Below, one piece after another: positions 1-64,000 of a DNA stretch of 64,000 nt. The stretch is taken from assembly GCA_016215115.1 (NCBI GenBank), contig JACRLN010000024.1, positions 35,337-99,336 on the forward strand, given 5' to 3'. The notes below the pieces were generated by a model, which searched no databases, was not told the DNA's origin, and was given only the letters and a program-made list of their open reading frames with translations. Source of the DNA: Nitrospirota bacterium (GTDB lineage Bacteria > Nitrospirota > Thermodesulfovibrionia > UBA6902). Position numbers and translations under genes: made by a program. Numbering within the stretch: position 1 is the stretch's first letter; each line of letters begins with the position of its first letter.

Positions 1-1
1 T

Positions 2-295
2 ATCGGCAGGGCCGAAGTGAGAAACCTGTTCCATATATCCAGGCTCGGAACGGTTGCCGGCTGTTATGTGCTAGACGGGAAAATTACAAGAGCAAATTCA
101 AGCGTAAGGATCATAAGAGACAATGTCGTTGTTTATGAGAGCAAACTATCATCGTTAAAGAGATTCAAAGAAGATGCAAGAGAAGTGCAGGCGGGATTTG
201 AATGCGGCATAATGGTTGAAAACTTCAATGACCTAAAGGTCGGCGATATAATTGAAAATTATGTCAAAGAAGAAGTCGCCGCCAAGTTTGAATAA
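2..295 (+). CDS. infB: translation initiation factor IF-2, C-terminal fragment (5' end outside window)
   Basis: Open frame from the window edge; translated peptide matches the conserved IF-2 C-terminal domain ([27 protein letters not shown] ... GFECGI ... DLKVGDIIE). Followed by DUF503 as in the nusA-infB-rbfA operon. Confidence 0.85.
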
Positions 296-342
296 ACTTA
301 TTCCTGATTAATATCATCCCTTATTTAGCAATGCTGAGTTTC

Positions 343-419
343 AAAATCCCCCTTAATCCCCCTTTTCCAAAGGGGGAGATTCAACCCCTCTTTGAAAAAG
401 AGGGGCAAGGGGAGATTTT
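343..419. repeat. Family A MITE-like repeat, copy 1 (terminal AAAATCCCCC / GGGGAGATTTT, internal CCCCCTTTTCCAAAGGGGG and CCCCTCTTTGAAAAAGAGGGG hairpins)
   Basis: Seen directly. Near-identical architecture recurs at 21563-21638, 53572-53670 and 62295-62445. Confidence 0.8.
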
Positions 420-427
420 ATAATAAT

Positions 428-709
428 ATGATCGTCGGTCTCCTTACTTTGGATTTACATATACAAGAGTCCCATTCCCTGAAGGAGAAACGCTTCGTTA
501 TAAAAAGCTTAATAGACAGGATAAAAAACAAATTCAATGTCTCTGTAGCAGAAGTTGACGCCAATGATCTCTGGCAGCGAAGCGTTATCGGAATAGCTTA
601 TGTCTCAAATGAGACAGTAATGATAAACAAGGTCTTTGAGCAGATTAAAAACCTGGTTGTCAGCATCCATTCGGTAGAATTGATCAATGCCAACATGGAA
701 CTGCTGTGA
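428..709 (+). CDS. DUF503 (YlxP-like) small protein
   Basis: The ORF-track start at 392 lies inside the family A repeat, so the ATG at 428 (MIVGLLTLDL) is more plausible. The position immediately after infB is typical for DUF503. Confidence 0.65.
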   Translation: MIVGLLTLDLHIQESHSLKEKRFVIKSLIDRIKNKFNVSVAEVDANDLWQRSVIGIAYVSNETVMINKVFEQIKNLVVSIHSVELINANMELL

Positions 710-831
710 TGTGGAATAGAGTTAACGCATTGATACATACAAGACATCCTCTTGCGAGGCAAAGAAATATCTTAAGGATAGGTTTATTGGGAAGGCTTGA
801 CATTGGAAGACAAGAGTAGTATATTGGTAGT

Positions 832-1062
832 ATGAAAGTTAAGACATCTATAACTCTTTCAGAAGACCTGATTCACAGCATTGATGAGAAAGTTGGTAAG
901 CAGAAAAACTTATCGGAGTTTATTGAGAAGGCAGTATGGGATTTCATTGAAAGACAGGAACGAAAGAAAAGAGACCTGAAAGACCTTAAGATACTCAATA
1001 AAAAGGCTGAGAAACTTAACAGAGAAGCAGAAGATGTTCTGTCTTATCAGGCTGATTTATGA
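832..1062 (+). CDS. ribbon-helix-helix (CopG/MazE-like) antitoxin
   Basis: 76 aa. N-terminal beta-strand/RHH-like start ([19 protein letters not shown]) and a charged C-terminus. Its stop overlaps the start of the downstream MazF-like gene by 4 bp (ATGA). Confidence 0.55.
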
Positions 1063-1385
1063 GACGAGGCGAGCTTTATCGCGTGCATAAGGGAACGCCT
1101 CATGATCCTAAAAAGTTTCGTGTATTTGTCATAGTAAGCCGCCAGGTGCTTATTGATTCAAGGCTCTCAACAGTAATCTGTGCGCCGATTTATTCAAGTC
1201 ATGACGGCTTATCTACTCAGGTAAAAGTCGGTATTGAAGAAGGTCTGAAACACGACAGCAGTATCCACTGTGATGAACTTGTCAGCATCCCAAAGTCATT
1301 ATTAACCTATTATGTAAGTTCTCTTTCTCCTGAAAAAATGCAGGAACTGAATGACGCATTGGGAGTTGCGTTAGGTTTACATTAG
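1059..1385 (+). CDS. mazF: MazF/PemK-family mRNA interferase toxin
   Basis: 108 aa with PemK/MazF hallmarks (GELYRV ... PHDPKKxRxFVIVS ... [10 protein letters not shown] ... CDELVSIPK). Translationally coupled to the upstream RHH gene. Confidence 0.65.
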
Positions 1386-1895
1386 GCAGCACACCCACGC
1401 CCACTCAAACAGCGTAATTCCAGTGTAACAGGCAATAGTCCAGTAAACATTGCCTATAATCAAGCTGCCCGTGAATATCTTCCAGTCTCTTCCACTCATG
1501 CCGTTGAATTTGCCGTGGCGCATATAGGCAGTGGTAATGAACGGGTCGAATTTTATAGATAAAAACAGGAACACTACCGGAACGCTCTTTTTCATGATCC
1601 ACGTAGTCAACCGCCCTATTCTTTTGCCGCCCTCATATCCTTTGATTCCTTTTATCGCCTCAATGCCGAGCCAATCCTTTTTTGACCAGTCGTAGAATTT
1701 CATAGACAGGATACAGACTATAAATGAAAGAACTGTCATCACAATGCCGCCCTTGAGAATGCCGAATTTATAAATGATATAAGGATAAAGAACGTAACTG
1801 AAAGCGCCTCCCATCAGACCAAGAGCGGTTATGCCGATAGTTAATTCAGACATTCTGCCTTTATAGGTCAGGACTTTTTCGATAAACTTGTTCAT
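1377..1895 (-). CDS. hypothetical multi-pass membrane protein
   Basis: 172 aa with 4-5 predicted hydrophobic helices and no recognisable motif. Confidence 0.4.
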
Positions 1896-1938
1896 GCTAT
1901 TACCCTCTGAAAGAGGGATGAAAGGAGATTTTACAGAA

Positions 1939-3273
1939 TTATTTCAATCTATTAATCCGCTGCAAACATTTGTTCACTTCTTCCTCCAGATGCACTGGAT
2001 AACACCGCCAGTATTTATCAGCAGCTTTATCCGAAGGCAGTAATTGTACTACTAATGGTTTAACGCCAAAATGCTTTATTACCTGTTCATAGGCAGGCAT
2101 AACAACTGTGTTTAAAAATATTTCTTCTTCTTTTGACGTGACAAAGTTCTCAAAAAGGACTCCGTGACATATAAAGAGGGAAAGAAAATATTTATAGTAT
2201 TCTTTTGCCTTTTTACCGTGTGTTTTATACCATGATGAAGCATCATATATATCAATAGTCGGCAACCCCGATTTTAATAACCTGTGATGAAAGTCAACAA
2301 GATTCTCACCAAAGATCGTCTTAATTTCGTTTAACATTTTCTTTTCAGCCGTCATAAGGTCGATGATTTTTCGGTAGTGAAATATCATATGCTCTTTTCC
2401 ATTTCTTCTATCAAGAAAAGGCATCTTTCCCAGAGCGACCTTGTCTGCATTTCTTGTACAAAACTTATCCTCTAAATATTCCCAACCAAGTGGTTTGAGA
2501 TTTGTCTTGTTAGCTAACCCCTGAAAATGCATATTTTCAATATTAGATGTCATTATATGTCTAAACAGGACAGCTCTTGGTTCTTTTTTCAATGCTTCAG
2601 GTATTTCACCTAAATAATCCAAAACCTTCTTACTGAGTGATACATTATTCCAACGTTTCCAAACTTCTACTTTTGCTTCTTCAAGAGATGTATATATGCC
2701 CATTATCTCTTTATGCTGAGAATTCTGTTTATTCGTTGCCGGGTTGTAATATATCGCTTCAATATAATCCGCCGGTTCTTCATGATTGTAATAACGCCAC
2801 CTTTCAACCCTTCTAATCTGAGTAAACAGATATTCTTTATTAAAAACTTTTTGAATCACCTTACTTAATCCATTACTGACTCTTGCATGCATTGAAAACT
2901 TGTTAACTCCAAATCGTTTCTCCGCTTCATCCCTCATTTTATAAAGCATTCTGGAAAAACCACTTCCTTTTTGAAATTCAGGAAGTATTACCAAAGTTTC
3001 AACATAATATCTTCCGGAATCTTCTTTCATCTCAGGATCATCTTCCCCTATTTCGCAAAAAGCTTCATTATGAGGGATTGCGAGGAGATAGCCCGCTGTC
3101 TTTCCATTATCCTGCAGAAGAATATTTATGTTCTTATCTTTTTCAAGCATACTGCCGTAATATTCCTTTTCATCGTCATATGTCCAGCCATTAGGGAATG
3201 CCTTGCCCCTGACAAGTATAATCTCTCTCAGCGCCTTCTCATCAAAGCAATTTAGAACTTCAACTGTAAGCAT
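1939..3273 (-). CDS. GNAT N-acetyltransferase domain fused to a C-terminal domain of about 290 aa of unknown function
   Basis: 444 aa. The N-terminal 150 aa have a GNAT motif A (LPEFQKGSGFSRMLY). The C-terminal part has no motif I can assign. Divergently transcribed from the XRE regulator. Confidence 0.6.
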   Translation of the reverse strand: MLTVEVLNCFDEKALREIILVRGKAFPNGWTYDDEKEYYGSMLEKDKNINILLQDNGKTAGYLLAIPHNEAFCEIGEDDPEMKEDSGRYYVETLVILPEFQKGSGFSRMLYKMRDEAEKRFGVNKFSMHARVSNGLSKVIQKVFNKEYLFTQIRRVERWRYYNHEEPADYIEAIYYNPATNKQNSQHKEIMGIYTSLEEAKVEVWKRWNNVSLSKKVLDYLGEIPEALKKEPRAVLFRHIMTSNIENMHFQGLANKTNLKPLGWEYLEDKFCTRNADKVALGKMPFLDRRNGKEHMIFHYRKIIDLMTAEKKMLNEIKTIFGENLVDFHHRLLKSGLPTIDIYDASSWYKTHGKKAKEYYKYFLSLFICHGVLFENFVTSKEEEIFLNTVVMPAYEQVIKHFGVKPLVVQLLPSDKAADKYWRCYPVHLEEEVNKCLQRINRLK

Positions 3274-3478
3274 AGTTTTAGCGTTTATACCAGTAAAGAG
3301 ACTTTTTATTAATTATTGTGATGGGAGCTATTGTTCTAATAGATATAATTTAAGCTCGATAATAGCCCTAATGAATACAATTCTATCCCCAATAAGAACT
3401 TATTGTCAATAAAATAGTTCTTACTAAGCCGTTCATATTTTGTTTCTTTAAAGGGTATTTTTGAAAGGAGAAATAAAT

Positions 3479-3796
3479 ATGAACGAAAAGAAATTAATAG
3501 GACGACGGATTAAAGAGTTAAGGAGAAGTAAAGAATTATCTCAGGAGAAGCTCGCAGAATTGGCAGAAACAAGCCCTAATTATCTAAGCCGTATGGAGCG
3601 AGGCACGGAAAACCCCACGCTTGACATGCTCATAAAACTCTCCAATGCCCTTGAAGTGGAAATGTGGGAGATATTTGACTTCGGTCATGTCACAGAGCGC
3701 AAGGCTCTGAAAGAGTCCCTCCAAGCATTCCTCAAAACCGCAGACGAACCTACCCTCCGCCTCGCCCTGAAAATCATCAGAGCAGTTGCGAGATAG
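3479..3796 (+). CDS. XRE-family helix-turn-helix transcriptional regulator
   Basis: HTH_XRE signature (LIGRRIKELRRSKELSQEKLAELAETSPNYLSRMERG). AAGGAG ribosome-binding site upstream of the ATG at 3479; the ORF track began at an upstream TTG at 3461. Confidence 0.7.
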   Translation: MNEKKLIGRRIKELRRSKELSQEKLAELAETSPNYLSRMERGTENPTLDMLIKLSNALEVEMWEIFDFGHVTERKALKESLQAFLKTADEPTLRLALKIIRAVAR

Positions 3797-3860
3797 AATA
3801 GTTTTAGTCTTCTGCTCATTCGATTTAATAAATATGCTACAATTAAACAACTGGAGGTGT

Positions 3861-4106
3861 ATGATGCCGACAACAAAAAAGACATTTTATCGAGAACCTA
3901 ATGATACATATTTCAGAGAGCATTTATCTGAATTTGTTAAAGAACACGGCGGCGACTATGTTGTCATTGCAGGCGGACAATTAATAGGATTTGCCCGTAA
4001 GGATAACATCTCCTCACTTATGAAGAAAGCACGGGAAATGTTCCCTGCCGATATACCAATGTTATCTCCCATACCACGAGAGGAAGAATTAGAGTGCATT
4101 CTCTAA
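3861..4106 (+). CDS. small hypothetical protein, partner of the retropepsin-like gene
   Basis: GGAGGTG ribosome-binding site precedes the ATG at 3861 (MMPTTKK). About 81 aa. Its 3' end overlaps the next gene by 13 bp. Confidence 0.5.
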   Translation: MMPTTKKTFYREPNDTYFREHLSEFVKEHGGDYVVIAGGQLIGFARKDNISSLMKKAREMFPADIPMLSPIPREEELECIL

Positions 4107-4501
4107 TATTCCCCTACCAGTTAATAAATAAAAGGCATATTCCAGTAATCCCTTTAATTCTTCATGGTTCTCGAAATACAAAAATAAGAACAGAGGCATT
4201 TGTTGATTCCGGCGCAACATTCAGTATTTTTAATGTAGATATTGCAAAAAGTCTGATGCTCAATCTCAAAAATGCACGTGAACAGTTTTTCGTAGTCGGA
4301 GACGGCAGCTTCATACCTGCAAAGGTTATAAAAATACCGGTTGAGATAGGCAACGAAAAAATTATCTCAGATATTGCCTTTTCTGAAAAACTGAATATCG
4401 GCTTTAATTTGCTCGGCAGAAAAGGAATATTTGAATATTTTGATGAAATAGCTTTTAATGAAAAAGCAAAAGAAGTTATTTTTAGATGGAAAGCGAGATA
4501 G
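4094..4501 (+). CDS. retropepsin-like (clan AA) aspartic protease domain protein
   Basis: Contains the aspartyl-protease active-site signature FVDSGATFSIF (D-S/T-G-A) followed by the hydrophobic-Gly pattern. GTG start overlaps the upstream small gene. Confidence 0.6.
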   Translation: MHSLIFPYQLINKRHIPVIPLILHGSRNTKIRTEAFVDSGATFSIFNVDIAKSLMLNLKNAREQFFVVGDGSFIPAKVIKIPVEIGNEKIISDIAFSEKLNIGFNLLGRKGIFEYFDEIAFNEKAKEVIFRWKAR

Positions 4502-4507
4502 TAAACT

Positions 4508-4885
4508 ATGCACCCATATAAACGTTCAGCAAGGGTCGGTGATTTAATACGGGAAGAAATCGCTGACATTATATTGAATAAGATCAAACACAAAACACTC
4601 GGCTTCATTACAGTTACCGGAGCAAAGGTTAGCGATGACCTGAGAAATGCAACAGTATTCCTAAGCGTTCTTAATAGCGAAGACGCGGACAAGACAGTGC
4701 GGAAACTCACTGAATCATCGGCTTTTATCAGAGGCGAACTCGGCAGAAGGCTGAAGATGAAGTTCGTCCCGTCTCTTACTTTCAGGATTGACGAGTCAAT
4801 TCAATACGGGATGAAAATTGACAAATTACTCAATAACATTAAATCAGAAAGGAACGCACCTGACGAAGATGAAGATCTCTTCTAA
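4508..4885 (+). CDS. rbfA: ribosome-binding factor A
   Basis: 125 aa. RbfA-like sequence (RVGDLIREEIADII ... ITVTGAKVSDDLRNATVFLSV) in the conserved position after infB and before truB. Confidence 0.85.
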   Translation: MHPYKRSARVGDLIREEIADIILNKIKHKTLGFITVTGAKVSDDLRNATVFLSVLNSEDADKTVRKLTESSAFIRGELGRRLKMKFVPSLTFRIDESIQYGMKIDKLLNNIKSERNAPDEDEDLF

Positions 4886-5849
4886 ACTGCTCAATGTTAT
4901 CAGGCAGAATAAATCTTTTCTTATTGTGGGACATATTAATCCGGAAGGCGATGCAATCGGTTCAGTATTGGCGCTTGCGCTCGGATTGAAAAAGATGGGA
5001 AATAATAACACCTATCCCCTGAGCAAAGACGGCGTGCCTGAAATCCTGAAGTTCCTGCCCTCATCAAGAACAATAAAACAAACTCCCCCTAAAAAAGAAG
5101 TTGATGTCTTATGTATAGTAGACTGCAATACACTGGAACGAACCGGCTTTAAGGAATTAAAAGCGAAACACACCGTTATTATCGATCATCATATCCCGCC
5201 TGATGATGCGGATAAATCCGAACTGTACAGGAAATCGGCGGCAAGCGTCATTGATACCGGAGCCGCGGCAACAGGGATGCTCATTTATAAGCTTTTGTCT
5301 GCGCTCAAGATATCCATCGATAAAAACATTGCCACAAATTTATACACAGCATTACTTGTAGACACCGGAGGATTCAGATATTCCAACACCTCGCCTGAAG
5401 CCTTAAAGATTGCATGTCATCTCATTCAGGCCGGCGCAAGACCGTGGGATATAGCAAAAGAATTATACGAAAGCATCCCCTTCAAATCAATGAAGCTTTT
5501 AGGCCTTTCACTCGCTACCCTTGATAAAAAAGACGGCATAGCGTGGATTACCGCTGCTACGGACATGTTCAAAAAGACAGGCACAACCTACGAGGATTCT
5601 GAAGATTTTGTCGATTTTCCCAGAAAGGTCAAGGATATCGAGGTGGCTGTTTTTTTCAGGGAAGATGATAAAAATGTATTCAAGCTCAGCCTCCGTTCAA
5701 AAGGCAGGATTAATGTCGAAAAGATCGCAAAAAGTTTCGGAGGCGGCGGACATTTCGCAGCCGCAGGATGCAAGATAAAAGGGACTTTGCAGGAAGTACA
5801 GAAAAAGGTCTTTGCGGAAGTAAGGAAAGCTATAAAGGATGCGAAATGA
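4869..5849 (+). CDS. nrnA: DHH-family phosphoesterase NrnA (bifunctional oligoribonuclease / pAp phosphatase)
   Basis: DHH motifs (VGHINPEGDAIGS, IIDHH) and the DHHA1 GGGH motif. The ORF-track start at 4818 overlaps rbfA, so the internal ATG (MKISSKLL) is preferred. Confidence 0.75.
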   Translation: MKISSKLLNVIRQNKSFLIVGHINPEGDAIGSVLALALGLKKMGNNNTYPLSKDGVPEILKFLPSSRTIKQTPPKKEVDVLCIVDCNTLERTGFKELKAKHTVIIDHHIPPDDADKSELYRKSAASVIDTGAAATGMLIYKLLSALKISIDKNIATNLYTALLVDTGGFRYSNTSPEALKIACHLIQAGARPWDIAKELYESIPFKSMKLLGLSLATLDKKDGIAWITAATDMFKKTGTTYEDSEDFVDFPRKVKDIEVAVFFREDDKNVFKLSLRSKGRINVEKIAKSFGGGGHFAAAGCKIKGTLQEVQKKVFAEVRKAIKDAK

Positions 5850-6000
5850 ACTACTTAGTTGAAATCGGAGCTACAAGTTTGTCATTCCGTACTTGATGCG
5901 GAATTCAGTAGGGGCAATTCATGAATTGCCACTACATATTCTCTGGATTCCCGTTTACACAGGAATTACAGAAGAACTGGAATTACTTGTTTACAACCTC

Positions 6001-6903
6001 ATGGACCTTATAATCGCCCTTAACAAACCCAAAGATATCACATCTCAAGACGCTGTTACAAAAGTAAAAAAGATTTTAAAAATAAAAAAGGCCGGCCATA
6101 CCGGCACGCTTGACCCGATGGCAACAGGGCTTCTGCTTGTATGTATAAACAGGGCCACGCGGCTTGCTTCATATTTTTGCAACCTCGATAAAGAATACAG
6201 GGCTGTAATGAAACTCGGTGAGACAACTGATACGCAGGATGCTTACGGTAAAATTATTGCTAAGAGCGATAAAATTGAAATCGGCAACACCATAATAGAA
6301 GAGTGTTTAATATCATTTAAAGGCAACATATTACAGCAGCCACCTATGTTCTCTGCATTAAAACACGAAGGGCAGCCGCTCTACAAATTGGCAAGAAAAG
6401 GAATTGAAGTTGACAGGAAACCAAGAGAAGTAAGCATATATGATATTGATCTTATTAATATTAACTTTCCATATGTGACGTTCCGTGTTGTGTGTTCAAA
6501 AGGAACTTATATAAGAACACTATGCGATGATATAGGCAAAAAACTTGGTGTTGGCGCACACCTTTTTGAACTTGAGCGCACAGCAATAGGGTCCTTCAGA
6601 ATTGCAAACAGCTTAACTATTGAAGAATTAATAAGTTTAAATATAAATGAACCAGACGGAAAAGGTGTTTACACAATGGATAAGGCTTTATCATGGATGC
6701 CGGCATTTAAAATAGATGATGCAACAATAAAAGCTGTCAAGCATGGAAATCCGATCAGGATTCTAACTCTTTCTGATGATTACAAAAAAGCAGAAGGCAT
6801 AAGAATAAAATCACCTGATGATGAATTTCTTGCAGTCGGCAGTTTTTCCCCTGAGAGAAATACTATTAAAATGGATGTGGTATTTGCATGTGAAAAAAAC
6901 TAA
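6001..6903 (+). CDS. truB: tRNA pseudouridine(55) synthase
   Basis: TruB catalytic motif (GHTGTLDPMATGLLLVCI) and a PUA-like C-terminus. The start was chosen at an internal Met (MDLIIALNKP), and the upstream extension is uncertain. Confidence 0.8.
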   Translation: MDLIIALNKPKDITSQDAVTKVKKILKIKKAGHTGTLDPMATGLLLVCINRATRLASYFCNLDKEYRAVMKLGETTDTQDAYGKIIAKSDKIEIGNTIIEECLISFKGNILQQPPMFSALKHEGQPLYKLARKGIEVDRKPREVSIYDIDLININFPYVTFRVVCSKGTYIRTLCDDIGKKLGVGAHLFELERTAIGSFRIANSLTIEELISLNINEPDGKGVYTMDKALSWMPAFKIDDATIKAVKHGNPIRILTLSDDYKKAEGIRIKSPDDEFLAVGSFSPERNTIKMDVVFACEKN

Positions 6904-7174
6904 ATTACAAAATAAAAACGAATTAACCCTGAAAATTAAAGTTGAACCCCGCTCATCCAGGGCAGGCATCATCGGTCAATACGGCGATGCCCTGAAAGTC
7001 AAACTCACCTCCCCTCCTGTTGAAGGAAAAGCAAACAAGGAACTAATTGAAATCCTTGCAAAAGAATTTAGCATTGCCAGAAAAGATATTGAAATAATTT
7101 CGGGGCAGAGTTCCAAAAATAAAATTGTAAAACTCTACGGTGTGAAAAGCGTTAAGGACAGATTGGAAAAATGA
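6875..7174 (+). CDS. DUF167 (YggU-like) protein
   Basis: Conserved DUF167 core (LKIKVEPRSSRAGIIGQYGDALKVKLTSPPVEGKANKELIEILAKEF). The start is uncertain and overlaps the truB 3' end. Confidence 0.6.
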   Translation: MWYLHVKKTKLQNKNELTLKIKVEPRSSRAGIIGQYGDALKVKLTSPPVEGKANKELIEILAKEFSIARKDIEIISGQSSKNKIVKLYGVKSVKDRLEK

Positions 7175-7185
7175 GAATCCTGTTT

Positions 7186-8412
7186 TTACAGAAAGGTTCC
7201 TTTTTTATTCTTTTTATTGCTGTACATAAGTTTATCTGCCTCAGCCAGCAGCTCATCGGCAGAAAGAGGCGATGTCGGATCAAAACACGATATACCGACA
7301 CTGATTGAGAGCTTGTAACCGTGTTCTTCCTGTACATTGTAAGCATCGATGTTTTTCTGCAGTCTATCCATAATTATTTCAACATGGCCCTCTGAGGTCC
7401 CTACGGGGAAAACCACAAACTCATCGCCGCCGATGCGGGCGATAATGTCGGATTCACGGTACGTTGCTTTCAGGATATTGGCTGTCACAAGCAACACCTC
7501 ATCACCATTATTGTGTCCCAGGGTATCATTGATTTCTTTCAGATTATCCAGGTCCGCATAAAGCAGCATAAGTTTCATGTTTTGACGTTTGGCTAATTTC
7601 AGATGATGCTCAATCAGTTTGAAGAAACCCCGTCTGTTGTAAAGCCCTGTCAGTTCATCGGTAATTGAAAGGCTGTGCAGTTGCTTTTCTATCTTCTTGC
7701 GTTCAGTGATATCCCTGACTACATGTATCAGACCTGTTATCTTATTATTTCTGTCCCGTCGCGGGATCGCCCGTATTTCCATAAACATATTTAAATGAGG
7801 CTCAAATATTTCAGAATTGCAGGGTTCACCTGTAGTTAGGGAATTGCAGCTCGGACACCCCCGCAAAGGCTTTTCTGTGCCATGATAATGCGTATAACAT
7901 TTTGAATTAAATATCTTATCCAGGACAGGCAATTGAAACTTTTCCAGCGCTGACCTGTTGGCCCGTATGATATTAAAATCCTTGTCATGAATTGTGACAA
8001 TGTCTGTGATGGAATTGAAGACGTCTTCCCAGTCTTGCTTGGCCTGAAGGATGGTTTCTTCCGCTTTCTTAAGCTCGACTATTTGCCGTTGAAATGGCTT
8101 TATCAACAAAATGTAAATTATCGGGAATATTGTTAATGTCAATAAAGACGCATCAAGGAGAGCCCCCCGAAACTTCAATGAAAAAGACAAAATAGGAAAA
8201 ACAAGCATGACAACAACTTCTGTCAGGAATATCGACACCACAGCAATGAGAAAGAGATGAAGAGGTTTGCTGTAATTTAATTCAGTCCTTAGGGATAGTG
8301 AATCCCTTGAGTCCTTGTTTGAAGAATTCATATTTGCCATGTATTCAGATTTCATATAATAATATCCCGTCGGTCTGCTATTTGTGACTCTTATCGGCAT
8401 TTCAATCACCAT
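7186..8412 (-). CDS. membrane-anchored PAS-GGDEF diguanylate cyclase
   Basis: Two N-terminal TM helices, a PAS-like domain with a Cys cluster (CYTHYHGTEKPLRGCPSCNS) and an intact GGDEF active site (RIGGDEFVVF). Confidence 0.8.
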   Translation of the reverse strand: MVIEMPIRVTNSRPTGYYYMKSEYMANMNSSNKDSRDSLSLRTELNYSKPLHLFLIAVVSIFLTEVVVMLVFPILSFSLKFRGALLDASLLTLTIFPIIYILLIKPFQRQIVELKKAEETILQAKQDWEDVFNSITDIVTIHDKDFNIIRANRSALEKFQLPVLDKIFNSKCYTHYHGTEKPLRGCPSCNSLTTGEPCNSEIFEPHLNMFMEIRAIPRRDRNNKITGLIHVVRDITERKKIEKQLHSLSITDELTGLYNRRGFFKLIEHHLKLAKRQNMKLMLLYADLDNLKEINDTLGHNNGDEVLLVTANILKATYRESDIIARIGGDEFVVFPVGTSEGHVEIIMDRLQKNIDAYNVQEEHGYKLSISVGISCFDPTSPLSADELLAEADKLMYSNKKNKKGTFL

Positions 8413-8503
8413 ACATTAGCATGAGAGTTAAAATAAATATGGTTATGCGGGAAAGAGGGTGGATACACTATATTGAGGACAGGATATTAATGACAGGTAT
8501 CAA

Positions 8504-9202
8504 CTAAGGATTCGGCAAGACCCTTACAAATTCATTCCAGTACTCAAACAGTTCCTTTGTAGCGTACAAATCTCCGACACAATATTTTGCAATTGCAAGG
8601 TATTGCTGCTGCTTGAAGAGATCATTTACCTGATACCCTGTTACACCTTCTTCCTTTGGACTCTTGATTCCAAAGGCCCTGCACCACATGTGAAGGCTGA
8701 ATTTCCTTCTGACGGAACCGTAGAATGTCAGCTGATCAAGCAGGTCTACATGTGACAGGTTATAACGGTTGGGCATAAGTTCTTTCGAGGGCTTTATCCT
8801 GTGGACCGCAGAGCGCAGCATTATAAAAGGGGCGTCAAATCCCCTGCCGTTAAAGGTTATTATCTGATCATAATGCTTAACCGTTTCCCAAAATCTCTTG
8901 AGAATCCCTGCCTCTGTGTCAGCTATATACTCTATGCCATCTTCTTTCAGGGGTTCCTGAAGGACCTCGGGTGACTGGAAATATACAGCGCCGTTGCCGG
9001 TGTCAGGATTGAGCATGCCTATTGCAACTATCTCACCTGTCAGCGGGGAAAAGCCAAGCCCCTCTCTGGCTGCCTTTATATCTTCCTCCGACTCAGCAAA
9101 TTTCAGCAGATATTCCTTTGATATTTCATCGAGGGAATCAAAATCTTTACCGACTGTCTCGATATCAACGACGAGCTTCCTGGACATAGAAGGTTTTAAC
9201 AT
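8504..9202 (-). CDS. predicted 3'-5' exonuclease of the RNase H-like fold (PolB-exonuclease-like)
   Basis: DEDD-type Exo I motif VVDIETVG near the N-terminus and an FNGRGFDAPF Exo II-like motif. Confidence 0.55.
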   Translation of the reverse strand: MLKPSMSRKLVVDIETVGKDFDSLDEISKEYLLKFAESEEDIKAAREGLGFSPLTGEIVAIGMLNPDTGNGAVYFQSPEVLQEPLKEDGIEYIADTEAGILKRFWETVKHYDQIITFNGRGFDAPFIMLRSAVHRIKPSKELMPNRYNLSHVDLLDQLTFYGSVRRKFSLHMWCRAFGIKSPKEEGVTGYQVNDLFKQQQYLAIAKYCVGDLYATKELFEYWNEFVRVLPNP

Positions 9203-9342
9203 TTTTCATGGAAAAGATGCAATGGGTTTTGCAATCAAACCGCTTTGGGCAAACCCTTGCAAATAATTCGTATTATAGGCTATATTAAATTTTCAAATTT
9301 TTTATCTTTTTTTTTGCAGAAAAAATATCGGAGGATAATGAA

Positions 9343-9918
9343 ATGGCAAAAACAATTGAGATTCGCTGGCACGGCCGCGGTGGTCAGGGAACGGTTACTG
9401 CTGCAAAGGTTCTGGCTGACGCCTGTCTGAGCGGCGGGAGATATGTTCAGGCGTTCCCTGAATACGGACCTGAGAGGGCGGGCGCTCCGATCAGGGCCTT
9501 TAACAGGGTTAGTGAACATGTAATAAGAATGTATGGTCCTGTTCTCCATCCGAAGGTGGTAAGCATCGCGGATGCCACACTGATGGATGCGATAAATGTT
9601 ACTGAAGGGGCCCCGGACGATGCGATATTTATTGTAAACACATCAAAAGACCCTAAAGAGGTAAGAGAGAAGCTGGGCGCCAGGGATACCCAGAAAGTAT
9701 TCACAGTCAACGCTTCGAAAATTGCTGTAGAGTGTTTTGGAAAACCGCTCCCGAATTCCTCGATGCTGGGAGCGATCATTAAGGTGACCGGGATTGTTGA
9801 AATGGATGCGCTTCTGGAGAACGTCAAGAAGAGCTTTGGCAAGAAGTTTGCCCAGAAGATCATTGACGGAAACCTCGACGCCACAAAACGCGGATATGAG
9901 GAGGTAAAAGAAGGATGA
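9343..9918 (+). CDS. porG: 2-oxoacid (pyruvate):ferredoxin oxidoreductase, gamma subunit
   Basis: 191 aa. The gamma-subunit P-loop-like motif (IRWHGRGGQGTVTAAKVLA). First gene of a gamma-delta-alpha-beta cluster. Confidence 0.85.
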   Translation: MAKTIEIRWHGRGGQGTVTAAKVLADACLSGGRYVQAFPEYGPERAGAPIRAFNRVSEHVIRMYGPVLHPKVVSIADATLMDAINVTEGAPDDAIFIVNTSKDPKEVREKLGARDTQKVFTVNASKIAVECFGKPLPNSSMLGAIIKVTGIVEMDALLENVKKSFGKKFAQKIIDGNLDATKRGYEEVKEG

Positions 9919-10211
9919 GTAAGAAATTTTGGGAAACACTTCCACAGGGCTCTGTTGTACTGGAGGCCGGAAGTTCAGCTAAATTCAAGACAGGCACATG
10001 GAGGTCGGTGAGACCGAAGTGGATAGAAGAAAACTGTATACAATGTTTATTCTGCTGGATGTATTGCCCTGACATGTCGGTCAAGGTAAATGCGGAAGGT
10101 AAACGAGAAGATTTTAATTACGATTACTGCAAGGGCTGCGGGATCTGTGCCCTCGAATGCCCCGGTAAAAAGGGCAAGAAAGCAATAGTAATGGAAGAGG
10201 AGGGGAAATAA
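9915..10211 (+). CDS. porD: 2-oxoacid:ferredoxin oxidoreductase, delta subunit (2x[4Fe-4S] ferredoxin)
   Basis: Two Cys clusters, CIQCLFCWMYCPD and CKGCGICALECP. Confidence 0.85.
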   Translation: MSKKFWETLPQGSVVLEAGSSAKFKTGTWRSVRPKWIEENCIQCLFCWMYCPDMSVKVNAEGKREDFNYDYCKGCGICALECPGKKGKKAIVMEEEGK

Positions 10212-11390
10212 ATGGGTAAGATTGTTGCAGTTACAGGAAATGAAGCATGCGCACAGGCCCTGAAGCAGATCAACCCTGATGTATGCGCCGCATACCCTAT
10301 CACACCGGCAACTGACCTAATGCAGAGGTTTTCCGGCTTTGTCTCGGACGGCAAAGTGGACACAGAGCTGGTGCTTGTAGAGAGTGAGCATAGTGCGATG
10401 AGCGCCTGCATAGGCGCCGCGGCAGCAGGCGGACGGGTTGCCACAGCAACTTCATCACAGGGTCTGGCCCTGATGTGGGAGATGCTTTATATAGCAGCAG
10501 GGACAAGACTTCCTATAATCATGCCTTTGGTGAACAGGGCCCTTTCAGCTCCCCTGAATATTCATGGCGACCATTCCGATGGTATGGGCGCGAGGGACAC
10601 GGGCTGGATCCAACTCTATTCCGAGAATGCCCAGGAGGCATATGACAACACAATCCAGGCCTTCAGGATTGCGGAGCACCTGGACATCAGACTGCCTGCA
10701 ATGGTCTGCATGGATGGTTTCATAGTCAGTCACTCTATCGAGAGGGTCGAATATATTGATGATGCGGATGTAAAAAACTTTGTGGGAAAATTCCAGGCGG
10801 TACATCCGCTGCTTGATCTGGACAACCCCAAAAGCTACGGTCCTCTGATCCTGACCGACCTGTATCATGAGTACAAGAGGGCCCAGCATGAAGTCATGAC
10901 GAAGGTCCCGAAGGTTGTGCTGGAAGTAGCGTCTGATTTTGAAAAAATGACCGGCAGAAAGTACGGTCTCTTTGAAACATACAGACTTGAAGATGCAGAA
11001 ATAGCAGTCGTAGTCATGAGCTCGGCAGCAGGTACCACCAAAGACATAATCGACCAGTACAGAGACAAAGGCGTCAAAGCCGGCCTCCTGAAGCCCAGGA
11101 TGTTCAGGCCTTTCCCGTATCTGGAAATAGCCGACGCCCTTAAGCATCTGAAGGCGATAGCTGTTCTGGACAGGGCTGATTCCTTTGGCGGCTACGGACC
11201 ATTGTTCATGGAAATCTCAAGCGCGGTTATGTCCATGGATACAAAACCTGCCATGATAAACAAAATCTTCGGTCTTGGTGGAAGAGACTACCTCCCTGAC
11301 CAGGCAGAGCAGGTGCTTGATGAACTGGTAAAGGTAGCTAAAACCGGAAAAGTCCAAACCGTAAAAGAGTATATCGGAGTAAGAGAATAA
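10212..11390 (+). CDS. porA: 2-oxoacid:ferredoxin oxidoreductase, alpha subunit
   Basis: 392 aa. Pyruvate-flavodoxin/ferredoxin oxidoreductase domain I-like sequence, immediately downstream of the delta subunit. Confidence 0.85.
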   Translation: MGKIVAVTGNEACAQALKQINPDVCAAYPITPATDLMQRFSGFVSDGKVDTELVLVESEHSAMSACIGAAAAGGRVATATSSQGLALMWEMLYIAAGTRLPIIMPLVNRALSAPLNIHGDHSDGMGARDTGWIQLYSENAQEAYDNTIQAFRIAEHLDIRLPAMVCMDGFIVSHSIERVEYIDDADVKNFVGKFQAVHPLLDLDNPKSYGPLILTDLYHEYKRAQHEVMTKVPKVVLEVASDFEKMTGRKYGLFETYRLEDAEIAVVVMSSAAGTTKDIIDQYRDKGVKAGLLKPRMFRPFPYLEIADALKHLKAIAVLDRADSFGGYGPLFMEISSAVMSMDTKPAMINKIFGLGGRDYLPDQAEQVLDELVKVAKTGKVQTVKEYIGVRE

Positions 11391-11431
11391 AGCTGACAGC
11401 TGTTTGCTGATAGCTTATAGGAGAGATAAAA

Positions 11432-12388
11432 ATGACAACTAAACCGCTTAAACTTAGAGAACTTGCAAAAGGAGAAGACAGGTTCACACACGGTCACAGG
11501 ATGTGCTCAGGCTGTGGAGCTCCGATCATTGTCAAACAGGTGCTCATGGCAACCGACTATCCCATTATCGCATCAAATGCAACCGGATGCCTTGAGGTAT
11601 CCACATGCATTCAGCAATACACCGCGTGGAAGATCCCATGGATCCATAGCGCCTTCGAAAATGCGGCAGCAACAATATCCGGAGTTGAGGCCATGTACAA
11701 GTCTTTAGTGAAACAGGGGAAAATAGAGGACAAACAGGTAAAGTTTATCGCCTTTGGCGGAGACGGCGGAACATATGATATCGGCTTTCAGAGCCTTTCA
11801 GGCGCTATGGAACGCGGACATGACATGATGTATATATGTTATGACAACGGCGCATATATGAACACCGGCATACAGCGTTCAAGCGCCACTCCGTTTGGAG
11901 CCAACACAACAACCTGCCCAGCAGGGGATATTATACCCGGCAAACCGCAGCAAAGGAAGGACCTGACCAGGATCATGGCTGCACATGGCATTCCTTACGT
12001 GGCCCAGGCATCACCGGCACACTGGATGGACCTTATGAAAAAGGTGCAGAAGGCCTTTGAGATAAAAGGCCCCAAGTTCATGAATGTTATTTCACCATGC
12101 AACCGGGGCTGGCGCTCAAGGACGGACGATGCAATTATGCTGAGCAAGCTCGCTGTTGATACATGCTACTGGCCGTTGTATGAGGTTGAAAACGGTGTTT
12201 TGAAAATTACTGTTAAACCGAAAGAGAAAAAACCGATTGTAGACTTCCTGAAGCCTCAGGGCAGATTCAAACACCTCTTCGCCCCGGAAAACGCAGCGAT
12301 GCTTCTGCAGATCCAGGCGGACATTGACAGCGAATGGGAAAAACTCCAGAAGCTTGCAGCCTTCTACGGCACTGAAGAAAAGCAATAG
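11432..12388 (+). CDS. porB: 2-oxoacid:ferredoxin oxidoreductase, beta subunit (TPP-binding)
   Basis: TPP-binding motif GGDGGTYDIGFQSLSGAMERGHDMMYICYDNGAYMNTG and N-terminal Cys ligands (CSGCG). Confidence 0.85.
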   Translation: MTTKPLKLRELAKGEDRFTHGHRMCSGCGAPIIVKQVLMATDYPIIASNATGCLEVSTCIQQYTAWKIPWIHSAFENAAATISGVEAMYKSLVKQGKIEDKQVKFIAFGGDGGTYDIGFQSLSGAMERGHDMMYICYDNGAYMNTGIQRSSATPFGANTTTCPAGDIIPGKPQQRKDLTRIMAAHGIPYVAQASPAHWMDLMKKVQKAFEIKGPKFMNVISPCNRGWRSRTDDAIMLSKLAVDTCYWPLYEVENGVLKITVKPKEKKPIVDFLKPQGRFKHLFAPENAAMLLQIQADIDSEWEKLQKLAAFYGTEEKQ

Positions 12389-12418
12389 GAGCAAAAATAG
12401 AGTAGAATAAGTACATAA

Positions 12419-12493
12419 GCGCGGAAGAGCAGAAGCGCGGAAGTAAAGAAAATAAAAAGACTTTCGGGCTTTCGGGCTTACGAACTTCCGAGC
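12419..12493. repeat. Family D element: imperfect inverted repeat made of degenerate 7-8-mers (GGAAGAG CAGAAGC GCGGAAG ... ACTTTCG GGCTTTCG ... GAACTTCC)
   Basis: Seen directly between porB and tRNA-Asn. Similar elements at 26421-26510, 37461-37540 and 63481-63550. Confidence 0.7.
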
Positions 12494-12502
12494 TAAAAAT
12501 GT

Positions 12503-12578
12503 TCCCGGGTAGCTCAGCCGGCAGAGCAGGTGGCTGTTAACCACCCTGTCGGGGGTTCGAATCCCTCCCCGGGAGCCA
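12503..12578 (+). tRNA. tRNA-Asn (anticodon GTT)
   Basis: Manual cloverleaf: acceptor TCCCGGG/CCCGGGA, D-arm GCTC..GAGC, anticodon stem GGTGG/CCACC with loop CTGTTAA, T-arm GGGGG TTCGAAT CCCTC, encoded CCA. Confidence 0.85.
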
Positions 12579-12834
12579 TTTTTAGGTTATTGTACCCCTT
12601 ATTTAGAACCTACCCTGTTTTAATGCTTTTTGTATTATATTTTATACTCCTTGCAGTTAATTTCTATACAACTTTAGAAAACAAAAAACCAGTATCCATT
12701 CCAACACTTTAAAGATTTCAAAGAAAAATACCGAATATAATTTAGTCAAAGTTATATATAGTGTAATGAGTGGAGAGAATACTAAAAGGCGTACTCTCAA
12801 TGAGGATATTATTCTAATAATATAAAGAGCTGCC

Positions 12835-14652
12835 ATGAAATTATCATTGAAAAAAAGTTTTACTCTTTTAATTTTTCCGATTGTAGCGCTCATTGCTATA
12901 TTGTGCATCGCAGTATTTCCCTCTATCAGAAACATATGGTCTGACTGGGGCGTTATTGTTTTCTTTCTTATAGTCAGTGCAATTTGTATAGGAAGCCTGA
13001 TTTTTTTTTACAGAAAAACAATACGTCCCGTTCTTAAACTCAAAACTGCAACATCAAAGATAGGTGATGGAGATCTTGATGCCGGTTTAAATATTTCTTC
13101 AGAAAATGAGCATGGAGAATTGGCACAATCTTTTAACAGGATGACAAAAACTCTTAAAATTTCCAGAGATGAGCTGGAAAGCGTGGTCCGGAAACGTACT
13201 CTTGAACTTACCATTACCAATGAAAAGTTACTGCAGGAAATTAGCGAGCGTAAGCGTGCGGAAGAGCAATTACAATATGATGCATTTCATGATTCTCTAA
13301 CAGGCTTGCCCAACAGGGCCTTATTCATGGACCGCCTGGCACATCTTCTGATTCTTTCAAAACGACGTTTAAATCATCCTTTCGCAGTTTTGTTTTTGGA
13401 CGTCGACCGTTTCAAGATTATCAATGACAGCCTCGGTCATACAGTTGGGGACCAATTACTGATTGCGATTGGTCAACGGCTGCTGTCAAGCCTCAAGCCC
13501 GGAGATACGGTTGCACGTTTTGGAGGAGATGAATTTGCAATTCTCCTGGAAGACATAAGTGATCTCAACAACATTTTAAATGTTGCTGAACGCATACAAA
13601 TGGAGATTTGCAAGCCCTTTAATATGAATAACTTTGAAATATTCACTACAGCAAGTATCGGTTTGGCAATGAACTCAACAGATTATGAGAATCCTGAACA
13701 GATATTGCGCGATGCTGATATTGCAATGTACCAGGCAAAAGCCAAGGGAAAATCCTGCGCGGTAGTTTTTGAAAAAGGTATGCACACCATGGCTGTCGAA
13801 CTTCTGAAATTGGAGACTGACTTGAGAAAGGCAGTTGAAAGGAATGAATTCGTGGTTTATTATCAGCCTGTCGTATCATCTATCGCCAACTGTGTCATTG
13901 GTTATGAAGCGCTCGTACGCTGGAAACATCCGGAACGCGGACTTCTTTATCCAGGGGATTTCATCCATATAGCAGAAGAAACCGGCCTCATTGTATTTAT
14001 TGACAGATTTGTCCTCAGGGAAGCCTGCTCGCAGATGAGCAAGTGGCAACGGCAATTTCCTCAAAGTGCACTCAAGTTCATCAGCGTAAACATTTCGAAT
14101 AAGCAGTTCCTTCAGCCTGACCTGGTTGAATATGTTACAGGGGTTATTAATGAAACCAACATTGATAAGAAAAGTTTAAAGATCGAGATAACAGAAAATG
14201 TCATCATAGAAAACCCTGAAGCTCTGATAGAAATATTTTCCCAGTTGCGAAATATCGGCATTCAGCTTTATATTGATGATTTTGGCACAGGATATTCATC
14301 GTTAAGTTATCTTCACCGCTTGCCTATTGACGGTATAAAAATTGATCGCTCTTTCATACAACGAATTGGTAATAAGGGAGAAAATCATGAAATAATTAAA
14401 ACGATCATGCTGCTGGCGCAGGATATGAATGTGGATGTTATTGCTGAAGGCATAGAAACAGAAAATCAGCTTGCAAGCATTAAAACGTTGAAATGTGACT
14501 ATTGGCAGGGATTTCTCTTTTTTAAACCTGTGGACAGCGAGCATGCAGAGGCTTTAATCAAAACAGCTCCGAATACAAATAAACCTGCAGATTACAATCT
14601 ACATTCCCAACAGAAAAAAAGTATAATTTCAGACATTGCGAGTGATGTTTGA
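12835..14652 (+). CDS. membrane HAMP-GGDEF-EAL c-di-GMP turnover protein
   Basis: TM helices, HAMP, GGDEF (RFGGDEFAIL) and EAL (YEALVRW ... conserved downstream motifs). Confidence 0.8.
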   Translation: MKLSLKKSFTLLIFPIVALIAILCIAVFPSIRNIWSDWGVIVFFLIVSAICIGSLIFFYRKTIRPVLKLKTATSKIGDGDLDAGLNISSENEHGELAQSFNRMTKTLKISRDELESVVRKRTLELTITNEKLLQEISERKRAEEQLQYDAFHDSLTGLPNRALFMDRLAHLLILSKRRLNHPFAVLFLDVDRFKIINDSLGHTVGDQLLIAIGQRLLSSLKPGDTVARFGGDEFAILLEDISDLNNILNVAERIQMEICKPFNMNNFEIFTTASIGLAMNSTDYENPEQILRDADIAMYQAKAKGKSCAVVFEKGMHTMAVELLKLETDLRKAVERNEFVVYYQPVVSSIANCVIGYEALVRWKHPERGLLYPGDFIHIAEETGLIVFIDRFVLREACSQMSKWQRQFPQSALKFISVNISNKQFLQPDLVEYVTGVINETNIDKKSLKIEITENVIIENPEALIEIFSQLRNIGIQLYIDDFGTGYSSLSYLHRLPIDGIKIDRSFIQRIGNKGENHEIIKTIMLLAQDMNVDVIAEGIETENQLASIKTLKCDYWQGFLFFKPVDSEHAEALIKTAPNTNKPADYNLHSQQKKSIISDIASDV

Positions 14653-14826
14653 GCTTGTTTGAGCTTTGACTTTTTAAAAACTTTCCTTTAAACTTCAATT
14701 GACAAAAATGCGATTTGACGCAGACAAACGCTAAAAACACAAGGATCAAATTTTTATGGATTCTCTGATTTAATCCTTGTGATGACTTATTAAGGTTCTC
14801 ATAATAGTCTGAACATTATTATAAGC

Positions 14827-14905
14827 GTCATTCCCGCATGTCGTTAGCGGGAATCCAGTAATTTCTATCCTCTGGATGCCCGATTAAAGTCCTCGGGCAT
14901 GACAG
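14827..14905. repeat. Family B double-hairpin repeat (GTCATTCCCGC...GCGGGAATCCAG ... GGGCATGACAG)
   Basis: Seen directly. Related copies at 22852-22932, 25689-25806, 29317-29400, 56866-56957, 57420-57512 and 58372-58445. Confidence 0.75.
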
Positions 14906-14977
14906 ACAAAGGCCGACAGTTTGTAAATACTGTTTTGCACAGATTATTGTATATATGCATTCATCAGATATTAAACT

Positions 14978-15628
14978 ATGAACGGAGATACGGTACTAAC
15001 ACTCATATTTAAAGCAGGGCTGATTGTTAAGTTTGTCCTTTTACTATTATTGTTTTTTTCTGTATTCTCATGGGCCATAATATTTTACAAATTAAGATTA
15101 CTGTCAAAAATCGAAAAAGAATCTAAAGAATTTTATCAGGCTTTTCTAAAAGACAAGCAGTGGGATGCATTATATAAATCCACAAAAAAACTCACGATCA
15201 GTCCTCTGGCAAACCTGTTCAGGGCTGCATATTCCATCGAAGATGCGGGCATAGATGAGATAAAGAGCACATTAAAAAAGATTGAGTCCATGGAAGCGGC
15301 CCGGATCGAAAAATATCTTACATTCCTTGCAACAACCGGTTCAACCACCCCGTTCATCGGTCTTTTCGGCACAGTCTGGGGGATCATGAATTCATTTATG
15401 GGTATCGGCAGGATAGGCGCTGCCTCCCTTGCTGTGGTCGCCCCGGGTATTGCGGAGGCCCTTATAGCCACCGCTGCCGGTCTTGCTGCTGCAATCCCTG
15501 CTGTCATTGCATATAACTACTTTCTAAGCAGGACCCGCAGTATTATAATCATGACGGAAGATTTTTCACAGGAATTAATAGATCAACTCTTGAGGAAGCA
15601 TGGTGAAACGCAGACAGGCTCTTTCTGA
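14978..15628 (+). CDS. tolQ: Tol-Pal system protein TolQ (MotA/TolQ/ExbB proton channel)
   Basis: 216 aa, three TM helices, conserved MotA/TolQ/ExbB C-terminal region (TTGSTTPFIGLFGTVWGIMNSF). Confidence 0.85.
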   Translation: MNGDTVLTLIFKAGLIVKFVLLLLLFFSVFSWAIIFYKLRLLSKIEKESKEFYQAFLKDKQWDALYKSTKKLTISPLANLFRAAYSIEDAGIDEIKSTLKKIESMEAARIEKYLTFLATTGSTTPFIGLFGTVWGIMNSFMGIGRIGAASLAVVAPGIAEALIATAAGLAAAIPAVIAYNYFLSRTRSIIIMTEDFSQELIDQLLRKHGETQTGSF

Positions 15629-15989
15629 AATTAATGTTACCCCTTTTGTAGACGTTATGCTCGTCCTTCTTATTATCTTCATGGTAACAGCTCCACTGCT
15701 TCAGCAGGGAATTGACGTAACTCTTCCCCAGGCAAGAGGGAAAGAAATGCCTCCTGCAGAAAGGGTCATCATAACCGTAAAAAAAGACGGCAATATATAC
15801 CTGGATAAAACAACTGTGACTTTAGAGACCCTCAAATCAGCCTTAAGAAAAACTTCTGACAAGGAAGTTTTTCTTAAGGCTGACAAAGATGTTCCTTATG
15901 GTATTGTAGTGACAATCATGGGTGAATTGAGGGAAATCGGCATAGAAAAATTGGGGATGGTGACGGAGCCGAAGGCTCGTATTCAATGA
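15600..15989 (+). CDS. tolR: Tol-Pal system protein TolR (ExbD/TolR family)
   Basis: 129 aa with a single N-terminal TM helix (INVTPFVDVMLVLLIIFM). Overlaps the tolQ 3' end. Confidence 0.8.
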   Translation: MVKRRQALSEINVTPFVDVMLVLLIIFMVTAPLLQQGIDVTLPQARGKEMPPAERVIITVKKDGNIYLDKTTVTLETLKSALRKTSDKEVFLKADKDVPYGIVVTIMGELREIGIEKLGMVTEPKARIQ

Positions 15990-16675
15990 GGAACACCCTG
16001 AATATTGGTAAAGAACCAAATTTCCAGATAATAGTCATAACATCTGCAATCCTGCATCTGCTTCTGATTACCCTTATAGTCGTTCCGCTAAAAACAAGGA
16101 AAGATGAGTATAAAAGCTATTTTGTGAATCTTGTAGGTCCCATTGAATCTGTCAGAGAAACAAAAGGCAATGAAAATAATCACCTATCCCCTTTAGTAAA
16201 AGAGAATGAACTAAGCAAACCTCTGCCAAAAGCGGATATGTCTTTGGAGCCTTCCGACAAAGTATCAAAAGAAATAAGTAGGATGAGCGCCATAAGTGTA
16301 TTATCAAAACTGAAAAAGAAAAAAGAAGCGGGGACGGCTCATGAGATAGAAATTATAAGGCAAAAAATACAGGCAAGCGTTGCAAAGGGTCCCGGTATTC
16401 CAGGTGCTGTACAATCAATGAAATCCGATTCATATTATTCATTGATTACTCGCAAGATTTGGAGTGAATGGATTTATCCTGAAACCGGTTCTGCAGGACT
16501 TGAAGTGATTATAGCTGTAAAGTTAGACCGGGAGGGAAAGGTTATTTCACACGAAATTGAAAAATCTTCCGGCAACAGCCTCTTTGACCGCTCTGCCTTA
16601 AAAGCAATATCGAAAGCCAGCCCACTGCCGCCGCCTCCCGTTGAAATTGAAATAGGCGTGAGGTTTTATCTGTGA
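15986..16675 (+). CDS. tolA: TolA/TonB-family protein (C-terminal TonB-like domain)
   Basis: N-terminal TM anchor, charged linker, and a C-terminal TonB_C-like domain ending in PPPVEIEIGVRF. Position between tolR and tolB. Confidence 0.6.
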   Translation: MRNTLNIGKEPNFQIIVITSAILHLLLITLIVVPLKTRKDEYKSYFVNLVGPIESVRETKGNENNHLSPLVKENELSKPLPKADMSLEPSDKVSKEISRMSAISVLSKLKKKKEAGTAHEIEIIRQKIQASVAKGPGIPGAVQSMKSDSYYSLITRKIWSEWIYPETGSAGLEVIIAVKLDREGKVISHEIEKSSGNSLFDRSALKAISKASPLPPPPVEIEIGVRFYL

Positions 16676-17949
16676 AAAGTCAGCAGTCAGAAACAAGGAG
16701 TAAGGGGTCAGGAATAAGGGGTTTAATTTCAAATTTTAAATTTCAAATTTTTATTTTTTTACTTATTACTTGTCACTTGTCGCTTGTCACTGTTTCTGAC
16801 GCCAAAGTCTACATCGACATCACATCACCTGCTATTCAGAAGCTCCCAATATCAATAACAGCTAAAGGCGCTCCTGAGGCAAAAGAGATTGAGTCGATCA
16901 TAATAAATGACCTTGATTTCACAGGACTATTTTCTTTTGTCGCTCCGGAGGTCCCCGGGGCTGAGATCATTGTGCGATCTGATGTTGATGTTTCATTAAA
17001 TGAAATAACTGTTCTCTGGTCTATCATTGATTTAGTTGAAAACAAAGAAGCGCTCAAGAAACGAAATACCGCATCCAGAAAAAGTATCCGTGCAATAGCC
17101 CATAACATATCAAACGATATTTATAAATTTATAACTGAAAAGGAAGGGGTTTTCAGGACAAAAATTTCCTATCTTGTATCCGTATCACCGGGGAATAAAG
17201 AACTGTATTTAATGGACTGGGATGGATATAGCCCGATAAAGGTAATACCGGTCGGTTTAACCTCAAGTCATGCATGGTCGAATGACAGCCGTTTTCTCAT
17301 ATATTCATCAGAGAGAAACAGGGCCTGGAAGATATATTTCTTCGATATTAATGATTTCAGAGAAATTGTGCTGTTTTCCTCAAACGGACTAAACCTTGTC
17401 GGGAACTCCTCACCGCGGGATGAGATAGCGTTCTCATCATCCAAAGACGGCAATTCAGAAATATATACTATAAATAAAGACGGAAGCAATCTTCGAAAAC
17501 TTACGCATTCATTCGGAATTGATGTTTCCCCGGTGTTTTCTCCTGATGGATCCTCCATAGCCTTAGTATCAGACAGAGGAGGTTCTCCGCAGATATATAT
17601 AATGGATTCAAATGGAAGCGGGATAAGAAGAATAACGTTTGAAGGTTCATATAACACATCTCCCACATGGTCTCCTGACGGAAAATGGATAGCTTATACC
17701 GGAATGAAGGATGGCAAAAATCAGATTTTCATGGTAAAATCTGACGGAACAGGACTAAGACAACTTACTTTCAACGGTAATAACGAAAGTCCATCATTGT
17801 CTCCCGATGGTCTGTTTTTAGCATTTGATTCTGACAGAGATGGCAAGCGCGGTATTTACATTATGCGACTCAATGGAGATGAACAGAGAAGGATTACACC
17901 AAAGGATACAAAAGCCATGGCGCCAAAATGGTCGCCGTATTTTAATTAA
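16672..17949 (+). CDS. tolB: Tol-Pal system beta-propeller protein TolB
   Basis: TolB N-terminal domain plus a WD40-like propeller with repeated SPDG motifs. The N-terminal extension and signal-peptide region are encoded by a 7-mer tandem repeat (ACTTGTC x3). Confidence 0.8.
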   Translation: MKSQQSETRSKGSGIRGLISNFKFQIFIFLLITCHLSLVTVSDAKVYIDITSPAIQKLPISITAKGAPEAKEIESIIINDLDFTGLFSFVAPEVPGAEIIVRSDVDVSLNEITVLWSIIDLVENKEALKKRNTASRKSIRAIAHNISNDIYKFITEKEGVFRTKISYLVSVSPGNKELYLMDWDGYSPIKVIPVGLTSSHAWSNDSRFLIYSSERNRAWKIYFFDINDFREIVLFSSNGLNLVGNSSPRDEIAFSSSKDGNSEIYTINKDGSNLRKLTHSFGIDVSPVFSPDGSSIALVSDRGGSPQIYIMDSNGSGIRRITFEGSYNTSPTWSPDGKWIAYTGMKDGKNQIFMVKSDGTGLRQLTFNGNNESPSLSPDGLFLAFDSDRDGKRGIYIMRLNGDEQRRITPKDTKAMAPKWSPYFN

Positions 17950-17982
17950 AAAAACACATTTTTCTAAAAGGAGGATTTTGCC

Positions 17983-18528
17983 ATGAAAAAAACCTTGATT
18001 GTACTTCTGATGATCTTTGCAGCCGGCTGTGCAAAAAAACATTTACCACCACCTCAAGAACCTGCGGTGCAAAAAGAGACAGTAAAAAAAGAAACAGTCG
18101 AGCCGGTAAAAAAAGAATTCGTGAAAGAGGTTGTTGAACCAAAAGAAGCCAAACTGCAGGAGAGCGCTGTAATTGCCAAGGCGGAGGAACCTTCTGTTCT
18201 CAAGGATGTATTGTTTGATTATGACAAATATAACATAAGAGATGATGCCAGACCTGTTCTGGATACAGTTTCTTCTTTTCTCAAGAAAAATGGAACCATA
18301 AATGTCGTAATTGAAGGACACTGCGATGAAAGAGGAACAAACGAGTACAATCTTGCACTCGGTGAAAAAAGGGCGAAGGCTGCAAAAGATTATCTCACAT
18401 CCCTCGGGGTCATGCCCGCAAGGTTATCAATTATAACGTATGGAGAAGAAAAACCTCTCTGTACCGAGCAGAATGAAACCTGCTGGCAGAAAAACAGAAG
18501 GGCACACTTTGTGGTTACAGGGAAATAA
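17983..18528 (+). CDS. pal: peptidoglycan-associated lipoprotein Pal (OmpA-like)
   Basis: Lipobox LLMIFAAGC and an OmpA_C peptidoglycan-binding motif (NLALGEKRAKAAKDYL). Confidence 0.85.
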   Translation: MKKTLIVLLMIFAAGCAKKHLPPPQEPAVQKETVKKETVEPVKKEFVKEVVEPKEAKLQESAVIAKAEEPSVLKDVLFDYDKYNIRDDARPVLDTVSSFLKKNGTINVVIEGHCDERGTNEYNLALGEKRAKAAKDYLTSLGVMPARLSIITYGEEKPLCTEQNETCWQKNRRAHFVVTGK

Positions 18529-18594
18529 CATTCAATTAACCACAGAGAACACTGAGGATCTGAATAGAAGATATGAAGTTGAGAAGTTAGGAAG

Positions 18595-19632
18595 ATGAAA
18601 AGGAAATTATATATGAGATTAAAGAATCTTAAAAACAGCCTTTTCATTCTATCCGCTGTCTTCTGTCTTCTTTGTTCTGTTCTAATATTCACCGGATGCG
18701 CTACAACAGAAGATGTGAATAGAACGCAGTATGATACCAATTTATTAAAAACCGAGGTCCGGGATATAAAGGAAAAATTATCTTCACCGCTTCAAAAGGA
18801 AAAACTTGTCACGCTTGACAAAAAACTGCAGGAAATTCAGAGCACACAGGAATTAACTTCTAAATCAGTTTCAGACCTGCTGATTCAATTCCAGTCTCTC
18901 ACAACAGAATTCCGTGTTCTTACCGGCCGCTTTGAAGAATCACGCTATTATGCTGAAAAAGTTTCGACAGAAATGAAGTCTGAAAAAGAAAAACTTGCCG
19001 CTCAATTGAAGGAGTTGGAACTCTCAATTGATGATTTAAAGAAAAGGGTTGCATTAGCGGAAAAAATAGCCTCTCCTGACTTGAAGGAGGAAGCAAACCC
19101 GGCAGAAGAGAAGAAAACTGTTGAAGAAGCAAAGACGGTCGAGGAAACGAAAAAGGCTCAGGAGTCAGAAAAGAAAGGGCTCGAGAAACCTGAAGATAAA
19201 AAAGAAGCTCAAAAAACTGAACGCAAGAAAGAAATAACAAAAACGGATGTGAAAGATGTCTATCTAACCGGTTATCAGGCCTTCAAGGAAGGCAAAACTG
19301 CGGAGGCAAGAGAAAACTTCATGTCTGTGCTCAAAGATTATCCTGACAATGAATATTCGGACAATGCGCGTTTCTGGATGGCTGAAAGTTACTATAAGGA
19401 AAAGAACTATGAAGACGCCATCCTTGTATATGAAGAACTTTTAAAAAAGAATCCTAAAAGCGACAAGGCGTCAGGCGCATTGTGGAAGCAGGGATTGTCT
19501 TTTTATGCTTTGAAAGACGAAAAGACAGGCAAGATAGTTCTGGAGAAACTGATAGAGCAATTCCCAAATTCTGAACAGGCACTGCTTGCAAAAAAGAAGC
19601 TTGGCAAAACCCCCCCTTCAAAGAAGAAATAA
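18595..19632 (+). CDS. cpoB: Tol-Pal cell-division coordinator CpoB/YbgF (coiled coil + TPR)
   Basis: Lipoprotein-like signal (LIFTGC), a long coiled-coil region and C-terminal TPR repeats, last gene of the tol-pal cluster. The start may be at the downstream Met (MRLKNL). Confidence 0.7.
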   Translation: MKRKLYMRLKNLKNSLFILSAVFCLLCSVLIFTGCATTEDVNRTQYDTNLLKTEVRDIKEKLSSPLQKEKLVTLDKKLQEIQSTQELTSKSVSDLLIQFQSLTTEFRVLTGRFEESRYYAEKVSTEMKSEKEKLAAQLKELELSIDDLKKRVALAEKIASPDLKEEANPAEEKKTVEEAKTVEETKKAQESEKKGLEKPEDKKEAQKTERKKEITKTDVKDVYLTGYQAFKEGKTAEARENFMSVLKDYPDNEYSDNARFWMAESYYKEKNYEDAILVYEELLKKNPKSDKASGALWKQGLSFYALKDEKTGKIVLEKLIEQFPNSEQALLAKKKLGKTPPSKKK

Positions 19633-19771
19633 TCGCAATAGTGCCTTTTGGGGGTTAATCGAAATAATGCCCAATAGCTACCCGCCTGGATTTTGTGTAT
19701 AATACCAATTAACAAATAAAATTAACTTCGGATGAACAGTTTTGTTGCAATCCTTTGGAGGTATTAAATTA

Positions 19772-20894
19772 ATGTTTACTTATGATGAGTTAAAAGATAA
19801 ATTAAATGAACTTCAAGCAAGAATCGATACCCTCAGGAGGTATCTTTGATGTTTCCACTCAACTGGCGCGTCGTGAAATACTGCAAAAAGAACTCTCGGT
19901 TGAAAATTTATGGGAAGACCCTGCAAAGGCACAGGAACTGCTTAAGGAAAAATCAGTTGTAGAAAATTTCCTCCAGCCTTTTAATTCGATAGAGAAAAAA
20001 TACGAAGACCTCCATATCCTGCTTGAACTTTCAGGCGAAGAAGGCGGAGAGGGTTTTCTACAGGATGCAGAGAAGGATATCGGGAATCTGATATCTGAAA
20101 TGGACGATGTAGAATTAAAAAGCACTCTCTCGCTGGCAGAAGACAAAAATAACGCAATAATGACCATCCACCCCGGCGCAGGCGGTACCGAGAGCCAGGA
20201 CTGGGCGCAGATCCTGATGAGGATGTATCTCAGATGGGCTGAGCGGAAAGGATTTAAAGTGGAAATAGTAGACCTGTTGTCCGGCGAAGAGGCTGGGATA
20301 AAGAGCGCCACTTTGACCATTAGCGGGCCCTATGCATACGGCTATTTAAAATGTGAAGCCGGTGTTCACCGCCTGGTGAGAATTTCACCATTTGATGCCA
20401 ATAAAAGACGTCATACTTCATTTGCCGCCATCCTTGTTTATCCGGAAATCAGCGAAGACATTGAAATAGAAGTAAAAGAAGATGATCTGAAAATAGATAC
20501 CTTCAGGGCCTCCGGCGCAGGCGGTCAGCATGTAAATAAGACCTCTTCTGCGGTCAGGATAACCCATATTCCCTCCGGTATTGTTATAAGCTGTCAGAAT
20601 GAACGCTCCCAGTATAAGAACAAGGCAACAGCACTGAAGATCCTCAAGGCACGTCTCTACACCATGAAGAAAAAAGAACAGGAGGAAAAAATCGAAGGAT
20701 ACATAGGGGAGAAAAAAGACATTGCATGGGGCAGCCAGATCAGATCATACACCCTCCAGCCATATCAGCTTATTAAAGATCACAGGACCGGTTTTGAGGC
20801 AGGAAACGTGAATGCCGTACTGGACGGAGGTATAGACGGTTTTATTAAAGAGTACCTGTTGTTTAAAAAAGAAAAGAAAAATATGCCTGCATAA
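19772..20894 (+). CDS. prfB: peptide chain release factor 2, with programmed +1 ribosomal frameshift
   Basis: Frame 1 runs ATG 19772 ... AGG AGG TAT CTT TGA (stop 19847-19849). The +1 frame continues GAT GTT TCC ... with RF2 motifs including SPF and GGQ (RASGAGGQHVNKT). Classic CUU UGA shifty site with an upstream SD-like AGGAGG. Confidence 0.85.
19835..19850 (+). promoter_or_regulatory. prfB autoregulatory +1 frameshift site (SD-like AGGAGG, then TAT CTT TGA T)
   Basis: Seen directly in the sequence. Confidence 0.8.
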
Positions 20895-20900
20895 AAATCT

Positions 20901-21545
20901 ATGCTCAAACTCCTGATATTTGACCTTGATGGAACACTTACAGACACAGCTCAGGACATAGCGGATGCAATCAACTATGCATTAAAACCCTTCGGGCAAA
21001 AAATCTATTCGGTAGAGGAGACCAAGGCGATGGTGGGCTCCGGTATTTCAAAGCTGCTTGAATCTCTGCTGCCGGTAAAAGATAACAGATCAAAGGAAAC
21101 AGTTACCAATAGATTCCTTGAATATTATTCCGAGCATCTGCTGGATAATACAAAAGTCTATCCGTATGTAAAAGAGACCTTGTCAAAACTGGATAATTAC
21201 AAAAAGGCGGTAGTGTCTAATAAGAGAGAAGCTTTTTCAAAAAGTATACTCGAGGGACATGGAATCTTAGAGTTCTTTGATATAGTCTTCGGCAGCGACA
21301 GTGTGCCGGAAAAGAAGCCTTCTCCGGTCCCGATATTGAAACTTTTGGAAAAATTTCATGTCACTTGTGACGAAGCAGTAATAATAGGAGACAGTAATTA
21401 TGATATTGAAGCAGGTAAGGCTGGGGGGATCAAAACCATTGCTGTTACATATGGCTTTCGCAGCAGGGAAGTCCTGAAAGACGCAGACTTCATAATTGAC
21501 AGTTTTGATGAATTGTTGAATGTTCTTCCTAAAATCAATGAATAG
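20901..21545 (+). CDS. HAD-superfamily hydrolase (phosphoglycolate phosphatase-like)
   Basis: HAD motif I LLIFDLDGTLTDT, motif II-like S/T, and the C-terminal GDSxxD motif (IIGDSNYDIEAG). Confidence 0.7.
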   Translation: MLKLLIFDLDGTLTDTAQDIADAINYALKPFGQKIYSVEETKAMVGSGISKLLESLLPVKDNRSKETVTNRFLEYYSEHLLDNTKVYPYVKETLSKLDNYKKAVVSNKREAFSKSILEGHGILEFFDIVFGSDSVPEKKPSPVPILKLLEKFHVTCDEAVIIGDSNYDIEAGKAGGIKTIAVTYGFRSREVLKDADFIIDSFDELLNVLPKINE

Positions 21546-21562
21546 ATGTAATCATCTTTATA

Positions 21563-21638
21563 AAATCTCCCCTTACCCCTCTTTGCCAAAGAGGGGAATT
21601 AGTTCCCCCTTTGAAAAAGGGGGAGAAAGGGGGATTTT
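21563..21638. repeat. Family A MITE-like repeat, copy 2
   Basis: AAAATCTCCCC TTA CCCCTCTTTGCCAAAGAGGGG ... CCCCCTTTGAAAAAGGGGG AGA AAGGGGGATTTTTT. Flanked by the HAD stop and the methyltransferase start. Confidence 0.8.
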
Positions 21639-22367
21639 TTGAAACAAGAACAAAACGAAACCCTTGACAGCATAAAAGACATAAAGCTGTTTCAGGCAAA
21701 AAACGGTTATCGCTTCAGCGTAGACGCCCTTTTACTTGAAAATTTTATTTCTGCCAAGCGGCTTGAAAAAGGCATTGAACTTGGTACCGGTTCAGGCATC
21801 ATATCAATCTTACTTGCAAAGAGGTTGAAAAGCACAAAAATTATTGCTGTAGAAATTCAAAGCAATCTCGCTGAACGTGCAATAAGAAATGTGAGTCTGA
21901 ATAGTCTTGATGAGAGGATAGAGATACTTCAAAAAGACATCAAGGATTTGAAAAAGATTTATCCGGCCAATAAATTTGACTTTGTATTTTCAAACCCTCC
22001 TTTTAGAAAAACAACGACCGGTCGCTTAAGTATCTACGAAGAACGTGCTGTCGCAAGACACGAGGTTGAAATAACACTCCCTGATTTAATCAGGACAGCA
22101 TCTTATCTGATTAAACATTCAGGGAAGTTTTTCCTGATCTATCATCCCTTCAGACTTGCAGAATTAATAAGCCTCTTGCAAAAAGCAAAACTTGAACCGA
22201 AAAGGATGAGATTTGTACATTCAAAAATGGGCGAGGAGGCTAAAATGGTTTTGATTGAAGCAGTAAAAGGTTCAGGCACATGGCTTAAAATTGCCCATCC
22301 CTTATTTATCTATGAAAAAGGCAGTGAATATACTTCAGAGTTAAAAAAGATTCTTTCGGTACCCTGA
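21639..22367 (+). CDS. N6-adenine-specific SAM-dependent methyltransferase (TrmN6/YfiC-like small methyltransferase domain)
   Basis: SAM-binding GxGxG (ELGTGSGIISILLA) and the catalytic motif FSNPPF. TTG start abuts the repeat, so the start is uncertain. Confidence 0.6.
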   Translation: MKQEQNETLDSIKDIKLFQAKNGYRFSVDALLLENFISAKRLEKGIELGTGSGIISILLAKRLKSTKIIAVEIQSNLAERAIRNVSLNSLDERIEILQKDIKDLKKIYPANKFDFVFSNPPFRKTTTGRLSIYEERAVARHEVEITLPDLIRTASYLIKHSGKFFLIYHPFRLAELISLLQKAKLEPKRMRFVHSKMGEEAKMVLIEAVKGSGTWLKIAHPLFIYEKGSEYTSELKKILSVP

Positions 22368-22379
22368 TATCAGCTCTCT

Positions 22380-22778
22380 CTAAGTCCTGAAGAAACTGGC
22401 TCCGATCCCTCCCAACAGCGCACCGACAAAGTCAGCAAAAGCATCACCGATACTGGAATCCCTGCCGGGGACAAAGGATTGATGAAACTCGTCTGTAACT
22501 CCATAAAAGACTGTTAAAATAACCGCTGCTAAAAAGACATATCTTTTAATACCGCTTCTGTTGAGCGAAAGATAAAACAAAAAAGCGAGCGGGAAATAAA
22601 TACAAACATGAATGAACTTGTCAGAATTATCGGGAAGTTCAGGTAGATGGAAATTCCGGGAAGATAAATAAAAAATAATACCCATATATCCTATTGTAAT
22701 AAACCAGAAAATAATGGCTTTCTTTGTATATGTCTTTTCTGCCCTGTACATTATGTCTAAATCCTTTGGTCTTCTCAT
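22380..22778 (-). CDS. VanZ-like family membrane protein
   Basis: 132 aa with 3-4 TM helices and the VanZ signature (VTDEFHQSFVPGRDSSIGD). Confidence 0.55.
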   Translation of the reverse strand: MRRPKDLDIMYRAEKTYTKKAIIFWFITIGYMGIIFYLSSRNFHLPELPDNSDKFIHVCIYFPLAFLFYLSLNRSGIKRYVFLAAVILTVFYGVTDEFHQSFVPGRDSSIGDAFADFVGALLGGIGASFFRT

Positions 22779-22851
22779 GGCAAGTTGCTACTACTTAGAA
22801 TTACATAGCAAACGAGCCTCTTGCAAAAGTATCGTGAAAATCGCTTTTGCC

Positions 22852-22932
22852 GTCATACCCGCGAAGGCGGGTATCCAGAAGTCTTTGGTTTTATAGAATA
22901 CTGGATTCCCGATAAAGACATCGGGAATGACG
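22852..22932. repeat. Family B double-hairpin repeat copy
   Basis: GTCATACCCGCGAAGGCGGGTATCCAG ... CTGGATTCCCGATAAAGACATCGGGAATGAC. Confidence 0.75.
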
Positions 22933-23030
22933 AATAAAGACTATTGCAAGAGCTTCAAACTACAAGATTAGTTATAATTTATAAGTTGATTTAATAATAT
23001 ATAATTATAACTAAACTTATTTATTTTAGC

Positions 23031-25007
23031 TCAATTGAATATTTTTATCCATAACAAAAATCTGTGAAGCAGTCCGCCTACAAGGAATGAAAAGGGAAAT
23101 ACAAAACCGGCAATTGCCAAAGCTGCTTTTAATCCTCTCTCCTTTATTATCATGAACAGATTGGCAATACAGGGTATAAAAAGTGTAATGGTCGCAAGAC
23201 TCACTACCACCTGTTCTGTATTAAGAAGTCCCTGTTCCTGCAAAGCAAAAAGTCCTGCGGCGCCATAGTCACGTCTTAAAAATCCCATTATAAACGATTC
23301 AGTTGCCTTTGCAGGCAAACCCAGGACATTGACAATTAAAGGAGATGCTGCATCCTGTAAAAAAAGGAGTATTTTTAATTTTTCAGCAATAAATAATATT
23401 ACAGTGCCGAGTATAAAGAGCGGTACAGCCTCTTTGAGATACCATTCGATACGGTTTAAAGTTTTTAAAAGAACGTTTGAAAATTGAGGCATCCTGATTG
23501 GAGGCAATTCAAGGATGAAATCCGTCCTCTGTCCCGGAATGATTCTTGCAGCGATAAATCCGACAAATAACATTACAATTATCAGCATGAAAATCCATAC
23601 GAGCAGCGCTTCAACAGGCTGTTTCCCGAACATGCCGAGAACTACGCCAAGCTGTGCTGAACAAGGGACCCCGAGGGCCAGGAGCAGCGTAACTATTATG
23701 CGTTCCTTCTTCGTATCAAGGATTCTGGTTGTCAAAGTAGCCATAGTATCGCAGCCGAGCCCGAGGACCATTGGAAGGACAGCCTTGCCGTTCAGCCCCA
23801 TTGTCTGAAATATTTTGTTCAGCATGGCTGCGAGTCGCGGCAGATAGCCGGAATCTTCCATGATGGAAAATGCGATAAAAAAGGTGGCTGTTATCGGTAG
23901 TATTATGGCAATTGCATATGTAAGTGCCATTGTAACAATACCGTAAGGACCAATGAGTAGTTCCTGCAAGATTTGCACAGGAATGAGAGAGGTCACAATT
24001 TTTCCTGCCCACGGGTTCAAATATTCACCAAACACAACTTTTTCCAGATAATCGACCAAAACTTTAGCACCAAACCTTCCGACAAATTCATACATAAGAT
24101 AAATGATAAGAACAAGGAAAGGTATGCCCCATACAGGGTGTGTTGTAATTTCACCAAAAAATCTGGAAATGCCTTTCTTTTCTGTTGCCGCTTTTGTTAG
24201 TACTTCTCCTGCAATGCCGTCAACTATTTTGAGTCTCTGTTCACTGATGATATAGCTCAACTGCATAGAATATTTTTCTGCGGCACTGTCTCTAAGAGAT
24301 TCAATCAGGTTTATTTTTTCTGTTGATACATTCTTGAGAAGCCAGTTCTTTAATGTTTTGTCTCCTGAAAGTATCATTATGGCAATGGACCGTTTTGATA
24401 TGTTCGATAGGGGAAGAAGGGGCTCTATTTTTTTGATGTGCTCCTCAATATTGGGATCATACGAAAACTTGTAATGAGAGACCTTTGGTTGAGCGGTGGT
24501 CTTCTTCAGAGAAGATATCCCTTTCTTCTGAACAGCAATAGTTGAAACAACTTCCACCCCAAAGATGTTACTGAGACGGAAGTCATTAATCTCGATTCCC
24601 CTGTTTAATGCTTCATCTTTCATATTAAGGTCCAAAACGAGCGGCACTCCCATCTCAATCAGCTGCAAAGTAAGAAAAAGCGCCCTTTTAGTGTTTTTTG
24701 CATCGATAACCTGAATTACTGCTCTCGGTTGTTCTTCGAGAAGTATATCCCTTGTAACTTTTTCATCCTCACTCATGGGGACAAGGCTGTTGACACCGGG
24801 GGTATCTACAACCAATAACTTTTCCTTGTGAATTTCCATTTCGCCTCTTGTTATCTCAACAGTAGTGCCCGGATAGTTTGAGACAACCACGTACCGGCCG
24901 GTTAAGAGGCCGAAAATCGCGCTTTTCCCGACATTCGGGTTGCCTACAAGAAATATTTTGGGCCTGTCAGTCCTTATCTCTTCCTGCTTATGAGAATGAT
25001 CATGCAT
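23031..25007 (-). CDS. feoB: ferrous iron transporter FeoB (GTPase + permease)
   Basis: 658 aa. N-terminal G-domain (G1 motif GNPNVGKS, G3 motif DTPG), then a polytopic membrane domain with two gate motifs. Confidence 0.85.
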   Translation of the reverse strand: MHDHSHKQEEIRTDRPKIFLVGNPNVGKSAIFGLLTGRYVVVSNYPGTTVEITRGEMEIHKEKLLVVDTPGVNSLVPMSEDEKVTRDILLEEQPRAVIQVIDAKNTKRALFLTLQLIEMGVPLVLDLNMKDEALNRGIEINDFRLSNIFGVEVVSTIAVQKKGISSLKKTTAQPKVSHYKFSYDPNIEEHIKKIEPLLPLSNISKRSIAIMILSGDKTLKNWLLKNVSTEKINLIESLRDSAAEKYSMQLSYIISEQRLKIVDGIAGEVLTKAATEKKGISRFFGEITTHPVWGIPFLVLIIYLMYEFVGRFGAKVLVDYLEKVVFGEYLNPWAGKIVTSLIPVQILQELLIGPYGIVTMALTYAIAIILPITATFFIAFSIMEDSGYLPRLAAMLNKIFQTMGLNGKAVLPMVLGLGCDTMATLTTRILDTKKERIIVTLLLALGVPCSAQLGVVLGMFGKQPVEALLVWIFMLIIVMLFVGFIAARIIPGQRTDFILELPPIRMPQFSNVLLKTLNRIEWYLKEAVPLFILGTVILFIAEKLKILLFLQDAASPLIVNVLGLPAKATESFIMGFLRRDYGAAGLFALQEQGLLNTEQVVVSLATITLFIPCIANLFMIIKERGLKAALAIAGFVFPFSFLVGGLLHRFLLWIKIFN

Positions 25008-25012
25008 TGTTA

Positions 25013-25516
25013 TTATCTCCTGTCAAATCGTTCTCCCCTTAAAACGTCCTTCTTGCACATCCTGCAATATCCGTATAATTCCATTTTGTGTGTAACCGTG
25101 TTAAAACCGAATTCATTCGCAATCCTTTCCTGCAATTTTTCAATCTTGGGGTTTTCAAATTCAGTTATTGACCCGCAGTTCAGGCATATAAGATGATCAT
25201 GATGGTCCTCCGCAGAGAGAGACTCGTATCTCGTAAGATTATCGGCAAAAACCCTTTCTGTTGCTAAGCCTGATGCTGCAATGAGTTTTAATGTTCTGTA
25301 TACGGTTGTAAATCCGATATTTTTGTGCTTATTGCTGATTTTTTTATAAAGTTCTTCTGCTGTAACATGCTCACTGCACTTGAGAAATTCACCGGCAATA
25401 ATATCCCGCTGACGGGTAGACTTGAATCCCTTCTGTCTTAAGAATTTTCTTAACTGTTCTTTCTTTTCAGCGATCGTAGGGACGGCAGCAGGCTTGCTTT
25501 CATCAGAATGTATCAT
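25013..25516 (-). CDS. fur: Fur-family transcriptional regulator
   Basis: Fur-like DNA-binding helix (STRQRDIIAGEFL ... HVTAEELY), a metal site (HHDHLICLNCG) and C-terminal CxxC (CRMCKK). The ORF extends to 25552, so an internal Met start (MIHSDE) is preferred. Immediately upstream of feoB on the same strand. Confidence 0.7.
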   Translation of the reverse strand: MIHSDESKPAAVPTIAEKKEQLRKFLRQKGFKSTRQRDIIAGEFLKCSEHVTAEELYKKISNKHKNIGFTTVYRTLKLIAASGLATERVFADNLTRYESLSAEDHHDHLICLNCGSITEFENPKIEKLQERIANEFGFNTVTHKMELYGYCRMCKKDVLRGERFDRR

Positions 25517-25554
25517 GTTATTAGTATTAGCACAGCAGCTGTCGTTTGTCAAGG

Positions 25555-25577
25555 AAATTGAAATTCATTTTCAATTA
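25555..25577 (-). promoter_or_regulatory. candidate Fur box (AT-rich palindrome AATTGAAATTCATTTTCAATT) upstream of fur-feoB
   Basis: A 9-10 bp inverted repeat resembling the 7-1-7 TGAAAAT-n-ATTTTCA arrangement, located in the fur 5' region. Inference only. Confidence 0.3.
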
Positions 25578-25688
25578 TTTTACTCGGCGTAAGTTATAAT
25601 CTGGGTTATTTTAATTTTGAAATTGCTTCGTAATTCGAACTGAGGAGTTCATAAGTAAATAGAGTCTGTTTATTAATGTCGTAAATGT

Positions 25689-25806
25689 TCAAACGCGTGT
25701 CATGCCCGAAGCCTGCCCTCGAATGTCGTAATCGGGGGTCTTTAATCGGGCATCCAGAACTTATTAAAAAGACTGGATTCCCGCTCAACAGACTGCGGGA
25801 ATGACG
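25689..25806. repeat. Family B repeat, extended copy with three hairpins
   Basis: GTCATGCCCGAAGCCTGCCCTCGAATGTCGTAATCGGGGGTC ... GGGCATCCAG ... CTGGATTCCCGCTCAACAGACTGCGGGAATGAC. Confidence 0.75.
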
Positions 25807-25863
25807 CTTCAGTGTTTGATTTCATGGACAGACTCTAACCTGGATTTGAAAATCAGGCAAAAA

Positions 25864-26055
25864 TTATTGGAAAGTTATGGCCTCTGACGGGCATGTATCA
25901 GCAGCTTCCTGGCAATCACATGTATCACATTTGTCCTCTGCTTTAACAAAAGCTTTCCCATCGTCACCGAGTTCAAATACCTCAGGACATATTTCGACAC
26001 ATGTGCCGCACCCTGTACACGCATCATAATCAACGACTGGTTTTTTCATATACAC
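25864..26055 (-). CDS. small [4Fe-4S] ferredoxin
   Basis: About 62 aa with CTGCGTCVEICP and a second Cys cluster (CDTCDCQEAADTCP). Confidence 0.6.
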   Translation of the reverse strand: MYMKKPVVDYDACTGCGTCVEICPEVFELGDDGKAFVKAEDKCDTCDCQEAADTCPSEAITFQ

Positions 26056-26196
26056 CTCCTTAAATAATTAATTACTGCATCTGTCTTGTAAGACATAGTG
26101 GATTTTTTAAGCCAGAGATAATAATACCATATTTTACAATAATTAAGTTTAGTTAAAATTTGACGGAACAATAAAAAATCTTTTAAAATCAACCAT

Positions 26197-26273
26197 GCGC
26201 CCATAGCTCAATTGGATAGAGTGCCGGACTACGAATCCGTAGGTTGCAGGTTCGACTCCTGCTGGGCGCGCCA
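26197..26273 (+). tRNA. tRNA-Arg (anticodon ACG)
   Basis: Manual cloverleaf: acceptor GCGCCCA/TGGGCGC, anticodon stem CCGGA/TCCGT (one C-U mismatch at the stem base), loop CTACGAA, T-arm GCAGG TTCGACT CCTGC, encoded CCA. Confidence 0.75.
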
Positions 26274-26420
26274 TTTTTTTGTTTTCTCACCTCAAAGTTT
26301 ACAAAAACTGTCTCTAATTGTTATTATTTAAATTCAGATTGCATGCTTTAACCGTTCAGTAGCTTCTGTAACCACCAATATGTTTTAAGGAATGGTATAG
26401 ACGTTTTTTTATCTGGAAAG

Positions 26421-26510
26421 ACGAGTGAGAAGTAGAAAGTGGGAAGTAAAGAAAGAAAAATTTAATATGCCTTTTTTACTTCTTACCTCTTACTTCCTAC
26501 TTCTTACTTA
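26421..26510. repeat. Family D element: (GAGTGAG AAGTAGA AAGTGGG AAGTAAA GAAAGAA) ... inverted (TTTTTACTTCTTACCTCTTACTTCCTACTTCTTACTTA)
   Basis: Seen directly. A long imperfect hairpin built from heptamer units, sitting between tRNA-Arg and the glutamate synthase genes. Confidence 0.7.
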
Positions 26511-26522
26511 AGGAAAGAAAAC

Positions 26523-27632
26523 ATGTGCAGGCTTGCTGCTATAACATCATTTGAATATTTTTCACCGATAGAAAATATCATGGCCCTTGAAACCATGAAG
26601 GAAGGGCATGACGGTTCCGGCATGGGGCTTATCCTGAAAAGGCTCGGCGGTGAATTTGAGGACCTGAAAGACTATCCAATCCTGTCCGGCATTTGCTCTA
26701 AAGACGGGATGAAGACCCTTGATGATTACATGAACAAGCTCGGGTTCAAACTGAAGTACACCTGGACCCCCAAGATCAGAACTGTCAGAGGGATCACAGG
26801 CCGGGACCATTATTTTGCGCGGGTCTATGATTATCCCGACGTCTACAAAGACAGGGCTTGGGGCGACAAGGAAGACCTGCTCCTGAAGACTAGACTGGCC
26901 CTCAGGAAATTCGGGGAAGGCGATGAGTCAATCATTGTATTTTCTTTCTACCCGGATATACTTACGCTGAAAGAGGTCGGCGACCCTCTGCAGCTTGCGG
27001 AGTTTTTCGGCCTTGATAAATCCCCGCTCAAAGCAAAGATTATCTTTGCCCAGGGAAGACAGAATACCAATTATGCCATCAATATGTATGCATGTCATCC
27101 TTTTTTTATTCAGGGTTACGGTTCGATGACAAACGGAGAGAATACTGCGTTTGTGCCTATAAGAGAATTTTTAATGAGCAGGAATTTCCCCGGCTATATC
27201 GGCTATAACAGCGACAGCGAGGTGTTCTGTCATATTCTTCACTACACCTGCAAGCAGTTAGCTTATCCGCTTACGTACTATAAAGACGTAATCACACCGC
27301 TAAAACAGTCGGAAATCGACAAAAGGACTGACAGCGAGGTTGCAAGATTGTTGAAGATATCGCTAAGGCCGCTTTGCATAGACGGCCCCAATTGTGTTAT
27401 TGCATTTACTCCCGACGGGACCTGCCTTATGGTTCAGGATGCCAAGAAACTCAGGCCGGGCATTGTCGGCGGCATGAAGGGCAAATACGGATTCATGTCC
27501 GAGGAGTGCGGGCTTGACAGCGTAATACCTGAGAGAGATAAATCTCAGGACGTATTCCCCATGAAATACGACATGGTTATTGTCAAGCCGGACGCACAGG
27601 AGGTGATGGTATGGAACCAGCTTCACGGTTAG
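26523..27632 (+). CDS. glutamate synthase, glutamine amidotransferase subunit (archaeal-type GltB domain 1, class II Ntn amidotransferase)
   Basis: Begins Met-Cys (MCRLAAI), the nucleophile Cys of class II amidotransferases. 369 aa, followed by the FMN and GXGXG subunits. Confidence 0.75.
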   Translation: MCRLAAITSFEYFSPIENIMALETMKEGHDGSGMGLILKRLGGEFEDLKDYPILSGICSKDGMKTLDDYMNKLGFKLKYTWTPKIRTVRGITGRDHYFARVYDYPDVYKDRAWGDKEDLLLKTRLALRKFGEGDESIIVFSFYPDILTLKEVGDPLQLAEFFGLDKSPLKAKIIFAQGRQNTNYAINMYACHPFFIQGYGSMTNGENTAFVPIREFLMSRNFPGYIGYNSDSEVFCHILHYTCKQLAYPLTYYKDVITPLKQSEIDKRTDSEVARLLKISLRPLCIDGPNCVIAFTPDGTCLMVQDAKKLRPGIVGGMKGKYGFMSEECGLDSVIPERDKSQDVFPMKYDMVIVKPDAQEVMVWNQLHG

Positions 27633-29272
27633 ACCATAATCATGAGCTTTCAGTAAAAGATTTACCATATATAGTCAGATGGCGTGACGACAGGTGCAAA
27701 CGCTGCGGCAGATGCACAGCCGTTTGTCCCATGCTTTCGATAGAACCGACTGTTGTTGTAAAACGGGTTTTACAGTCAGAGGGGGTGACGCCTGAACCCA
27801 AAGCAGCGCGGGCCGTCACTACCATGGTCAAACAAACTACCAACATCGAACGCTATTGCATAGGCTGCGGCACCTGCACTCTTGTTTGTCCAAACGAGGC
27901 GATAGAGCCGGAGTATAACCCTCAGCATAAATTTAACTTCCATAAAAACAAGGGCGGGCATCCTTACAGAAGGGGCGGCAGGAGAAACGACCCGAATCCT
28001 TCCACGCTTGACAGGCTCAGGTTCACAAGAATCTCCATGCTCACTGACCCTGCGCTTGATGCGGGAAGACACGAATTCAGGATAAGAACGTACCTGGGCA
28101 GGATACTTCCTGCAGAAGAACTGCCGTTGAAAATGATTGACGGCAAACTCGCTGCTGATAAAACTTCAGGAAAATTTATACCGCCTGTCCGTGAAATATA
28201 TCCCGTGATGATAGGCAGCATGTCCATAGGCGCGCTTTCTCCCACCATGTGGGAAGGGCTTGCAATGGGCATCACGTATCTTAACGAAGTTGAAGGCATG
28301 CCTGTTGTGATGTGCTCAGGTGAAGGCGGGATGCCGCAGAGACTTCTTAAGTCCCGGTTCATTAAATATTTTATTCCGCAGATTGCCTCAGGTTATTTCG
28401 GCTGGGATGAAATAGTGAGGACGCTTCCCCACATGATTGAAGACCCCTGCGCAATAGAGATTAAATACGGTCAGGGCGCAAAGCCCGGAGACGGCGGACT
28501 CCTTATGGCGCACAAGGTTCTGAAATTAATCTCTGAGATCCGCGGGGTGCCGATGGGCGTAGACCTTCCGTCGCCACCAACTCACCAGACCAAGTACTCG
28601 ATTGAAGAGTCTGTCGCCAAGATGATTCAGTCAATGTCAATGGCGTGGGGCTTCAGGGTGCCTGTTTATCCGAAGATTTCAGGAACAAGGACTGCAAAGG
28701 CAGTTCTGAATAATTTAGTCAGAAATCAGTATGCCGCTGCCCTTTCAATTGACGGTGAGGACGGAGGGACCGGAGCGGCTTACAATGTCTCGATGGATAC
28801 AATGGGACACCCCATTGCATCAAATATAAGAGAATGCTATCTCGACCTTGTAAAATATGGCAAGCAGAATGAACTTCCCCTTATTGCGGCAGGCGGCATC
28901 GGGAAAAAAGGGAACCTCGCGGCGAATGCGGCAGCCCTGTTCATGCTTGGCGCATCCGCTGTTTCAATAGGGAAATACATCATGCAGGCGGCAGCGGCGT
29001 GTTATGGAGACGAAATGAACCGCTGCAATGTGTGCAACCTTGGCAAATGCCCGAGAGGAATTACAACACAGGATCCGAAACTCTACAGAAGGCTGGACCC
29101 TGATGTGGTTGCGGAGAGAGTTGTTGAGGTATATAAGTCATTGGATGTGGAACTGAAAAAGATATTCGCTCCTATGGGAAGAAGTATGGAATTGCCAATA
29201 GGCATGTCCGACGGCATCAGCACAGATGACCATGCAATTGCCGAGAGGCTGCAGATAAATTATGTGTGTTGA
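27611..29272 (+). CDS. glutamate synthase FMN-binding subunit (GltB domain 2) with an N-terminal 2x[4Fe-4S] ferredoxin domain
   Basis: CKRCGRCTAVCPM and CIGCGTCTLVCPN, then a glutamate-synthase FMN-domain-like core (VMIGSMSIGALSP ... GEGG ... PGDGG ... IAAGGIG). Confidence 0.8.
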   Translation: MEPASRLDHNHELSVKDLPYIVRWRDDRCKRCGRCTAVCPMLSIEPTVVVKRVLQSEGVTPEPKAARAVTTMVKQTTNIERYCIGCGTCTLVCPNEAIEPEYNPQHKFNFHKNKGGHPYRRGGRRNDPNPSTLDRLRFTRISMLTDPALDAGRHEFRIRTYLGRILPAEELPLKMIDGKLAADKTSGKFIPPVREIYPVMIGSMSIGALSPTMWEGLAMGITYLNEVEGMPVVMCSGEGGMPQRLLKSRFIKYFIPQIASGYFGWDEIVRTLPHMIEDPCAIEIKYGQGAKPGDGGLLMAHKVLKLISEIRGVPMGVDLPSPPTHQTKYSIEESVAKMIQSMSMAWGFRVPVYPKISGTRTAKAVLNNLVRNQYAAALSIDGEDGGTGAAYNVSMDTMGHPIASNIRECYLDLVKYGKQNELPLIAAGGIGKKGNLAANAAALFMLGASAVSIGKYIMQAAAACYGDEMNRCNVCNLGKCPRGITTQDPKLYRRLDPDVVAERVVEVYKSLDVELKKIFAPMGRSMELPIGMSDGISTDDHAIAERLQINYVC

Positions 29273-29316
29273 AGATAAAACAAAGAACAAAGAACACAGA
29301 GCACAGACTAAAAACA

Positions 29317-29400
29317 TGTCATTCCCGCAGTCTGTTGAGCGGGAATCCAGAGTCTTTTTAGAGGGAACTGGATTCCGGCTTAAGGACTGCCGGAATGACA
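29317..29400. repeat. Family B double-hairpin repeat copy
   Basis: GTCATTCCCGCAGTCTGTTGAGCGGGAATCCAG ... CTGGATTCCGGCTTAAGGACTGCCGGAATGACA. About 90% identical to the reverse complement of the copy at 56866-56957. Confidence 0.8.
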
Positions 29401-29440
29401 ACTTTAATAGTATCTTCGGGACAGCGACATCAATTTAACA

Positions 29441-31774
29441 ATGAAAAAGATCACTTTAAAAGGAAACATTAACGGTAAGCGTACTCCTACCCGGATTTTC
29501 GAAGAAGAAATTCAGGACGCGGTTCGCCAGGGCGCGCGTGAACTCCAGGTTATTGCTGACGGACAACACGGCCTCGGCGGCAGGGTTTGGCCCAGAGGCG
29601 AGGTTGTAAGGATAACGGTAGAAGGCCCTGTGGGGCAGAGGCTCGGCAGCATGGGCTTTTTCGGAACCGAAATAGTGGTGAAAGGAAGCGCCTCAGACGA
29701 TGTTGGCTGGATAAACTGCGGGGCCACGATAACCGTTCTTGGTGACGTCACAAACGGCGCTCACAATGCCGCTGCACAGGGAATCCTTTATGTTCAGGGC
29801 GGAGGCGGCGCACGCTGTGACACGATGACAAAGCACAATCCCAAATTCGAACCGCCGCAGTCATGGTACTTTAGAGACGTGGGTGATACATTTGCAGAAT
29901 TCAAGGCAGGCGGAATAGCAGTTGTTTGCGGAGTAAATCCCAGAAATCCTGAAAATATTTTAGGCTACCGCCCTTGTGTCGGAATGGTGGGCGGAGTTGT
30001 ATATTTCCACGGCCCGATTCAGGGCTACAGCGAAGGCGATGTCAGGCTTCTTGAGTTGACGGACCAGGACTGGCAATGGCTCACTGAAAACATGAAGCCT
30101 TATCTTAAAGCGATAGAGCGCACTGAATACCTCGATCCCCTTATCCGCTCAAAAGATGATTGGAAAAAACTTGTCCCTTACTCAGCGCAGGAACGCGCAA
30201 AGAAGAAAGTCTTCAAGATATCCGTTACCGAGTTCCGAAACAGTATTTGGGAAACAGGAGTCGGCAAGGGCGGAATTTTTGCGGAGTATTTAAACCATCC
30301 TTTCACTGTTCTTCCGTATATCACAACCGGCAAGGACAGGAGATACAAGCCTGTATGGAATAATTTCAAGTACGCTCCACCCTGTGAATACGCGTGCCCG
30401 AGCGGAATACCCACGCAAAAACGCGCTCAGCTTATAAGGGCTGGAAAACTTCATGAGGCGTTGGAGCTCGTTCTCCAATACAGTCCGCTTCCCGCTTCAG
30501 TATGCGGAGAGATTTGTCCCAATCTCTGTATGCAGACATGCACAAGGGCGCAGGTTGACACGCCTTTCAATATCAAGGAGCTTGGCAGGGCGAGTGTTGA
30601 TTTAAAGCTCCCGAAGCGTGAGAAAAAGACAAATAAAAAGGTTGCGATTATCGGCGGCGGCCCCGGCGGATTATCTGCCGCATGGCAGCTTGCGCTGAAA
30701 GGGCATAACATTGACCTTTACGAGGCAGCGGAAAAGCTCGGAGGCAAACTCGAACTCTGCATCCCGCGAGAGAGGCTGCCCCGGAAGGTGCTCAGGAAAG
30801 AACTATCACGGTTTGAAGAAATCGGCGTGAAAGTCCATCTGAAGGCAGCAGTGAATAAAAAGAAGTTTGAGGATATATACAAAAAGCATGATGCAGTTGT
30901 TGTCGCCTGCGGAGCGCACAAACCGAGGATGATGAATATCCCCGGCGCAAATGATACGGTTTCCGCATATGACTTTTTGAAAGGAATAAATACCGGCGCT
31001 GCCCCGAAATTGAAAGACAAGAGAGTGGTCGTCATCGGCGCGGGAAATGTCGGCATGGACGTTGCAGCTCAAGCCTTCCACTGCGGCGCAAAAGAGGTAA
31101 CCGCAGTTGATATTCAGAAACCTGCTGCATTCGGCAAAGAGCTTGAGATCGCCCAGGCGCTTGGAACAAAAATCCTCTGGCCGAAATTCACCGGGAAATA
31201 CGTTAAGAAGGAAAAGAAGATTTTCTTCACCGACGGCTCATCGCTTGACGCAGATGTTGTCGTTGTATCCATAGGCGATACGCCGATGACGGAATTCCTT
31301 CCTCCATCAGTTCATACAAACAAACAGGGCTGGATAGAGGCAGACGAAGTCGGGCACACATCCGACCCGAAGGTCTATGCAATCGGCGACGCTACAAAGC
31401 CTGGACTTGTCACTCATGCAATCGGCCACGGCAGAAAGGCGGCGGACGCCGTTCACGCCCTGCTTACGGGAAGGTCTTATTACATGCCCGCCAAAAGACC
31501 GATGGTCCCGTATGACAAGATAAAAACCTCCTATTACGACATCTGCAAAGGCGAACCCTTCAAGCCGGATACAGAGGCAAACCGCTGCATGTCCTGCGCC
31601 GTATGCAGGGACTGCCACATGTGCGAGGCGACCTGCTATTACGGAGCGATCACCAGGAAGGATAATCCTGACGGCTCATATGAATACGTGGTTGACGAAA
31701 ACCTCTGCATCGGATGCAGCTTCTGCGCGGGAATCTGCCCCTGCGGCGTGTGGGAGATGGTGGAGAATATTTAA
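29441..31774 (+). CDS. glutamate synthase GXGXG domain (GltB domain 3) fused to a GltD-like NAD(P)H oxidoreductase subunit with a C-terminal ferredoxin
   Basis: N-terminal GXGXG repeats (GQHGLGG, GFFGTE, YVQGGGGARCDTM). Central 4Fe-4S (CPSGIP, CGEICPNLCMQTC) and a Rossmann FAD/NAD site (VAIIGGGPGGLSAAWQLA, VVIGAGNVGMD). C-terminal CIGCSFCAGICPCG. Confidence 0.8.
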   Translation: MKKITLKGNINGKRTPTRIFEEEIQDAVRQGARELQVIADGQHGLGGRVWPRGEVVRITVEGPVGQRLGSMGFFGTEIVVKGSASDDVGWINCGATITVLGDVTNGAHNAAAQGILYVQGGGGARCDTMTKHNPKFEPPQSWYFRDVGDTFAEFKAGGIAVVCGVNPRNPENILGYRPCVGMVGGVVYFHGPIQGYSEGDVRLLELTDQDWQWLTENMKPYLKAIERTEYLDPLIRSKDDWKKLVPYSAQERAKKKVFKISVTEFRNSIWETGVGKGGIFAEYLNHPFTVLPYITTGKDRRYKPVWNNFKYAPPCEYACPSGIPTQKRAQLIRAGKLHEALELVLQYSPLPASVCGEICPNLCMQTCTRAQVDTPFNIKELGRASVDLKLPKREKKTNKKVAIIGGGPGGLSAAWQLALKGHNIDLYEAAEKLGGKLELCIPRERLPRKVLRKELSRFEEIGVKVHLKAAVNKKKFEDIYKKHDAVVVACGAHKPRMMNIPGANDTVSAYDFLKGINTGAAPKLKDKRVVVIGAGNVGMDVAAQAFHCGAKEVTAVDIQKPAAFGKELEIAQALGTKILWPKFTGKYVKKEKKIFFTDGSSLDADVVVVSIGDTPMTEFLPPSVHTNKQGWIEADEVGHTSDPKVYAIGDATKPGLVTHAIGHGRKAADAVHALLTGRSYYMPAKRPMVPYDKIKTSYYDICKGEPFKPDTEANRCMSCAVCRDCHMCEATCYYGAITRKDNPDGSYEYVVDENLCIGCSFCAGICPCGVWEMVENI

Positions 31775-32013
31775 GATTCCAGACACCAGTTCTTTTTAAT
31801 TTTCAGGAATCCATAGAAACCAGAATAATCAGTTTTCCGTACATTTCCAGCCTTTCACAGTATGAAACATTGCCCCAATCCCGATAATCTCTCAACATTA
31901 CATACCTTAACCCAGAAAATGCATTTTTTGGTTAAGTAATATCCGGATTTGACCGAATTATATATATTTACTGTTAATAACGGGGCAATTGCGTAATTTG
32001 AGGTAATAAAAAA

Positions 32014-33585
32014 ATGAAGCTGCGCTATAAAATAATAGGCATATGCATGGTCTTCTCCTTAATTGCCGGTATTACTATATTCTTCAGTATTGACACAATC
32101 ATTTCTTTGAAAGATAATTTTTCGAGGGTTACAGATGAAACAATGCCGGTTATCAAAAGCCTCGAGGATTTAAGGTTCGCAGCTCTCAGGATAGTCTCTT
32201 CTACACATGAATTTGGCCTTATCATCGCAGAAACGAAAACAGCTGATAAAGCTGAAAAAAATCAGGAACGGAAAGAAGAGAATCATATAAAATCTGCAAA
32301 AGAACTATATGAAAACGCCCTTAAGAGGTATGAATATTTAACAAATATGAATTCTCCGGGAAAAAGAGATCATGTGAAAAACGTGCATGAAGCGGGACAG
32401 CATTTTCTACAACTGAGCGAACAATTCATAGAAATGAAAGAACATGGTTCTGCCGGTTTAGAAATCCTTGAGATAATGAAACAATTTGAAAATGCAAAAA
32501 TATTTTTCCTGAATACAATAAACATGCACCTCGATCAGGAAGGAAAAGAGCTTCAGGAACGAAGAGCGAAAGTTGCATCCATGTATGGGAATGCGATTAA
32601 AACAATATTTATTGTGAGTGGGACCACATTTTTCATGGCCCTGATAAGCAGCTTAATAATGTCAGTGTTCATCACGCGTCCGATTGAGAAATTAAAGCTT
32701 GCTGCTGCCATGATAGGACAGGGCGCTTTAGACACTAAGGTAGATATAAGATCTAATGACGAGATTGGAGAACTGGCAAGGTCTTTTAACAAAATGACCT
32801 GTGACTTGAAAAAATCACGCGATGAATTATCTTCAACAACCGAAAGGCTAAAACAGAGCAACAAAGAACTTCATGAATTTCTTTTCATCGCTTCGCATGA
32901 TCTTCAGGAGCCCTTACGGAAAGTCATGGTATTCGGAGATCGGTTGAAGGACACCGACTCAGAAATTCTCAGCGAAAAGGGACGGGATTATATTGAGCGA
33001 ATGCAGAATACAACAAGGAGAATGCAGGTACTTATCAATGACCTCCTGTCATTTGCAAGAGTAAGCATTAATACCAAACCCTTTATCCCGGTTGATCTTT
33101 CCATGGTAGCTAAAAATGTGACAACTGATATAAAAGCTCTTATTAAACAAACAGGAGGGAGTGTTGAAGTCAAAGAACTGGCTGCGTTGGATGCTAACCC
33201 TGTCCAGATGCATCAACTGTTTTTTAACATTATTGACAATGCTTTAAAATTCCGTAAAAAGAACGAACCACCTGTCGTTACAGTGCAAGGCGCATATATT
33301 CCAAAAAATGGAGCTGACCAAAGCAGCAGTTCTAACGAATGCGGATTATACCAAATCACAATTGAAGACAACGGCATAGGCTTTGATGAAAAGTATGCAG
33401 AACGCATCTTCAGGGTTTTTCAGAGACTGCATGCCAGAAATGAGTATTCAGGGACCGGTATCGGTCTTTCAGTCTGCAAAAAGATTGTAGAGCGCCATGG
33501 CGGAAGTATTTCGGCGAAAAGTGCGCCTGGCGATGGCACGAAATTAATTGTAACCTTACCAGTCAAACAGAGTAATGGGGGATAA
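32014..33585 (+). CDS. membrane sensor histidine kinase (2 TM, HAMP, HisKA, HATPase_c)
   Basis: H-box ASHDLQEPLRKV, plus N/G boxes (DNGIGFDEKYAERIF, GTGIGLSVCKK). Confidence 0.8.
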   Translation: MKLRYKIIGICMVFSLIAGITIFFSIDTIISLKDNFSRVTDETMPVIKSLEDLRFAALRIVSSTHEFGLIIAETKTADKAEKNQERKEENHIKSAKELYENALKRYEYLTNMNSPGKRDHVKNVHEAGQHFLQLSEQFIEMKEHGSAGLEILEIMKQFENAKIFFLNTINMHLDQEGKELQERRAKVASMYGNAIKTIFIVSGTTFFMALISSLIMSVFITRPIEKLKLAAAMIGQGALDTKVDIRSNDEIGELARSFNKMTCDLKKSRDELSSTTERLKQSNKELHEFLFIASHDLQEPLRKVMVFGDRLKDTDSEILSEKGRDYIERMQNTTRRMQVLINDLLSFARVSINTKPFIPVDLSMVAKNVTTDIKALIKQTGGSVEVKELAALDANPVQMHQLFFNIIDNALKFRKKNEPPVVTVQGAYIPKNGADQSSSSNECGLYQITIEDNGIGFDEKYAERIFRVFQRLHARNEYSGTGIGLSVCKKIVERHGGSISAKSAPGDGTKLIVTLPVKQSNGG

Positions 33586-33617
33586 CATATGACTAATTAT
33601 AAGGATAGAGGCATTGA

Positions 33618-35054
33618 ATGTTTAAATCAATAAAACTAAAGATACTTGCCGCGCAAATTGTTATGAGCCTGCTTACGGCTCTTACGATAACCATCTTCAG
33701 AAATGCTGCAATTATTTTCCTCATAGTACTTGGCATAAGCATTATAATCTCCCGGAAACTGTCTTATAGCATAACGGCACCGATTATCAAACTCTCCAGG
33801 ACGACTCAGGGCGATTTTTTACAAAAAGTGCATATCGACTCAAATGATGAAATCGGCTTCCTTGCTGCCTCTATCAACCGGTTGATGGAAACTCTCCAGA
33901 AAACAATGAGGTCCTGCGAGGCATTTCAGGAACAAAGTGAATTCCTCAAGCATGTTGTCAATTCAATCCCCTATCCTTTTATTGTCTTAAATGCTGCAGA
34001 CTTCTCTGTTAAACTGGCAAACTCAGCCGCTTCACAATCAGGAGACTTCAAAAACATGCCCTGTTATGAAATAGCTAAACTGTCTGACATGCCATGCGTA
34101 GGCCATGAGCACAAGTGTTGTCTCGAATCAATAAAAGAGACTAAAGAACCGGTAATCATAGAGTGTCTGCATCATGATAAAGATGACAATAACAGATATT
34201 ACAGAATCCATGCTCATCCGATTTTTAATGACGGGGGGGACGTTACAGAGATAATCGAGTACTCAATTGATGTTACTGAAAGCAAGCGTGCAGAGATTGA
34301 TATCATAATGTATGCGGAAAAACTTAGGATAAGCAACAGGGAATTTCAGGAATTTTCCTATGTGGCCTCCCATGACCTTCAGGAGCCCTTACGGAAAGTG
34401 ACAGCTTTTGGTGACCGCCTGAAAGCCACATGTGGAGATGCTCTCGGGGAGAAAGGCAGTGATTACCTTGAGAGAATGCTGAACTCCGCAAAACGAATGC
34501 AGAACCTGATAAACGGTTTATTGGCTTTTTGCCATGTTACAACAAAGGCCCAGCCTCTTGTTCACGTGGACCTCTCCGTAATAACAAAAGAGGTTCTATC
34601 TGATCTCGAAGTGCGTATCGAACAGACTGGCGGACGGGTTGAAGTCGGAGATCTCCCCACACTGAATGCAGATCCGCTTCAGATGAGGCAATTATTACAG
34701 AACCTTATTGGTAATTCCCTTAAATTCCACAAAAAGGACGAACCTCCTGTTGTCAAAATTTCAGGATCTTTTATAAACAGTAATGGAAATAATCCAACTA
34801 TTGGACTTGATGACGGGAAACCCTATCAGATCATGGTTACAGACAACGGCATAGGATTTGATGAAAAATATGCAGAGCGTATATTTGGCGTATTTCAGAG
34901 GCTGCATGGCAGACAGGAGTATGAAGGAACCGGCATCGGTCTCTCTGTTTGCAAAAAAATTGTCGAAAGACACGGCGGAACCATAACTGCAAAAAGTACC
35001 CCGGGAGAAGGAACAACATTTATAGTGACGCTCCCTGTAAAGCAGTCAAATTGA
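33618..35054 (+). CDS. sensor histidine kinase (TM, HAMP, Cys-containing PAS, HisKA, HATPase_c); paralog of the upstream kinase
   Basis: H-box ASHDLQEPLRKV. The C-terminal 230 aa are near-collinear with the 32014 kinase. The PAS region carries PCYEIAKLSDMPCVGHEHKCC. Confidence 0.8.
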   Translation: MFKSIKLKILAAQIVMSLLTALTITIFRNAAIIFLIVLGISIIISRKLSYSITAPIIKLSRTTQGDFLQKVHIDSNDEIGFLAASINRLMETLQKTMRSCEAFQEQSEFLKHVVNSIPYPFIVLNAADFSVKLANSAASQSGDFKNMPCYEIAKLSDMPCVGHEHKCCLESIKETKEPVIIECLHHDKDDNNRYYRIHAHPIFNDGGDVTEIIEYSIDVTESKRAEIDIIMYAEKLRISNREFQEFSYVASHDLQEPLRKVTAFGDRLKATCGDALGEKGSDYLERMLNSAKRMQNLINGLLAFCHVTTKAQPLVHVDLSVITKEVLSDLEVRIEQTGGRVEVGDLPTLNADPLQMRQLLQNLIGNSLKFHKKDEPPVVKISGSFINSNGNNPTIGLDDGKPYQIMVTDNGIGFDEKYAERIFGVFQRLHGRQEYEGTGIGLSVCKKIVERHGGTITAKSTPGEGTTFIVTLPVKQSN

Positions 35055-35170
35055 GCATATAACCTGCTTTATCCATTTATTTAAGAAATTAATATTTTTT
35101 GCCGATATATAAAAAGTTGCAAGGGGACATAATATTACCTTACAGCAAAATTAATAACAGTTAAAGTGAA

Positions 35171-36961
35171 ATGACTGACAAAGTAATAAAAATACTGCTG
35201 GTGGACGACGATGAGGATGATTATATCATGACCCGGGACCTGCTTTCCGGGGTCGAAGGCACACACTACGAATTGCAGTGGATTAAAACCTATGACAGCG
35301 CCGTTGAAATTATTGATCAGAAAAATCATGATGTTTATCTTTTTGATTATCACCTTGGCGAACACACTGGACTGGAGCTCCTGCTTCAGGTAATCAAAAA
35401 TGGATGCAGGGCGCCGATTATCATGCTGACCGGCCAGGGGGACAAGGAATTAGACATGCAGGCAATGAAAACAGGCGCAGCAGATTACCTTGTGAAAGGA
35501 CACATCAATTCCCCGCTGCTGGAACGGTCTATCAGGTATGCCATTGAACGAAAGCGCTCAGAAGAAGATATATACCGGATGGCATATTATGACATCCTGA
35601 CCAATCTCCCGAACCGTCTTCTTTTCAGGGACCGACTGAAACAGGCGATCGGCCTTGCCGAACGTTATAACAGGCTGGGTGCGGTAATGTTTCTTGATCT
35701 CGACAACTTCAAGCGTATCAACGATACCTTTGGCCACTATACAGGTGACCAGCTATTAAAAAGTACCGCTGAACGTCTAAAAAACTGTATGCGCAAATGC
35801 GACTCCCTGTCCCGGCAAAACGTTGATGATTCGGTCGACACAATTGCCCGTCTGGGCGGTGATGAATTTACAATAATACTTACAGAGATCAAGCACATCG
35901 AAGATTCTGCAAAAGTAGCACAGCGGATTCTCGGCAGCCTGTCAGAGCAGTTTGTGCTGAACGACCATGAAATATTTATAAGCGCAAGTGTCGGCATAGC
36001 CATATATCCGCATGATGGAAAAGATATTGACAGCATTCTAAAAAACGCAGATGCGGCGATGTATCATGCAAAGGCAGAGGGGAAAAATAATTACCAGTAT
36101 TACAAACAGTCCATGAACGCTTCCGCACTTGAAAAACTTACGATGGAAAATGACCTTCGGAAGGCGCTTGAACGGAAAGAGTTTACTCTCTATTATCAGC
36201 CACAGATTGATATCGCAAAGCGTAAAATAGTCGGGCTGGAAGCGCTGATAAGATGGCACAGGACAGACAAGACAGTAGTTTTACCTGCAGATTTTATTCC
36301 ACTGGCCGAAGAAACCGGCTTAATAATTCCAATAAGCAATTGGGTAATACATACGGCCTGTGAGCAAAATAAGGCGTGGCAGGCTGCCGGTTTTTCAAAT
36401 ATTCCCATATCAGTCAACATTTCCAATCTGCAGTTTCAGCAAAAAAATTTCGTAAATACTATTGTTCAGGTTTTGAGAGATACCGGCCTGCGCCCGGGAA
36501 ATATCATACTGGAAATTACCGAAAGCACAATTATGCATAATGCAGATATGGTATTTGCAACATTATATGAACTGTCTTGCATGGGATTACGGCTCACAAT
36601 TGATGATTTCGGAACCGGTTATTCGTCCCTGAGCTATCTGAAACGCATTCCTCTTTATTCCATAAAGATCGACCGTTCTTTTATAAAGGAACTACCTGAC
36701 AGTCCTGATGATGCAGCAATTTCAAAGGCGATCATTTCGATGGCGCATTCTCTGAAACTAAGAGTTGTTGCAGAAGGCGTTGAAACAGAACAGCAACTGG
36801 CATTTTTATCTAAACAGGGATGCGACGAGTTTCAGGGATTTCTTTTCAGCCGTCCCTTGCCTGCAGACGAGATTTTTAAATTATTGACCGGGGAAAGAAA
36901 TGGTGCGGGCCTCATGTTGTCATCTTTGCACAAAATATCGGAACCCGTGCAGAAGACTTAA
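35171..36961 (+). CDS. response regulator with REC-GGDEF-EAL domains
   Basis: REC (ILLVDDDEDD ... phospho-Asp region), GGDEF (RLGGDEFTII) and EAL (LEALIRW ... conserved downstream motifs). Confidence 0.85.
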   Translation: MTDKVIKILLVDDDEDDYIMTRDLLSGVEGTHYELQWIKTYDSAVEIIDQKNHDVYLFDYHLGEHTGLELLLQVIKNGCRAPIIMLTGQGDKELDMQAMKTGAADYLVKGHINSPLLERSIRYAIERKRSEEDIYRMAYYDILTNLPNRLLFRDRLKQAIGLAERYNRLGAVMFLDLDNFKRINDTFGHYTGDQLLKSTAERLKNCMRKCDSLSRQNVDDSVDTIARLGGDEFTIILTEIKHIEDSAKVAQRILGSLSEQFVLNDHEIFISASVGIAIYPHDGKDIDSILKNADAAMYHAKAEGKNNYQYYKQSMNASALEKLTMENDLRKALERKEFTLYYQPQIDIAKRKIVGLEALIRWHRTDKTVVLPADFIPLAEETGLIIPISNWVIHTACEQNKAWQAAGFSNIPISVNISNLQFQQKNFVNTIVQVLRDTGLRPGNIILEITESTIMHNADMVFATLYELSCMGLRLTIDDFGTGYSSLSYLKRIPLYSIKIDRSFIKELPDSPDDAAISKAIISMAHSLKLRVVAEGVETEQQLAFLSKQGCDEFQGFLFSRPLPADEIFKLLTGERNGAGLMLSSLHKISEPVQKT

Positions 36962-36999
36962 AAAACAGAAATCAAAATTATATAAGGAGGCAGAATCAA

Positions 37000-37446
37000 A
37001 TGGAAAAAGACCCCAAATCTATAACAATTCTCATGGCTGATGACGATGAGGATGACCGTCTTATGGCGGAAGAGGCGCTGAAAGAAGCTAAACTGTTAAA
37101 TCCCGTACGCTTTGTTAAAGATGGTGAGGAACTGCTTGATTATCTATATCAACGCGGCGAGTATTCAAACGGAAATAGCGCTCCCCGTCCCGGATTAATC
37201 CTGCTTGATTTGAATATGCCAAGAAAAGACGGCCGTGAGGCGCTCATGGAAATCAAGCAAGACCCTGAACTGAAGCAAATACCAATTGTAGTGCTGACAA
37301 CATCAGTGTCTGAAGAAGATATTTATCGTACTTACGATCTCGGCGTAAATTCATACATTACAAAGCCGGTCGCCTTCGAGGGATTGGTGGAGGTAATGAA
37401 AAACCTGGCAAACTACTGGTTTAATATTGTAAAACTGCCATCTTAA
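37000..37446 (+). CDS. stand-alone CheY-like response regulator receiver
   Basis: ILMADDDEDD ... LILLDLNMPRKDG ... K. Confidence 0.8.
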   Translation: MEKDPKSITILMADDDEDDRLMAEEALKEAKLLNPVRFVKDGEELLDYLYQRGEYSNGNSAPRPGLILLDLNMPRKDGREALMEIKQDPELKQIPIVVLTTSVSEEDIYRTYDLGVNSYITKPVAFEGLVEVMKNLANYWFNIVKLPS

Positions 37447-37460
37447 GGCAGAGGCATGAA

Positions 37461-37540
37461 ATAGAAGAAGTTGAGAAAATTGGAAGATGAGAAGTTGTGC
37501 CCTTTTGCCTTCATAATTTCCGGACATTCCCTTAAGCTTT
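37461..37540. repeat. Family D element (AGAAGAAGTTGAGAAAATTGGAAGATGAGAAGTTG ... inverted CTTTTGCCTTCATAATTTCCGGACATTCCCTTAAGC)
   Basis: Seen directly, 3' of the REC gene. Confidence 0.6.
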
Positions 37541-37643
37541 AACATATTTAATCCGATATAAATAAACGAGAGGAGAGCGCTCGTTTTTCAGCGTGTATAA
37601 TGCATGTGCAGTCTGAAAAAAGTACATATTAAGTGGTAAAAAA

Positions 37644-38576
37644 ATGGCAAAGAAATATTTATTAACTCTGATATGCCTCCTTGTTATTGGAGCATCAGGT
37701 TGCAGCAGAAACGACGATGTTAAAAAAATAAACCTTTCTGAAAAGATAGACGTAAAAAATACCGGGAAGCAATCAGAAAAAAGTCCTGTCCGCATCGCAG
37801 TCGGGGGTATGACTACTCCCAGGGCAGGATTTGTTTATTATAAACAGCTTCTGAATTATATAGGTGAAAAACTCGGAAGAAAAGTAGAATTTGTTGACAG
37901 GGAAGACTATGCGGCAATCAACAACATGCTGCAAAACAGGGAGATTGACGTGGCCTTTGTATGCGGCGGTCCGTATGTTGACGGACATGAAGAGTTCGGG
38001 CTTGAACTTTTAGCCGCTCCTGTGGCCTACGGCGGGACAGTATATTACTCATATATTATAGTGCCGAAAGACAGTCCTGTTAAGAATTTTAAAGAGCTGC
38101 GCGGTAAGACCTTTGCCTTTTCCGATCCTTTGTCCAACAGCGGGAAATTAATCCCCACATATATGCTGGCCAAAATGAATGAGACGCCGGAGAGTTTTTT
38201 TAAAAGTTTTTATTATACACATGCCCATGACAAATCCATAAAGGCTGTGGCCACCGGGGTCGTGGACGGAGCCGCTGTTGACAGCCTTATATGGGAATAT
38301 GCAAATCATACGAATCCCGAGTTTACATCAAAGACAAAGATAATTGAGAAGTCTTCACCGCATGGAATTCCGCCAGTTGTAATTCGTCACGGAATGGACC
38401 TTGAATTAAAAGAAAGACTGCGGCAGATTTTTTTGAACGCCCATAATGACAAAAAAGGGCAGGAGATTCTCAAGGGGATGATGATAGAAAAATTTGTCCC
38501 GATAGATAATAAAGCGTATGATTCTATAAGGGAAATGAAGCAATGGGTGGATAAACAAACAGCAGGAAAGAAATGA
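37644..38576 (+). CDS. periplasmic substrate-binding lipoprotein, PhnD/SsuA-like (PBP2 fold)
   Basis: Lipobox LLVIGASGC. PhnD-like binding-domain core (RIAVGGMTTPRAGFVYYKQL ... DVAFVCGGPYV). Its stop overlaps the start of the downstream kinase (ATGA). Confidence 0.65.
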   Translation: MAKKYLLTLICLLVIGASGCSRNDDVKKINLSEKIDVKNTGKQSEKSPVRIAVGGMTTPRAGFVYYKQLLNYIGEKLGRKVEFVDREDYAAINNMLQNREIDVAFVCGGPYVDGHEEFGLELLAAPVAYGGTVYYSYIIVPKDSPVKNFKELRGKTFAFSDPLSNSGKLIPTYMLAKMNETPESFFKSFYYTHAHDKSIKAVATGVVDGAAVDSLIWEYANHTNPEFTSKTKIIEKSSPHGIPPVVIRHGMDLELKERLRQIFLNAHNDKKGQEILKGMMIEKFVPIDNKAYDSIREMKQWVDKQTAGKK

Positions 38577-41296
38577 AACTACGCAGTAAAATCCTCTTAC
38601 ACACTGTCGGGTTAATTGTGTTTCTGGGACTGACAGTGATCGTTTTTTTAAAAACCACATTCACCCGGACTCTCATGTGCGAATTTAAGGAAAACAGCAT
38701 TTTTCAAACTCAACAATTGGCAAATTTGATTATCAACGATTTGCTGACAGAGAGCAAACTTAGACTACAGTTACTGCTTGATGACTACAAAAGAGAAGAT
38801 GCACATATTCAATATATTTTCATTATGAATGCAAACAAGAAACTGGTAGTTCATACTTTCAAACAGGGATTCCCTGCAGCTCTTTTAACCCTCAATAACT
38901 CCAACATTAAAGAAGGATATCATATCGAACACGTTGTCACAGAAGACGACGATATCTTTGATGTTGCTGCGCCTGTATTGGGAAGTGAAGCGGGAATACT
39001 ACATATTGGTTTTACAGAAGAACCGCTCCACGAAAAGGTTAACGAAATTGTTGCGTTAATTATCGGGATAATAACTGTTGTGTTAGCTTTAGGCGGCACA
39101 GGAGCGTTTGTTTTCGCCTCCAGGATTACAAGACCTCTCTATGACCTCTCAGAAGTGGCAAAAGATATCGGCAGCGGCAACTTGGACCGCAAAGCAGTGG
39201 TCAGAACAAAAGATGAAATTGGACAGCTTGGAACGACCTTCAATAAAATGATGAGGGATTTGAAAGGCACCACTGTATCGCTGGACACGCTGCAGAAAGA
39301 AAGAGATAGGGCGCAAAACTACCTGGATGTAGCAGGCGTCATGCTTATTGCGCTTAATACAAAGGGAAATGTCACACTGATAAATAAAAAAGGCTGTGAG
39401 CTTTTAGGGTATGAAGAACATGAAATTATAGGTAAAAACTGGTTTGACAATTTTATCCATGATAGCCTGAGAGAAGAGACAAAGACTGTCTTTACCGGTC
39501 TTATGGATGGAAGGATTGAGGCTAATAAACAATATGAAAATTCTGTATTAACCCGGAACGGTGAAATAAAAATTATAGAATGGAGAAATACCGTTCTAAC
39601 CGACACAACAGGAAAGATCATAGGCACTCTCAGTTCAGGAGAGGATATAACAAGAAGAAAAGAAGCGGAGAAGGAAGCGTATGAAAGCCGTCAGATGATT
39701 ATAAAAGAGCACGAAGAGTTAAATACAGTCTTTCATAAAATAGAAATTGCAAAGAAAGAATGGGAAAAAACCATAGACTGTATAGGTGACATGATAATGA
39801 TTACTGACAACAGGGGCAAAATAAAGAGGGTTAACCGCGTAGTTAAAGATTTTGTAGAAAAACCCTATCCTGAGATTCTCGGTAAAAACTGGGAAGAAAT
39901 AATAAAAGAAAAGGGACTGGAAAGCCGCACATTTTATGCCGGGGGAGTGGAATTGTATCAAGAATCTACCGGGAATTGGTTCCAACTTAACTCATATCCT
40001 TTCAACTCCGAGGATGTTGGATATTCAGGGACGGTCATAACACTTCACAACACTACAGAATTAAAGCAGATTACGGCAAAGCTTGAGGAGACTACAAAAG
40101 AGATTAACGAAGAGAGGGAAAAACTCTCGATGGCTCTTGAACGTATTTCCAGTCTTATTCAAAATGTCACCCATCAGAAGCAGTATGAAATGGCTCTTGA
40201 TAACCCATATTTAACGACATGCTATGAATTGAAGAATTGCAAAAAGGAAGATTGTCCCTCCTACGGCAAGGGGGCGACAAGATGCTGGCAGACAGCAGGG
40301 ACTTTCTGCGGCGGAAAGGTGGAGGGGGCATTTGCCCAAAAATACAAAAACTGTACAGAATGTAATGTGTTCAAGGCCGCAACATCAAACCCTATTCACC
40401 AGATAGGGGAACAGTTCAACAACATGATGCATGTGCTTGAAGCGAAAAACAGGGAACTTGAGAACGCCTATGCAGAGCTCAAGGAGACTCAGGCGCAGAT
40501 ACTGCAGCGTGAAAAAATGGCTTCAATCGGGCAGCTTGCCGCCGGGGTCGCGCATGAGATTAATAATCCCATGGGGTTTATCTCAAGCAATCTCGCCACT
40601 CTTGGGAAATACGTAAATAAACTAACCGATTTTATCAATACACAAAGTGTGATTATCGAATCTCTTAAATCAGCAGAGGCGTCAGAAAGCCTGAAAGAAC
40701 TTAAAAAAAAGCTTAAGCTCGATTATATCTTTGAAGACATCGGGCAGTTGATAAAAGAATCTCTTGAGGGGGCGGAGAGGGTGAAGAAGATTGTGCAGAA
40801 CCTCAAGAGTTTCTCAAGGGTGGACGAGGCGGAATACAAATTTACAGATATCAACGAATGCATTGAGAGTACGTTAAATATTGTATGGAACGAATTGAAA
40901 TATAAAGCAACGGTGACAAAAGAATACGGAGAACTGCCGCAGATTAAATGCTACCCCCAGCAGATTAACCAGGTCTTTATGAACCTCTTTATCAATGCGG
41001 TTCAGGCTATTGAAAAACAGGGCGAGATAAAGATAAAGACCTGGAACGGCAACGGGCTGATCAATATATCAGTATCAGATACAGGAAACGGAATTCCCCA
41101 GGACAAGCTCAGCAGGATATTTGAGCCGTTCTTTACAACAAAACCGGTGGGGCATGGGACCGGGCTTGGATTGAGCATAACCTACGACATAGTAAAGAAG
41201 CATAAGGGAGAAATTACAGTCGAGAGCGAAGTGGGCCGGGGAACTACTTTTACAGTAAAACTCCCGATCGCTGAGGAGGAAAATAAAAATGGATGA
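38573..41296 (+). CDS. multidomain sensor histidine kinase (periplasmic sensor, HAMP, 2-3 PAS, 7-Cys module, HisKA, HATPase_c)
   Basis: TM1, a periplasmic domain of about 140 aa, TM2, HAMP, PAS repeats, the Cys-rich segment CYELKNCKKEDCPSYGKGATRCWQTAGTFCGG ... CTEC, an H-box (AAGVAHEINNP) and the ATPase G-boxes (GHGTGLGLSI). Confidence 0.8.
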   Translation: MKLRSKILLHTVGLIVFLGLTVIVFLKTTFTRTLMCEFKENSIFQTQQLANLIINDLLTESKLRLQLLLDDYKREDAHIQYIFIMNANKKLVVHTFKQGFPAALLTLNNSNIKEGYHIEHVVTEDDDIFDVAAPVLGSEAGILHIGFTEEPLHEKVNEIVALIIGIITVVLALGGTGAFVFASRITRPLYDLSEVAKDIGSGNLDRKAVVRTKDEIGQLGTTFNKMMRDLKGTTVSLDTLQKERDRAQNYLDVAGVMLIALNTKGNVTLINKKGCELLGYEEHEIIGKNWFDNFIHDSLREETKTVFTGLMDGRIEANKQYENSVLTRNGEIKIIEWRNTVLTDTTGKIIGTLSSGEDITRRKEAEKEAYESRQMIIKEHEELNTVFHKIEIAKKEWEKTIDCIGDMIMITDNRGKIKRVNRVVKDFVEKPYPEILGKNWEEIIKEKGLESRTFYAGGVELYQESTGNWFQLNSYPFNSEDVGYSGTVITLHNTTELKQITAKLEETTKEINEEREKLSMALERISSLIQNVTHQKQYEMALDNPYLTTCYELKNCKKEDCPSYGKGATRCWQTAGTFCGGKVEGAFAQKYKNCTECNVFKAATSNPIHQIGEQFNNMMHVLEAKNRELENAYAELKETQAQILQREKMASIGQLAAGVAHEINNPMGFISSNLATLGKYVNKLTDFINTQSVIIESLKSAEASESLKELKKKLKLDYIFEDIGQLIKESLEGAERVKKIVQNLKSFSRVDEAEYKFTDINECIESTLNIVWNELKYKATVTKEYGELPQIKCYPQQINQVFMNLFINAVQAIEKQGEIKIKTWNGNGLINISVSDTGNGIPQDKLSRIFEPFFTTKPVGHGTGLGLSITYDIVKKHKGEITVESEVGRGTTFTVKLPIAEEENKNG

Positions 41297-42131
41297 GCAG
41301 GTAAGAATTTTATGCGTAGATGACGAGGAAAATGTCCTAAGGTCCCTGAAAAGACTTTTCCTGGACAGCGAATACGAGATCCATATCGCAGCCTCGGGGG
41401 ACGAAGGACTTGAAATCCTCAGAAAAACAGAACCGGTTCAGATAATCATTTCCGATTACAGAATGCCAAAAATGAACGGAGTGGATTTCCTGAAGGAGGT
41501 GTACAGGCACTGGCCCGATACAATCAGGATAGTCCTCTCAGGTTATGCTGATACAGCGTCTATAGTCGAAGCAATAAATGTAGGACATATTTACAAGTTT
41601 ATCCCCAAGCCGTGGAATGACGCTGAACTAAAGGTTGCAATATCCAATGCCCTGGACCGCTATTTTATAAAGCAGAAGAATATTCAGCTCACAAAGGAAC
41701 TGGAAGCAAAAAACAGGGAGCTTCAGGAAATCAACAATAATCTTGAAGTGCTTGTTACAGAGAGGACCGCTGATCTAATGATGCAGAATAAAATACTGAA
41801 CTGCTCCCAGAATATCCTTGACTCGCTTCCTGTTGCCGTTATAGGCATAGACCCGGAAGGGCAAATAGTACAATGTAACAAATTAGGGCTGGAATTTTTC
41901 AGCAGTGAAAAGGGATATATCATGGGAAGGGACAGATGGGATTCATTGCCTGATGAAATAAATACCTTTATTGAAGACGTCACTGAAAAAGGAGCCCTTT
42001 CTGCAAATATACCCAGGAATGGCGCTGACATCAGGATCAAAGGGGTTCACATGAAATACTCCAATGGACAGGAGGGGATCATCCTGATTTTTGACAGAAA
42101 CCGGGTAAATGTTAATGGAAACTGCAAATGA
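41289..42131 (+). CDS. response regulator, REC + C-terminal PAS-like domain
   Basis: REC (ILCVDDEENV ... IIISDYRMPKMNG). The C-terminal roughly 130 aa are PAS-like. Confidence 0.7.
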   Translation: MDEQVRILCVDDEENVLRSLKRLFLDSEYEIHIAASGDEGLEILRKTEPVQIIISDYRMPKMNGVDFLKEVYRHWPDTIRIVLSGYADTASIVEAINVGHIYKFIPKPWNDAELKVAISNALDRYFIKQKNIQLTKELEAKNRELQEINNNLEVLVTERTADLMMQNKILNCSQNILDSLPVAVIGIDPEGQIVQCNKLGLEFFSSEKGYIMGRDRWDSLPDEINTFIEDVTEKGALSANIPRNGADIRIKGVHMKYSNGQEGIILIFDRNRVNVNGNCK

Positions 42132-43449
42132 AATAAAATCTGAAACTCCGGTAGAAATACTCTTTGTCGATGACGAGAAGAACGTACTGCAGTCGCTCAA
42201 GCGGTTGTGCATAGAAGATGATTATTCCGTTATATTGGCAAATTCAGGAGAAGAGGCGCTGGAGATATTGAAAAACAATTCAAATATAGGACTTATAGTC
42301 TCGGACCAGAGGATGCCGGCTATGACAGGCTCCGAATTTCTTGAAAAAGCAAAAGAGATGCTGCCTGATACCATCAGGATTCTGCTCACCGGTTACGCAG
42401 ATATCAACGCAGTCGCTGATGCCATAAATAAAGGCGGCGCCTACAGATATATAACAAAACCCTGGAATGACGAGGAACTCATTCAGATTATAGGAGACGC
42501 TGTCAGGAGATATTCACTCATAAAGGAAAACAAGAGATTACAGGAAATTATCAGAAAACAGAACGAGGAACTTAAAAGATGGAATTCCCAGCTTGAGTTT
42601 TTTGTACAGGAACAGACAATCGAGATACAAAACAAAAATAAGGAACTCGAAAAATTCAATGAGAACCTGAAGAAAAATTTTAAAAACTCTATTTTTGCCT
42701 TTTCAAGCCTCATTGAACTTCGGGACAAAAAAACTGCAAACCATTCAAAAAACGTTGCAGAGCTTTCAGTAAAAACAGCGAGAGCCATGAACTTATCAGG
42801 CAAAGAGATAGAAACTATTACCGTTGCAGCGCTTCTTCATGACATAGGGAAGATCGGCATCCCTGATGCACTGCTCTTGAGGGAAGAAGATGAGATGGAC
42901 AAGGAAGCCCTGCGCGAATATATGCGGCATCCAGTGAGAGGTCAGGCGGCAATTGATTCTATAGAGGACCTGAGAGAATCCGGAATTTTAATAAGACACC
43001 ACCATGAATGGTATAACGGAACGGGATTCCCCGATCAACTCTCCGGCAAGAAGATCCCTCTTGGTGCAAAGATCATTGCCATCGCTGACTTTACAGATAA
43101 AACTATAAGAAATCTGGACAGGGATAATGCCATAGAAATTAGTTTAAAAAAAGTGAAAGACAAGCTTGGTACACGGTTTGATTACGAGATATACCCGTAT
43201 ATCGAAGCATCGGTGAGAGAGGTATATTCAAAAGTCCTGCAACAGACCGGAACCAATATGGTTGAGATGGAACTCAGCGTAAACGACATAAAAGAAGGTA
43301 CGCTGCTTTCGAGAGACGTAAAAAGCGGAACCGGTCTCATCCTTTTGCCTAAAGGGACAATATTGAACTGGAGAAACATTCAGGCGCTCAGACGTTACTA
43401 TCAGCTTGATCCGTCAAATACCGGGATATTTGTGCTGGTGAAGAGGTGA
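42109..43449 (+). CDS. response regulator with an HD-GYP c-di-GMP phosphodiesterase domain
   Basis: REC (ILFVDDEKNV ... LIVSDQRMPAMTG). HD motif (LLHDIGKIGIPD) and a GYP-like motif (HHEWYNGTGFP, a GYP to GFP variant). Confidence 0.8.
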   Translation: MLMETANEIKSETPVEILFVDDEKNVLQSLKRLCIEDDYSVILANSGEEALEILKNNSNIGLIVSDQRMPAMTGSEFLEKAKEMLPDTIRILLTGYADINAVADAINKGGAYRYITKPWNDEELIQIIGDAVRRYSLIKENKRLQEIIRKQNEELKRWNSQLEFFVQEQTIEIQNKNKELEKFNENLKKNFKNSIFAFSSLIELRDKKTANHSKNVAELSVKTARAMNLSGKEIETITVAALLHDIGKIGIPDALLLREEDEMDKEALREYMRHPVRGQAAIDSIEDLRESGILIRHHHEWYNGTGFPDQLSGKKIPLGAKIIAIADFTDKTIRNLDRDNAIEISLKKVKDKLGTRFDYEIYPYIEASVREVYSKVLQQTGTNMVEMELSVNDIKEGTLLSRDVKSGTGLILLPKGTILNWRNIQALRRYYQLDPSNTGIFVLVKR

Positions 43450-43470
43450 ATTTATGAAGGAGGATAAGAC

Positions 43471-44040
43471 ATGGAAGATTCCATACTAATAGTTGATGAC
43501 GACCCTAATGTAATATCGGCGATCAGTAGGTCATTAATGGAAGAACCATACAGTATCTATGCGGCAAATAGCGGCGTTGAGGGTCTCAACATACTAAAAG
43601 GACATAAAATTAAGCTTGTGATCTCTGATGAAATGATGCCGGGGATGTCAGGGACTGAATTTCTGTCAGCAGTAAAAAATATATTTCCTGAAACCATCAG
43701 GATTATGTTAACAGGACATGCAAGCATTCAGGCGGCTATGAAAGCTGTCAACAGCGGCGAGATTTACAGATTTTTTTCAAAACCCTGGGATGATATTGAA
43801 CTGAAGCTTTCCATTCGCTCTGCCATTGAAAAGTATAATCTTGAGGAGGAGAACAGAAGTCTTCTTAAGACTGTAAAGCGTCAGGCGTCAGAGCTAAAAC
43901 AGCTTGAAAAGATGCATCCCGGAATTACAAGCCTGAAAAAAGACACTGAGGGGCACTTTATTCTTCCTGAAATATCAGACACTGACGAAGACATTTCTGA
44001 AATAATAGCACAGTCCAAAATTAAAAAAGATTCTGCTTAA
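43471..44040 (+). CDS. CheY-like response regulator receiver with a C-terminal extension
   Basis: ILIVDDDPNV ... LVISDEMMPGMSG ... K, then an acidic tail of about 60 aa. Confidence 0.7.
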   Translation: MEDSILIVDDDPNVISAISRSLMEEPYSIYAANSGVEGLNILKGHKIKLVISDEMMPGMSGTEFLSAVKNIFPETIRIMLTGHASIQAAMKAVNSGEIYRFFSKPWDDIELKLSIRSAIEKYNLEEENRSLLKTVKRQASELKQLEKMHPGITSLKKDTEGHFILPEISDTDEDISEIIAQSKIKKDSA

Positions 44041-44126
44041 ACAATCCTTCCTTCCCCTCTTTATATAAGATAAAAATATTCCCCTGTTTTATGATATAAA
44101 TATATAAACTCACACAAGGGGGATAA

Positions 44127-44705
44127 ATGATACATTACAAAGGAATCAATCATGTAGCCCTGGCAACAAAAGATTTGGATACCACCATCCGTTTCTGGAG
44201 GGATCTGCTCGGGATGAAATTAATCGCGGGAATCGGGAAACGAGGAAATAGACAATATTTTATCGAGCTCTCGGATAATGTGCTGATAGCCTTTTTTGAA
44301 TGGCCGGAGGCTGAACCGGTGCCTGATAAAGACCCCGGAAGGCCAGCAAAAGGACCAATTATATTTGACCATTTATGCATTGAACTGACGGATAAAGAGC
44401 AATTCTGGGCGCTCAAAGACAGATTGACAGCAGCCGGAATATGGGTCACGGAAGCCATTGATAATGGTTTTATTCATTCTATATTTTCCACCGACCCAAA
44501 TGGGATACAGCTTGAGTTCTGCTATAAAATTGATAAATTTGATGTTCGTGATAAATTCAGAATGAAGGACCCCTCGCCTTCGGATGTTACAAAAGAAGGT
44601 CCCGGGCCATTCCCTGACAAATGGCCTGCGGTTAAAAATCCAACCCCGGAAAATGATAGAAAGGTTTATCCGGGTGAGTTAAGGAAGCTTTTTGAGGGGG
44701 AATAA
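44127..44705 (+). CDS. VOC-family (glyoxalase/bleomycin-resistance/dioxygenase fold) protein
   Basis: N-terminal VOC signature (GINHVALATKDLDTTIRFWRDLLGMKL), paired beta-alpha-beta-beta-beta modules. Confidence 0.65.
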   Translation: MIHYKGINHVALATKDLDTTIRFWRDLLGMKLIAGIGKRGNRQYFIELSDNVLIAFFEWPEAEPVPDKDPGRPAKGPIIFDHLCIELTDKEQFWALKDRLTAAGIWVTEAIDNGFIHSIFSTDPNGIQLEFCYKIDKFDVRDKFRMKDPSPSDVTKEGPGPFPDKWPAVKNPTPENDRKVYPGELRKLFEGE

Positions 44706-44726
44706 GAAAAAGTTTGTAAGATCGTA

Positions 44727-44818
44727 GTAGGGGCGATCCGGTGGATCGCCCCTACGAGAGGACACAAAAAGGGCACGTCGCGACGTGCCCCTACAGGGCG
44801 TATGCCATACGCCCCTAC
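44727..44818. repeat. Family C palindromic (REP-like) repeats, three consecutive palindromes
   Basis: GTAGGGGCGATCCGGTGGATCGCCCCTAC, then the perfect palindrome GGCACGTCGCGACGTGCC, then GGGCGTATGCCATACGCCC. Followed at 44840-44880 by an 8-mer array (CTTTTGCA CTTCTGCT CTTTTGCA CTTTCGCG). Confidence 0.8.
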
Positions 44819-44938
44819 TTTATTGCTTACGCCCTTCCCCGCTTTTGCACTTCTGCTCTTTTGCACTTTCGCGCTCTTGACATTGTTCGGAAATAGCGTA
44901 TGATTTAATATGTAAAGCAAAAAAACAGGAGGTGTGCG

Positions 44939-45358
44939 ATGAAAACTGTAAAACAACTTTTGTTTGCCGCCCTCATAGGGCTTCTCATGGTTTCCGTGGC
45001 AATGGCACAAGAGAAAGCAAGTCAAACTGCCGAGCCGGGCCCAACCACAACCTATCAGGCCAAGTTTCCAATCACCATTCAGGGCGGAGAATATGATATG
45101 AAAACCGTCATAATAGATTTCCCTCAAGGGGTGGGGATGCCTACACATATGCATGGCGGACACGTACTTGTGATAGTACTGAATGGTGAGATGACACTCA
45201 AAGAGAAAGGCACAGAGAGGATAATAAAAGCCGGAGAAAGCTGGACTGAGAATCCCGGCAATCACCACTCAGTCGTCAATGCAGGCTCTACCACTGCCAG
45301 GGTTGTGGTTAACATGCTGCTGCCAAAAGGCGCTGAGGCTACCACGATAATTAAGTAG
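44939..45358 (+). CDS. secreted cupin-domain protein
   Basis: Signal peptide (LLFAALIGLLMVSVAMAQE). A cupin_2-like core (PTHMHGGHVLVIVLNGEM ... NPGNHHS). Confidence 0.6.
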   Translation: MKTVKQLLFAALIGLLMVSVAMAQEKASQTAEPGPTTTYQAKFPITIQGGEYDMKTVIIDFPQGVGMPTHMHGGHVLVIVLNGEMTLKEKGTERIIKAGESWTENPGNHHSVVNAGSTTARVVVNMLLPKGAEATTIIK

Positions 45359-45426
45359 GGGCGATCCGGTGGATTGCCCAAGTGTGGTATCGGGGAAAAA
45401 AGGGCGACCCGCCGGGTCGACCCTAC
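45356..45426. repeat. Family C palindromic repeats (GTAGGGGCGATCCGGTGGATTGCCC ... GGGCGACCCGCCGGGTCGACCCTAC)
   Basis: Seen directly, downstream of the cupin gene. Confidence 0.75.
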
Positions 45427-45489
45427 GAAAACAAAAACCCCGTTAAAAATCTTCATTCTTAACGGGGATAATATTTTAATCCTGATAAA

Positions 45490-46668
45490 TTAATGAAGCT
45501 CAGGCCAGGAAGCGGTCTGCTCTCTTACAGCAATCGCTATCTTGTAAAGAATTGTAAGCACTAAAAACCCTATGGACCATATACCGAGAGTGATCAACGC
45601 CTCTGGCAGTGATGGCCAGTACTCTGTCACCCGCTCGAACATATTCGGAACAAACCCGCCTACGACCAATCCAAAACCCTTGTCGATCCAGAGGGAGATG
45701 AAAACCGCTACACACGCGAACGCAAGCATATTCTCTTTCCTGCGCATGTTAGGATTCACCAGAATGATAAGCGATACAATTGCAAGGATAGTTGACATCC
45801 ACATTAACGGAACCAGTTTTGAGTATCCATCCAGACCGGCATACAGGTAAACGAACGGATGCATGTGACCCGGTATCTGGCTGTAGAACGCAGTGAAGAA
45901 CTCAAGTCCGAGAAGGAACACATTCGCAAACATTGCATAGGTGACTATCTTGCCCAGCGCCTGAATTGCCTCTTTGCCGGGATCAAATTTACTGACCTTC
46001 CTAACTATTAGACACAAGATAATAAGGAGCGCAGGCCCTGATGCAAAGGCTGATCCAAGAAACCGCGCTGCCATAACGGCTGTCAGCCAGAAATGTCTTC
46101 CGGGAAGTCCGGCATATAAGAATGCTGTTACTGTATGAATGCTGACTGCCCATGGAACAGACAGATATATCAGGGGCTTTACCCAATCCGGCGGCGGAAC
46201 TCCTTTACGGTCCGCGGTCAGAGTGGTCCAGCCGACTATTAAGTTAATAAAAAGATAACCGTTTAAGACCATTGCGTCCCAGAAGAGGATCGAGTTAGGG
46301 GTCGGATGCAGTATGACATTCATGACCCTCATAGGCTGGCCCAAATCAACAAAGATAAACAGGATACACATGGTAACGGCTGCTATGGCCAAAAATTCTC
46401 CAAGGATTACAACTTTCCCGAATGTCTTAAAATCATGCAGATAATACGGGATCACCAGCATTACTGCCGAAGCCGCGACCCCGACAAGGAACGTGAACTG
46501 GGAAATATAGAACCCCCAGGAAACATCCCTGCTCATCCCTGTGATACCAAGGCCGTAATCAAACTGACGGAGGTAATTGATAAAACCAACTCCGATAATA
46601 GCAAGCAAAATGAATATCCATGTCCAGTACCTTTTGCTGCCGGTAAGCGCTTTCTCAAGCATGTTCAT
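45490..46668 (-). CDS. dsrP: DsrP, NrfD/PsrC-family integral membrane subunit of the DsrMKJOP complex
   Basis: 392 aa, about 10 TM helices, NrfD-like. Last gene of the dsrMKJOP run. Confidence 0.75.
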   Translation of the reverse strand: MNMLEKALTGSKRYWTWIFILLAIIGVGFINYLRQFDYGLGITGMSRDVSWGFYISQFTFLVGVAASAVMLVIPYYLHDFKTFGKVVILGEFLAIAAVTMCILFIFVDLGQPMRVMNVILHPTPNSILFWDAMVLNGYLFINLIVGWTTLTADRKGVPPPDWVKPLIYLSVPWAVSIHTVTAFLYAGLPGRHFWLTAVMAARFLGSAFASGPALLIILCLIVRKVSKFDPGKEAIQALGKIVTYAMFANVFLLGLEFFTAFYSQIPGHMHPFVYLYAGLDGYSKLVPLMWMSTILAIVSLIILVNPNMRRKENMLAFACVAVFISLWIDKGFGLVVGGFVPNMFERVTEYWPSLPEALITLGIWSIGFLVLTILYKIAIAVREQTASWPELH

Positions 46669-47455
46669 TCCCTCCTATTACGTAGTAAACACTGGGACCA
46701 GACCCGATTTCAGGTTTACGTCTGATGGTATAATTAGCGCTGAGGACCTTCCTTACTTCTGAATTGGAATCTTCGAGATCGCCAAAGACCAGTGCGCCGT
46801 TGGATTTCTCTACACAGGCCGGTTTAAGTCCCCGTGCAAGTCTTTCTGAACAAAAGGTGCATTTCTCTACAACTCCCTTCATCCGGGTCGGGAATTCTTT
46901 ATTTTCTTCTTTTTCTTTGATGAAGGGTCTCGGGTCCCTCCAGTTAAAGCTCCTTGCACCAAACGGGCACGCCGCCATGCAGAAACGGCATCCGATACAG
47001 CGATGGTAATCCATTGCAACAATGCCGTCCGGCCTCTTGAATGTGGCCTTTGTGGGACATACCCTTACACAGGGTGGTTTTGCACAGTGGTTACAGAGCG
47101 CCAGAAAAGGTTTGTGTTTTATGCTCTCAGGTATAAATTCATCGGATACTCCGGGAAAGGTGTTCTCATATTCCTCTTCCCATATCCATTTTACTTCATC
47201 TTTCTTGTTGCCGATATCCGGTACATTATGAATGCTGTGACAGGCATGAATGATTTTCTCATAATCTTCTTTTGTCTTGATTTTACTGACATCAATAACC
47301 ATGGCCCATCTCTTTGCTGTGAGGGCTTCCGGTCCCGGCGAAACAGAGGCTTCAGCATTCGTCGTTAGTAACTCTTCAATAGCAGATGCGCCTGTTAATC
47401 CGAAAAGTGCGGAAGCGCCCGCAATTTTTAAGAATTTTCTCCTGTTTATACTCAT
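46655..47455 (-). CDS. dsrO: DsrO, periplasmic 4x[4Fe-4S] ferredoxin-like subunit with a Tat signal
   Basis: Tat motif (RRKFLKIAGASALFGLTGASA) and multiple CxxCxxC...CP clusters (CNHCAKPPCVRVCP, CIGCRFCMAACP, CTFCSERL). Confidence 0.8.
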   Translation of the reverse strand: MSINRRKFLKIAGASALFGLTGASAIEELLTTNAEASVSPGPEALTAKRWAMVIDVSKIKTKEDYEKIIHACHSIHNVPDIGNKKDEVKWIWEEEYENTFPGVSDEFIPESIKHKPFLALCNHCAKPPCVRVCPTKATFKRPDGIVAMDYHRCIGCRFCMAACPFGARSFNWRDPRPFIKEKEENKEFPTRMKGVVEKCTFCSERLARGLKPACVEKSNGALVFGDLEDSNSEVRKVLSANYTIRRKPEIGSGPSVYYVIGGNEHA

Positions 47456-47850
47456 ATCTCATTCTCCTTTGGTGGGATATGGCACGACCAGCAGTAAGGT
47501 TTTACATTTGCATAGTTGTGGCACTTGTCACAGAATTCCTTTTTGTTGGAATGACAGTGCATGCATGTATTCTGAAGGCTCATTATATATTTTTTTCCGC
47601 CCGTGCTTTCGTATACCAAATTTCCTTCGCGTATAACCAGATCTCTCCAGTTATCCAAAAGCTGCATGTGGTTGGCCCTCATATATTCTTTTGATTCCAC
47701 ACAGCGTTTTTCGACTAACTGTTTAATCACAGGGGTATCGAGTTTTGGTTCAGGCATGGCAGATGTTTTCCCCATGTTATAAAAAATGGGGAATGTAAAC
47801 AGACCGACAAATATGATAAGCCCTGCTATTATCTTTCCTCCGTTATACAT
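47452..47850 (-). CDS. dsrJ: DsrJ, membrane-anchored triheme cytochrome c
   Basis: N-terminal signal/anchor helix and three CxxCH motifs (CMHCH, CDKCH, CWSCH). 132 aa. Confidence 0.8.
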   Translation of the reverse strand: MYNGGKIIAGLIIFVGLFTFPIFYNMGKTSAMPEPKLDTPVIKQLVEKRCVESKEYMRANHMQLLDNWRDLVIREGNLVYESTGGKKYIMSLQNTCMHCHSNKKEFCDKCHNYANVKPYCWSCHIPPKENEI

Positions 47851-49460
47851 TATTCATTGCCCTCCATTCCGGGAAGAGGATCTCCTCGCAGATCTGTGGT
47901 CCTCTCTTTCTCGCCCTTCATAATCATTGCATTTGCTACGAGTTCGTGAACTCCCGTAACTTTTACGCCGGGGACCCAGTAATCCATCGAGGCCGTCAGC
48001 ACCGCCCTGTCGATCGCGCAGATATTTGCGAGCATATTGACGCCATATTTTTCCGCAACGTCTTTTACGGCATTGGCCCTTGGCAATCCCCCTCTCATTC
48101 TGATCTCCATGTTCTCACCTGCGTTCAGTCCTGAACCGCTTCCGCAGCAGAATGTCTTCTCTCTGGTTGTGAGCTCGTCCATTTCGTAGAAATGATTGCA
48201 TACGTTATTGATAATGTAACGGGGTTCTTCAAAGAGTCCCATGCCTCTTGCGGTATTGCAGGAATCATGGAAAGTCACCTTCAGGTTATCATTGCGTTTC
48301 GGGTCCAGTTTCAGTTTCCCGTTTTTAATAAGGTCCGCTGTAAATTCGGCAACGTGCACCATCTTGGTTGATTTTGTATTCTCAAATACCGTGCCGGTTA
48401 TTGGAGACTTCGGCACTTCAAGGAAATCTGCCGGGCCGTTCCATGTATCCATGTACTGGTTGAGGACCCTCCACATATGGCCGCATTCTCCGCCTAATAT
48501 CCACTTTACGCCGAGCCTCCTGGCTTCGGCATATATTTTAGTGTTCAACCGTTTTGCCAGCTCATTGGAAGTAAAGAACCCGAAGTTCCCGCCTTCCGAT
48601 GCGTATGTGCTCCATGTATAATCAAGCCCTAATTCATGGAAGAGCATAAGATATCCCATGCAGGTATAGGTCCCGGGATCCGCGAAAAGATCGCCGGAAG
48701 GTGTTACAAAAAGTATCTCGGCGCCTTTCCTGTTAAATGTCGGTTCAATCTTAATTCCGGTTACGGTTTCGATATCATCCAGCATATAACTCAGATTGCC
48801 CACAATCGTGTGGGGTTCAAGGCCGAGGTGATTGCCCTTCATATAACAATTTGCCGCAGGTCCGGATATCCAGTCAGTGTTTAAACCGAGCAGATTGAGC
48901 AGTTCCCTCCCCATCATAGTAATCTCGGCGGTATCAATCCCGTAAGGGCAAAATACCGAACAGCGGCGGCACTCGGTACACTGGAAGAAATAGTACCACC
49001 ACTCTTTAAGAACTGACAGTGTAAGCGGTCTTGCTCCGGCAATTTTTCCAAGTATCTTGCCCGCTGTTGTAAAATTGCCCCTGTAGACCGAACGGAGGAG
49101 TTCCGCCCTTAGAACCGGCATATTTTTTGGATCTCCGGAGCCGATAAAGAAGTGGCACTTATCTGCACAAGCTCCGCATCTTACACAGATATCCATGAAG
49201 ACTTTGAAAGAACGGTATTTATCAAGCCTCTCCCTCATACCCTGCAGAACTATTTCCTGCCAGTTTTCAGGCAGCTTCCAGTCCTCGTCCTGCACCCTCC
49301 ACTCTCTGGGATTCGGGAAGTGAAGTGTTTCAAGATTTTTCGGCTTTGCCCCATAGCACCAGTTGCCCTCTTTCAGTTCAGCGGGAGTGTCCATCCAGGC
49401 GCTTTGAGGCGGTGTGTAATTTATTTTGCTCAGTTCATCTGGTTTCGGTGTCTTTGCCAT
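47850..49460 (-). CDS. dsrK: DsrK, HdrD-like catalytic Fe-S subunit (CCG domains)
   Basis: N-terminal ferredoxin-like clusters (CVRCGACADKC, CTECRRCSVFCP) and a C-terminal CCG motif (FCCGSGSGLNAG). Confidence 0.85.
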   Translation of the reverse strand: MAKTPKPDELSKINYTPPQSAWMDTPAELKEGNWCYGAKPKNLETLHFPNPREWRVQDEDWKLPENWQEIVLQGMRERLDKYRSFKVFMDICVRCGACADKCHFFIGSGDPKNMPVLRAELLRSVYRGNFTTAGKILGKIAGARPLTLSVLKEWWYYFFQCTECRRCSVFCPYGIDTAEITMMGRELLNLLGLNTDWISGPAANCYMKGNHLGLEPHTIVGNLSYMLDDIETVTGIKIEPTFNRKGAEILFVTPSGDLFADPGTYTCMGYLMLFHELGLDYTWSTYASEGGNFGFFTSNELAKRLNTKIYAEARRLGVKWILGGECGHMWRVLNQYMDTWNGPADFLEVPKSPITGTVFENTKSTKMVHVAEFTADLIKNGKLKLDPKRNDNLKVTFHDSCNTARGMGLFEEPRYIINNVCNHFYEMDELTTREKTFCCGSGSGLNAGENMEIRMRGGLPRANAVKDVAEKYGVNMLANICAIDRAVLTASMDYWVPGVKVTGVHELVANAMIMKGEKERTTDLRGDPLPGMEGNE

Positions 49461-49462
49461 AT

Positions 49463-50455
49463 TTACTCCTTCTCAACTGGTAGTCCAGCGTTTTTCATTT
49501 TATCTCTGAATTCATCTTCATACTCTTGATACGTATGAACCTCAACCGGATAATTCCATGGATTAACATGCCTGACCATACGACTGTTATTGGGAAGATT
49601 CCGTGTCGGGCTGAGCAATACCCCTCCAAGATGCATTATCTTACTGTACGGAATATAAGCAATCAATGTGCTGACGAGTAACAGGTGGATATAAAATATA
49701 ACGCTTATTCCCTCAGGAATCTTGGTATTAAAAGTAACCAGCCCCATTGTCAAAGTTTTTATGCTGACCAAATCCACTCTCAGAAAATACCTCATCAGGA
49801 TGCCGGTAATGGCAATGCTCATAATAAGGAAAAGCGGGAAATAATCAGCGGCAAGAGAAATATAACGGACTTGCGGGACAAAAACCCTTCTCAGAAAAAG
49901 ATAGGTTACAGCTAATAGAAGAACTACCCCGCTTATCAGTACCCCGGGTATTCCTACTTGTAAAAATCCGTCAAGGGCCTCAACGTTCTTCAGAAAGGCA
50001 GGAACCGGTTCAGTAAATAGCCTTATATGTCTTACCAACACAATAAAAAACGACCAGTGGAACGCAAGGCCTCCCAGCCAAAGCCATTTTGTCGATCCGT
50101 AAGAGAGCTTCGGGCCTTCTCTTAATTCAAATTTTGTATTGCTGAAAAGGGATCGGAACAATAAAACTTCAAGGAGCATCCTTCCGACAACTCCAGAGGT
50201 TGTTGAGGGATTGTCAAGTTTGGACTGCTTAATCCATGGCAGGGACTGTTGCTGACCGCAGGTGGTTGGTATACAAAAAGGCACCGGCACGCGTCCCCAT
50301 TTCATGACGCGGGAAATTACTCCAATCAGAAAAACAATAATTGCAATATACGGAACAACTATCCCGAAGAGGAAATGAAGGTTTGCCCCCTTGACTCCTA
50401 TTAAAGGAATTAAAACAAGCCCTATAACAGCTATCAGGGAAAGAATGGCATTCAT
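49463..50455 (-). CDS. dsrM: DsrM, NarI/HdrE-like membrane dihaem cytochrome b
   Basis: 330 aa, 5-6 TM helices, conserved His residues in the helices. Immediately upstream of dsrK. Confidence 0.75.
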   Translation of the reverse strand: MNAILSLIAVIGLVLIPLIGVKGANLHFLFGIVVPYIAIIVFLIGVISRVMKWGRVPVPFCIPTTCGQQQSLPWIKQSKLDNPSTTSGVVGRMLLEVLLFRSLFSNTKFELREGPKLSYGSTKWLWLGGLAFHWSFFIVLVRHIRLFTEPVPAFLKNVEALDGFLQVGIPGVLISGVVLLLAVTYLFLRRVFVPQVRYISLAADYFPLFLIMSIAITGILMRYFLRVDLVSIKTLTMGLVTFNTKIPEGISVIFYIHLLLVSTLIAYIPYSKIMHLGGVLLSPTRNLPNNSRMVRHVNPWNYPVEVHTYQEYEDEFRDKMKNAGLPVEKE

Positions 50456-51021
50456 TTGGCTACCTCTTTTCTTTCAAATTGTATTATTTCATTATGGATG
50501 TCTTCATAGACACATTCCTTCTTGTATATCTCATCTGCCTTCTGCAATCTCCTGAAGGTCCAGCTTTGCAATTCATTTGCTTTTATCTGGTAAAGTTTTT
50601 CACGGCATTTCATGTAGATATCAAAGGCGAGGAGAGATATATCGTCTATTTTCAGCTCAAGCTCAAGCAGTTCAGTGTAAAGATTCTGTTCAATGAGTTC
50701 TTCTTTAATCTCTTCTCTGACCGCTTTTTTAAATAAAATGACAAAACTTATACATTGGGATGGGGTAAATTCCTGTACTGCCCGGATTCGAATAATATTG
50801 TCAAGGAACTGAGAAACCCCCTCCCTCTCACCACCAATAAGGATTTCATTATAGAGATTCTCAATTCCTTGGAATATCGTGCAACCCACAGGATTCAGAA
50901 ATGGGTTTTTCTGTTGTTTCAGGAAACCTGAAGTGTCAGATGGATAGGTGTTGAGGATGGCATCATACCATCTGTTCAAGACAGCAGACTTTTTCGCTGA
51001 TAGAAGGTTATTTAACTTCAT
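50452..51021 (-). CDS. hypothetical protein at the DsrT position (between dsrC and dsrM)
   Basis: 189 aa, soluble and alpha-helical. Translationally coupled to dsrM (4-bp overlap). The DsrT/RsbRD_N-like assignment is inference from position only. Confidence 0.4.
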   Translation of the reverse strand: MKLNNLLSAKKSAVLNRWYDAILNTYPSDTSGFLKQQKNPFLNPVGCTIFQGIENLYNEILIGGEREGVSQFLDNIIRIRAVQEFTPSQCISFVILFKKAVREEIKEELIEQNLYTELLELELKIDDISLLAFDIYMKCREKLYQIKANELQSWTFRRLQKADEIYKKECVYEDIHNEIIQFERKEVAK

Positions 51022-51114
51022 CTCGTGCCTCTATCTTACACAGGGCATTACAATCCTGTACCCTTCAGGTTTAAAGGTTCTTTAAAAAAGATTTTAATTA
51101 TTTAAAGGGTAATA

Positions 51115-51450
51115 TTATACGCAACCAGTCGGCTTTGGCAGCCCGGCATACCTACATGCCTGTTTTGCAGGACCTGCCGGATACAGTTCATAAAGATATT
51201 TTGTATTCCCCTTTTCCGGACCCATAACTTTTCCAATCTCTTTGGTAAGTATCTTAATCATTGGAGCTATCTGATATTTCGCAAAATAATCTCTGAGGAA
51301 TTTGATAACTTCCCAATGTGAATCAGTCAATTCAAGACCGTCATCCTGTGACATTTTCTTGGCAATGTTTTCATTCCATTCCTGCCAGTCCTGTAAATAT
51401 CCGTCCTCATCTACCTCATAGTTTTTCCCATCAACTTCTATAGTTGCCAT
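51115..51450 (-). CDS. dsrC: DsrC (TusE/DsrC family sulfur relay protein)
   Basis: 111 aa ending ...QACRYAGLPKPTGCV, the diagnostic DsrC C-terminal arm with two Cys 10 residues apart and penultimate Cys-Val. Confidence 0.9.
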   Translation of the reverse strand: MATIEVDGKNYEVDEDGYLQDWQEWNENIAKKMSQDDGLELTDSHWEVIKFLRDYFAKYQIAPMIKILTKEIGKVMGPEKGNTKYLYELYPAGPAKQACRYAGLPKPTGCV

Positions 51451-51591
51451 TTTTGTACTCCTTTCTTCTTAATGTATTTGGTATCTTCTATTTCAAACGG
51501 AAGATATTTGTAATGGTTAAACTGGAAAACAGGGTAAAACTATAATACATAACACTGTTACAGGTCAAATAAAAAAATCTTATAAAAACAT

Positions 51592-51924
51592 TTACAAATT
51601 TTTCAACCTCACAAAAATCAGCTTGCCTGTCCTTCCTCTTTTGTCCTCTCTTCTGCTTATTGTATTTGTATGAGTATCATAATCGAGCGTCTCCTCTTCA
51701 TAATCCTCCGGCATCAACGTTAATGCCTTATCAATATCGCCCTTGCATAAAAAAGTCAAAGCATCCAGACATATCTCTCCAAGGTTATGCCCTCTGCGGT
51801 CTAATACATACACTGCCCTGCATGTACATATGCCGCCGGTAATCTCAAGTGATTTAATACGAATGTCAACAGGGTTTGCCAGATAATTATCACAAAATGG
51901 ACATTGTAAAGGTTGTCTTCTCAT
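51592..51924 (-). CDS. small cysteine-containing hypothetical protein (CPFC ... CTC ... C...C)
   Basis: 110 aa with an N-terminal zinc-ribbon-like CPFCDN ... GGICTCRAV. Wedged between dsrN and dsrC, overlapping the dsrN stop. Confidence 0.4.
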   Translation of the reverse strand: MRRQPLQCPFCDNYLANPVDIRIKSLEITGGICTCRAVYVLDRRGHNLGEICLDALTFLCKGDIDKALTLMPEDYEEETLDYDTHTNTISRREDKRGRTGKLIFVRLKNL

Positions 51925-53546
51925 GGTTTTATCGAGGTATCCTTAAACTTCCTTGCACATCTCACCAACCCATCCGCCCATTCAGGCGCTCCAATTGCAT
52001 GAAGATGTGTATATGCAGCCAATACATTTTTGTAGCACATTCCGTCTTTGCCATCTACGATACCCTTCCCGCGTCTGACGTTGAATGCAAAATATATTTG
52101 CTCTGAAAATCCCCCTACATCCCCCATTGTAGGGGCGACCCGGCGAGTCGCCCCTACGGTTGAGAGGGGATCTATTTCAAGAACTCGCGAATAATGAAAC
52201 TCATGTCCCTTAAGAACGGTCTTATCGGGAAAGTATTGATTAGCTTTTTCAACCTCAACAATTGTATAACCATGCGCCTGCGGTTTTTTCTCAAGCCCAA
52301 AAGTTATCGGAAGGGCGCCAACCATCGGATATGTCTTGTTGCCTAAAACAAGACTTTTACCAAGATACATCAGCCCGCCGCATTCGGCATATACAGGAAG
52401 CCCGTCCTGAATTGCATCAAACAATGAATTCCTGAAACTTATATTATCAGCCAATGCTATCGCATGTGTTTCAGGGAAACCTCCGCCCATGTAAAGCGCG
52501 TCTATTTCGGGAAGTTTTGTTTCTCTCAGAGGGCTCACTTCGATCAGACTGGCTCCCCTTTTCTCAAGCTCTTCAAAATTCTCCTGGTAGTAAAATTGAA
52601 AAGCAGAATCTCGGATGATACCGATTTTGACTACGGAGCTGGAAGTTGGAGGTTGGGGGTTAGCTTGACCCTTGACACTAATCCCTAATCCCTTATCCCT
52701 TATCCCTGTCTCCAGAGGAGACGCTTCATTGGCAATTTTCAATACTTGATCGATATCAATATATTTCTCTCCTATGTCAGCAACTAATGCCAAAGATTCT
52801 TCAACGTCCTGCCGTTCCTGGAAAGGGGTTAAGCCCATATGCCTTTCAGGAAAAGGGTCTTTCTTTAATCTTGGGATGGCGCCCACCACAGGCAATTTAC
52901 ACCTTTTTTCTATTGCTTTTTTTATCAGGGTCTCCTGCCTGTTTGTCGCAATCTGGTTAAGAACGATACCACCTATTGCAACATCTGCATCCATCTGCTG
53001 GCATCCCAGGACCATTGCGGCAATTGTATTGGTTGCCTTTGTGCAGTCAACAATAATTATTACCGGAGTTTTTAATAATTTGGCCAGTTCAGCGGTGCTA
53101 TAAGTGCCCTCATCATCAACTCCGTCAAACAAGCCCCTATTACCTTCGATGATGGCAATCTGAGTGGAGAGTGGAGAGTTTGGAGTTAGGAGTTCGGATT
53201 CTTTGATTTTGGATTTCAGATTTCGAATTTCGGATCTCAATTCTGTCTTACTTTTGCACTTCTGCACTTTTGCACTTCTGTACTTATCATATGTATGCGA
53301 GATAAAAGACCCAAGCGCCTGCTCCGGCTTCATCATGAAGAGGTCCAGATTGTAACATGGAGTCCCGGCCGTCTTTGCAAGCCAGCCCGCGTCAATATAA
53401 TCAGGCCCTTTCTTAAAAGGTGTAACAAGCAAGCCTCTTTTTCTGAATAAAGAAACAAGACATAAAGAAAGGATAGTCTTTCCGCTCCCACCCCTGAGAC
53501 CGGAAACAACTATCCTTGGTATTGAGAAATTCTGTGATTGGGTCAT
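51921..53546 (-). CDS. dsrN: DsrN, cobyrinic acid a,c-diamide synthase (CbiA/CobB) homolog, putative sirohaem amidase
   Basis: P-loop (VVSGLRGGSGKT), a CobB/CbiA ATPase domain and a C-terminal class-I amidotransferase-like domain (GHEFHYS ... YTHLHAIG). Carries three in-frame repeat-derived segments (52107-52172, 52640-52720, 53160-53290). Confidence 0.8.
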   Translation of the reverse strand: MTQSQNFSIPRIVVSGLRGGSGKTILSLCLVSLFRKRGLLVTPFKKGPDYIDAGWLAKTAGTPCYNLDLFMMKPEQALGSFISHTYDKYRSAKVQKCKSKTELRSEIRNLKSKIKESELLTPNSPLSTQIAIIEGNRGLFDGVDDEGTYSTAELAKLLKTPVIIIVDCTKATNTIAAMVLGCQQMDADVAIGGIVLNQIATNRQETLIKKAIEKRCKLPVVGAIPRLKKDPFPERHMGLTPFQERQDVEESLALVADIGEKYIDIDQVLKIANEASPLETGIRDKGLGISVKGQANPQPPTSSSVVKIGIIRDSAFQFYYQENFEELEKRGASLIEVSPLRETKLPEIDALYMGGGFPETHAIALADNISFRNSLFDAIQDGLPVYAECGGLMYLGKSLVLGNKTYPMVGALPITFGLEKKPQAHGYTIVEVEKANQYFPDKTVLKGHEFHYSRVLEIDPLSTVGATRRVAPTMGDVGGFSEQIYFAFNVRRGKGIVDGKDGMCYKNVLAAYTHLHAIGAPEWADGLVRCARKFKDTSIKP

Positions 53547-53571
53547 TAATTAATTTAACAAAGGCGCACAA

Positions 53572-53670
53572 AAAATTTCCCCCCTTTAAAAAAGGGGGGC
53601 AAGGGGGGATTTTCAAGAAACATATTTTTCTCAAAATCTCCCCTAACCCCTCTTTGTCAAAGAGGGGCAT
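53572..53670. repeat. Family A MITE-like repeat, copy 3 (two tandem sub-units)
   Basis: AAAATTTCCCCCCTTTAAAAAAGGGGGGCAAGGGGGGATTTT ... AAAATCTCCCCTAACCCCTCTTTGTCAAAGAGGGG. Between dsrD and dsrN. Confidence 0.8.
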
Positions 53671-53697
53671 CAAGGCTTAATGACAAATTTTATGTAC

Positions 53698-53946
53698 TTA
53701 CTTAATAAGCCCTTTTTCTCTGAGGTATTCTTCGCTCGGAATTTCAACAGAGCTGGCGCCTCCGCCGTAAGAATACATGAGCCTTCCGACATCAATCATT
53801 CCCCTCAGGGCTTTTTTAACTGCATCAGGAGCCTCTGCTGTCTCCTCAGCGAGGGCCTTGATAACATCTTTTTCTTTGAGTTTTTTCTTACCCTTCATCT
53901 TTTCCATATAAGCGAAGATCTTGTCTTGTAATTCTGTTGTTTCCAT
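53698..53946 (-). CDS. dsrD: DsrD (small winged-helix protein of the reductive dsr operon)
   Basis: 82 aa, Lys-rich (MEKMKGKKKLKEKDVIKALAEE ... VKKALRGMIDVGRL), immediately downstream of dsrB. Confidence 0.8.
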   Translation of the reverse strand: METTELQDKIFAYMEKMKGKKKLKEKDVIKALAEETAEAPDAVKKALRGMIDVGRLMYSYGGGASSVEIPSEEYLREKGLIK

Positions 53947-53966
53947 ATCCTCACCTCTTTCTATTT

Positions 53967-54000
53967 TTTGTAGGGGCGACCCGCCGGGTCGCCCCTACAT
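53967..54000. repeat. Family C perfect palindrome TGTAGGGGCGACCCGCCGGGTCGCCCCTACA
   Basis: Seen directly between dsrB and dsrD. Confidence 0.85.
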
Positions 54001-54012
54001 GCCTGTGATTAA

Positions 54013-55089
54013 TTATCTTGAATACTTGAATGCTGCCGATGTCCTGAATGTATCTCTTGCGAAAGTGAAATCGTCAATATGCTGGAATGTGAACTCGATT
54101 CCGGTCAGATTGAAGAAGTCTTCCCATCCTATCCTCTCAATCCATTCGCCAACTCTTTCATGCTTCCTTGCATTTTTTGCATATACCTCAAGGATATTCT
54201 TTATTGCAGCAACAACCTTGGGCCATCTCGGCGGTTCATTGTAAAAGAACGGGATTGCCAGTTTCGAGAACTTCGGATTTGTTCTGAGACTGCCGATCTT
54301 TCCGCCCACCACTATCGCCACGCCATCTTCTTCCGGCTTGTGAATGTCAATCGGCGGACATACGGTGAAGCAGTTTCCGCAGTACATGCATTTATCCTCA
54401 TTGATTGTTACTGATTTGTCTTTCGGATTGGGTCTGATTGCCGATGTCGGACACGATGCGACTGTTGTCGGAATCTCACATACTTTAGGCACAAGTTCAT
54501 GATTGATTGTCGGCACTTTTCTGTGCACGGCAACTACAGCTATATCAGAACAGTGAACAGCGCCGCACATGTTAACGCAGCATGCAACTGCAAGCCTTAC
54601 TTTATTGGGCAGTTCTTTTGTTGTGAAATATTCATAGAGATCATCCATTATCGCCTTTACCAATCCTGAGGCATCGGTACAAGCGCTGTGGCAGTGTACC
54701 CATCCCTGTGTATGGACTACGTTACTGACTCTCGGTCCGATACCGCCAACTGAATATTTTTTTGCCTTCAGTTCTGCTACAAGAGGATCTACCTTGCTCT
54801 GGTCGGACACGAGAAATTCCACGTTGTTTCTTGTTGTGAAACGGAGGTATCCGTCACAGTATTTCTCTGACATATCGCAGATTTCACGGATAGTCTCGGT
54901 GCTTAAAATCCTTGGTGATGCAACCCTTACCGTATAAAGCTTATCGCCGCTTTCTGCAACATGCACCATTGTGCCGCCGCTCAAAACCTCATGATATTTC
55001 CATTTGCCGTAGTTTTTCTTTATTACAGGCGGTATAAACTGATCATATTTAGGTGGTCCAATATCTGTTTGTCTTTTTGGTAATGCCAT
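54013..55089 (-). CDS. dsrB: dissimilatory sulfite reductase beta subunit
   Basis: 358 aa. Sirohaem/[4Fe-4S] Cys motifs ([21 protein letters not shown]) and a ferredoxin-like insert ([10 protein letters not shown] ... [12 protein letters not shown]). Confidence 0.9.
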
Positions 55090-55124
55090 GTATTTATTCC
55101 TCCTATTTTTATTTTATTAATTAT

Positions 55125-56309
55125 TTATTTTTTGAAATCGCTTTCTGACCAGAAGAAGAACGGGTCTTTTCTCGGCTCTTTAACCTGCTGTGGCTGAGGC
55201 GGCACACCAATGTGCTCAAGGAAAGGCCTCAAGCCTTTTATTTCAAGAACCTCGCCGATTCTCTCTCTTGGTTTTGCGGTATCATCCCACCATTCAATCA
55301 TGCTGCGGATAAGGGTCTTCAATTCTGTGTATGGCGCCTCCACTTTTATAAATGGAACGATTACCCAGGAAAGCAATGAACCGACAACAATCGGAGCCTT
55401 ACTGCCAACAAGAAGGGTTGCGCCTTTTTCCTTACCTGGTCTTAGCGCCTTTGTCATCTTTGCTATACAATGCATGCACCTGTTGCATTGAACGTCATTA
55501 ATCTTGAGTGTCTTTCCATCGTAAGACATACATTCGGTAGGACACATGTCAATTATCTCTGCATTGATATTCATGCCTGAGTCTGCATACTTTTTCACTT
55601 CTGCCTGATCAATCTGGATATTGCCTTTCCAGGTACCGATGATGGACAGGTCTGCACGGGCAATAGCTGCAACGCAGTCAACTGCGCAGCCGGCTGTCTT
55701 GATTTTAAATTTATAAGGGAATGCCGGCCTGTGAAGTTCATCCTGGAATTCCTGTGTGAGTGCGTATGTAATATCAAGTGTGTCTATACAGGACCATTCG
55801 CAGCGGCCCGGGCCAACGCAGCAACTTGGGGTCCTCATTGCAGAACCTGAACCTCCGAGATCCCATCCGCGTGAAGAATACTCAGCAAAAATGGCTTCGA
55901 GATTTTCAGTCGTGGTCCCGAGAAGAACCAGGTCACCGGTGGAGCCATGCATATTTGTAAGTCCGCTTCCGTATTTATCCCAGATGTCGCAGATCATCTT
56001 TAATGCTTTTGCAGTATAGAAGAAACCGCTTGTCTGGTTAATTCTTACAGTATGAAACTGTGCAATACCGGGGAATTCTTCAGGTAAAGACGAATATCTG
56101 CCGATTACGCCGCCCCCGTAACCGAGAACGCCGACTATTCCGCCGTGTTTCCAGTATCCGCGTTTTGTCTTATACGATTTTTCAAGCTGGCCTAATTCAT
56201 CATCTGCCATTGAGCTTTTTTTCGCAGCCTTTTTTATTTCTGTAACGAAACTCGGCCACGGTCCTTTTTCAAGCTCGTCCAACATTGGTGTTTTATACTT
56301 CCCGCTCAT
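55125..56309 (-). CDS. dsrA: dissimilatory sulfite reductase alpha subunit
   Basis: 394 aa. Sulfite-reductase Cys motifs (PSCCVGPGRCEWSC, TAGCAVDCVAA) and a ferredoxin-like domain (CPTECM ... CNRCMHCIAKM). Confidence 0.9.
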   Translation of the reverse strand: MSGKYKTPMLDELEKGPWPSFVTEIKKAAKKSSMADDELGQLEKSYKTKRGYWKHGGIVGVLGYGGGVIGRYSSLPEEFPGIAQFHTVRINQTSGFFYTAKALKMICDIWDKYGSGLTNMHGSTGDLVLLGTTTENLEAIFAEYSSRGWDLGGSGSAMRTPSCCVGPGRCEWSCIDTLDITYALTQEFQDELHRPAFPYKFKIKTAGCAVDCVAAIARADLSIIGTWKGNIQIDQAEVKKYADSGMNINAEIIDMCPTECMSYDGKTLKINDVQCNRCMHCIAKMTKALRPGKEKGATLLVGSKAPIVVGSLLSWVIVPFIKVEAPYTELKTLIRSMIEWWDDTAKPRERIGEVLEIKGLRPFLEHIGVPPQPQQVKEPRKDPFFFWSESDFKK

Positions 56310-56506
56310 GTATACCTCCTTTTGATTTTTGCCCTTGTAATCTTACAAGAGAATATTTTGCATAGAACTATAAAAAACTGTCCCTTTTTATAGACTTTTT
56401 TCTTGAACTTAGGGTAGAACAGGAAAAAATGGTTTATTACATTAATACAACTTTTATTTTAACGTCAAATAAAAAAATTTAATTAAAACATCATTGATGC
56501 TTATTT

Positions 56507-56857
56507 CTACTTCGACTTTCCTACCTTCCATCCTTCAATAAGAATTAAGGTAAATACAATGGTAAACCCGATTAAAAGTCCAATTACATTTACAATTCTG
56601 TGATATACAAGCATAAATATAGCAACAGATAGCGCCAGCAATCTCGTAATGTTTAAAACTACTATCCTTGCTGTTGCTTTTTCAGGGCCCAGCAGTCCCT
56701 CAACATTCTTCGTAAGAGCCCTCAAATTAACAACCCCGAACAGCCACCCTAAAAAAATGCCGAGCGGCAGCCTCCGGGTTTCAATAAAGAAAGATACTAT
56801 TATTAAAGGGAGAATAATGAAAATGCTTTTTTTGAGTACCCCTTTCAGAATTTCCAT
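56507..56857 (-). CDS. small membrane protein, possibly AtpI-like
   Basis: 116 aa, 3-4 TM helices. Sits between an AtpZ-like gene and dsrA. Assignment is weak. Confidence 0.35.
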   Translation of the reverse strand: MEILKGVLKKSIFIILPLIIVSFFIETRRLPLGIFLGWLFGVVNLRALTKNVEGLLGPEKATARIVVLNITRLLALSVAIFMLVYHRIVNVIGLLIGFTIVFTLILIEGWKVGKSK

Positions 56858-56865
56858 ATGTTAGC

Positions 56866-56957
56866 AGTTTGTCATTCCGGCAGTCCTTAAGCCGGAATCC
56901 AGTTCCTTATGAAATGACTCTGGATTCCCGCTCAAAAGACTGCGGGAATGACAGACA
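56866..56957. repeat. Family B double-hairpin repeat copy (opposite orientation to the 29317 copy)
   Basis: TGTCATTCCGGCAGTCCTTAAGCCGGAATCCAG ... CTGGATTCCCGCTCAAAAGACTGCGGGAATGACA. ORF-track entries 56861-57091 and 56869-57051 are artefacts of this repeat. Confidence 0.8.
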
Positions 56958-57047
56958 AAGAAGTAGATTAATAACCCCGATGCAAAGCATCGAGGAATTC
57001 TGTCGATTAAATAACTTCTTCTTTTCCATAATTTTGATCTTTGATTA

Positions 57048-57305
57048 TTAATCTTTTGAATTTTCCTTATCGTTGCTAATCCTCGATGCAACCTTAAATA
57101 AGTATTTAAACCCGGCCACGATCCCGAGAAGCGTAAATATTACAGTAAGCCATGGAAATGTGTCAAAATATTTATCAAGCAGATAGTATCCGATTGCAAA
57201 TCCAATAAATGTACTTATAACAAGGTTTATCCCGACAGTGCTCGCTATTCCGAGATAGCGGAATAACTCACTCTTTTCTTTTTTGTTCTTCAGAGAGTTT
57301 TTCAT
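57048..57305 (-). CDS. AtpZ-like small membrane protein (ATP-synthase gene-1 family)
   Basis: 85 aa. GxxIGxxLDxxxxTxPWxxxxxxLLGxxAG pattern (IGFAIGYYLLDKYFDTFPWLTVIFTLLGIVAGF). Confidence 0.5.
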   Translation of the reverse strand: MKNSLKNKKEKSELFRYLGIASTVGINLVISTFIGFAIGYYLLDKYFDTFPWLTVIFTLLGIVAGFKYLFKVASRISNDKENSKD

Positions 57306-57419
57306 CAGATTAGAAGTTTAGCAGATAGAAATTTAAAATTGTAAGGGGGCCTGGCATGCCGTGCCCCTACTGGAAACTGGAAATAAAAACTGTTACAATG
57401 AAACCTCTTGCAAAAATCT

Positions 57420-57512
57420 TTATTTGTCATTCCCGAGGTCTTTATCGGGAATCCAGTATTATTTAGAACAAAAGACCCTCGAATGTCGTAATCGGAGGCG
57501 GGTATGACGGCT
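57420..57512. repeat. Family B double-hairpin repeat copy
   Basis: TGTCATTCCCGAGGTCTTTATCGGGAATCCAG ... CCTCGAATGTCGTAATCGGAGGCGGGTATGAC. Confidence 0.75.
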
Positions 57513-57576
57513 AAAGCGATTTTCATGATACTTTTGCAAAAGGCTCAATGTATAAATTAAAATTTTACAGTAATTC

Positions 57577-58368
57577 ATGGAAATAGAAATTCTTAAGGCA
57601 GCAATACTTGGCGTAGTTGAAGGTATTACAGAATTTTTACCCATATCTTCAACAGGCCATCTAATCCTTGCCGGGGATATACTCGGCTTTACCGGTGATA
57701 TCGCAAAAACCTTTGAGGTATTTATTCAGCTTGGCGCAATCCTTGCAGTAGTATGGTTGTATCGTGAAAAGATATCATCTACCATAAAGGGTATAGGCAC
57801 AGAAAAGACAAACCGCTTTATGTTAAATCTCCTGATAGCGTTCCTGCCCGCCGCATTTTTCGGACTTATCACGCATTCATTTATAAAGCATCACTTATTT
57901 AATCCCGTAACTGTTGCTTTTGCACTTATACTTGGCGGCATTGCCATATTTGTGATTGAAAGGGTGATAAAAAAGTCAGTTGTCCTGGATATGGATGATA
58001 TTTCATTTAAACAGGCTTTGGGTGTTGGGCTGGCACAGACCTTGTCGCTTTTCCCTGGTGTTTCAAGGGCCGGCGCTACAATAATGGGCGCTATGTGCTT
58101 TGGATTAGAACGAAAAGTCGCTACAGAATTCTCCTTCTTCCTCGCAATACCCACCATGTTTGCCGCTACATCGTATGACCTCTTAAAAAACCTTAACTAT
58201 TTGACCATAAACGATTTACCCATCTTCGCGGTCGGTTTTCTTGTCTCTTTTTTTTCGGCGTTGATAGTTATAAAAGCATTCCTTGGGTTCGTAACAAAAC
58301 ACACCTTTGACTCCTTTGCAATATACCGCATCATCTTCGGCGCTGTTGTACTTTTTTATTATATGTAA
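57577..58368 (+). CDS. uppP: undecaprenyl-diphosphate phosphatase
   Basis: BacA/UppP motifs (VEGITEFLPISSTGHLIL, PGVSRAG), 263 aa, 7-8 TM helices. Confidence 0.85.
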   Translation: MEIEILKAAILGVVEGITEFLPISSTGHLILAGDILGFTGDIAKTFEVFIQLGAILAVVWLYREKISSTIKGIGTEKTNRFMLNLLIAFLPAAFFGLITHSFIKHHLFNPVTVAFALILGGIAIFVIERVIKKSVVLDMDDISFKQALGVGLAQTLSLFPGVSRAGATIMGAMCFGLERKVATEFSFFLAIPTMFAATSYDLLKNLNYLTINDLPIFAVGFLVSFFSALIVIKAFLGFVTKHTFDSFAIYRIIFGAVVLFYYM

Positions 58369-58371
58369 GGA

Positions 58372-58445
58372 GGATTCCCGACAAGCGGGAATGACAGAAC
58401 CTTTGCTGCCGTCATTCGGCTTGTCCGGAATCTCTCCGTCACTGG
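58372..58445. repeat. Family B repeat, partial copy
   Basis: TTCCCGACAAGCGGGAATGACAGA ... GTCATTCGGCTTGTCCGGAATC. The ORF 58307-58510 is an artefact. Confidence 0.65.
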
Positions 58446-58488
58446 CTTATTATCGTTTTTTACCGGCTTTTGGTATCATATTAGCGAT

Positions 58489-60675
58489 ATGGAGCGGGAA
58501 AGCAGGATAAAGGACGAAATTATAGGCATCCTTGCCATTCTTATCGGTCTCGTTGTCATCATAAGCATTATAAGCCACAACCGCTGGGATCAATCACTTT
58601 TTACCTATAACACTTATGAATTAAAAAATCTTCTGGGCCGTTTCGGGGCCAACCTATCAGAAATCCTTCTGCAGGCTGTCGGTCTTTCCTCCTATATAAT
58701 TCCAATAATCTTTCTGATTTTTGGAATAAAGAAGGTTTTTGGCAAAGCAACAAACCAGAAACCTGTTTTATTTATTGTTACAGTCGTAATCCTGATTATT
58801 TCAACATCCTCGCTCTTTACTCTTTTCCTCGGAGGTGATTCCGGCGGCGCTGCAGGAGTATTAATAACAGAGCTGACCAATAAAACTGTTTCATCAATCG
58901 GTTCTCTGCTGCTTTTTGCAACCTTAACGCTTGTTTCTCTGATGTACATTATTCAATTCTCTGTAGCAGATCTGGTAAGAAAGACAAAAAGCAAAATAAT
59001 TTTTGGCACCCAGGCAATCTCTGCCGTAGCGGCTAAAAAGAAAGAGAAAGAACAGCCACAAATAAAAGAAAATAGCGCCACTTCTGAAATACCGGTTCAG
59101 CCGGAGATCGCAGAGCCGGTAGAAATGCCGGAAATACCAAGTATTCAGGAGCCCCTGCCTCTTGCACCCGAGGCAAGAATGAAACCAAAAGAAAAACCTT
59201 TTATGAAACCCTCGGAAAAGGTCGAAGGAGATTATAAACTCCCCGGCGTTGATCTTTTAAAAGACCCTTCACCGTCAAAGTCCAAACCTACAAAAGAAGA
59301 GCTGTTACAACAGTCTGAATTGTTAGAGAAAAAACTCCAGGACTATTCAATTGAAGGAAAAGTCACTTATGTGTCCCCCGGTCCGGTTGTAACAATGTTT
59401 GAATTCGAACCTGCGCCGGGCATTAAGATCAATAAAATCATGTCTCTTTCAGATGACCTTGCAATGGCGATGAAGGCAACGAGCATCCGCATTTCACCAA
59501 TACACGGCAGGTCCACGCTCGGCATCGAAGTGCCAAATCAGGAACGAGAAGATGTTTGTTTGAAAGAGCTTATTGTCTCTGATATATTCAGGAAAAGCCC
59601 TTCAAAATTGACCATCGCTCTCGGGAAAGACATATTCGGAACGCCTGTCATGGCGGACCTGAGCAAGATGCCTCATCTTCTTATTGCCGGAGCAACCGGC
59701 TCCGGTAAAAGCGTTGGAATGAACAGCATCGTGTTAAGCCTTTTATACAGGGCGACGCCAAAAGAAGTTAAGATGCTTATGATTGACCCCAAGATGCTTG
59801 AGCTCTCCGCTTATGCTGAAATTCCGCATCTTCTCATGCCTGTCATTACCTTGCCAAAAGAAGCTTCAAATGCGCTGAAGATGCTGGTATTTGAGATGGA
59901 GCGGCGTTACAGGCTTCTCGCAGAATCAGGGGCCAGGAACATCGAGACATACAATAAGAAATTTGAAATTTCAAATTTCAAATTTCAAATTAAAGAATCA
60001 GATTTTGAATCTCATTCTGCAACTGAACGTGAACCTCTCCCCTATATCGTTATCTTCATCGACGAACTTGCCGACCTCATGTTTGCGTCAGGACACGAAG
60101 TGGAAGACTCTATTGCGCGTCTGGCGCAGATGGCGCGGGCCGCCGGAATACACCTGATCCTGGCAACGCAAAGACCGTCTGTTGATGTAATCACGGGAAT
60201 AATAAAAGCTAACTTTCCATCAAGGATATCTTTTCAGGTCTCATCGAAACTGGACTCCCGGATAATCCTCGATACATACGGTGCAGATCAATTGTTAGGC
60301 AAAGGCGACATGCTCTTTGTCAGTCCGGGCAAAAAAATCAAAAGAATTCACGGCGCATATGTGAGTGAAGAAGAAATGAAACATGTTGTGGATTTTATTA
60401 AGACACAGGGCGGGCCTGATTATACATTGTTCGAGGATATTACCATTGAATCACGGGAAGGGGAGTTATCTGAGGACAAAGATGAACTCTATCTGCAGGC
60501 AAAAGATATTGTGCTGTCCACCGGTCAGGCGTCGATTTCATATATACAGCGCAGGATGAAAATAGGATACAACAGGGCAGCAAGGATTATGGAAATGCTC
60601 GAAGAAGAAGGCGTTGTCGGCCCTCCGGGTGAAGCTGGGAAACCAAGGGAGATATTATGGAAGAGAAAACAATGA
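58489..60675 (+). CDS. ftsK: DNA translocase FtsK/SpoIIIE
   Basis: Four N-terminal TM helices, a Pro/Glu linker, the motor domain (Walker A AGATGSGKSVGMNS, Walker B IVIFIDELADLM) and a C-terminal winged-helix gamma domain. Contains a heptamer-repeat-derived segment at about 59950-60010. Confidence 0.85.
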   Translation: MERESRIKDEIIGILAILIGLVVIISIISHNRWDQSLFTYNTYELKNLLGRFGANLSEILLQAVGLSSYIIPIIFLIFGIKKVFGKATNQKPVLFIVTVVILIISTSSLFTLFLGGDSGGAAGVLITELTNKTVSSIGSLLLFATLTLVSLMYIIQFSVADLVRKTKSKIIFGTQAISAVAAKKKEKEQPQIKENSATSEIPVQPEIAEPVEMPEIPSIQEPLPLAPEARMKPKEKPFMKPSEKVEGDYKLPGVDLLKDPSPSKSKPTKEELLQQSELLEKKLQDYSIEGKVTYVSPGPVVTMFEFEPAPGIKINKIMSLSDDLAMAMKATSIRISPIHGRSTLGIEVPNQEREDVCLKELIVSDIFRKSPSKLTIALGKDIFGTPVMADLSKMPHLLIAGATGSGKSVGMNSIVLSLLYRATPKEVKMLMIDPKMLELSAYAEIPHLLMPVITLPKEASNALKMLVFEMERRYRLLAESGARNIETYNKKFEISNFKFQIKESDFESHSATEREPLPYIVIFIDELADLMFASGHEVEDSIARLAQMARAAGIHLILATQRPSVDVITGIIKANFPSRISFQVSSKLDSRIILDTYGADQLLGKGDMLFVSPGKKIKRIHGAYVSEEEMKHVVDFIKTQGGPDYTLFEDITIESREGELSEDKDELYLQAKDIVLSTGQASISYIQRRMKIGYNRAARIMEMLEEEGVVGPPGEAGKPREILWKRKQ

Positions 60676-61409
60676 AAAAACAGTCAGCGGTAGGCAGCCA
60701 AAAAAATAAAGCAGAAGGTAAGAAGATAAGAAGATGGGAGGATAAGAAATCTCCACTTCTCAACTTCTTAACTTCTCAACTTCTCATACTCTGTTTACTT
60801 GTCACTTGTCACTTGTCACTTGTCACTATTGTTCATGCTGCCACCGTCGACGAAATTGTCAACGACATCCAGAAGAAGTTAGCTGAGATTCATGACATGA
60901 AAGGCACATTCTCTCAAACAAGCTATCTCAAAGATCTCGAGAAAACAGAAACGTATGCAGGCACATTTTACATAAAAAAACCTTCCGGTATAATGTGGGA
61001 ATATATACCCCCCCGCGATGAAAAAATTATAATTAACGGGACGGAAACGTGGGCTTACAAAAAGTCACAAAAACAGGCAATAAAAACCAGATTCAGCAAA
61101 GAAGCGTATAGCCAGGTCCCTATAGCATTGTTAAACGGTCTCGAAAATCTCGGTGCTGATTTTGACATAACGATCATGGAACAGGACACGCTGCATTTGA
61201 AGCCAAAACATCAGATGGGATTCATTCAGGAGATAATCCTCAAGACAAGCTCCAGGAATTTCCCTGTAAAAATGCTTAAAGTATTGGACGTGTACGGCAA
61301 TAAAATTACCATAGAACTCACAGATATAAAAACTAACAATGGACTTGATGATTCACTTTTTACTTTTACAGCGCCTCCGGGAGTTGAGGTGTTTGATATG
61401 ACCCAGTGA
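60657..61409 (+). CDS. lolA: outer-membrane lipoprotein carrier protein LolA (LolA-like fold)
   Basis: Signal peptide, then an open beta-barrel-type sequence (GTFSQTSYLKDLEKTETYAGTFYIKKPSGIMWEY). The start is uncertain (60657 or 60672). The N-terminal extension and signal h-region are encoded by an (ACTTGTC)x4 array. Confidence 0.65.
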   Translation: MEEKTMKKQSAVGSQKNKAEGKKIRRWEDKKSPLLNFLTSQLLILCLLVTCHLSLVTIVHAATVDEIVNDIQKKLAEIHDMKGTFSQTSYLKDLEKTETYAGTFYIKKPSGIMWEYIPPRDEKIIINGTETWAYKKSQKQAIKTRFSKEAYSQVPIALLNGLENLGADFDITIMEQDTLHLKPKHQMGFIQEIILKTSSRNFPVKMLKVLDVYGNKITIELTDIKTNNGLDDSLFTFTAPPGVEVFDMTQ

Positions 61410-61459
61410 AGAATAGCCCGGAAGTGCTGAAGAGCGGAAGTTCATAAGCAAAAGAGGAA

Positions 61460-62275
61460 ATGAAAAAAAGTAAAACTAAACATCATTACATTTTTATATT
61501 TCTTCTTATTATCGCCGCTATCTTTTTCCTCTATGAAGAATTCGGAAAAGAAAAAAAGCCGAAGGTCACCCCCCGCATAACAAAACCGGATAAAAAGTCC
61601 GAAATGGTTTTGCCCAAACCTTCCAGGCCAAAGGCCGCAATTATAATAGACGATCTGGGTTCAAATAAGAATGCTGCCAAAGAAGTTCTTGACCTGAAAA
61701 TTCCCGTCACACTTTCCATCCTGCCGCAGCAGACTTATAGTGCATGGGTTGCAGAGGAGGGGCACCGGCTTGAACATGATATTATAGCCCACATACCAAT
61801 GGAAGCGGAAAAATCCTACAAGCTTGGTGAAGGGGGTCTGTATATATGGATGACTGACAAAGAAATTGCTGAAACTCTAAATAAGGATATACTCTCAATA
61901 CCCCATGCTCTTGGAGTCAGCAATCATATGGGTTCTGCATTTACTCAGGATGAACGGGCCATGCAGGTCCTGATTTCAGAACTGAAAAAGAAAAAACTCT
62001 TCTTCCTCGACAGCCTCACTTCTCCAAAATCGGTCGGATTTAATCTTGCAAGAATGCAGGGAATAACGGCATTAAATCGTGATATCTTTCTTGATGACAA
62101 GGACGACCCATCTGAAATCGAGGCACAATGGAGGAAGCTGATTAAAATAGCAGATAAAAATGGCTATGCTATCTTGCTGGCCCATCCAAGAAAAAATACA
62201 ATAGAGTTTTTACAAAAGACATTGCAGAACAATAATCAGGTTGCCGTTGTGCCGATCTCGGAATTGGTACGGTAA
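61460..62275 (+). CDS. yibQ: divergent polysaccharide deacetylase (YibQ family)
   Basis: N-terminal TM anchor, then the YibQ-like core (AIIIDDLG ... IPVTLSILP ... GVSNHMGS). Confidence 0.65.
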   Translation: MKKSKTKHHYIFIFLLIIAAIFFLYEEFGKEKKPKVTPRITKPDKKSEMVLPKPSRPKAAIIIDDLGSNKNAAKEVLDLKIPVTLSILPQQTYSAWVAEEGHRLEHDIIAHIPMEAEKSYKLGEGGLYIWMTDKEIAETLNKDILSIPHALGVSNHMGSAFTQDERAMQVLISELKKKKLFFLDSLTSPKSVGFNLARMQGITALNRDIFLDDKDDPSEIEAQWRKLIKIADKNGYAILLAHPRKNTIEFLQKTLQNNNQVAVVPISELVR

Positions 62276-62294
62276 AAGATAACAGTTTCTTGAA

Positions 62295-62445
62295 AAAAAT
62301 CCCCCTGCATCCCCCTTTTTCAAAGGGGGACATTTTTCCCCTCTATTAAGAGGGGTTAGGGGGGTGTTCCCCTCTTTGGCAAAGAGGCTGGGCTCCCGTT
62401 GCAGCGAAGCATCGCAACGGGAAGTGGGGAGATTTTTAAAACTAT
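62295..62445. repeat. Family A MITE-like repeat, copy 4 (largest; extra GC hairpin CCCGTTGCAGCGAAGCATCGCAACGGG)
   Basis: AAAAATCCCCC ... CCCCCTTTTTCAAAGGGGGA ... CCCCTCTATTAAGAGGGG ... CCCCTCTTTGGCAAAGAGG ... GGGGAGATTTTT. Confidence 0.8.
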
Positions 62446-62566
62446 ACCTTTGAAGCAAATTTACATGCATGATATTTTTGGTTGCAATAATTTTTTTTTA
62501 TGGTATAAGATAATCACGTGGTTAAAATGCAGTATAAATAATATTATTTTAAGAAAGGAGGATTTA

Positions 62567-63064
62567 ATGGGAAAAATCAGACTCGTAACAACAATCACTT
62601 GCGCAGCGCTGCTATTGCTAAGCACAGCCATATATGCAGCGGATGACATCCAGAAACAGGTTGACGATATCAGGGGTGCATTGCCCAAATTCGCCGTTCC
62701 GATGCGGGAAGTGGGCGACAGGTTCCAGAACATGTATTTCGCAGCAAAGGAAGGAAACTGGGCTCTGGCGGCATACATGTCCAAATACATGGACAAAGCG
62801 ATGAACCCTGCTAAGGTAACCAAGCCTACTGAATACGAAGCATGGAAGACATTTTATGCTGAAACTTTTGCCCCTGTGAATAAGGCAATACAGGCTCAGG
62901 ACATGAAAGCCTTCGAAAAGGAGCATAACGCTGTGATTCAGCACTGCAATAACTGTCATGCTGGTATGGGTTACGGTTTTATTAAAGTCATCAAGATGCA
63001 GACACCTGCCGATGCGGGGATTGACTACAAAGTAACATCAAAGGCAACCGACGTTCCAAAGTAA
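62567..63064 (+). CDS. periplasmic cytochrome c'-like (class II, four-helix-bundle) haem protein
   Basis: AAGGAGG ribosome-binding site and signal peptide (LLLLSTAIYAADD). A single CxxCH (CNNCH) near the C-terminus, about 165 aa. The ORF-track start at 62399 is unlikely. Confidence 0.55.
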   Translation: MGKIRLVTTITCAALLLLSTAIYAADDIQKQVDDIRGALPKFAVPMREVGDRFQNMYFAAKEGNWALAAYMSKYMDKAMNPAKVTKPTEYEAWKTFYAETFAPVNKAIQAQDMKAFEKEHNAVIQHCNNCHAGMGYGFIKVIKMQTPADAGIDYKVTSKATDVPK

Positions 63065-63272
63065 AAGGTTTAAGAAACTTTAATAAGCCACGGATACCGA
63101 AAGTATCCGTGGCTTATTTTATCCTATTATAATCAGGGACAAAAATCCGGTCTAAAAACTTGTAATTGAAATGGGTGTGTGATAGATTACCAGGCCGGTT
63201 TTACTATATGAGAATTCTTTGAAGATAAATATTATTTAGAATTGAGCAATCAATATTATTTGAGGAGGTTTT

Positions 63273-63428
63273 ATGGAGATTAATTATATGCTGAAAATTC
63301 AGGATGCAAAGGCTGTAGATATACAGAAAGCCTTGCAGGCTGCCAACATTAAAGTCACAAGCATCACTGAGATTTATAAAGAAAAAGGGGAAGAAGCTAC
63401 GCCTGCAGCACCTCAAGCGAATGCATAA
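63273..63428 (+). CDS. possible small protein (51 aa)
   Basis: GAGGAGG ribosome-binding site 6 bp upstream of the ATG. No homolog recognised, and it could be non-coding. Confidence 0.25.
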   Translation: MEINYMLKIQDAKAVDIQKALQAANIKVTSITEIYKEKGEEATPAAPQANA

Positions 63429-63480
63429 TCTCATCATATTGAATATATAATATAAATACCACAGAGACACGGAGTATAAA

Positions 63481-63550
63481 GTTCGGAAGCACGGAAGTTC
63501 AGAAGTTGGGAAGCCTTTTACTTCCGAGCTTCCAGACTTCCGCACTTTTC
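63481..63550. repeat. Family D element (CGGAAGCA CGGAAGTT CAGAAGTT GGGAAGCC TTTT ACTTCCGA GCTTCCAG ACTTCCGC ACTTTTC)
   Basis: Seen directly. An inverted array of GGAAG/CTTCC-containing 8-mers. The ORF 63204-63545 is an artefact. Confidence 0.7.
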
Positions 63551-63577
63551 TCGTCTCAGTGACTCAGTGGTTTTAAC

Positions 63578-64000
63578 ATGGCGCATTTTAATCAAAATAC
63601 GAATATGGAACAAACTAACGTATTATCTCAAAACTGGTACGCGGTACATACAAAATCGCGCCATGAATTTCAGATCCTTGAAAGATTGAAACAAAAAGGG
63701 ATTAACTCTTTTCTTCCAACAGTAGAAAGGCTAAGGAAATGGAAAGACAGGAAAAAAATAATTGCATTTCCTCTTTTTCCTGGTTATATGTTTGTGCACA
63801 TATCCAAAGATTCTCAGAGCCTTCTGAGTGTGCTGAAAGTAAAAGGCGTTGTCAGGCTGTTATGCACTATCCCAGGGAACCCTGACCCCATCCCTGATGA
63901 ACAGATAATATCATTGCAAAAGCTTATAGAAAATAAAGAAGCTCTCGACCATTATCCATATCTGAATGAAGGCCAGAGAGTGAGAATAATCAGAGGCCCT
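63578..64000 (+). CDS. NusG-paralog transcription antiterminator (UpxY/LoaP/RfaH-like), 3' end outside window
   Basis: NGN-domain signature (WYAVHTKSRHEFQ ... GINSFLP ... PLFPGYMFV), then the beginning of a KOW region (GQRVRIIRGP). Confidence 0.65.
   Translation, partial: MAHFNQNTNMEQTNVLSQNWYAVHTKSRHEFQILERLKQKGINSFLPTVERLRKWKDRKKIIAFPLFPGYMFVHISKDSQSLLSVLKVKGVVRLLCTIPGNPDPIPDEQIISLQKLIENKEALDHYPYLNEGQRVRIIRGP

Follow-up and report, generated by a model that had tools for sequence, protein, structure and literature searches.

We found in the genome of a Nitrospirota bacterium a small cassette of two overlapping genes, a DUF5678-family gene followed by a retropepsin-like aspartic protease gene, and we give an even chance to the reading that this is a toxin-antitoxin (TA)-like cassette, with the cytoplasmic aspartic protease as its harmful effector and the DUF5678 protein as the neutraliser of that protease. 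The cassette lies in a window of 64,000 nucleotides, by which we mean the whole stretch of DNA that was analysed. A sequence-only reading of this window had described a gene of about 81 aa overlapping by 13 nt a gene for a 135-aa protein with the retroviral-type signature FVDSGATFSIF, within a TA-rich islet. Both open reading frames (ORFs) were recovered on the + strand, the signature occupies residues 36-46 of the protease, and the islet was borne out by an RHH plus PemK/MazF pair at 832-1385 and an XRE HTH gene at 3461-3796, both upstream of the cassette. The islet, including the cassette, is inserted between infB/DUF503 and rbfA; its GC content (0.34-0.43) is close to that of the flanks, and it has no distinct composition. 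NCBI labels the protease (MBI5098843.1) as "hypothetical protein", and the partner is likewise hypothetical. The features of the cassette, by position in the window, are as follows.

3835-3843, + strand: TGcTACAAT, candidate extended -10 promoter element, from a reading of the sequence
3853-3857, + strand: Shine-Dalgarno (SD) sequence GGAGG of the partner gene, 3 nt 5' of the ATG at 3861 and 6 nt 5' of the ATG at 3864
3864-4106 (3861-4106 from the first ATG), + strand: DUF5678-family partner gene, 80 aa (81 aa), proposed neutraliser or antitoxin
4080-4084, + strand: internal SD-like GAGGA for the protease gene, inside the conserved P-R-E-E-E codons of the partner
4094-4106, + strand: 13-nt overlap of partner stop and protease start, with predicted translational coupling
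4094-4501, + strand: retropepsin-like aspartic protease gene, 135 aa, GTG start, proposed toxic effector
4205-4216, + strand: catalytic motif D38-S-G-A41, from alignment
4298-4309, + strand: flap-tip motif G69-D-G-S72, from alignment and model
4409-4420, + strand: L106-L-G-R109, the retropepsin "hydrophobic-hydrophobic-Gly-Arg" motif, from alignment

The partner gene opens with a tandem ATG-ATG, so that its product is 81 or 80 aa long; homologues use the second Met as the start. The protease is read in the -1 frame relative to the partner, and the two products differ in charge, with a pI of 9.6 for the protease and 5.6 for the partner. TGcTACAAT is a candidate promoter element of the cassette: at the matching position, loci L006 and L004 carry TGaTAAAAT, and their other upstream DNA cannot be aligned. 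The element was missed by a sigma-70 scan, which demands a -35 element. A search for an autoregulatory operator gave no inverted repeat, and upstream DNA was unconserved beyond the -10-like element. The XRE HTH gene was considered as a third component of the cassette and rejected, as neither it nor any other neighbour is conserved with the pair. A functional link to ribosome biogenesis (rbfA/infB/truB) was also rejected because this context was found in the window only.

Judged from its AlphaFold2 (AF2) model (pLDDT 90.2), the 135-aa protein has a genuine retropepsin fold. Foldseek placed APRc of Rickettsia conorii (5c9f; TM 0.73) at the top of the PDB matches, followed by dozens of HIV, SIV and FIV proteases with E values of 1e-5 to 1e-4. 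A family profile compared with the PDB matched the protease domain of Ddi1, with DSGA aligned to the DSGA of Ddi1. The window protein itself scored below the cut-offs of PF13975 (21.1 vs 28.2), PF13650 (19.6 vs 24.3) and PF09668 (17.9 vs 26); PF13650 (Asp_protease_2) matched 27 of 30 relatives at E<=0.01, with a best E value of 7.5e-8. Its best NCBIfam match was TIGR03698, at 20.3 bits against a cut-off of 57.35, which places it outside that subfamily as curated. The retroviral-type identity proposed from the signature was thus upheld by the relatives, the Ddi1 profile match and the model, and nothing else credible was found when a better alignment of the DSG protein to a non-protease family was sought. 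The same reading had called stand-alone proteases of this kind uncommon in bacteria, a view that we revise: the family is not very rare, with 374 clusters (50% identity) at E<=1e-10.

The motifs typical of a retropepsin are conserved across the family. D38, G40 and A41 are invariant in alignment A1, and D-S-G-x is kept in all 62 intact proteases. V68, D70 and G71 are also invariant in A1; the flap-tip GDGS sits between model strands 62-67 and 73-85, and GDG[SGN] is present in 53 of the 62 proteases. G108 and R109 are invariant in the same alignment, and GR is found in 50/62, with a Bipolaricaulota subgroup carrying GM instead. The protease, of which 251 homologues were found, is under purifying selection (dN/dS about 0.09). 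Neither a transmembrane nor a signal segment was found in the window protease, which is predicted to be soluble and cytoplasmic.

The DUF assignment of the partner held for its relatives and fell narrowly short for the window copy. Most of the 120 listed partner homologues have a precomputed match to PF18929; the window protein scored 22.9 bits against a gathering threshold of 23.2, a shortfall of 0.3 bit, and we treat it as a DUF5678 member at the family level. Its high-confidence model predicts a compact small alpha/beta fold for which no solved relative was found, the closest viral model being a Pandoravirus DUF5678 protein (TM 0.58). The partner is conserved over its whole length, including a Glu-rich C-terminal tail, PREE[DE], which continues as PREE[DE]xC[IL]L, and contains no recognisable DNA-binding domain. 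A total of 176 homologues were found, and dN/dS is about 0.04. The numbers of homologues, the low dN/dS of both genes and the recurrence of the pair and its overlap indicate that both ORFs are real genes and not chance occurrences.

The two genes form an essentially obligate pair. At 63/63 informative intact protease loci, drawn from more than 20 bacterial and archaeal lineages, the gene directly 5' of the protease is a DUF5678 gene, so that the partner, which the sequence-only reading had expected to recur beside the protease if the two formed a module, does so at every informative locus. One locus, L012, was left out because its seemingly intact protease with a truncated partner is a contig-edge duplication, in which protease residues are repeated at positions 4-66 and 269-421. 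Of the 63 loci, 44 share the 13-nt overlap of the window, and 57 have the protease in the -1 frame with respect to the partner. An SD-like tetramer precedes the protease start, within the conserved PREE[DE] codons, in 43/64 loci, and GTG or TTG serves as the start codon in 29 of 51 confidently placed starts. Partner and protease co-diverge (r=0.88), the partner evolving somewhat faster. Viewed from the other side, the DUF5678 genes examined were followed by a retropepsin or by what is left of one, or were solo (L085-L087, L090), and none was paired with another protein family. Literature searches on DUF5678, on retropepsins together with toxin-antitoxin, antitoxin or anti-phage, and on PDC-M08/M52 returned nothing on this pair.

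The cassette is mobile. Copies 86-91% identical to that of the window occupy unrelated contexts; one genome, MAG117, holds 3-4 copies and several other MAGs hold two. Type I restriction-modification operons harbour some copies between hsdS and hsdR, together with HicB, UPF0175 and DUF3368 genes, and other copies adjoin MazF, PIN, DUF433/DUF5615, AbiEii-like or Csx3 genes. In total, 119 different Pfam families were counted among 150 neighbours. Genes for ABC substrate-binding proteins repeatedly flank one cassette clade (15/150 neighbours), which could reflect a housekeeping link or mere shared ancestry. A phage origin was rejected because the pair was found on only 1 of 2.9 million viral contigs.

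Decay of the cassette is one-sided. Among partner-anchored loci with room downstream, the protease was disrupted or missing in 21/70, a figure that represents one clade, since the metagenome scan with alignment A6 returned a single subfamily (84-91% identical). The genome set added 11 further loci with an intact partner beside a broken protease, to give 32 loci in total. Conversely, an intact protease without an intact partner was found in 0/63 protease-anchored loci, with L012 set aside. The asymmetry is significant by Fisher's exact test (p=3e-6), and neutral decay governed by gene length only would place about 35% of first hits in the partner. Independent decay events are fewer than loci, because some loci (L144, L145 and L149-151, for example) are copies of one disruption event, and frameshifts in MAGs and metagenomes may be assembly errors; the metagenome set comprises about 10 distinct disruption patterns and up to 6 losses, and the genome set 11 disrupted loci. 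Partners in broken loci have similarly low dN/dS, which may reflect their history before the break rather than ongoing selection. Mobility, multiple copies, TA and restriction-modification neighbours and one-sided decay lend support to the suggestion of a TA-like module that was made from the sequence.

We infer a scheme of binding, inhibition, toxicity, target and trigger as follows. The cassette would be a self-contained unit of about 670 bp, comprising a promoter of its own and the DUF5678 and retropepsin-like genes, and would be transcribed as a single mRNA. Translation would begin with the acidic DUF5678 protein, which has a strong SD and an ATG, and the basic cytoplasmic protease would be made by translational coupling from a weak GTG inside the last codons of the partner; given the strong initiation of the one and the weak, coupled start of the other, the partner is proposed to be in excess. 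The partner would then bind and neutralise the protease, perhaps by placing its conserved acidic-hydrophobic C-terminal tail in the substrate cleft, perhaps by keeping the protease from forming the homodimer on which the two-Asp active site of a retropepsin depends. Should the partner disappear or fall behind, the protease dimer would be free to cut one or more essential cytoplasmic proteins, leading to growth arrest. Possible triggers are loss of the cassette, stress and perhaps phage infection.

This arrangement resembles type II TA systems of the MazEF/PemIK kind in several respects: a pair of small neighbouring genes led by the presumed antidote, overlapping frames, an acidic/basic pair of products, a mobile, patchy and multicopy distribution near TA and restriction-modification genes, and the occurrence of orphan "antitoxins" and decayed "toxins". 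A PemIK-type pair lies 2.5 kb upstream of the cassette in the window itself. In contrast to type II antitoxins, the partner has no DNA-binding domain, solved fold relative or detectable operator, and the absence of the DNA-binding domain sets the cassette apart from textbook type II systems. Known TA toxins include RNases, kinases, acetyl-, ADP-ribosyl- and nucleotidyl-transferases and gyrase poisons; as far as we know, an aspartic protease is not among the TA toxins characterised so far.

Among proteases, the nearest structural counterpart is APRc (5c9f, 5c9b, 5c9d), which is likewise bacterial and a single retropepsin domain of about 130 residues, its TM score of 0.73 extending over about 134 columns. 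APRc makes up the soluble part of an outer-membrane protein that is embedded in the membrane and processes autotransporters, whereas the window protein has no membrane segment, always has a DUF5678 partner and is only 19% identical to it. With HIV-1 and other retroviral proteases (MEROPS A2) and Ddi1, the window protein shares the fold, the D-[ST]-G-A loop, the Gly-rich flap hairpin and the C-terminal hydrophobic-hydrophobic-G-R, and two copies presumably combine into a homodimer to form the active site. Unlike these enzymes, it stands outside any polyprotein or ubiquitin-like/UBA architecture, is longer at the N terminus by about 25 residues, which the model folds into additional strands, and carries a conserved Asp at the flap tip (GDGS).

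Small inhibitors encoded with a protease are also known from the staphopain-staphostatin and SpeB-Spi pairs, in which a small protein of the same operon guards the cytoplasm of the producer from its own protease, as is proposed for the window pair. Staphopain and SpeB are cysteine proteases that act after secretion, their inhibitor genes lie downstream, and neither pair is a mobile addiction-like cassette; both products of the window pair, in contrast, are predicted to be cytoplasmic, and the small gene comes first. RimB and RloA of Pseudomonas are stand-alone retropepsin-fold dimers that cut Glu-rich tails, RimB being cytoplasmic and the RloA proteins secreted (bioRxiv 10.1101/2025.03.18.643919). 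One may speculate that this cleavage parallels the PREE[DE] tail of the partner. However, RimB and RloA belong to another sequence family, the window protein has no match to their Pfam family, and their genetic partners are the RimK ATP-grasp protein, RloB and RloC, with no DUF5678 in either system. The stand-alone clan AA peptidases COG5550 and TIGR03698 (clan_AA_DTGF, AF_0612 type) comprise D-[ST]-G ORFs of about 120-135 aa in archaea and bacteria, whose function is described as unknown (PMC2642776); no partner gene for these peptidases was found reported in the literature searched.

Obligate adjacency, co-divergence and translational coupling are also to be expected of an enzyme and its cofactor, and DUF5678 might be an obligate chaperone, "pro-domain in trans", activator or substrate adaptor in a dispensable, non-toxic processing task. 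Such regulated proteolysis would suit a partner that has no DNA-binding domain and a conserved Glu-rich C-terminal motif, given that cytoplasmic bacterial retropepsins such as RimB perform ordinary protein processing and that RimB and RloA cut Glu-rich tails (bioRxiv 10.1101/2025.03.18.643919). We nevertheless regard it as unlikely: a harmless enzyme should sometimes stand intact beside a broken cofactor, which occurred in 0/63 loci against 32 instances of the reverse, and patchiness, multiple copies, unrelated contexts and frequent pseudogenes are typical of selfish cassettes rather than of housekeeping genes. Abortive infection or phage defence is a functional sub-case of the TA reading, not a different mechanism. 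A phage would remove or titrate DUF5678, or bring the trigger, and the freed protease would kill or arrest the cell or cut a phage protein. Copies inside type I restriction-modification operons, and Csx3, AbiEii-like ATPase, RhuM and PIN genes among the neighbours, are consistent with this role. Similarity of the family to the B component of the PADLOC candidate defence system PDC-M52 (11/30 members, best E 7.5e-6) and of the window protein to that of the candidate system PDC-M08 (PDC-M08B, E=0.005) points in the same direction, as do small retropepsin proteins that in Sulfolobales were reported beside type III CRISPR loci (PMC3973734). However, the matches to PADLOC are weak and probably at the level of the fold only; 0/34 partners match any PADLOC A component, and neither protein matches a PADLOC system. 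Most neighbourhoods, with their 119 Pfam families among 150 neighbours, are not defence islands, and the cassette of the window sits in a ribosome-biogenesis operon. We consider a role in defence rather improbable.

That the partner is a substrate or precursor of the protease (a pro-peptide or peptide signal), or that the two are joined by a gag-pro-like -1 frameshift, seems very improbable to us. The -1 frame in 57/63 loci and the conserved 13-nt overlap are superficially those of retroviral gag-pro, and the partner has a conserved C-terminal tail. Against fusion, a slippery X_XXY_YYZ heptamer is present in only 5/63 loci and absent from the window, and there were no fused homologues among the best 150 of 1,852 representatives, every one being either a fragment or a stand-alone protein some 130 aa long; on these two grounds the frameshift version was rejected. 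In the overlap region, moreover, a start codon and an SD would allow the protease to be initiated independently. Against a precursor, the partner is a compact domain conserved over its whole length, not a leader with a hypervariable core, and no modification or export genes lie alongside. A catalytically dead retropepsin-fold binder, or ORFs that arose by chance or annotation artefact, might be proposed from the scores of the window protein under every curated family threshold and the "hypothetical" labels that NCBI gives to both products. This we find scarcely credible given DSG in 62/62 proteases, the conserved flap and GR, dN/dS of 0.04-0.09, hundreds of homologues and two high-confidence models; its artefact-ORF version is already refuted.

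Returning to the TA-like cassette, we rate at a little short of even the further claim that the pair represents a new TA or abortive-infection class, spread over bacteria and archaea, with a cytoplasmic aspartic protease as the toxin and DUF5678 as a new-fold inhibitor that acts by blocking the dimer or by occupying the cleft with its tail. If true, this would be the first toxin-antitoxin pair with an aspartic protease as the poison, and hence a new toxin chemistry inside the cell. The one-sided decay statistic can be reused as a computational test of toxin-like behaviour for any conserved gene pair. The partner of this compact (670 bp) cassette would be a natural, genetically encoded retropepsin inhibitor, which could inform inhibitor design and studies of the evolution of retroviral-type proteases. 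Stand-alone prokaryotic retropepsins are described as little known (PMC2642776) and have been listed as uncharacterised since at least 2009; the cassette would, if this reading is true, provide a function for DUF5678 and for much of this group.

Sequence reading bore out the two overlapping + strand ORFs at 3861-4501 claimed in the sequence-only reading, with an overlap of 13 nt (the protease frame is -1 relative to the partner frame) and with the signature FVDSGATFSIF at residues 36-46 of the 135-aa protein. The elements of this cassette, a partner gene and a protease gene, are as follows.

3835-3843, + strand: extended -10-like element TGnTAnAAT, the upstream limit of homology among close copies
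3853-3857, + strand: Shine-Dalgarno (SD) GGAGG of the partner gene, from sequence reading
3861/3864-4106, + strand: partner gene, 81 or 80 aa, tandem ATG-ATG start
4078-4085, + strand: SD-like stretch AGAGGAAG, 10 nt before the protease GTG
4094-4501, + strand: protease gene, 135 aa, GTG start at 4094

The partner start at 3864 is favoured because homologues begin MPTT.... Both products (MBI5098842.1 and MBI5098843.1) are annotated by NCBI as "hypothetical protein".

Judged by its motifs and predicted fold, the protease belongs to the retropepsin-like clan. Its matches to the aspartic-protease models PF13975, PF13650, PF09668 and TIGR03698 were all sub-threshold, and a TIGR03698 score of 20.3 bits against a cut-off of 57.35 places it outside that curated subfamily. 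It has 251 close homologues; PF13650 was matched by 27 of 30 diverse homologues, and in the PDB a family profile matched the retroviral-protease-like domain of Ddi1 (E=0.004), in an alignment that pairs the two DSGA motifs. An exhaustive profile search returned 374 clusters (50% identity) at E<=1e-10 and 1,852 at E<=1e-3, and the relatives among the matches listed were stand-alone proteins of ~130 aa or fragments. Invariant in the alignment are D38, G40 and A41 (DSGA), V68, D70 and G71 (VGDG), and G103-F-N...G108-R109, which by sequence correspond to the retropepsin catalytic loop, flap tip and "hydrophobic-hydrophobic-G-R" motif, respectively. AF2 gave a high-confidence model (pLDDT 90.2); among solved structures it is closest to APRc, a Rickettsia retropepsin (TM 0.73), followed by many HIV, SIV and FIV proteases. 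The protein has a pI of 9.6 and contains no hydrophobic stretch that could act as a signal peptide or membrane anchor. In a subgroup from Bipolaricaulota, Desulfobacterales and related loci (L049, L050, L053, L058, L060 and L068), the otherwise invariant G-R of LLGR is replaced by G-M (GFNLLGMD), in some members with DSGC, DSGS or DSGP instead of DSGA; these loci retain the partner and the 13-nt overlap, and the substitutions may alter the dimer interface or specificity.

At the family level, the partner can be assigned to DUF5678: it scores 22.9 bits against PF18929, 0.3 bit short of the threshold, and most of the 120 homologues listed carry that domain. Its AF2 model (pLDDT 87) comprises a disordered N-terminus, alpha1, a beta-hairpin, alpha2, beta3 and a short C-terminal helix of lower confidence. 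The protein is acidic (pI 5.6), and a DNA-binding signature was not found in it. Conservation is strongest in a W/F-x-x-H-F-x-E-L-V helix, in G-K-[YW]-[VI]-A-[VI] and in the C-terminal tail P-R-E-E-[DE]-x-x-C-[IL]-L. Among viral models (BFVD), the closest structural matches to it are pandoravirus proteins annotated DUF5678 (A0A2U7UG46, A0A2U7UD66 and S4VV29).

Pattern and tblastn scanning, with one genome for each GTDB species, yielded 79 loci, every one of them in a MAG. Bacterial hosts were Nitrospirota, several "Deltaproteobacteria"/Desulfobacterota lineages, Binatia, Omnitrophota, Bipolaricaulota, KSB1, WOR-3, Zixibacteria, Ignavibacteria, Planctomycetes, Spirochaetes, Acidobacteria, Chloroflexi, Thermotogae and Dependentiae; archaeal hosts were Woesearchaeota, Methanophagaceae, Thermoplasmata, Methanobacteriota and a "Halobacteria" bin. 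The partner is clearly conserved next to the protease: a same-strand ORF terminated at the protease start in 63 of 65 full-length protease ORFs, and all 63 upstream ORFs were homologous to the window partner (jackhmmer E 1e-14 to 1e-36). The two exceptions lie at contig ends, and one of them, L012, was left out of the statistics; at its contig edge (1-600), a segment of the protease gene is directly duplicated and joined to the 3' half of the partner gene, apparently through misassembly or tandem rearrangement. Of the 63 pairs, 44 overlap by exactly 13 nt, and the remainder overlap by 1, 4, 26, 34, 43 or 46 nt or are separated by short gaps. Divergence is correlated between the two proteins (r=0.88) and somewhat greater in the partner (mean pairwise identity 0.38 vs 0.45), and both genes evolve under purifying selection, with dN/dS of 0.04 (partner) and 0.09 (protease). 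Pairing appears exclusive from the partner side too: among six diverse DUF5678 proteins, none stood beside a different kind of protein, two were followed by an intact retropepsin whose start the gene finder had mis-called, one by a 49-aa N-terminal protease remnant, two were solo and one lay at a contig end.

An SD-like tetramer precedes the protease start in 43 of 64 loci and is made of codons for the conserved PREE[DE] motif of the partner. Protease start codons are GTG in 24 loci, ATG in 22 and TTG in five, and the window partner starts with ATG behind a canonical GGAGG. From this arrangement we infer coupled translation with the partner probably in excess. Conservation of the partner C-terminus must be read partly as nucleotide-level constraint, imposed by the SD and the overlapping protease codons (MHS...).

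In the window, the gene order is infB, DUF503, accessory genes and cassette, rbfA, DHH phosphoesterase and truB, the accessory genes being, in order, RHH and PemK/MazF, a membrane ORF, a GNAT-like 444-aa ORF and an XRE HTH gene. The earlier suggestion that the cassette lies among toxin-antitoxin (TA) genes was confirmed, with a MazEF-type pair and the XRE HTH gene in the same ~3.8 kb insert. This block (710-4507, ~3.8 kb) separates DUF503 (392-709) from rbfA (4508-4885) and interrupts an otherwise conserved infB-rbfA-truB operon; its GC content is like that of the flanks. Located 2.5 kb upstream of the cassette is a canonical pair of RHH (CopG-like, 76 aa) and PemK/MazF (108 aa) genes (832-1385, +), overlapping by 4 nt (1059-1062). 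The 444-aa protein (1939-3273, -) has a weak N-terminal GNAT acetyltransferase match (E 2e-4) and an uncharacterised C-terminal two-thirds, and is followed by a 172-aa multi-hydrophobic protein without a family match (1377-1895, -); these two genes may form another accessory or conflict module. The 111-aa XRE-family protein (3461-3796, +), ending 65 nt upstream of the cassette, matches PADLOC HTH, restriction-modification "control protein" and CapH-like models; the gene is not conserved beside the cassette in other loci, and is therefore probably an independent regulator or orphan antitoxin. Downstream, the longest DHH phosphoesterase ORF (TTG 4818) would overlap rbfA by 68 nt (4818-4885), and the true start probably lies further downstream.

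The infB/rbfA context was not found at other loci, even in the 86-91% identical copies L006-L008, whose homology to the window begins only ~30 nt 5' of the partner, at the -10-like element; the moving unit is therefore ~670 bp. Elsewhere, the cassette lies between hsdS and hsdR in type I restriction-modification operons, with HicB-like, UPF0175/DUF3368 and DUF2281 genes, or immediately 3' of a DUF433/DUF5615 pair; other neighbours are PIN, DUF2283, Csx3, AbiEii-like ATPase and RhuM genes. MazF homologues occur a few hundred bases 5' of it in at least eight loci (L017, L101-L104, L110, L120 and L134; 44-50% identity), and thus the two cassettes co-occur repeatedly. Several MAGs carry 2-4 copies, as in MAG117 (two at L007, one of them degenerate, plus L008 and L024). 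In one clade, genes for ABC-transporter substrate-binding proteins recur beside the cassette and make up 15 of 150 neighbours scanned. This "MDKDDLWIVEHF" clade, from Binatia and Deltaproteobacteria MAGs (L017, L018, L020, L026, L028, L030, L033-L035 and related loci), has PF04392 flanking genes, which we tentatively attribute to shared ancestry; a conserved insertion site could also account for them. Among 2.9 million viral contigs, one carried the intact pair (L092 4681-5417, on the 44-kb IMG/VR contig UViG_3300009538_000031).

Decay of the cassette is one-sided. In the protease-anchored genome set, a full-length partner stood beside a frameshifted, truncated or internally deleted protease in 11 loci (L021, L045, L048, L051, L054, L067 and L074-L078), and no informative locus had an intact protease with a broken partner. 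In the partner-anchored metagenome set (70 loci with at least 400 nt downstream, all of one subfamily), the protease was intact in 49, disrupted in 15 and absent in six. The frequency of a broken protease beside an intact partner was thus 0.30 for the metagenome loci and 0.15 for the genome loci; given an intact protease, the partner was broken in at most 1/64 (Fisher p=3e-6), and by gene length alone ~35% of first disruptions would be expected in the partner. Some loci sample the same broken allele repeatedly, and frameshifts in MAGs or metagenome contigs may be assembly errors; counting distinct disruption patterns only (~20-26 events), p was still ~1e-3 to 1e-4. A clear case of retained partner and decayed protease is that of Candidatus Argoarchaeum ethanivorans (L088/L089 3001-3353), in which a DUF5678 gene neighbouring a ClpB-like AAA+ gene overlaps by 4 nt a downstream ORF of 49 aa (MKFPYLKFRGKLAPIVLIELKGREWVSYDA...), an N-terminal stub of an archaeal-type retropepsin that ends just before the catalytic motif. 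One-sided decay is the pattern expected of a toxin and its antidote, where a cell would die with the protease alone but live with the partner alone. Neither a harmless enzyme merely dependent on a cofactor nor a substrate-enzyme pair predicts it.

The toxin-antitoxin-like proposal thus gained support from comparative genomics, namely pairing, genomic behaviour and one-sided decay; it is the best-supported reading, with a plausible mechanism to which we give about an even chance. The effector would be a cytoplasmic retropepsin-like protease, stoichiometrically neutralised by the acidic DUF5678 protein, synthesised first and in excess. The acidic-hydrophobic C-terminal tail of the partner may fill the protease cleft, its lower AF2 confidence being as expected of a segment that folds on binding, or the partner may hinder dimerisation, which any single-domain retropepsin requires. 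A parallel, by analogy only, is the cleavage of Glu-rich tails by RimB, a cytoplasmic bacterial retropepsin, and by its secreted relatives, the RloA proteins (bioRxiv 10.1101/2025.03.18.643919). The role of the cassette may be addiction and stabilisation or abortive phage defence; the latter is kept in view by a weak resemblance of the protease family to the PDC-M52 and PDC-M08 B components (PADLOC candidate defence systems) and by the restriction-modification and CRISPR-adjacent contexts.

The cassette resembles type II TA systems by every genomic criterion examined, but differs in that its partner has no DNA-binding antitoxin domain and that no operator or autoregulation was identified. To our knowledge, aspartic-protease toxin chemistry is unprecedented among TA systems; the searchable literature yielded no precedent for it, and no paper on DUF5678 in this context. 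Prokaryotic stand-alone clan AA peptidases were called little known in 2009 (PMC2642776). We class this small, widespread and previously unannotated unit as a TA-like cassette in which both the proposed effector class and the partner fold are new.

Follow-up and report, generated by a model that had tools for sequence, protein, structure and literature searches.

Hairpins flagged in the spacers of a sulfate-reducing Nitrospirota genome are genuine and consist of two arrays of 7- or 8-base units in opposite orientation. They are part of a clade-level load of such arrays in Thermodesulfovibrionia, and they do not look like intrinsic terminators. On balance, we consider it somewhat probable that the elements are lineage-specific short-unit arrays, a dispensable and fast-turnover kind of DNA in which the hairpin is a by-product and not a selected RNA structure. 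The stretch analysed, here called the window, is 64 kb long. Four hairpins and a one-sided array (C) are designated A to E, and strand is given for arrays that lie within genes.

Results

The first-pass annotation had held that the periodicity must survive shuffling at the same composition, and at periods 7 and 8 it survived dinucleotide shuffles. Triple runs of GAAG or CTTC at a spacing of exactly 8 were found 11 times in the window versus 0.01 expected from 100 dinucleotide shuffles, and no other spacing between 4 and 14 gave any. Triple repeats of any 4-mer numbered 58 at spacing 7 (1.8 expected) and 27 at spacing 8 (1.85 expected), with eight strict period-7 runs (0.05 expected) and two strict period-8 runs (0 expected). 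The period-7 and period-8 arrays were at least 15- to 30-fold above dinucleotide shuffles. As in heptamer-type arrays, units were joined head to tail in at least three copies and were enriched over shuffles; the period of the GAAG family was 8, not 7. The arrays were mostly intergenic, 10 of 17 being non-coding although 89% of the window is coding (p = 2e-6 to 5e-4). Three of the seven coding arrays fell in signal peptides (tolB, lolA, and cpoB), three more at positions that are hypervariable among homologues (cobB sites 1 and 2 and an FtsK loop), and the seventh (39653-39674) in the interior of a large ORF (38573-41296). The sequences are not assembly artefacts: a 5.2-kb Logan contig from an independent assembly was 100% identical over 48465-53662, and element A was also found on a JGI contig (L205).

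The units of the GAAG family followed the profile [A/T][T/G][C/A/G][A/G]GAAG, being degenerate around a conserved core and frequently arranged as convergent inverted pairs. The purine-rich arm was 5' of the pyrimidine-rich arm in 27 foldbacks versus 2 in the opposite order, a polarity that is not predicted by neutral palindromes. Within hairpins, arm-to-arm identity was 92% at core positions, one arm's core per hairpin having been ascertained by the search itself, and 55% at flanking positions; the arms did not covary. Because the GAAG core stays intact while its four neighbouring positions drift, the pattern is not that of a perfect array in neutral decay. The number of units differed between the arms of an element. 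GAAG arrays at different loci were 70-83% similar over 30-40 bases, and no two copies were near identical.

Four elements had been described as sharing one hairpin architecture with long imperfect stems. RNA folding bore this out for A, B, and D (z = -4.6 to -6.0) and gave a fold for E as well (z = -4.4), whereas C proved one-sided. Element A (12408-12493) occupies the spacer between the porB stop (12388) and tRNA-Asn (12503). Its left arm is the octamer array ..CGCGGAAG AGCAGAAG CGCGGAAG.., followed by an A-rich loop and by a right arm formed from the inverted array CTTTCGGG CTTTCGGG CTTACGAA CTTCCGAG; the predicted fold (12412-12500) had an energy of -31.5 kcal/mol, with z = -5.4 for the plus and -3.0 for the minus strand. 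A metagenome collection was scanned for relatives by their PorB loci, and the porB loci were compared by BLAST and ARAGORN. Element A was present with 3 substitutions in L205 (93.7% nucleotide identity) and missing from L204 (90.9% nucleotide identity), where tRNA-Asn begins 8 bases after porB. The other relatives with a structure 3' of porB carried a canonical terminator at the position of A, that is, a GC stem followed by a T-run. The elements had also been placed at the 3' ends of genes or beside tRNAs, which is true in part: A and B are the only ones anywhere near a tRNA, and L204 has its tRNA-Asn without A.

Element B (26421-26510) is composed of AAGTRRR heptamers, an A/T loop, and an inverted TTACTTC array, and Tandem Repeats Finder reported 4.9 copies at period 7. 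Its end is separated by 13 bases from the ATG of the ORF at 26523, and a promoter-like site (26298-26327) lies upstream. The fold of 26412-26516 reached -32.9 kcal/mol (z = -4.6 plus, -3.7 minus strand); differences between the arms gave 4 G-U and 3 A-C pairs on one strand, reversed on the other. Element D (63459-63575) is a nested foldback and exceeds the size first assigned to it, in that outer arms (CCACAGAGACACGGAG / CTCAGTGACTCAGTGG) flank the inner arms of four GAAG and three CTTC octamers. Its spacer is bordered by a conserved 51-residue ORF (stop 63428) and, oriented the same way, by a nusG-family gene (start 63605), whose NusG domain was confirmed; an assignment of the 51-residue ORF to secE was dropped, as there was no Pfam match. 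The fold of D (63455-63580) was -48.8 kcal/mol (z = -6.0 plus, -7.4 minus strand), and the orthologous spacer of L083 had no element D.

Several arrays were not paired. Element C (37461-37540), after the stop of a receiver-domain gene (37446), consists of a GAAG-type array (37461-37495) and a decayed partner; it formed no hairpin (37455-37545, z = 0.05) and was 80% identical to the array at 18568-18602. A half-element noted at 18566-18600 and an 8-mer array noted at 44840-44880 both turned out to be real arrays, and neither folded (z = 0.26 and 0.71). The former extends over 18541-18602 in the pal-cpoB spacer and comprises CCACAGAGAACACTGAGG and four GAAG octamers without an inverted partner. 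The left half of D has the same composite build (CCACAGAGA(A)CAC.GAG plus four GAAG units), and the last two units of the two copies agree at 17/19 positions. The latter (44834-44879), upstream of the cupin gene at 44939, has CTTYTGCA octamers with a 16-base super-period; its unit differs from the GAAG family and is related to the cobB array at 53243-53285. Between the lolA stop and the next ATG (61460) we found the GAAG octamer array CCCGGAAG TGCTGAAG AGCGGAAG TTCATAAG (61421-61448), which is partly kept in L083 with a 4-base indel that breaks the period. Heptamer arrays of the GCTGACA type (11392-11420) and of AACAAAG / AACACAG (29279-29307) were located directly upstream of the porB start (11432) and just past a stop at 29272, respectively. 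These last three arrays, the array at 18656-18680, and the GAAG/CTTC hairpin E had been missed in the first pass.

Arrays within genes were simply read in frame, with element E and the cobB, ftsK, and tolB arrays all inside intact genes. Element E (60713-60784, plus strand), made of GAAG octamers, a loop, and CTTC octamers, lies in the N-terminal, signal-peptide coding region of lolA, where translation yields KAEGKKIRRWEDKK from the purine arm and PLLNFLTSQLL from the pyrimidine arm. The z value of E was obtained over 60705-60792, and the LolA domain was found in the gene product. A neighbouring ACTTGTC array (60797-60828, plus strand, 4.4 copies) encodes the hydrophobic core of the signal peptide, LVTCHLSLVT; it is kept in L082 and L083, and both the unit and its peptide recur in tolB. 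In place of element E, L082 has a different palindrome and L083 has AGTCARA heptamers. All 7 of the 7 Thermodesulfovibrionia relatives examined had repeat-rich LolA N-termini, with different units in each. The N-terminal arrays of tolB (16696-16791, plus strand; TolB family match) contain AGGRRTAAGGGGT, AATTTCA, and ACTTGTC units and encode ..GLISNFKFQIFIFLLITCHLSLVT.., and a CTGTCTT heptamer array (18656-18680, plus strand) lies in the signal-peptide coding region of cpoB (ybgF).

The cobB/dsrN-like gene contained two variable sites. Site 1 (53162-53286, minus strand) has in-frame GAGTGGA, GAGTTAG, GATTTCR, and ACTTYTGC units, is hypervariable in the protein alignment, and shows block-wise differences of 36 bases relative to L082 and of about 95 bases relative to L083; the 36-base GATTTCR block is nested within another array. 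Site 2 (52640-52710, minus strand) is an in-frame foldback, GGTTGGGGGTTAG ... CTAATCCCTAATCC, with a 13-bp stem that is kept, with changes, in L082 and L083. Among the best 120 matches, lengths in the cobB/dsrN family ranged from 456 to 561 residues. The FtsK loop carries 4.7 copies of the self-complementary unit AAATTTC (59958-59992, plus strand), which encode FEISNFKFQIK; the array folded with z = -3.5, and its unit changes in L082 and L083. A unit vocabulary common to the spacers and to dsrN, ftsK, tolB, and lolA had been proposed, and it holds for lolA only, since the units in the cobB/dsrN-like gene, ftsK, and tolB are others (AAATTTC, ACTTGTC, GAGTKRG, CTAATCC, and ACTTYTGC).

We further compared the window with related genomes, as the first-pass annotation had advised, and variation in presence or absence was found (A in L205 and not in L204; D not in L083). 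Elements A, D, and E were missing or replaced in genomes 85-94% identical. Differences between close relatives involved whole blocks (A, about 95 bases; D, more than 110; cobB, 36), and three-way comparisons revealed no steps of a 7- or 8-base unit, at a divergence of 6-15% that may hide such steps. The length variation by unit steps between close strains that marks slippage was not seen; there were blocks and one 4-base indel instead. The empty sites (A versus L204, D versus L083) showed neither target-site duplication nor defined ends, and similarity between copies peaked at the 70-83% given above, which does not fit a MITE. Nor did the copies share a conserved palindrome of the REP/BIME kind (20-40 bases, with a conserved 5' tetranucleotide).

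The density of period-7 arrays was 2.0-2.4 per 10 kb in the window and its near relatives, 0.28 in distant Nitrospirota, and 0.63 in the other loci. Per 100 kb there were 6.25 foldback arrays in the window versus 0.08 in shuffles, with near relatives at 3.8-5.3, and the array density of Acidobacteriota MAGs was similar to that of Thermodesulfovibrionia. The arrays were concentrated in spacers, signal peptides, and variable protein loops. In contrast to this clade-wide load, the GAAG octamer family had 8 sites in 64 kb here versus 3 sites in 752 kb of the porB-locus relatives, with none in the ftsK loci L001-L080 and none in L082 or L083. This expansion, together with the composite common to D and 18541-18602, suggests copying between loci rather than independent local birth. 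The pattern GAAG(N4)GAAG(N4)GAAG(N4)GAAG was too unspecific for big collections, the matches listed from viral contigs being unrelated. Octamer hairpins of the CACRGAGR type recurred in L002, L004, and an Acidobacteriota locus.

The suggestion that the hairpins act as terminators was not supported, on several counts: they have no T-tract, both strands fold, copies occur in frame within genes, and close relatives lack or replace several of them. At A, B, and D, consensus scans for a stem with a T-run behind it detected no terminator-like site, and the GC-rich stem, short loop, and T/U-tract of an intrinsic terminator were not found together there. The elements resemble intrinsic terminators in forming a stable stem-loop in spacers, its 5' arm purine-rich and its 3' arm pyrimidine-rich, and differ in their lack of a T-tract, their long interrupted AT-rich stems, their loops of 10-20 bases, and the location of some within ORFs. 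With respect to the ends of transcription units, A follows porB, whereas E and the arrays of cobB, ftsK, and tolB fall within ORFs. The gene-orientation classes of foldbacks equalled the background, without enrichment at convergent gene ends, as judged from crude gene calls and small numbers. No orientation of a transcript is favoured, since plus and minus strands fold comparably, and strand-specific selection on RNA was set aside for the same reason; the folds stayed significant with DNA energy parameters. At the gathering score, Rfam identified only two tRNAs in the window. A permissive Rfam scan of D for a structured-RNA family returned chance microRNA-precursor models only (E >= 0.08), and a CsrA/RsmA-titrating sRNA was rejected on the grounds that the GGAAG motifs sit in predicted stems instead of loops and have no Rfam match. 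By the same evidence, a role as RNA-stability elements was not supported; incidental effects on RNA stability may occur.

Discussion

The closest described analogue of these elements is the degenerate heptamers, with their convergent inverted pairs, of Xanthomonas and Nostoc. The G-rich units there, (GGGANTN)n and GGGGA(C/T)T, have no known function; the Xanthomonas repeats are 89-93% intergenic, usually have 3-5 units per array, include 70-75 convergent inverted pairs that can form stem-loops, and differ in length and sequence between close species while 83% keep their gene context (Rehm et al. 2015, PMC4692102). Short units, a conserved core with variable positions, and nearby convergent pairs are common to both. 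The present arrays differ in having an 8-base GAAG-core main family without G-quadruplex potential, many unrelated units with no single dominant one, and a Thermodesulfovibrionia MAG as host, and they differ from Xanthomonas further in the sizeable in-frame fraction and in the loss or replacement of A, D, and E at 85-94% identity. We found no report in the literature of heptamer repeats in Nitrospirae. The STRR (short tandemly repeated repetitive sequences) of cyanobacteria, reportedly described by Mazel et al. in 1990, are tandem heptanucleotides of several unit types, over-represented, mostly non-coding, usually near-perfect, and without a known function. The arrays here are similar in the genome-wide type of over-representation of several tandem unit types and in being mostly non-coding, and dissimilar in their foldback pairing, octamer period, and in-frame copies; no classical STRR unit was seen. 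The TAACTGA repeats of marine Beggiatoaceae, cyanobacteria, and Bacteroidetes have 2-6 copies, are mostly intergenic and often right upstream of starts, vary by unit-step indels between strains, are patchily distributed, and comprise one indirect (inverted) set versus 169 direct sets (MacGregor 2015, PMC4679880). They resemble our arrays in shortness and mostly intergenic location, but have one fixed unit, whereas in our arrays the units are many, inverted pairs are frequent, and no placement with respect to start codons predominates.

The elements would be of the same kind as the over-represented heptamers of cyanobacteria, Xanthomonas, and Beggiatoaceae. An element is either a single array or a convergent pair, in which a purine-rich array, a short A/T spacer, and a reverse-complement pyrimidine-rich array can form a long imperfect hairpin; the hairpin would simply follow from this arrangement. 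Arrays are presumably made and remodelled at the DNA level: units may be amplified by strand slippage, and either intramolecular template switching or ectopic copying from array to array may supply the inverted partner. They would persist where sequence constraint is weak (spacers, signal-peptide segments, and variable surface loops), coding copies simply being translated, and most copies are probably neutral or nearly so. Enrichment over shuffles, the bias to spacers, folding of both strands, turnover, the lack of covariation between arms, the clade-wide load, and the Xanthomonas precedent all argue for this reading. Changes by whole blocks, the intact GAAG core, the 27:2 polarity, and the GAAG expansion in this genome argue against it.

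Block-wise presence or absence between close relatives and a GAAG family expanded in this genome only are what one would expect of MITE-like or REP-like elements, copied in trans by a transposase that acts on hairpins or by a repeat-copying activity, with the hairpin ends being recognised. The D/18541-18602 composite, the similarity among GAAG loci, the GATTTCR block nested in the cobB array, and the recurrence of CACRGAGR hairpins in L002, L004, and Acidobacteriota point the same way. We nevertheless regard mobility as unlikely, in that the empty sites lack duplications and termini, copies share little past the unit motif, arms have unequal numbers of units, and there was no transposase among the 24 window ORFs screened against protein-family libraries. 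A more speculative reading, which we rate as quite improbable, attributes the arrays to a dedicated repeat-generating or copy-paste activity in several uncultivated lineages, which always leaves the purine arm 5' and whose products are repeatedly co-opted as coding modules: a purine arm and then its complement encode first a charged and next a hydrophobic stretch, like the front half of a signal peptide, as in LolA here. Unlike plain slippage, such an activity would produce blocks whose 7-8-base units keep a fixed core and vary elsewhere, and it would be found in Thermodesulfovibrionia and Thermoanaerobaculia, and possibly in the lineages whose heptamer repeats are already known.

The arm polarity could also reflect RNA function, as bidirectional intrinsic terminators have a purine arm followed by a pyrimidine arm. 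Functional cis RNA hairpins (weak or bidirectional terminators, RNase III sites, 3'-end protection, or translation modulators) would further explain the very stable stems (-27 to -51 kcal/mol), the position of several elements just 5' of start codons or just 3' of stops, and the constant presence of some array at the 5' end of LolA. We think this quite unlikely in view of the missing T-tract, strand preference, and covariation, the copies in coding regions, the absence or replacement in close relatives, the canonical terminators that relatives use at the porB 3' end, the lack of enrichment at convergent gene ends (on crude gene calls and small numbers), and the lack of an Rfam match. A kept core with four varying flanking positions in an exact 8-base register would suit spaced protein-binding sites, such as (NNNNGAAG)n, read by a regulator that binds DNA or single-stranded nucleic acid with one protomer per unit, and the arrays at 11392, 18567, 26421, and 61421 abut start codons. 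Protein binding has been proposed for TAACTGA in Beggiatoaceae (PMC4679880) and for heptamers in Nostoc (bioRxiv 10.1101/2022.06.06.494920). Here it is the least probable of the explanations: the units change completely from locus to locus and, at a given locus, from one close relative to the next, which no single regulator could recognise. Many copies lie in coding regions or past stops, and the downstream genes have no functional theme.

Over-represented bacterial 7-base repeats, known for decades, have had neither a mechanism nor a function, and the window adds a phylum and a fixed-core 8-base version. Any mechanism is constrained by three features, namely the purine-first polarity of 27:2 (which is strand-symmetric), whole-block turnover at 85-94% identity, and in-frame tolerance within signal peptides and protein loops. 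Should a function or a specific enzyme lie behind the polarity, the elements would give a tractable way in; otherwise they would be ordinary junk DNA of a type already known. For annotation, such arrays lengthen ORFs, make odd low-complexity N-termini and hypervariable inserts, and can pass for terminators or small RNAs.

The palindromic elements of Rickettsia are selfish DNA inserted in frame in genes, conserved in sequence and 100-150 bp long. The coding copies here are likewise palindromic repeats translated in frame at tolerant positions of genes, but the inserts are unit arrays of 30-125 bases without a conserved sequence. Sequence and ends are conserved in REPs and MITEs, the latter also having target-site duplications. 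Our elements share with REP/BIME and MITEs a small size, dispersal, hairpin formation, a mostly intergenic location, and variable presence, and have only the unit motif and the period in common among themselves. The degeneracy of the units had been called unusual relative to REP and MITE elements; the difference from both is genuine, and its novelty was overstated in light of the Xanthomonas precedent (PMC4692102). A separate REP-like family (GTAGGGGCGACCCGCCGGGTCGCCCCTAC), distinct from the foldback arrays, was also observed in the window.

Elements and their periodicity

Direct reading of the sequence resolved element A (12408-12493) into octamers CGCGGAAG AGCAGAAG CGCGGAAG, an A-rich loop, and then CTTTCGGG CTTTCGGG CTTACGAA CTTCCGAG, and element B (26421-26510) into AAGTRRR-type heptamers, an A/T loop, and TTACTTC-type heptamers. 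Element D comprised four GAAG and three CTTC octamers nested within outer arms CCACAGAGACACGGAG / CTCAGTGACTCAGTGG, themselves 8-periodic. This composite architecture was common to D and the half-element at 18541-18602, a GAAG array without an inverted partner in the pal-cpoB spacer. The first-pass annotation had proposed at least four hairpins built from degenerate 7-8-mers. A (-31.5 kcal/mol, z = -5.4), B (-32.9 kcal/mol, z = -4.6), and D (-48.8 kcal/mol, z = -6.0) did fold, and D was real but longer than proposed (63459-63575); element C (37461-37540), a GAAG array at the left with a decayed right half, did not fold (z = 0.05). A fourth strong GAAG/CTTC hairpin, element E (60705-60792, inside lolA; z = -4.4), had been overlooked. 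No folds were found at the arrays at 18535-18615, 44825-44890, and 61400-61450.

The proposed unit periodicity withstood a shuffling control. Three GAAG/CTTC cores at a spacing of exactly 8 occurred 11 times in the window versus 0.01 in 100 dinucleotide-preserving shuffles, and never at the other spacings scanned (4 to 14). For any 4-mer repeated three times, 58 cases were counted at spacing 7 and 27 at spacing 8, with approximately 1.8 expected. Strict periodic runs numbered 8 for period 7 (0.05 expected) and 2 for period 8 (0 expected), and many arrays of both periods were also listed by Tandem Repeats Finder. An assembly artefact was rejected because an independent Logan assembly was identical across 48465-53662 and, for A, because a JGI metagenome contig carried the element with three substitutions.

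Genomic context and coding copies

A was located between porB and tRNA-Asn, B lay 13 bases 5' of an ORF of unknown family with a promoter-like site upstream of B, and D separated a conserved ORF of 51 residues from a nusG-family gene. Although coding sequence accounts for 89% of the window, 10 of its 17 arrays were non-coding (p = 2e-6 to 5e-4). Of the seven coding arrays, six fell in signal peptides or at sites hypervariable among homologues; the seventh (39653-39674) was within a large ORF (38573-41296). The lolA ORF was intact across E, whose purine arm was translated as KAEGKKIRRWEDKK and pyrimidine arm as PLLNFLTSQLL, and the ACTTGTC array after E supplied the signal peptide with its hydrophobic core, LVTCHLSLVT. 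The same unit and its peptide were present in the TolB signal peptide, with TCHLSLVT common to TolB and LolA, and AAATTTC arrays encoded NFKFQI in TolB and in an FtsK loop. The signal peptides of TolB (16672-16800), CpoB (18623-18690), and LolA (60672-60840) were largely heptamer-array-encoded. The start of cpoB (ybgF) was more likely ATG 18623, with AAGGAAA 8 bases 5' and a protein beginning MRLKNLKN, than the ORF-maximal ATG 18595, which overlapped the last GAAG unit.

The cobB/dsrN-like amidase gene (51921-53546, minus strand) contained two in-frame array blocks. A protein alignment of cobB homologues (A1, n=20) revealed three insertion sites, which were hot spots across the clade; homologues carried from no insert to about 50 extra residues of translated repeat elements, so that the 120 best hits were 456-561 residues long. 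The window belongs to a Nitrospirota (Thermodesulfovibrionia) MAG; its cobB/dsrN-like protein was 100% identical to one from a 'Nitrospirae bacterium' MAG, and the best relatives of FtsK were from Thermodesulfovibrionia MAGs (58-69% identity).

Turnover between relatives

Two syntenic contigs, L082 and L083, were reached via cobB homologues and were about 85-88% identical to the window. D was absent from L083, where the aligned spacer was approximately 50 bases versus about 230 in the window. The position of E was occupied by an unrelated GC palindrome in L082 and by AGTCARA heptamers in L083, and the neighbouring ACTTGTC array was kept in all three. At cobB site 1, a 36-base GATTTCR block of the window was missing from L082, and L083 lacked about 95 bases; at site 3, the three sequences had three different states. 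L083 retained part of the array at 61421, in which a 4-base indel disrupted the period. A was compared across 80 PorB loci from metagenomes. It was present in L205 (93.7% nucleotide identity) and absent from L204 (90.9%), in which porB was followed by 8 bases and tRNA-Asn, and other relatives had different small hairpins or canonical terminators (GC stem and T-run) at this site. LolA N-termini were repeat-rich in all seven Thermodesulfovibrionia relatives examined, with different units in each; in L001-L007, lolA lay just after ftsK and its signal peptide was array-encoded or repeat-rich, differently in every relative.

Distribution and known repeats

No GAAG triplet at spacing 8 was found in ftsK loci L001-L080, L082, or L083, and only three were found in 752 kb of PorB loci, one being the A orthologue; this near-absence indicates that the GAAG unit family expanded in the window's genome. 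The foldback and array architecture is far wider. Period-7 arrays per 10 kb numbered 2.0-2.4 in the window and near relatives, 0.28 in distant Nitrospirota, and 0.63 in other loci. Using a symmetric detector (array, spacer, reverse-complement array), we found 6.25 foldbacks per 100 kb in the window, 3.8-5.3 in near relatives, 1.9 in distant Nitrospirota, and 0-0.08 in shuffles. All 18 hits in non-Nitrospirota ftsK loci were in Acidobacteriota MAGs, mostly Thermoanaerobaculia, at a window-like density of about 6 per 100 kb (roughly 299 kb), and proteobacterial ftsK loci, totalling roughly 850 kb, yielded none. Near-perfect heptamer/octamer foldbacks were seen in the Acidobacteriota loci (L017-L054, L079), such as L019 8151-8224, L032 8003-8079, and L022 15015-15112.

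L002 carried an octamer hairpin of CACRGAGG units (z = -8.9) that resembled one in the Thermoanaerobaculia locus L020. CACAGAGR/CACGGAGR hairpins ending in ..CTCTGTGG occurred in several Thermodesulfovibrionia genomes and one Thermoanaerobaculia genome (L002 8105-8195 and 8277-8301; L004 9821-9919; L020 6171-6222; window 63459-63474 and 18543-18560), which suggests that some unit vocabularies are common to different phyla.

Heptamer repeats are known to be over-represented in bacteria. Xanthomonas genomes carry about 185 degenerate (GGGANTN)n repeats each, 89-93% of them intergenic, with 70-75 cases of two nearby convergent arrays able to form stem-loops and with length and sequence differing among close species; an idea cited there is that 7 bases match the polymerase footprint, hence favouring slippage (Rehm et al., PMC4692102). 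In Beggiatoaceae, cyanobacteria, and Bacteroidetes, TAACTGA arrays adjoin start codons, and a post-transcriptional regulator has been proposed (MacGregor, PMC4679880); Nostoc heptamers near start codons are reported to affect expression (preprint, bioRxiv 10.1101/2022.06.06.494920). The window elements are accordingly a variant of these known repeats. We found no literature linking heptamer-type repeats to Nitrospirae; the novelty lies in the phylum, the units, the combination of an 8-base period and a GAAG core, arrays nested as composites, and how often copies lie in frame within coding sequence.

Origin and possible function

We lean towards the elements being dispensable DNA-level repeat arrays that persist under weak constraint, with any effects on expression incidental. 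Slippage may have generated the units and template switching or ectopic copying the inverted partner; the hairpin would be a by-product of convergent pairing of arrays. Simple slippage fits poorly with the turnover of whole blocks rather than single units, with the conserved core beside free flanking positions, and with the strong 27:2 arm polarity: across the window and all fetched loci, the purine-rich arm was 5' in 27 of 38 foldbacks and the opposite held in two (p = 1.6e-6). This polarity was strand-symmetric and matches the 'convergent' orientation reported in Xanthomonas (PMC4692102). GAAG arrays from different window loci were 70-83% similar. A copy-paste or MITE-like mobile element appears unlikely.

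The stable folds would suit a cis-acting RNA hairpin, which we consider more doubtful still. Minus-strand folds (A -24, B -28.8, D -51.4, and E -29 kcal/mol) were about equal to those of the plus strand, and the arm differences of B read as four G-U and three A-C pairs on one strand and as three G-U and four A-C pairs on its complement, thus favouring no transcript orientation. Arms showed no covariation; arm-to-arm identity was 55% at flanking versus 92% at core positions, the core of one arm per hairpin being ascertained by the search itself. The terminator role suggested earlier was not borne out, as no stem followed by a T-tract was found at A, B, or D; copies within ORFs and dispensability in close relatives also count against it. 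The elements matched no Rfam family, and foldbacks were not enriched at convergent gene ends, as judged from crude gene calls. The GAAG unit profile in the window was [A/T][T/G][C/A/G][A/G]GAAG, and a protein-binding array with this conserved core is the least probable of these readings.

Other repeat families

A separate dispersed family consisted of double hairpins of about 77 bases, AAAATCCCCC..CCCCTTTGAAAAAGGGGG..GGGGGATTTT (343-419, 21562-21638, 53579-53681, 62296-62372, 52106-52128). Translated copies gave PLFDKEGLGEI- or PPLSKGG-type motifs, found in cobB homologues P0004, P0017, and P0018 either as inserts or extending the N-terminus. The 30-base near-perfect palindrome GTAGGGGCGACCCGCCGGGTCGCCCCTAC, with REP-like GTAG...CTAC ends, was present at 44725-44755, 45353-45383, 45396-45426, 52127-52157, and 53968-53998, one copy being in frame at cobB site 3 and encoding VGATRRVAP. 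A third small-repeat family, GTCATTCCCGC...GCGGGAATCCAG, was located at 29317-29401, 56869-56953, 25766-25805, 22881-22955, 57402-57476, and 14838-14867; its two 85-base copies were 94% complementary and 27 kb apart. The motif also occurred in spacers of relatives (L209 and L213), and cobB homologue P0019 carried it as the peptide FPRKRESR. Paralogous GGDEF-EAL genes (12835-14652 and 35171-36961) shared stretches of 71% identity, and tandem paralogous ORFs (32014-33585 and 33618-35054) a 236-base stretch of 74% identity; both pairs are ordinary gene duplications unconnected to the arrays.

Follow-up and report, generated by a model that had tools for sequence, protein, structure and literature searches.

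Heptanucleotide repeat arrays in the signal-peptide coding regions of tolB and lolA of a Nitrospirota lineage and their probable co-option from slippage-prone simple sequence

Background

The predicted products of tolB and lolA, two unrelated exported proteins, carry the identical peptide TCHLSLVT just upstream of their predicted cleavage sites in a Nitrospirota bacterium of the class Thermodesulfovibrionia, which raises the question of how the two leaders came to share it. A first-pass annotation, made from the letters of the DNA, attributed the likeness to a mobile or expanding simple repeat, (ACTTGTC)n, recruited into the signal-peptide coding sequences. We followed this up in a window of 64,000 nucleotides (contig JACRLN010000024.1, positions 35,337 to 99,336); "the window" hereafter means this whole stretch, and all coordinates refer to it.

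Repeat arrays fill the 5' ends of tolB and lolA

The features of the two genes that bear on the question are these:

16672-17949, + strand: tolB ORF, with PD40 repeats, recognized as TolB by a PDB match
16672-16675, + strand: tolB start GTG (16672-16674); the upstream TonB_C/TolA-like gene ends in a TGA stop (16673-16675) that overlaps it
16678-16722, + strand: degenerate polar heptamer array (AGTCAGC AGTCAGA AACAAGG AGTAAGG GGTCAGG AATAAGG), which would encode the long n-region SQQSETRSKGSGIRG
16725-16750, + strand: AATTTCA x3.7 (expected 0.02), encoding ISNFKFQI at the boundary of the n- and h-regions
16756-16791, + strand: ACTTGTC array, encoding the TolB hydrophobic core LLITCHLSLVT, with 3.4 good copies from 16768 and degenerate ones from 16756
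16792-16803, + strand: TolB c-region VSDA, with a predicted signal peptidase I site between 16803 and 16804 and mature TolB beginning KVYIDITSP
60657-61409, + strand: lolA ORF (Pfam LolA)
60672-60675, + strand: probable lolA start ATG (60672-60674), overlapping the ftsK TGA stop (60673-60675) as ATGA
60708-60792, + strand: in-frame octamer hairpin in lolA, purine arm AGAAGATA x4.5 and pyrimidine arm TCTCAACT x4.6
60797-60827, + strand: ACTTGTC x4.4, perfect; its product LVTCHLSLVT forms the end of the LolA hydrophobic core

A search of the window for the 21-mer with up to three mismatches found (ACTTGTC)n at these two loci only, against a chance expectation of 0.00, and both peptides quoted in the first-pass annotation, LLITCHLSLVTVSDA and LLVTCHLSLVTIVHA, were reproduced; the tolB array (16768-16791) has one A>G mismatch. 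The further statement of the annotation that 7-mer arrays precede both ACTTGTC tracts is correct for the AATTTCA array of tolB, whereas the "CTTCTCAACTTCT-type" array of lolA has period 8 (TCTCAACT x4.6). In both genes the entire path from the start codon to the mature N-terminus consists of repeat arrays. The contention that TCHLSLVT is repeat-derived rather than homologous is borne out, as a heptamer array read in any frame gives one and the same cyclic 7-residue peptide, and the flanks of the arrays in tolB and lolA are unrelated. Arrays of this period are strongly over-represented in the window, as in the known class of heptamer repeats (8 observed against 0.4 expected), and so are those of period 8 (3 against 0.15); periods 4, 6 and 9-12 stand at expectation and period 5 is mildly raised (8 against 3.8). 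The tolB region is identical at every base in a separate public assembly (Logan SRR12113396), the reads of which are possibly not independent of those behind the window.

Both predicted leaders have the layout of a Sec signal peptide. The tolB signal-peptide coding segment spans 132 nt or 44 codons (16672-16803); residues 1-25 of TolB, directly after the start, include five K/R and one E, forming a positively charged n-region, and the leader ends IFIFLLITCHLSLVTV-SDA|KVYIDITSP, that is, with an h-region followed by small residues at -3/-1. Similarly, residues 6-33 of LolA are K/R-rich and its leader ends LLILCLLVTCHLSLVTI-VHA|ATVDE. The best 12-residue Kyte-Doolittle windows average 2.4 in TolB and 2.7 in LolA. 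The A|KVYIDITSP mature start is kept in the large majority of 120 TolB orthologues. In LolA the c-region IVHA runs to 60839, with mature protein from 60840 onwards; cleavage is predicted at 61|62, and a PDB alignment sets residue 4 of mature E. coli LolA against query residue 68-69. Because the mature starts, which are conserved among orthologues, abut the arrays, there is no space for a second signal peptide, and this speaks against true starts that lie downstream of the repeats and are served by another signal peptide.

The choice of start codon decides whether the repeats are translated at all. Over-extension of ORFs through upstream repeats is frequent in gene callers. NCBI's pipeline chose, for tolB, a TTG inside the array (MBI5098858.1, 390 aa, MSLVTVSDAK...), and translation from that or another downstream codon would leave the repeats untranslated. 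However, a TolB begun at the TTG would carry nine residues ahead of the conserved mature N-terminus and lack a hydrophobic core, yet TolB acts in the periplasm; furthermore, the coupled GTGA start and the open frame behind it are kept in all relatives and outgroups, and hydrophobic arrays adjoin the cleavage site across the clade. The GTGA or ATGA overlap recurs in seven Nitrospirota loci, and in Geobacteraceae loci a GTGA at the end of tolA is followed by a short signal peptide. This conservation argues for translational coupling and for GTG 16672 as the true tolB start. We hence regard untranslated repeats as extremely improbable and the NCBI start as probably wrong; based on the conserved coupled start and open frame, the polar arrays too are likely to be translated. 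For lolA, NCBI annotates an in-frame ATG at 60657, upstream of the one at 60672. More generally, start-codon and signal-peptide annotation is unreliable in these genomes, with an NCBI TolB devoid of a signal peptide and gene callers that differ by 30-60 residues.

Turnover of the arrays among relatives

We then compared five tolB alleles of 76-100% protein identity, all of which start at the same GTGA. Unit and copy number of the arrays differ among them, and the signal peptide is in frame in every one, at 44, 51, 34, 34 and 39 codons; across its coding segment, nucleotide identity is 0.62-0.70 at lag 7 and 0.22-0.47 at other lags. The polar array has three more units in the relative L012, a 21-nt indel relative to the window, and likewise seven more residues in P0362, and it is wholly missing in L013 and L002. 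The AATTTCA array ranges from 3.5 to 5 copies, and the ACTTGTC array has four copies in L012, L013 and L002, with CTACTTT, CTTTTTT and CTGCCTT arrays in its stead in L003. In the lolA of L015, AATTTCA x4.5 followed by TTGTCAC x3.5 stands where the window has ACTTGTC x4.4. Such changes of copy number between related genomes are as expected of the heptamer repeat class, and the "expanding" half of the original suggestion stands, the indel between the window and L012 being an example, whereas mobility is no more than a possibility. In the outgroups (L009, at 47% identity, and Geobacteraceae) the signal peptides are array-free and about 21-26 residues long, with the same overlapping start. Conservation of the repeat in distant orthologues, which the first-pass annotation had named as contrary evidence, is thus not what is seen; the comparison of orthologous 5' ends supports recruitment, with arrays forming the TolB and LolA leaders, and the arrays are a derived state distributed clade-wide.

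The breadth of this pattern is apparent from the orthologues. A 7-residue N-terminal window that a perfect 3-copy heptamer array could encode exactly is present in 58 of 120 TolB and 56 of 120 LolA proteins, against none of the 42,121 (TolB) and 19,145 (LolA) later windows, about 61,000 together. This measure replaced lag-7 peptide periodicity (17 TolB and 6 LolA proteins, against 0-2 at other lags), which is specific and insensitive, because three DNA units yield just one peptide unit. The hydrophobic array peptides of the orthologues mostly end 2-6 residues ahead of the mature start.

A unit that is not a multiple of three, lying in the leader-peptide coding region and varying in copy number among relatives, recalls the opa genes of Neisseria, in which CTCTT pentamer "coding repeats" in the leader-peptide region cause phase variation (PMC3960869; Stern et al. 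1986, as cited in PMC4692102). By analogy, slippage of 7-nt units might switch tolB and lolA on and off or retune export, and the lolA allele of L014 is indeed out of frame. However, five of five tolB and two of three lolA alleles are in frame, with length differences in multiples of three rather than an on/off pattern. The L014 lolA may reflect a poor assembly or a pseudogene, and more likely so because its mature part is also frameshifted. Moreover, the long repeats of opa turn surface antigens on and off at a rate of about 1e-3 per generation, whereas the arrays studied here have just 3-5 units, stand several different ones in a row and are in frame in all good-quality alleles; tolB and lolA are housekeeping genes with coupled starts and encode no surface antigens, they and cpoB lie in conserved operons, and the same arrays also occur in the cytoplasmic proteins FtsK and CbiA. 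A contingency locus is therefore very unlikely, and phase variation finds no support. Truncated proteins (P0011, P0012, P0124, P0142 and P0361) were considered as candidate OFF alleles and rejected, the checked cases (P0124 against P0122, from a contig of equal length; P0361 against the window) being alternative gene calls on the same DNA.

Probable co-option of heptamer repeats as signal peptides

In light of these observations we propose, with fair confidence, that the arrays are slippage-prone heptamer repeats of a known class that have been tolerated and co-opted as Sec signal peptides. Under this proposal they would be ordinary heptanucleotide, and in some cases octanucleotide, simple-sequence repeats abundant in the lineage, which in tolB, lolA and cpoB lie inside the translated 5' end and jointly make the signal peptide. 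Translation would begin at the codon coupled to the stop of the upstream gene (GTGA, ATGA); the polar purine-rich arrays would supply a long positively charged n-region and the T/C-rich, stop-free arrays a hydrophobic h-region of a 7-residue peptide rich in Leu, Val, Ser, Thr and Cys, the same in every frame because 7 is coprime to 3; and a short non-repeat c-region (VSDA, IVHA) would provide the signal peptidase site. As charge, hydrophobicity and a small-x-small site are all that a signal peptide requires, gain, loss or replacement of units would be tolerated at multiples of three, and selection would clear array changes that do not total a multiple of three. TolB and LolA would then share TCHLSLVT because the same favoured DNA unit is used in both, and not through protein homology. 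We accordingly expect that TolB and LolA are exported and their leaders cleaved, that slippage is the generator of the arrays, and that they have no added regulatory role. One feature that sits uneasily with this is size: the n-regions, of 24 (TolB) and about 28 (LolA) residues, and the LolA h-region, of about 26, are unusually long. Likewise, high slippage rates would not be expected of arrays as short as 3-5 units.

Among long simple repeats, heptamers have been reported to dominate in many bacteria, and polymerase slippage has been proposed as their source (Mrazek 2007, as cited in PMC4679880; PMC4692102). The examples include 7-nt long simple sequence repeats (Mrazek 2007), cyanobacterial heptamers and the TAACTGA repeats of Beggiatoaceae, as presented in PMC4679880, and the GGGAATC and GGGGA(T/C)T repeats of Xanthomonas and Nostoc (PMC4692102). 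The arrays reported here share with these a strong over-representation, a mostly intergenic location, often near start codons, and an occasional tolerance of stop-free orientations at the protein periphery. The reported repeats are mainly non-coding with one dominant unit, whereas the present arrays comprise many units side by side, purine arrays form hairpins with pyrimidine ones, and signal peptides of conserved envelope proteins are systematically made up of arrays across a bacterial class. A further parallel is the enrichment of leucine repeats in eukaryotic signal peptides (PMC3124433): in both cases hydrophobic tracts encoded by repeats are commoner in signal peptides than in mature proteins, but the eukaryotic tracts are single-amino-acid, trinucleotide repeats and the bacterial 7-nt units give mixed 7-residue peptides. 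In the literature searched, the coverage of which was incomplete, we found no report of repeat-encoded signal peptides in Nitrospirota.

Simple-repeat DNA thus appears to supply working coding sequence here, through 7-base repeats that turn over fast and are in frame in five tolB alleles. This would be a natural, clade-wide case in which a functional protein segment is written, rewritten and replaced by microsatellite-type DNA, the rewritten segment being the export signal of Tol-Pal and Lol components with the mature protein conserved throughout, and a clean case of coding sequence born from simple repeats. The orthologues would also furnish a ready comparative library of signal peptides bearing on how little sequence information export needs, and they illustrate that repeat-derived peptides can mimic homology between unrelated proteins.

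Arrays at other permissive sites and in hairpins

Beyond the scope of the first-pass annotation lie the clade-wide pattern, the period-8 array of lolA and the occurrence of arrays at other permissive coding sites and in intergenic hairpins, of which the window has the following:

18566-18680, + strand: 5' end of a cpoB/ybgF-like lipoprotein gene, with a purine-rich 8/16-mer array (18566-18602) spanning the start region and CTGTCTT x3.6 (18656-18680)
59959-59991, + strand: AAATTTC x4.7 in frame in ftsK; the encoded FEISNFKFQIK falls in a variable motor-domain loop
53162-53285, - strand: in-frame composite in cobyrinate a,c-diamide synthase (CbiA), just upstream of the IAIIEGNRG motif
52640-52707, - strand: in-frame GGGATTA/GGGATAA array and CCAACCT-type array in the CbiA inter-domain linker
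26425-26512, + strand: intergenic hairpin that pairs a GAAGT-type purine array with TTACTTC x4.9; its end lies 10 nt upstream of the ORF 26523 ATG
12409-12495, + strand: intergenic hairpin made up of the 8-mer arrays AAGCGCGG/AAGAGCAG ... CTTTCGGG, shortly before tRNA-Asn (z = -4.9)
63455-63550, - strand: hairpin of 8-mer arrays of the GCGGAAGT ... ACTTCCGA type (-35.3 kcal/mol, z = -5.1)

In the cpoB/ybgF-like gene the CTGTCTT array encodes AVFCLLCSV of the lipoprotein signal peptide, which has the lipobox FTGC; the right arm of the composite is kept in L012, the left arm is not, and the fold has z = -3.6. The AATTTCA unit of tolB recurs in the FtsK array at 59959-59991, a site at which L014 has an equally long run of AAAATTC units and L015 a degenerate copy. 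On the + strand the first CbiA composite consists of ACTTCTGC/ACTTTTGC, GATTTCGAATTTCA and GAGTTAG/GAGTGGA arrays, and its site is empty in many orthologues and filled with unrelated repeat elements in others. Of the heptamer-encodable runs in 120 CbiA orthologues, 51 of 58 lie within the inter-domain linker. That arrays also sit in frame where the cytoplasmic proteins FtsK and CbiA are permissive favours tolerance over a device specific to export.

At least five hairpin composites are dispersed in this fashion, with z from -3.6 to -5.5, a dispersal of the kind seen with MITE, REP or Rickettsia palindromic elements (RPE), and in every one the purine arm comes first. The lolA octamer hairpin, whose purine arm (60713-60748) encodes AEGKKIRRWEDKK and whose pyrimidine arm (60750-60786) encodes PLLNFLTSQLLI, folds at -26.8 kcal/mol (z = -4.2), and the hairpin at 26425-26512 at -30 kcal/mol (z = -5.5). 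One might therefore envisage MITE- or REP-like hairpin elements, transposed or copied, that insert an in-frame module, charged and then hydrophobic, much as RPE are inserted in frame in protein-coding genes (PMC10969869). The same units do occur at unlinked loci (ACTTGTC in tolB and lolA, AATTTCA in tolB and ftsK, ACTTTTGC/ACTTCTGC at 44834 and 53250); the order polar array, AATTTCA, ACTTGTC recurs in tolB and lolA of different genomes; the "RRWEDKK"-type peptide of the octamer hairpin is found also in LolA P0152 and in CbiA P0251 and P0262, from several genomes; in 6-8 metagenome loci the reverse-complement array precedes (ACTTGTC)n; the intergenic composites are strong folds (z -4.2 to -5.5); and the hairpin at 26425-26512 is missing from the 91%-identical relative L012. 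However, there are no terminal inverted repeats, no target-site duplication and no clean empty site, positions 26410-26508 being replaced by different sequence in L012. The elements are alike in period and purine/pyrimidine layout rather than in a conserved sequence; the complementarity of polar and hydrophobic arrays equals that of random pairs (3.17 against 3.28 mismatches in 12 proteins); the tolB composite folds weakly (z -0.9 to -1.9); and L013 and L002 have no left arm. RPE, too, are small palindromic repeats tolerated in frame at permissive sites of housekeeping genes, as are the CbiA, FtsK and lolA octamer elements, but they form families of about 150 bp with conserved sequence and peptide, whereas the elements here are tandem 7-8-mers of changing copy number that share architecture more than sequence. 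A mobile cassette is thus unlikely. We also rejected a hairpin model as the general rule for the heptamer arrays of tolB and lolA, given the weak fold of the tolB composite and the lack of excess complementarity across 12 orthologues; the lolA octamer module and the intergenic composites are the sole cases that it fits.

The arrays could alternatively act in RNA, as mRNA hairpins or as binding sites of the S1, CsrA or Csp type controlling translation or stability, with translation of the arrays incidental. Consistent with this, many arrays coincide with start codons or shortly precede them, shuffled sequences fold much less well than four of the hairpins, and GGA- and SD-like motifs abound in the purine arms; a comparable role has been proposed for the TAACTGA repeats that precede start codons in Beggiatoaceae (PMC4679880). 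Four of five hairpins fold better on the strand of the neighbouring genes, a sample too small to use. Against it, the ACTTGTC arrays of tolB and lolA, from which the question arose, fold weakly; units and copy numbers vary between close relatives, and hairpins come and go; the CbiA insertions have no fold on the mRNA strand; Rfam at gathering threshold matched two tRNAs and nothing else in the window; and no terminator-like site was found in 16300-17000 (tolB) or 60400-61000 (lolA). We hold an RNA-level role to be quite unlikely as the primary account, and it is compatible with, not exclusive of, the co-option of heptamer repeats as signal peptides.

Slippage and selection do not explain certain regularities. 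Of 2,344 heptamer classes, about 207 are both stop-free and equally hydrophobic, so that sharing of one unit by chance has odds of about 1 in 200, and the recurrence of units at unlinked loci is left without account, as are the purine-first order of every hairpin composite and the spread of ACTTGTC through metagenomes. A more speculative and likewise unlikely reading is that 7-8-nt arrays with a purine arm and a pyrimidine arm are self-propagating, always purine-first on whichever strand they lie and hence charged before hydrophobic in translation, and serve as portable proto-signal peptides or membrane anchors, by which the export signals of conserved envelope proteins have been repeatedly rebuilt in Thermodesulfovibrionia; if true, such arrays would constitute a general route to de novo targeting sequences from repeat DNA. 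The constant purine-first hairpins and the wide metagenome spread of the ACTTGTC unit point to a repeat-generating process. In a metagenome scan (ACTTGTC)3 occurred in more than 120 contigs of 32-68% GC, and as it is thus widespread and mostly non-coding, it is no lineage-specific signature.

Repeat-encoded leaders of TolB and LolA

The tolB gene, within a tolQ-tolR-tolA-tolB-pal-cpoB cluster, starts at a GTG overlapping the tolA TGA (GTGA), while lolA, directly after ftsK, probably starts at an ATG overlapping the ftsK TGA (ATGA), with another ATG in the same frame 15 nt before it. From its start to the predicted cleavage site, tolB consists of three arrays and then a short c-region; VSDA follows the arrays and leads into the conserved mature start KVYIDITSP. 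The lolA leader has an octamer hairpin, then an ACTTGTC array and IVHA, after which the mature protein begins.

16672-17949: tolB
16678-16722: degenerate polar heptamer array, tolB leader
16725-16750: AATTTCA x3.7, tolB leader
16756-16791: ACTTGTC array, tolB leader (TRF: x3.4 at 16768-16791)
60657-61409: lolA
60708-60792: octamer hairpin, lolA (-26.8 kcal/mol, z = -4.2)
60797-60827: ACTTGTC x4.4, perfect, lolA (TRF)

Across all 132 nt of the tolB leader, nucleotide identity is 0.62 at lag 7, versus 0.24-0.38 at neighbouring lags. A 21-mer search of the window (42% G+C) with three mismatches allowed recovered (ACTTGTC)n at these two loci only, versus 0.00 expected; arrays of period 7 and 8 are about 20-fold over-represented, those of period 5 mildly elevated, and those of periods 4, 6 and 9-12 at expectation. 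The ACTTGTC feature of the two leaders is real and statistically solid. The first-pass annotation had described it correctly in both genes, but had taken the array upstream of it in lolA for a 7-mer: its period is 8, with TCTCAACT x4.6 pairing with the purine-rich AGAAGATA x4.5 as the hairpin arms. Both ACTTGTC arrays translate as TCHLSLVT, and the proposal that this peptide is repeat-derived rather than homologous is essentially right, although too narrow, as the phenomenon is clade-wide and extends to FtsK, CbiA (cobyrinate a,c-diamide synthase) and intergenic sites.

Downstream of the arrays, TolB and LolA have no second hydrophobic segment that could provide another signal peptide, an eventuality that the same annotation had raised against itself; therefore the arrays must be the predicted signal peptides. 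In the alignment with mature E. coli LolA, residue 4 of that protein falls at residue 68-69 of the query. The NCBI start for TolB (MBI5098858.1; 390 aa, MSLVTVSDAK..., versus 425 aa by other gene callers), a TTG within the ACTTGTC array, is probably wrong, since it removes the hydrophobic core and leaves a periplasmic protein without a signal peptide. Start calls for orthologues of TolB, LolA and CpoB differ by 30-60 residues between sources, and heptamer leaders are thus an annotation hazard in addition to an evolutionary phenomenon.

Distribution and variation among relatives

We scored each 7-residue window of the orthologues for exact coding by some heptamer repeated three times, a test passed by 11,256 of the 1.28e9 possible peptides. 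Qualifying windows occur within the first 66 residues of 58 of 120 TolB orthologues (0 of 42,121 later windows) and at the N-terminus of 56 of 120 LolA orthologues (0 of 19,145 later windows). The polar array peptides lie upstream of the hydrophobic ones, most of which stop 2-6 residues short of the mature start, and the units are diverse (ACTTTTC, AAATTTC, ACTTGTC, AGGGGTC, ATTGTCT and others). A third envelope protein of the window, the CpoB-like lipoprotein, has its h-region coded by CTGTCTT x3.6; arrays are absent from Pal and two other lipoprotein or Tat leaders there.

Five tolB alleles were compared, namely that of the window (identical in a separate Logan assembly) and those of related loci L012, L013, L002 and L003, whose TolB proteins are 93%, 92%, 81% and 76% identical to it, respectively. 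All share the GTGA start and the mature start, while the arrays between vary: L012 has three more polar units (+21 nt), L013 and L002 lack the polar array and have five AATTTCA units, and L003 has CTACTTT, CTTTTTT and CTGCCTT in place of the window's arrays. The leaders comprise 44, 51, 34, 34 and 39 codons (window, L012, L013, L002, L003), all in frame. L012 is about 91% identical to the window across 21 kb, and a number of the larger indels, this 21-nt one among them, lie in repeat elements. In lolA, L015 (84%) has AATTTCA x4.5 then TTGTCAC x3.5, and L014 (JGI 3300043312, 2290-2600; 91% over the C-terminal half) an AGTCAGC-type array with ACTTGTC x2. In more distant relatives, namely L009 (47% identity) and four Geobacteraceae, the start still overlaps but the leaders have about 21-26 residues and no arrays, which argues that the leader arrays are derived; L004 (47%) is intermediate. 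The suggested comparison with related 5' ends thus bears out a repeat that varies among close relatives and is not conserved in distant orthologues.

The layout matches opa-type phase variation (PMC3960869), by which slippage in the arrays would vary tolB and lolA. However, this reading fits the layout and not the data, as no good allele is out of frame, the genes have housekeeping roles and the arrays are short. The lolA of L014, the closest relative for this gene, is frameshifted at two places, the repeat leader and the mature part, with about 4 nt missing near CAGAAAACTCAGG; it may represent a pseudogene, a product of poor assembly or a true OFF allele.

Arrays beyond leaders and the question of mobility

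Heptamer arrays are not confined to export signals. FtsK has an in-frame AAATTTC x4.7 in a variable loop (59959-59991), replaced in L014 by AAAATTC units of the same total length; all units having changed at constant length suggests homogenisation within the array, not independent point changes. CbiA has in-frame arrays at two sites, the first of which (53162-53285, minus strand), immediately before the IAIIEGNRG motif, is a hot spot: many orthologues have no insertion there, and others carry one of at least four unrelated types of repeat element, in every case in frame (P0241-P0285). Heptamer-encodable windows occur in 47 of 120 CbiA orthologues; the N-terminus has none, and almost all of them lie in the linker between domains.

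Intergenic composites comprise a purine-rich 7-8-mer array followed by a complementary pyrimidine-rich one and form strong folds (z -3.6 to -5.5); the purine arm comes first in all seven hairpin composites of the window:

12409-12495: purine-first composite
18566-18680: purine-first composite
26430-26509: purine-first composite, within the hairpin at 26425-26512 that is wholly missing from L012
52640-52707: purine-first composite
53162-53285: purine-first composite, CbiA site 1
60713-60786: purine-first composite, within the lolA octamer hairpin
63455-63545: purine-first composite

In metagenomes, (ACTTGTC)3 occurs in more than 120 contigs of 32-68% G+C, mostly outside long ORFs, with two more clear leader-peptide cases (L034, L059); the reverse-complement array, (GACAAGT)n, precedes (ACTTGTC)n in 6-8 loci (L048, L063, L065, L115 and others) and follows it in none.

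Some support exists for a mobile hairpin cassette comparable to Rickettsia palindromic elements (PMC10969869): identical units lie at unlinked loci (chance sharing about 1 in 200 among equally suitable heptamers), tolB and lolA show the same order of modules, several genomes have an 'RRWEDKK' octamer hairpin in LolA and CbiA, and one hairpin of the window is absent in L012. Against this, termini, target duplications and a clean empty site were not found, and within leaders the polar arrays are not complementary to the hydrophobic ones. An RNA-level role of the hairpins, although compatible with our main reading, appears improbable.

That best-supported reading is slippage, tolerance and co-option of heptamer repeats as leaders. 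In many bacteria, heptanucleotide simple repeats have been reported to dominate among long repeats and have been ascribed to polymerase slippage (Mrazek 2007 via PMC4679880; PMC4692102). We propose that this lineage has them in abundance and that they persist wherever tolerated. Any heptamer array free of stops yields an identical cyclic 7-residue peptide in all frames, so that the downstream frame depends on its total length only, with T/C-rich units giving hydrophobic peptides and purine-rich ones polar or charged peptides. As signal peptides need little beyond such parts, arrays would have drifted into, expanded in and replaced leaders, with selection maintaining the frame and cleavage site. 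What we infer is export itself, the generation of the arrays by slippage and the lack of any regulatory role. Known kinds are drawn on here (heptamer simple repeats, coding repeats in leader peptides and in-frame repeat elements) and no new molecular machine is implied; we found no description of repeat-coded leaders in Nitrospirota in the searchable, incomplete literature.

Other repeats and neighbouring genes

A 16-mer unit, ACTTTTGCACTTCTGC (or its complement, GCAGAAGTGCAAAAGT-like), is arrayed at two or three unlinked loci (44834-44879, 53250-53285, 12409-12450), one inside CbiA. A separate palindromic element of GTCATTCCCGC...GCGGGAATCC type has copies at 29310-29350, 57425-57470 and 25765-25806, at least one missing from the 91%-identical L012; its IPAFAGMT-like translation lies inside predicted leaders of LolA orthologues P0125 and P0149. 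A small CCCCCTTTGAAAAAGGGGG-type palindromic family is found at 21539-21640 (a 101-nt block absent from L012) and about 53590-53600 (minus strand), and three tandem GTAGGGGCG...CGCCCCTAC-type hairpins lie between convergent genes at 44725-44830; translations of these families (PLWKRG- and PPFxKGG-like) are in frame in CbiA, TolB and LolA orthologues. The cpoB gene differs from that of L012 by a 36-nt in-frame indel (GAGGAAGCAAACCCGGCAGAAGAGAAGAAAACTGTT) at 19087-19122, in a low-complexity Glu/Lys/Pro-rich stretch.

Two adjacent NIR_SIR-domain proteins (54013-56309, minus strand) resemble dissimilatory sulfite reductase DsrAB, and a small downstream ORF (51115-51450, minus strand) is putatively DsrC-like, judged by eye; the host organism may have a sulfur-based energy metabolism.
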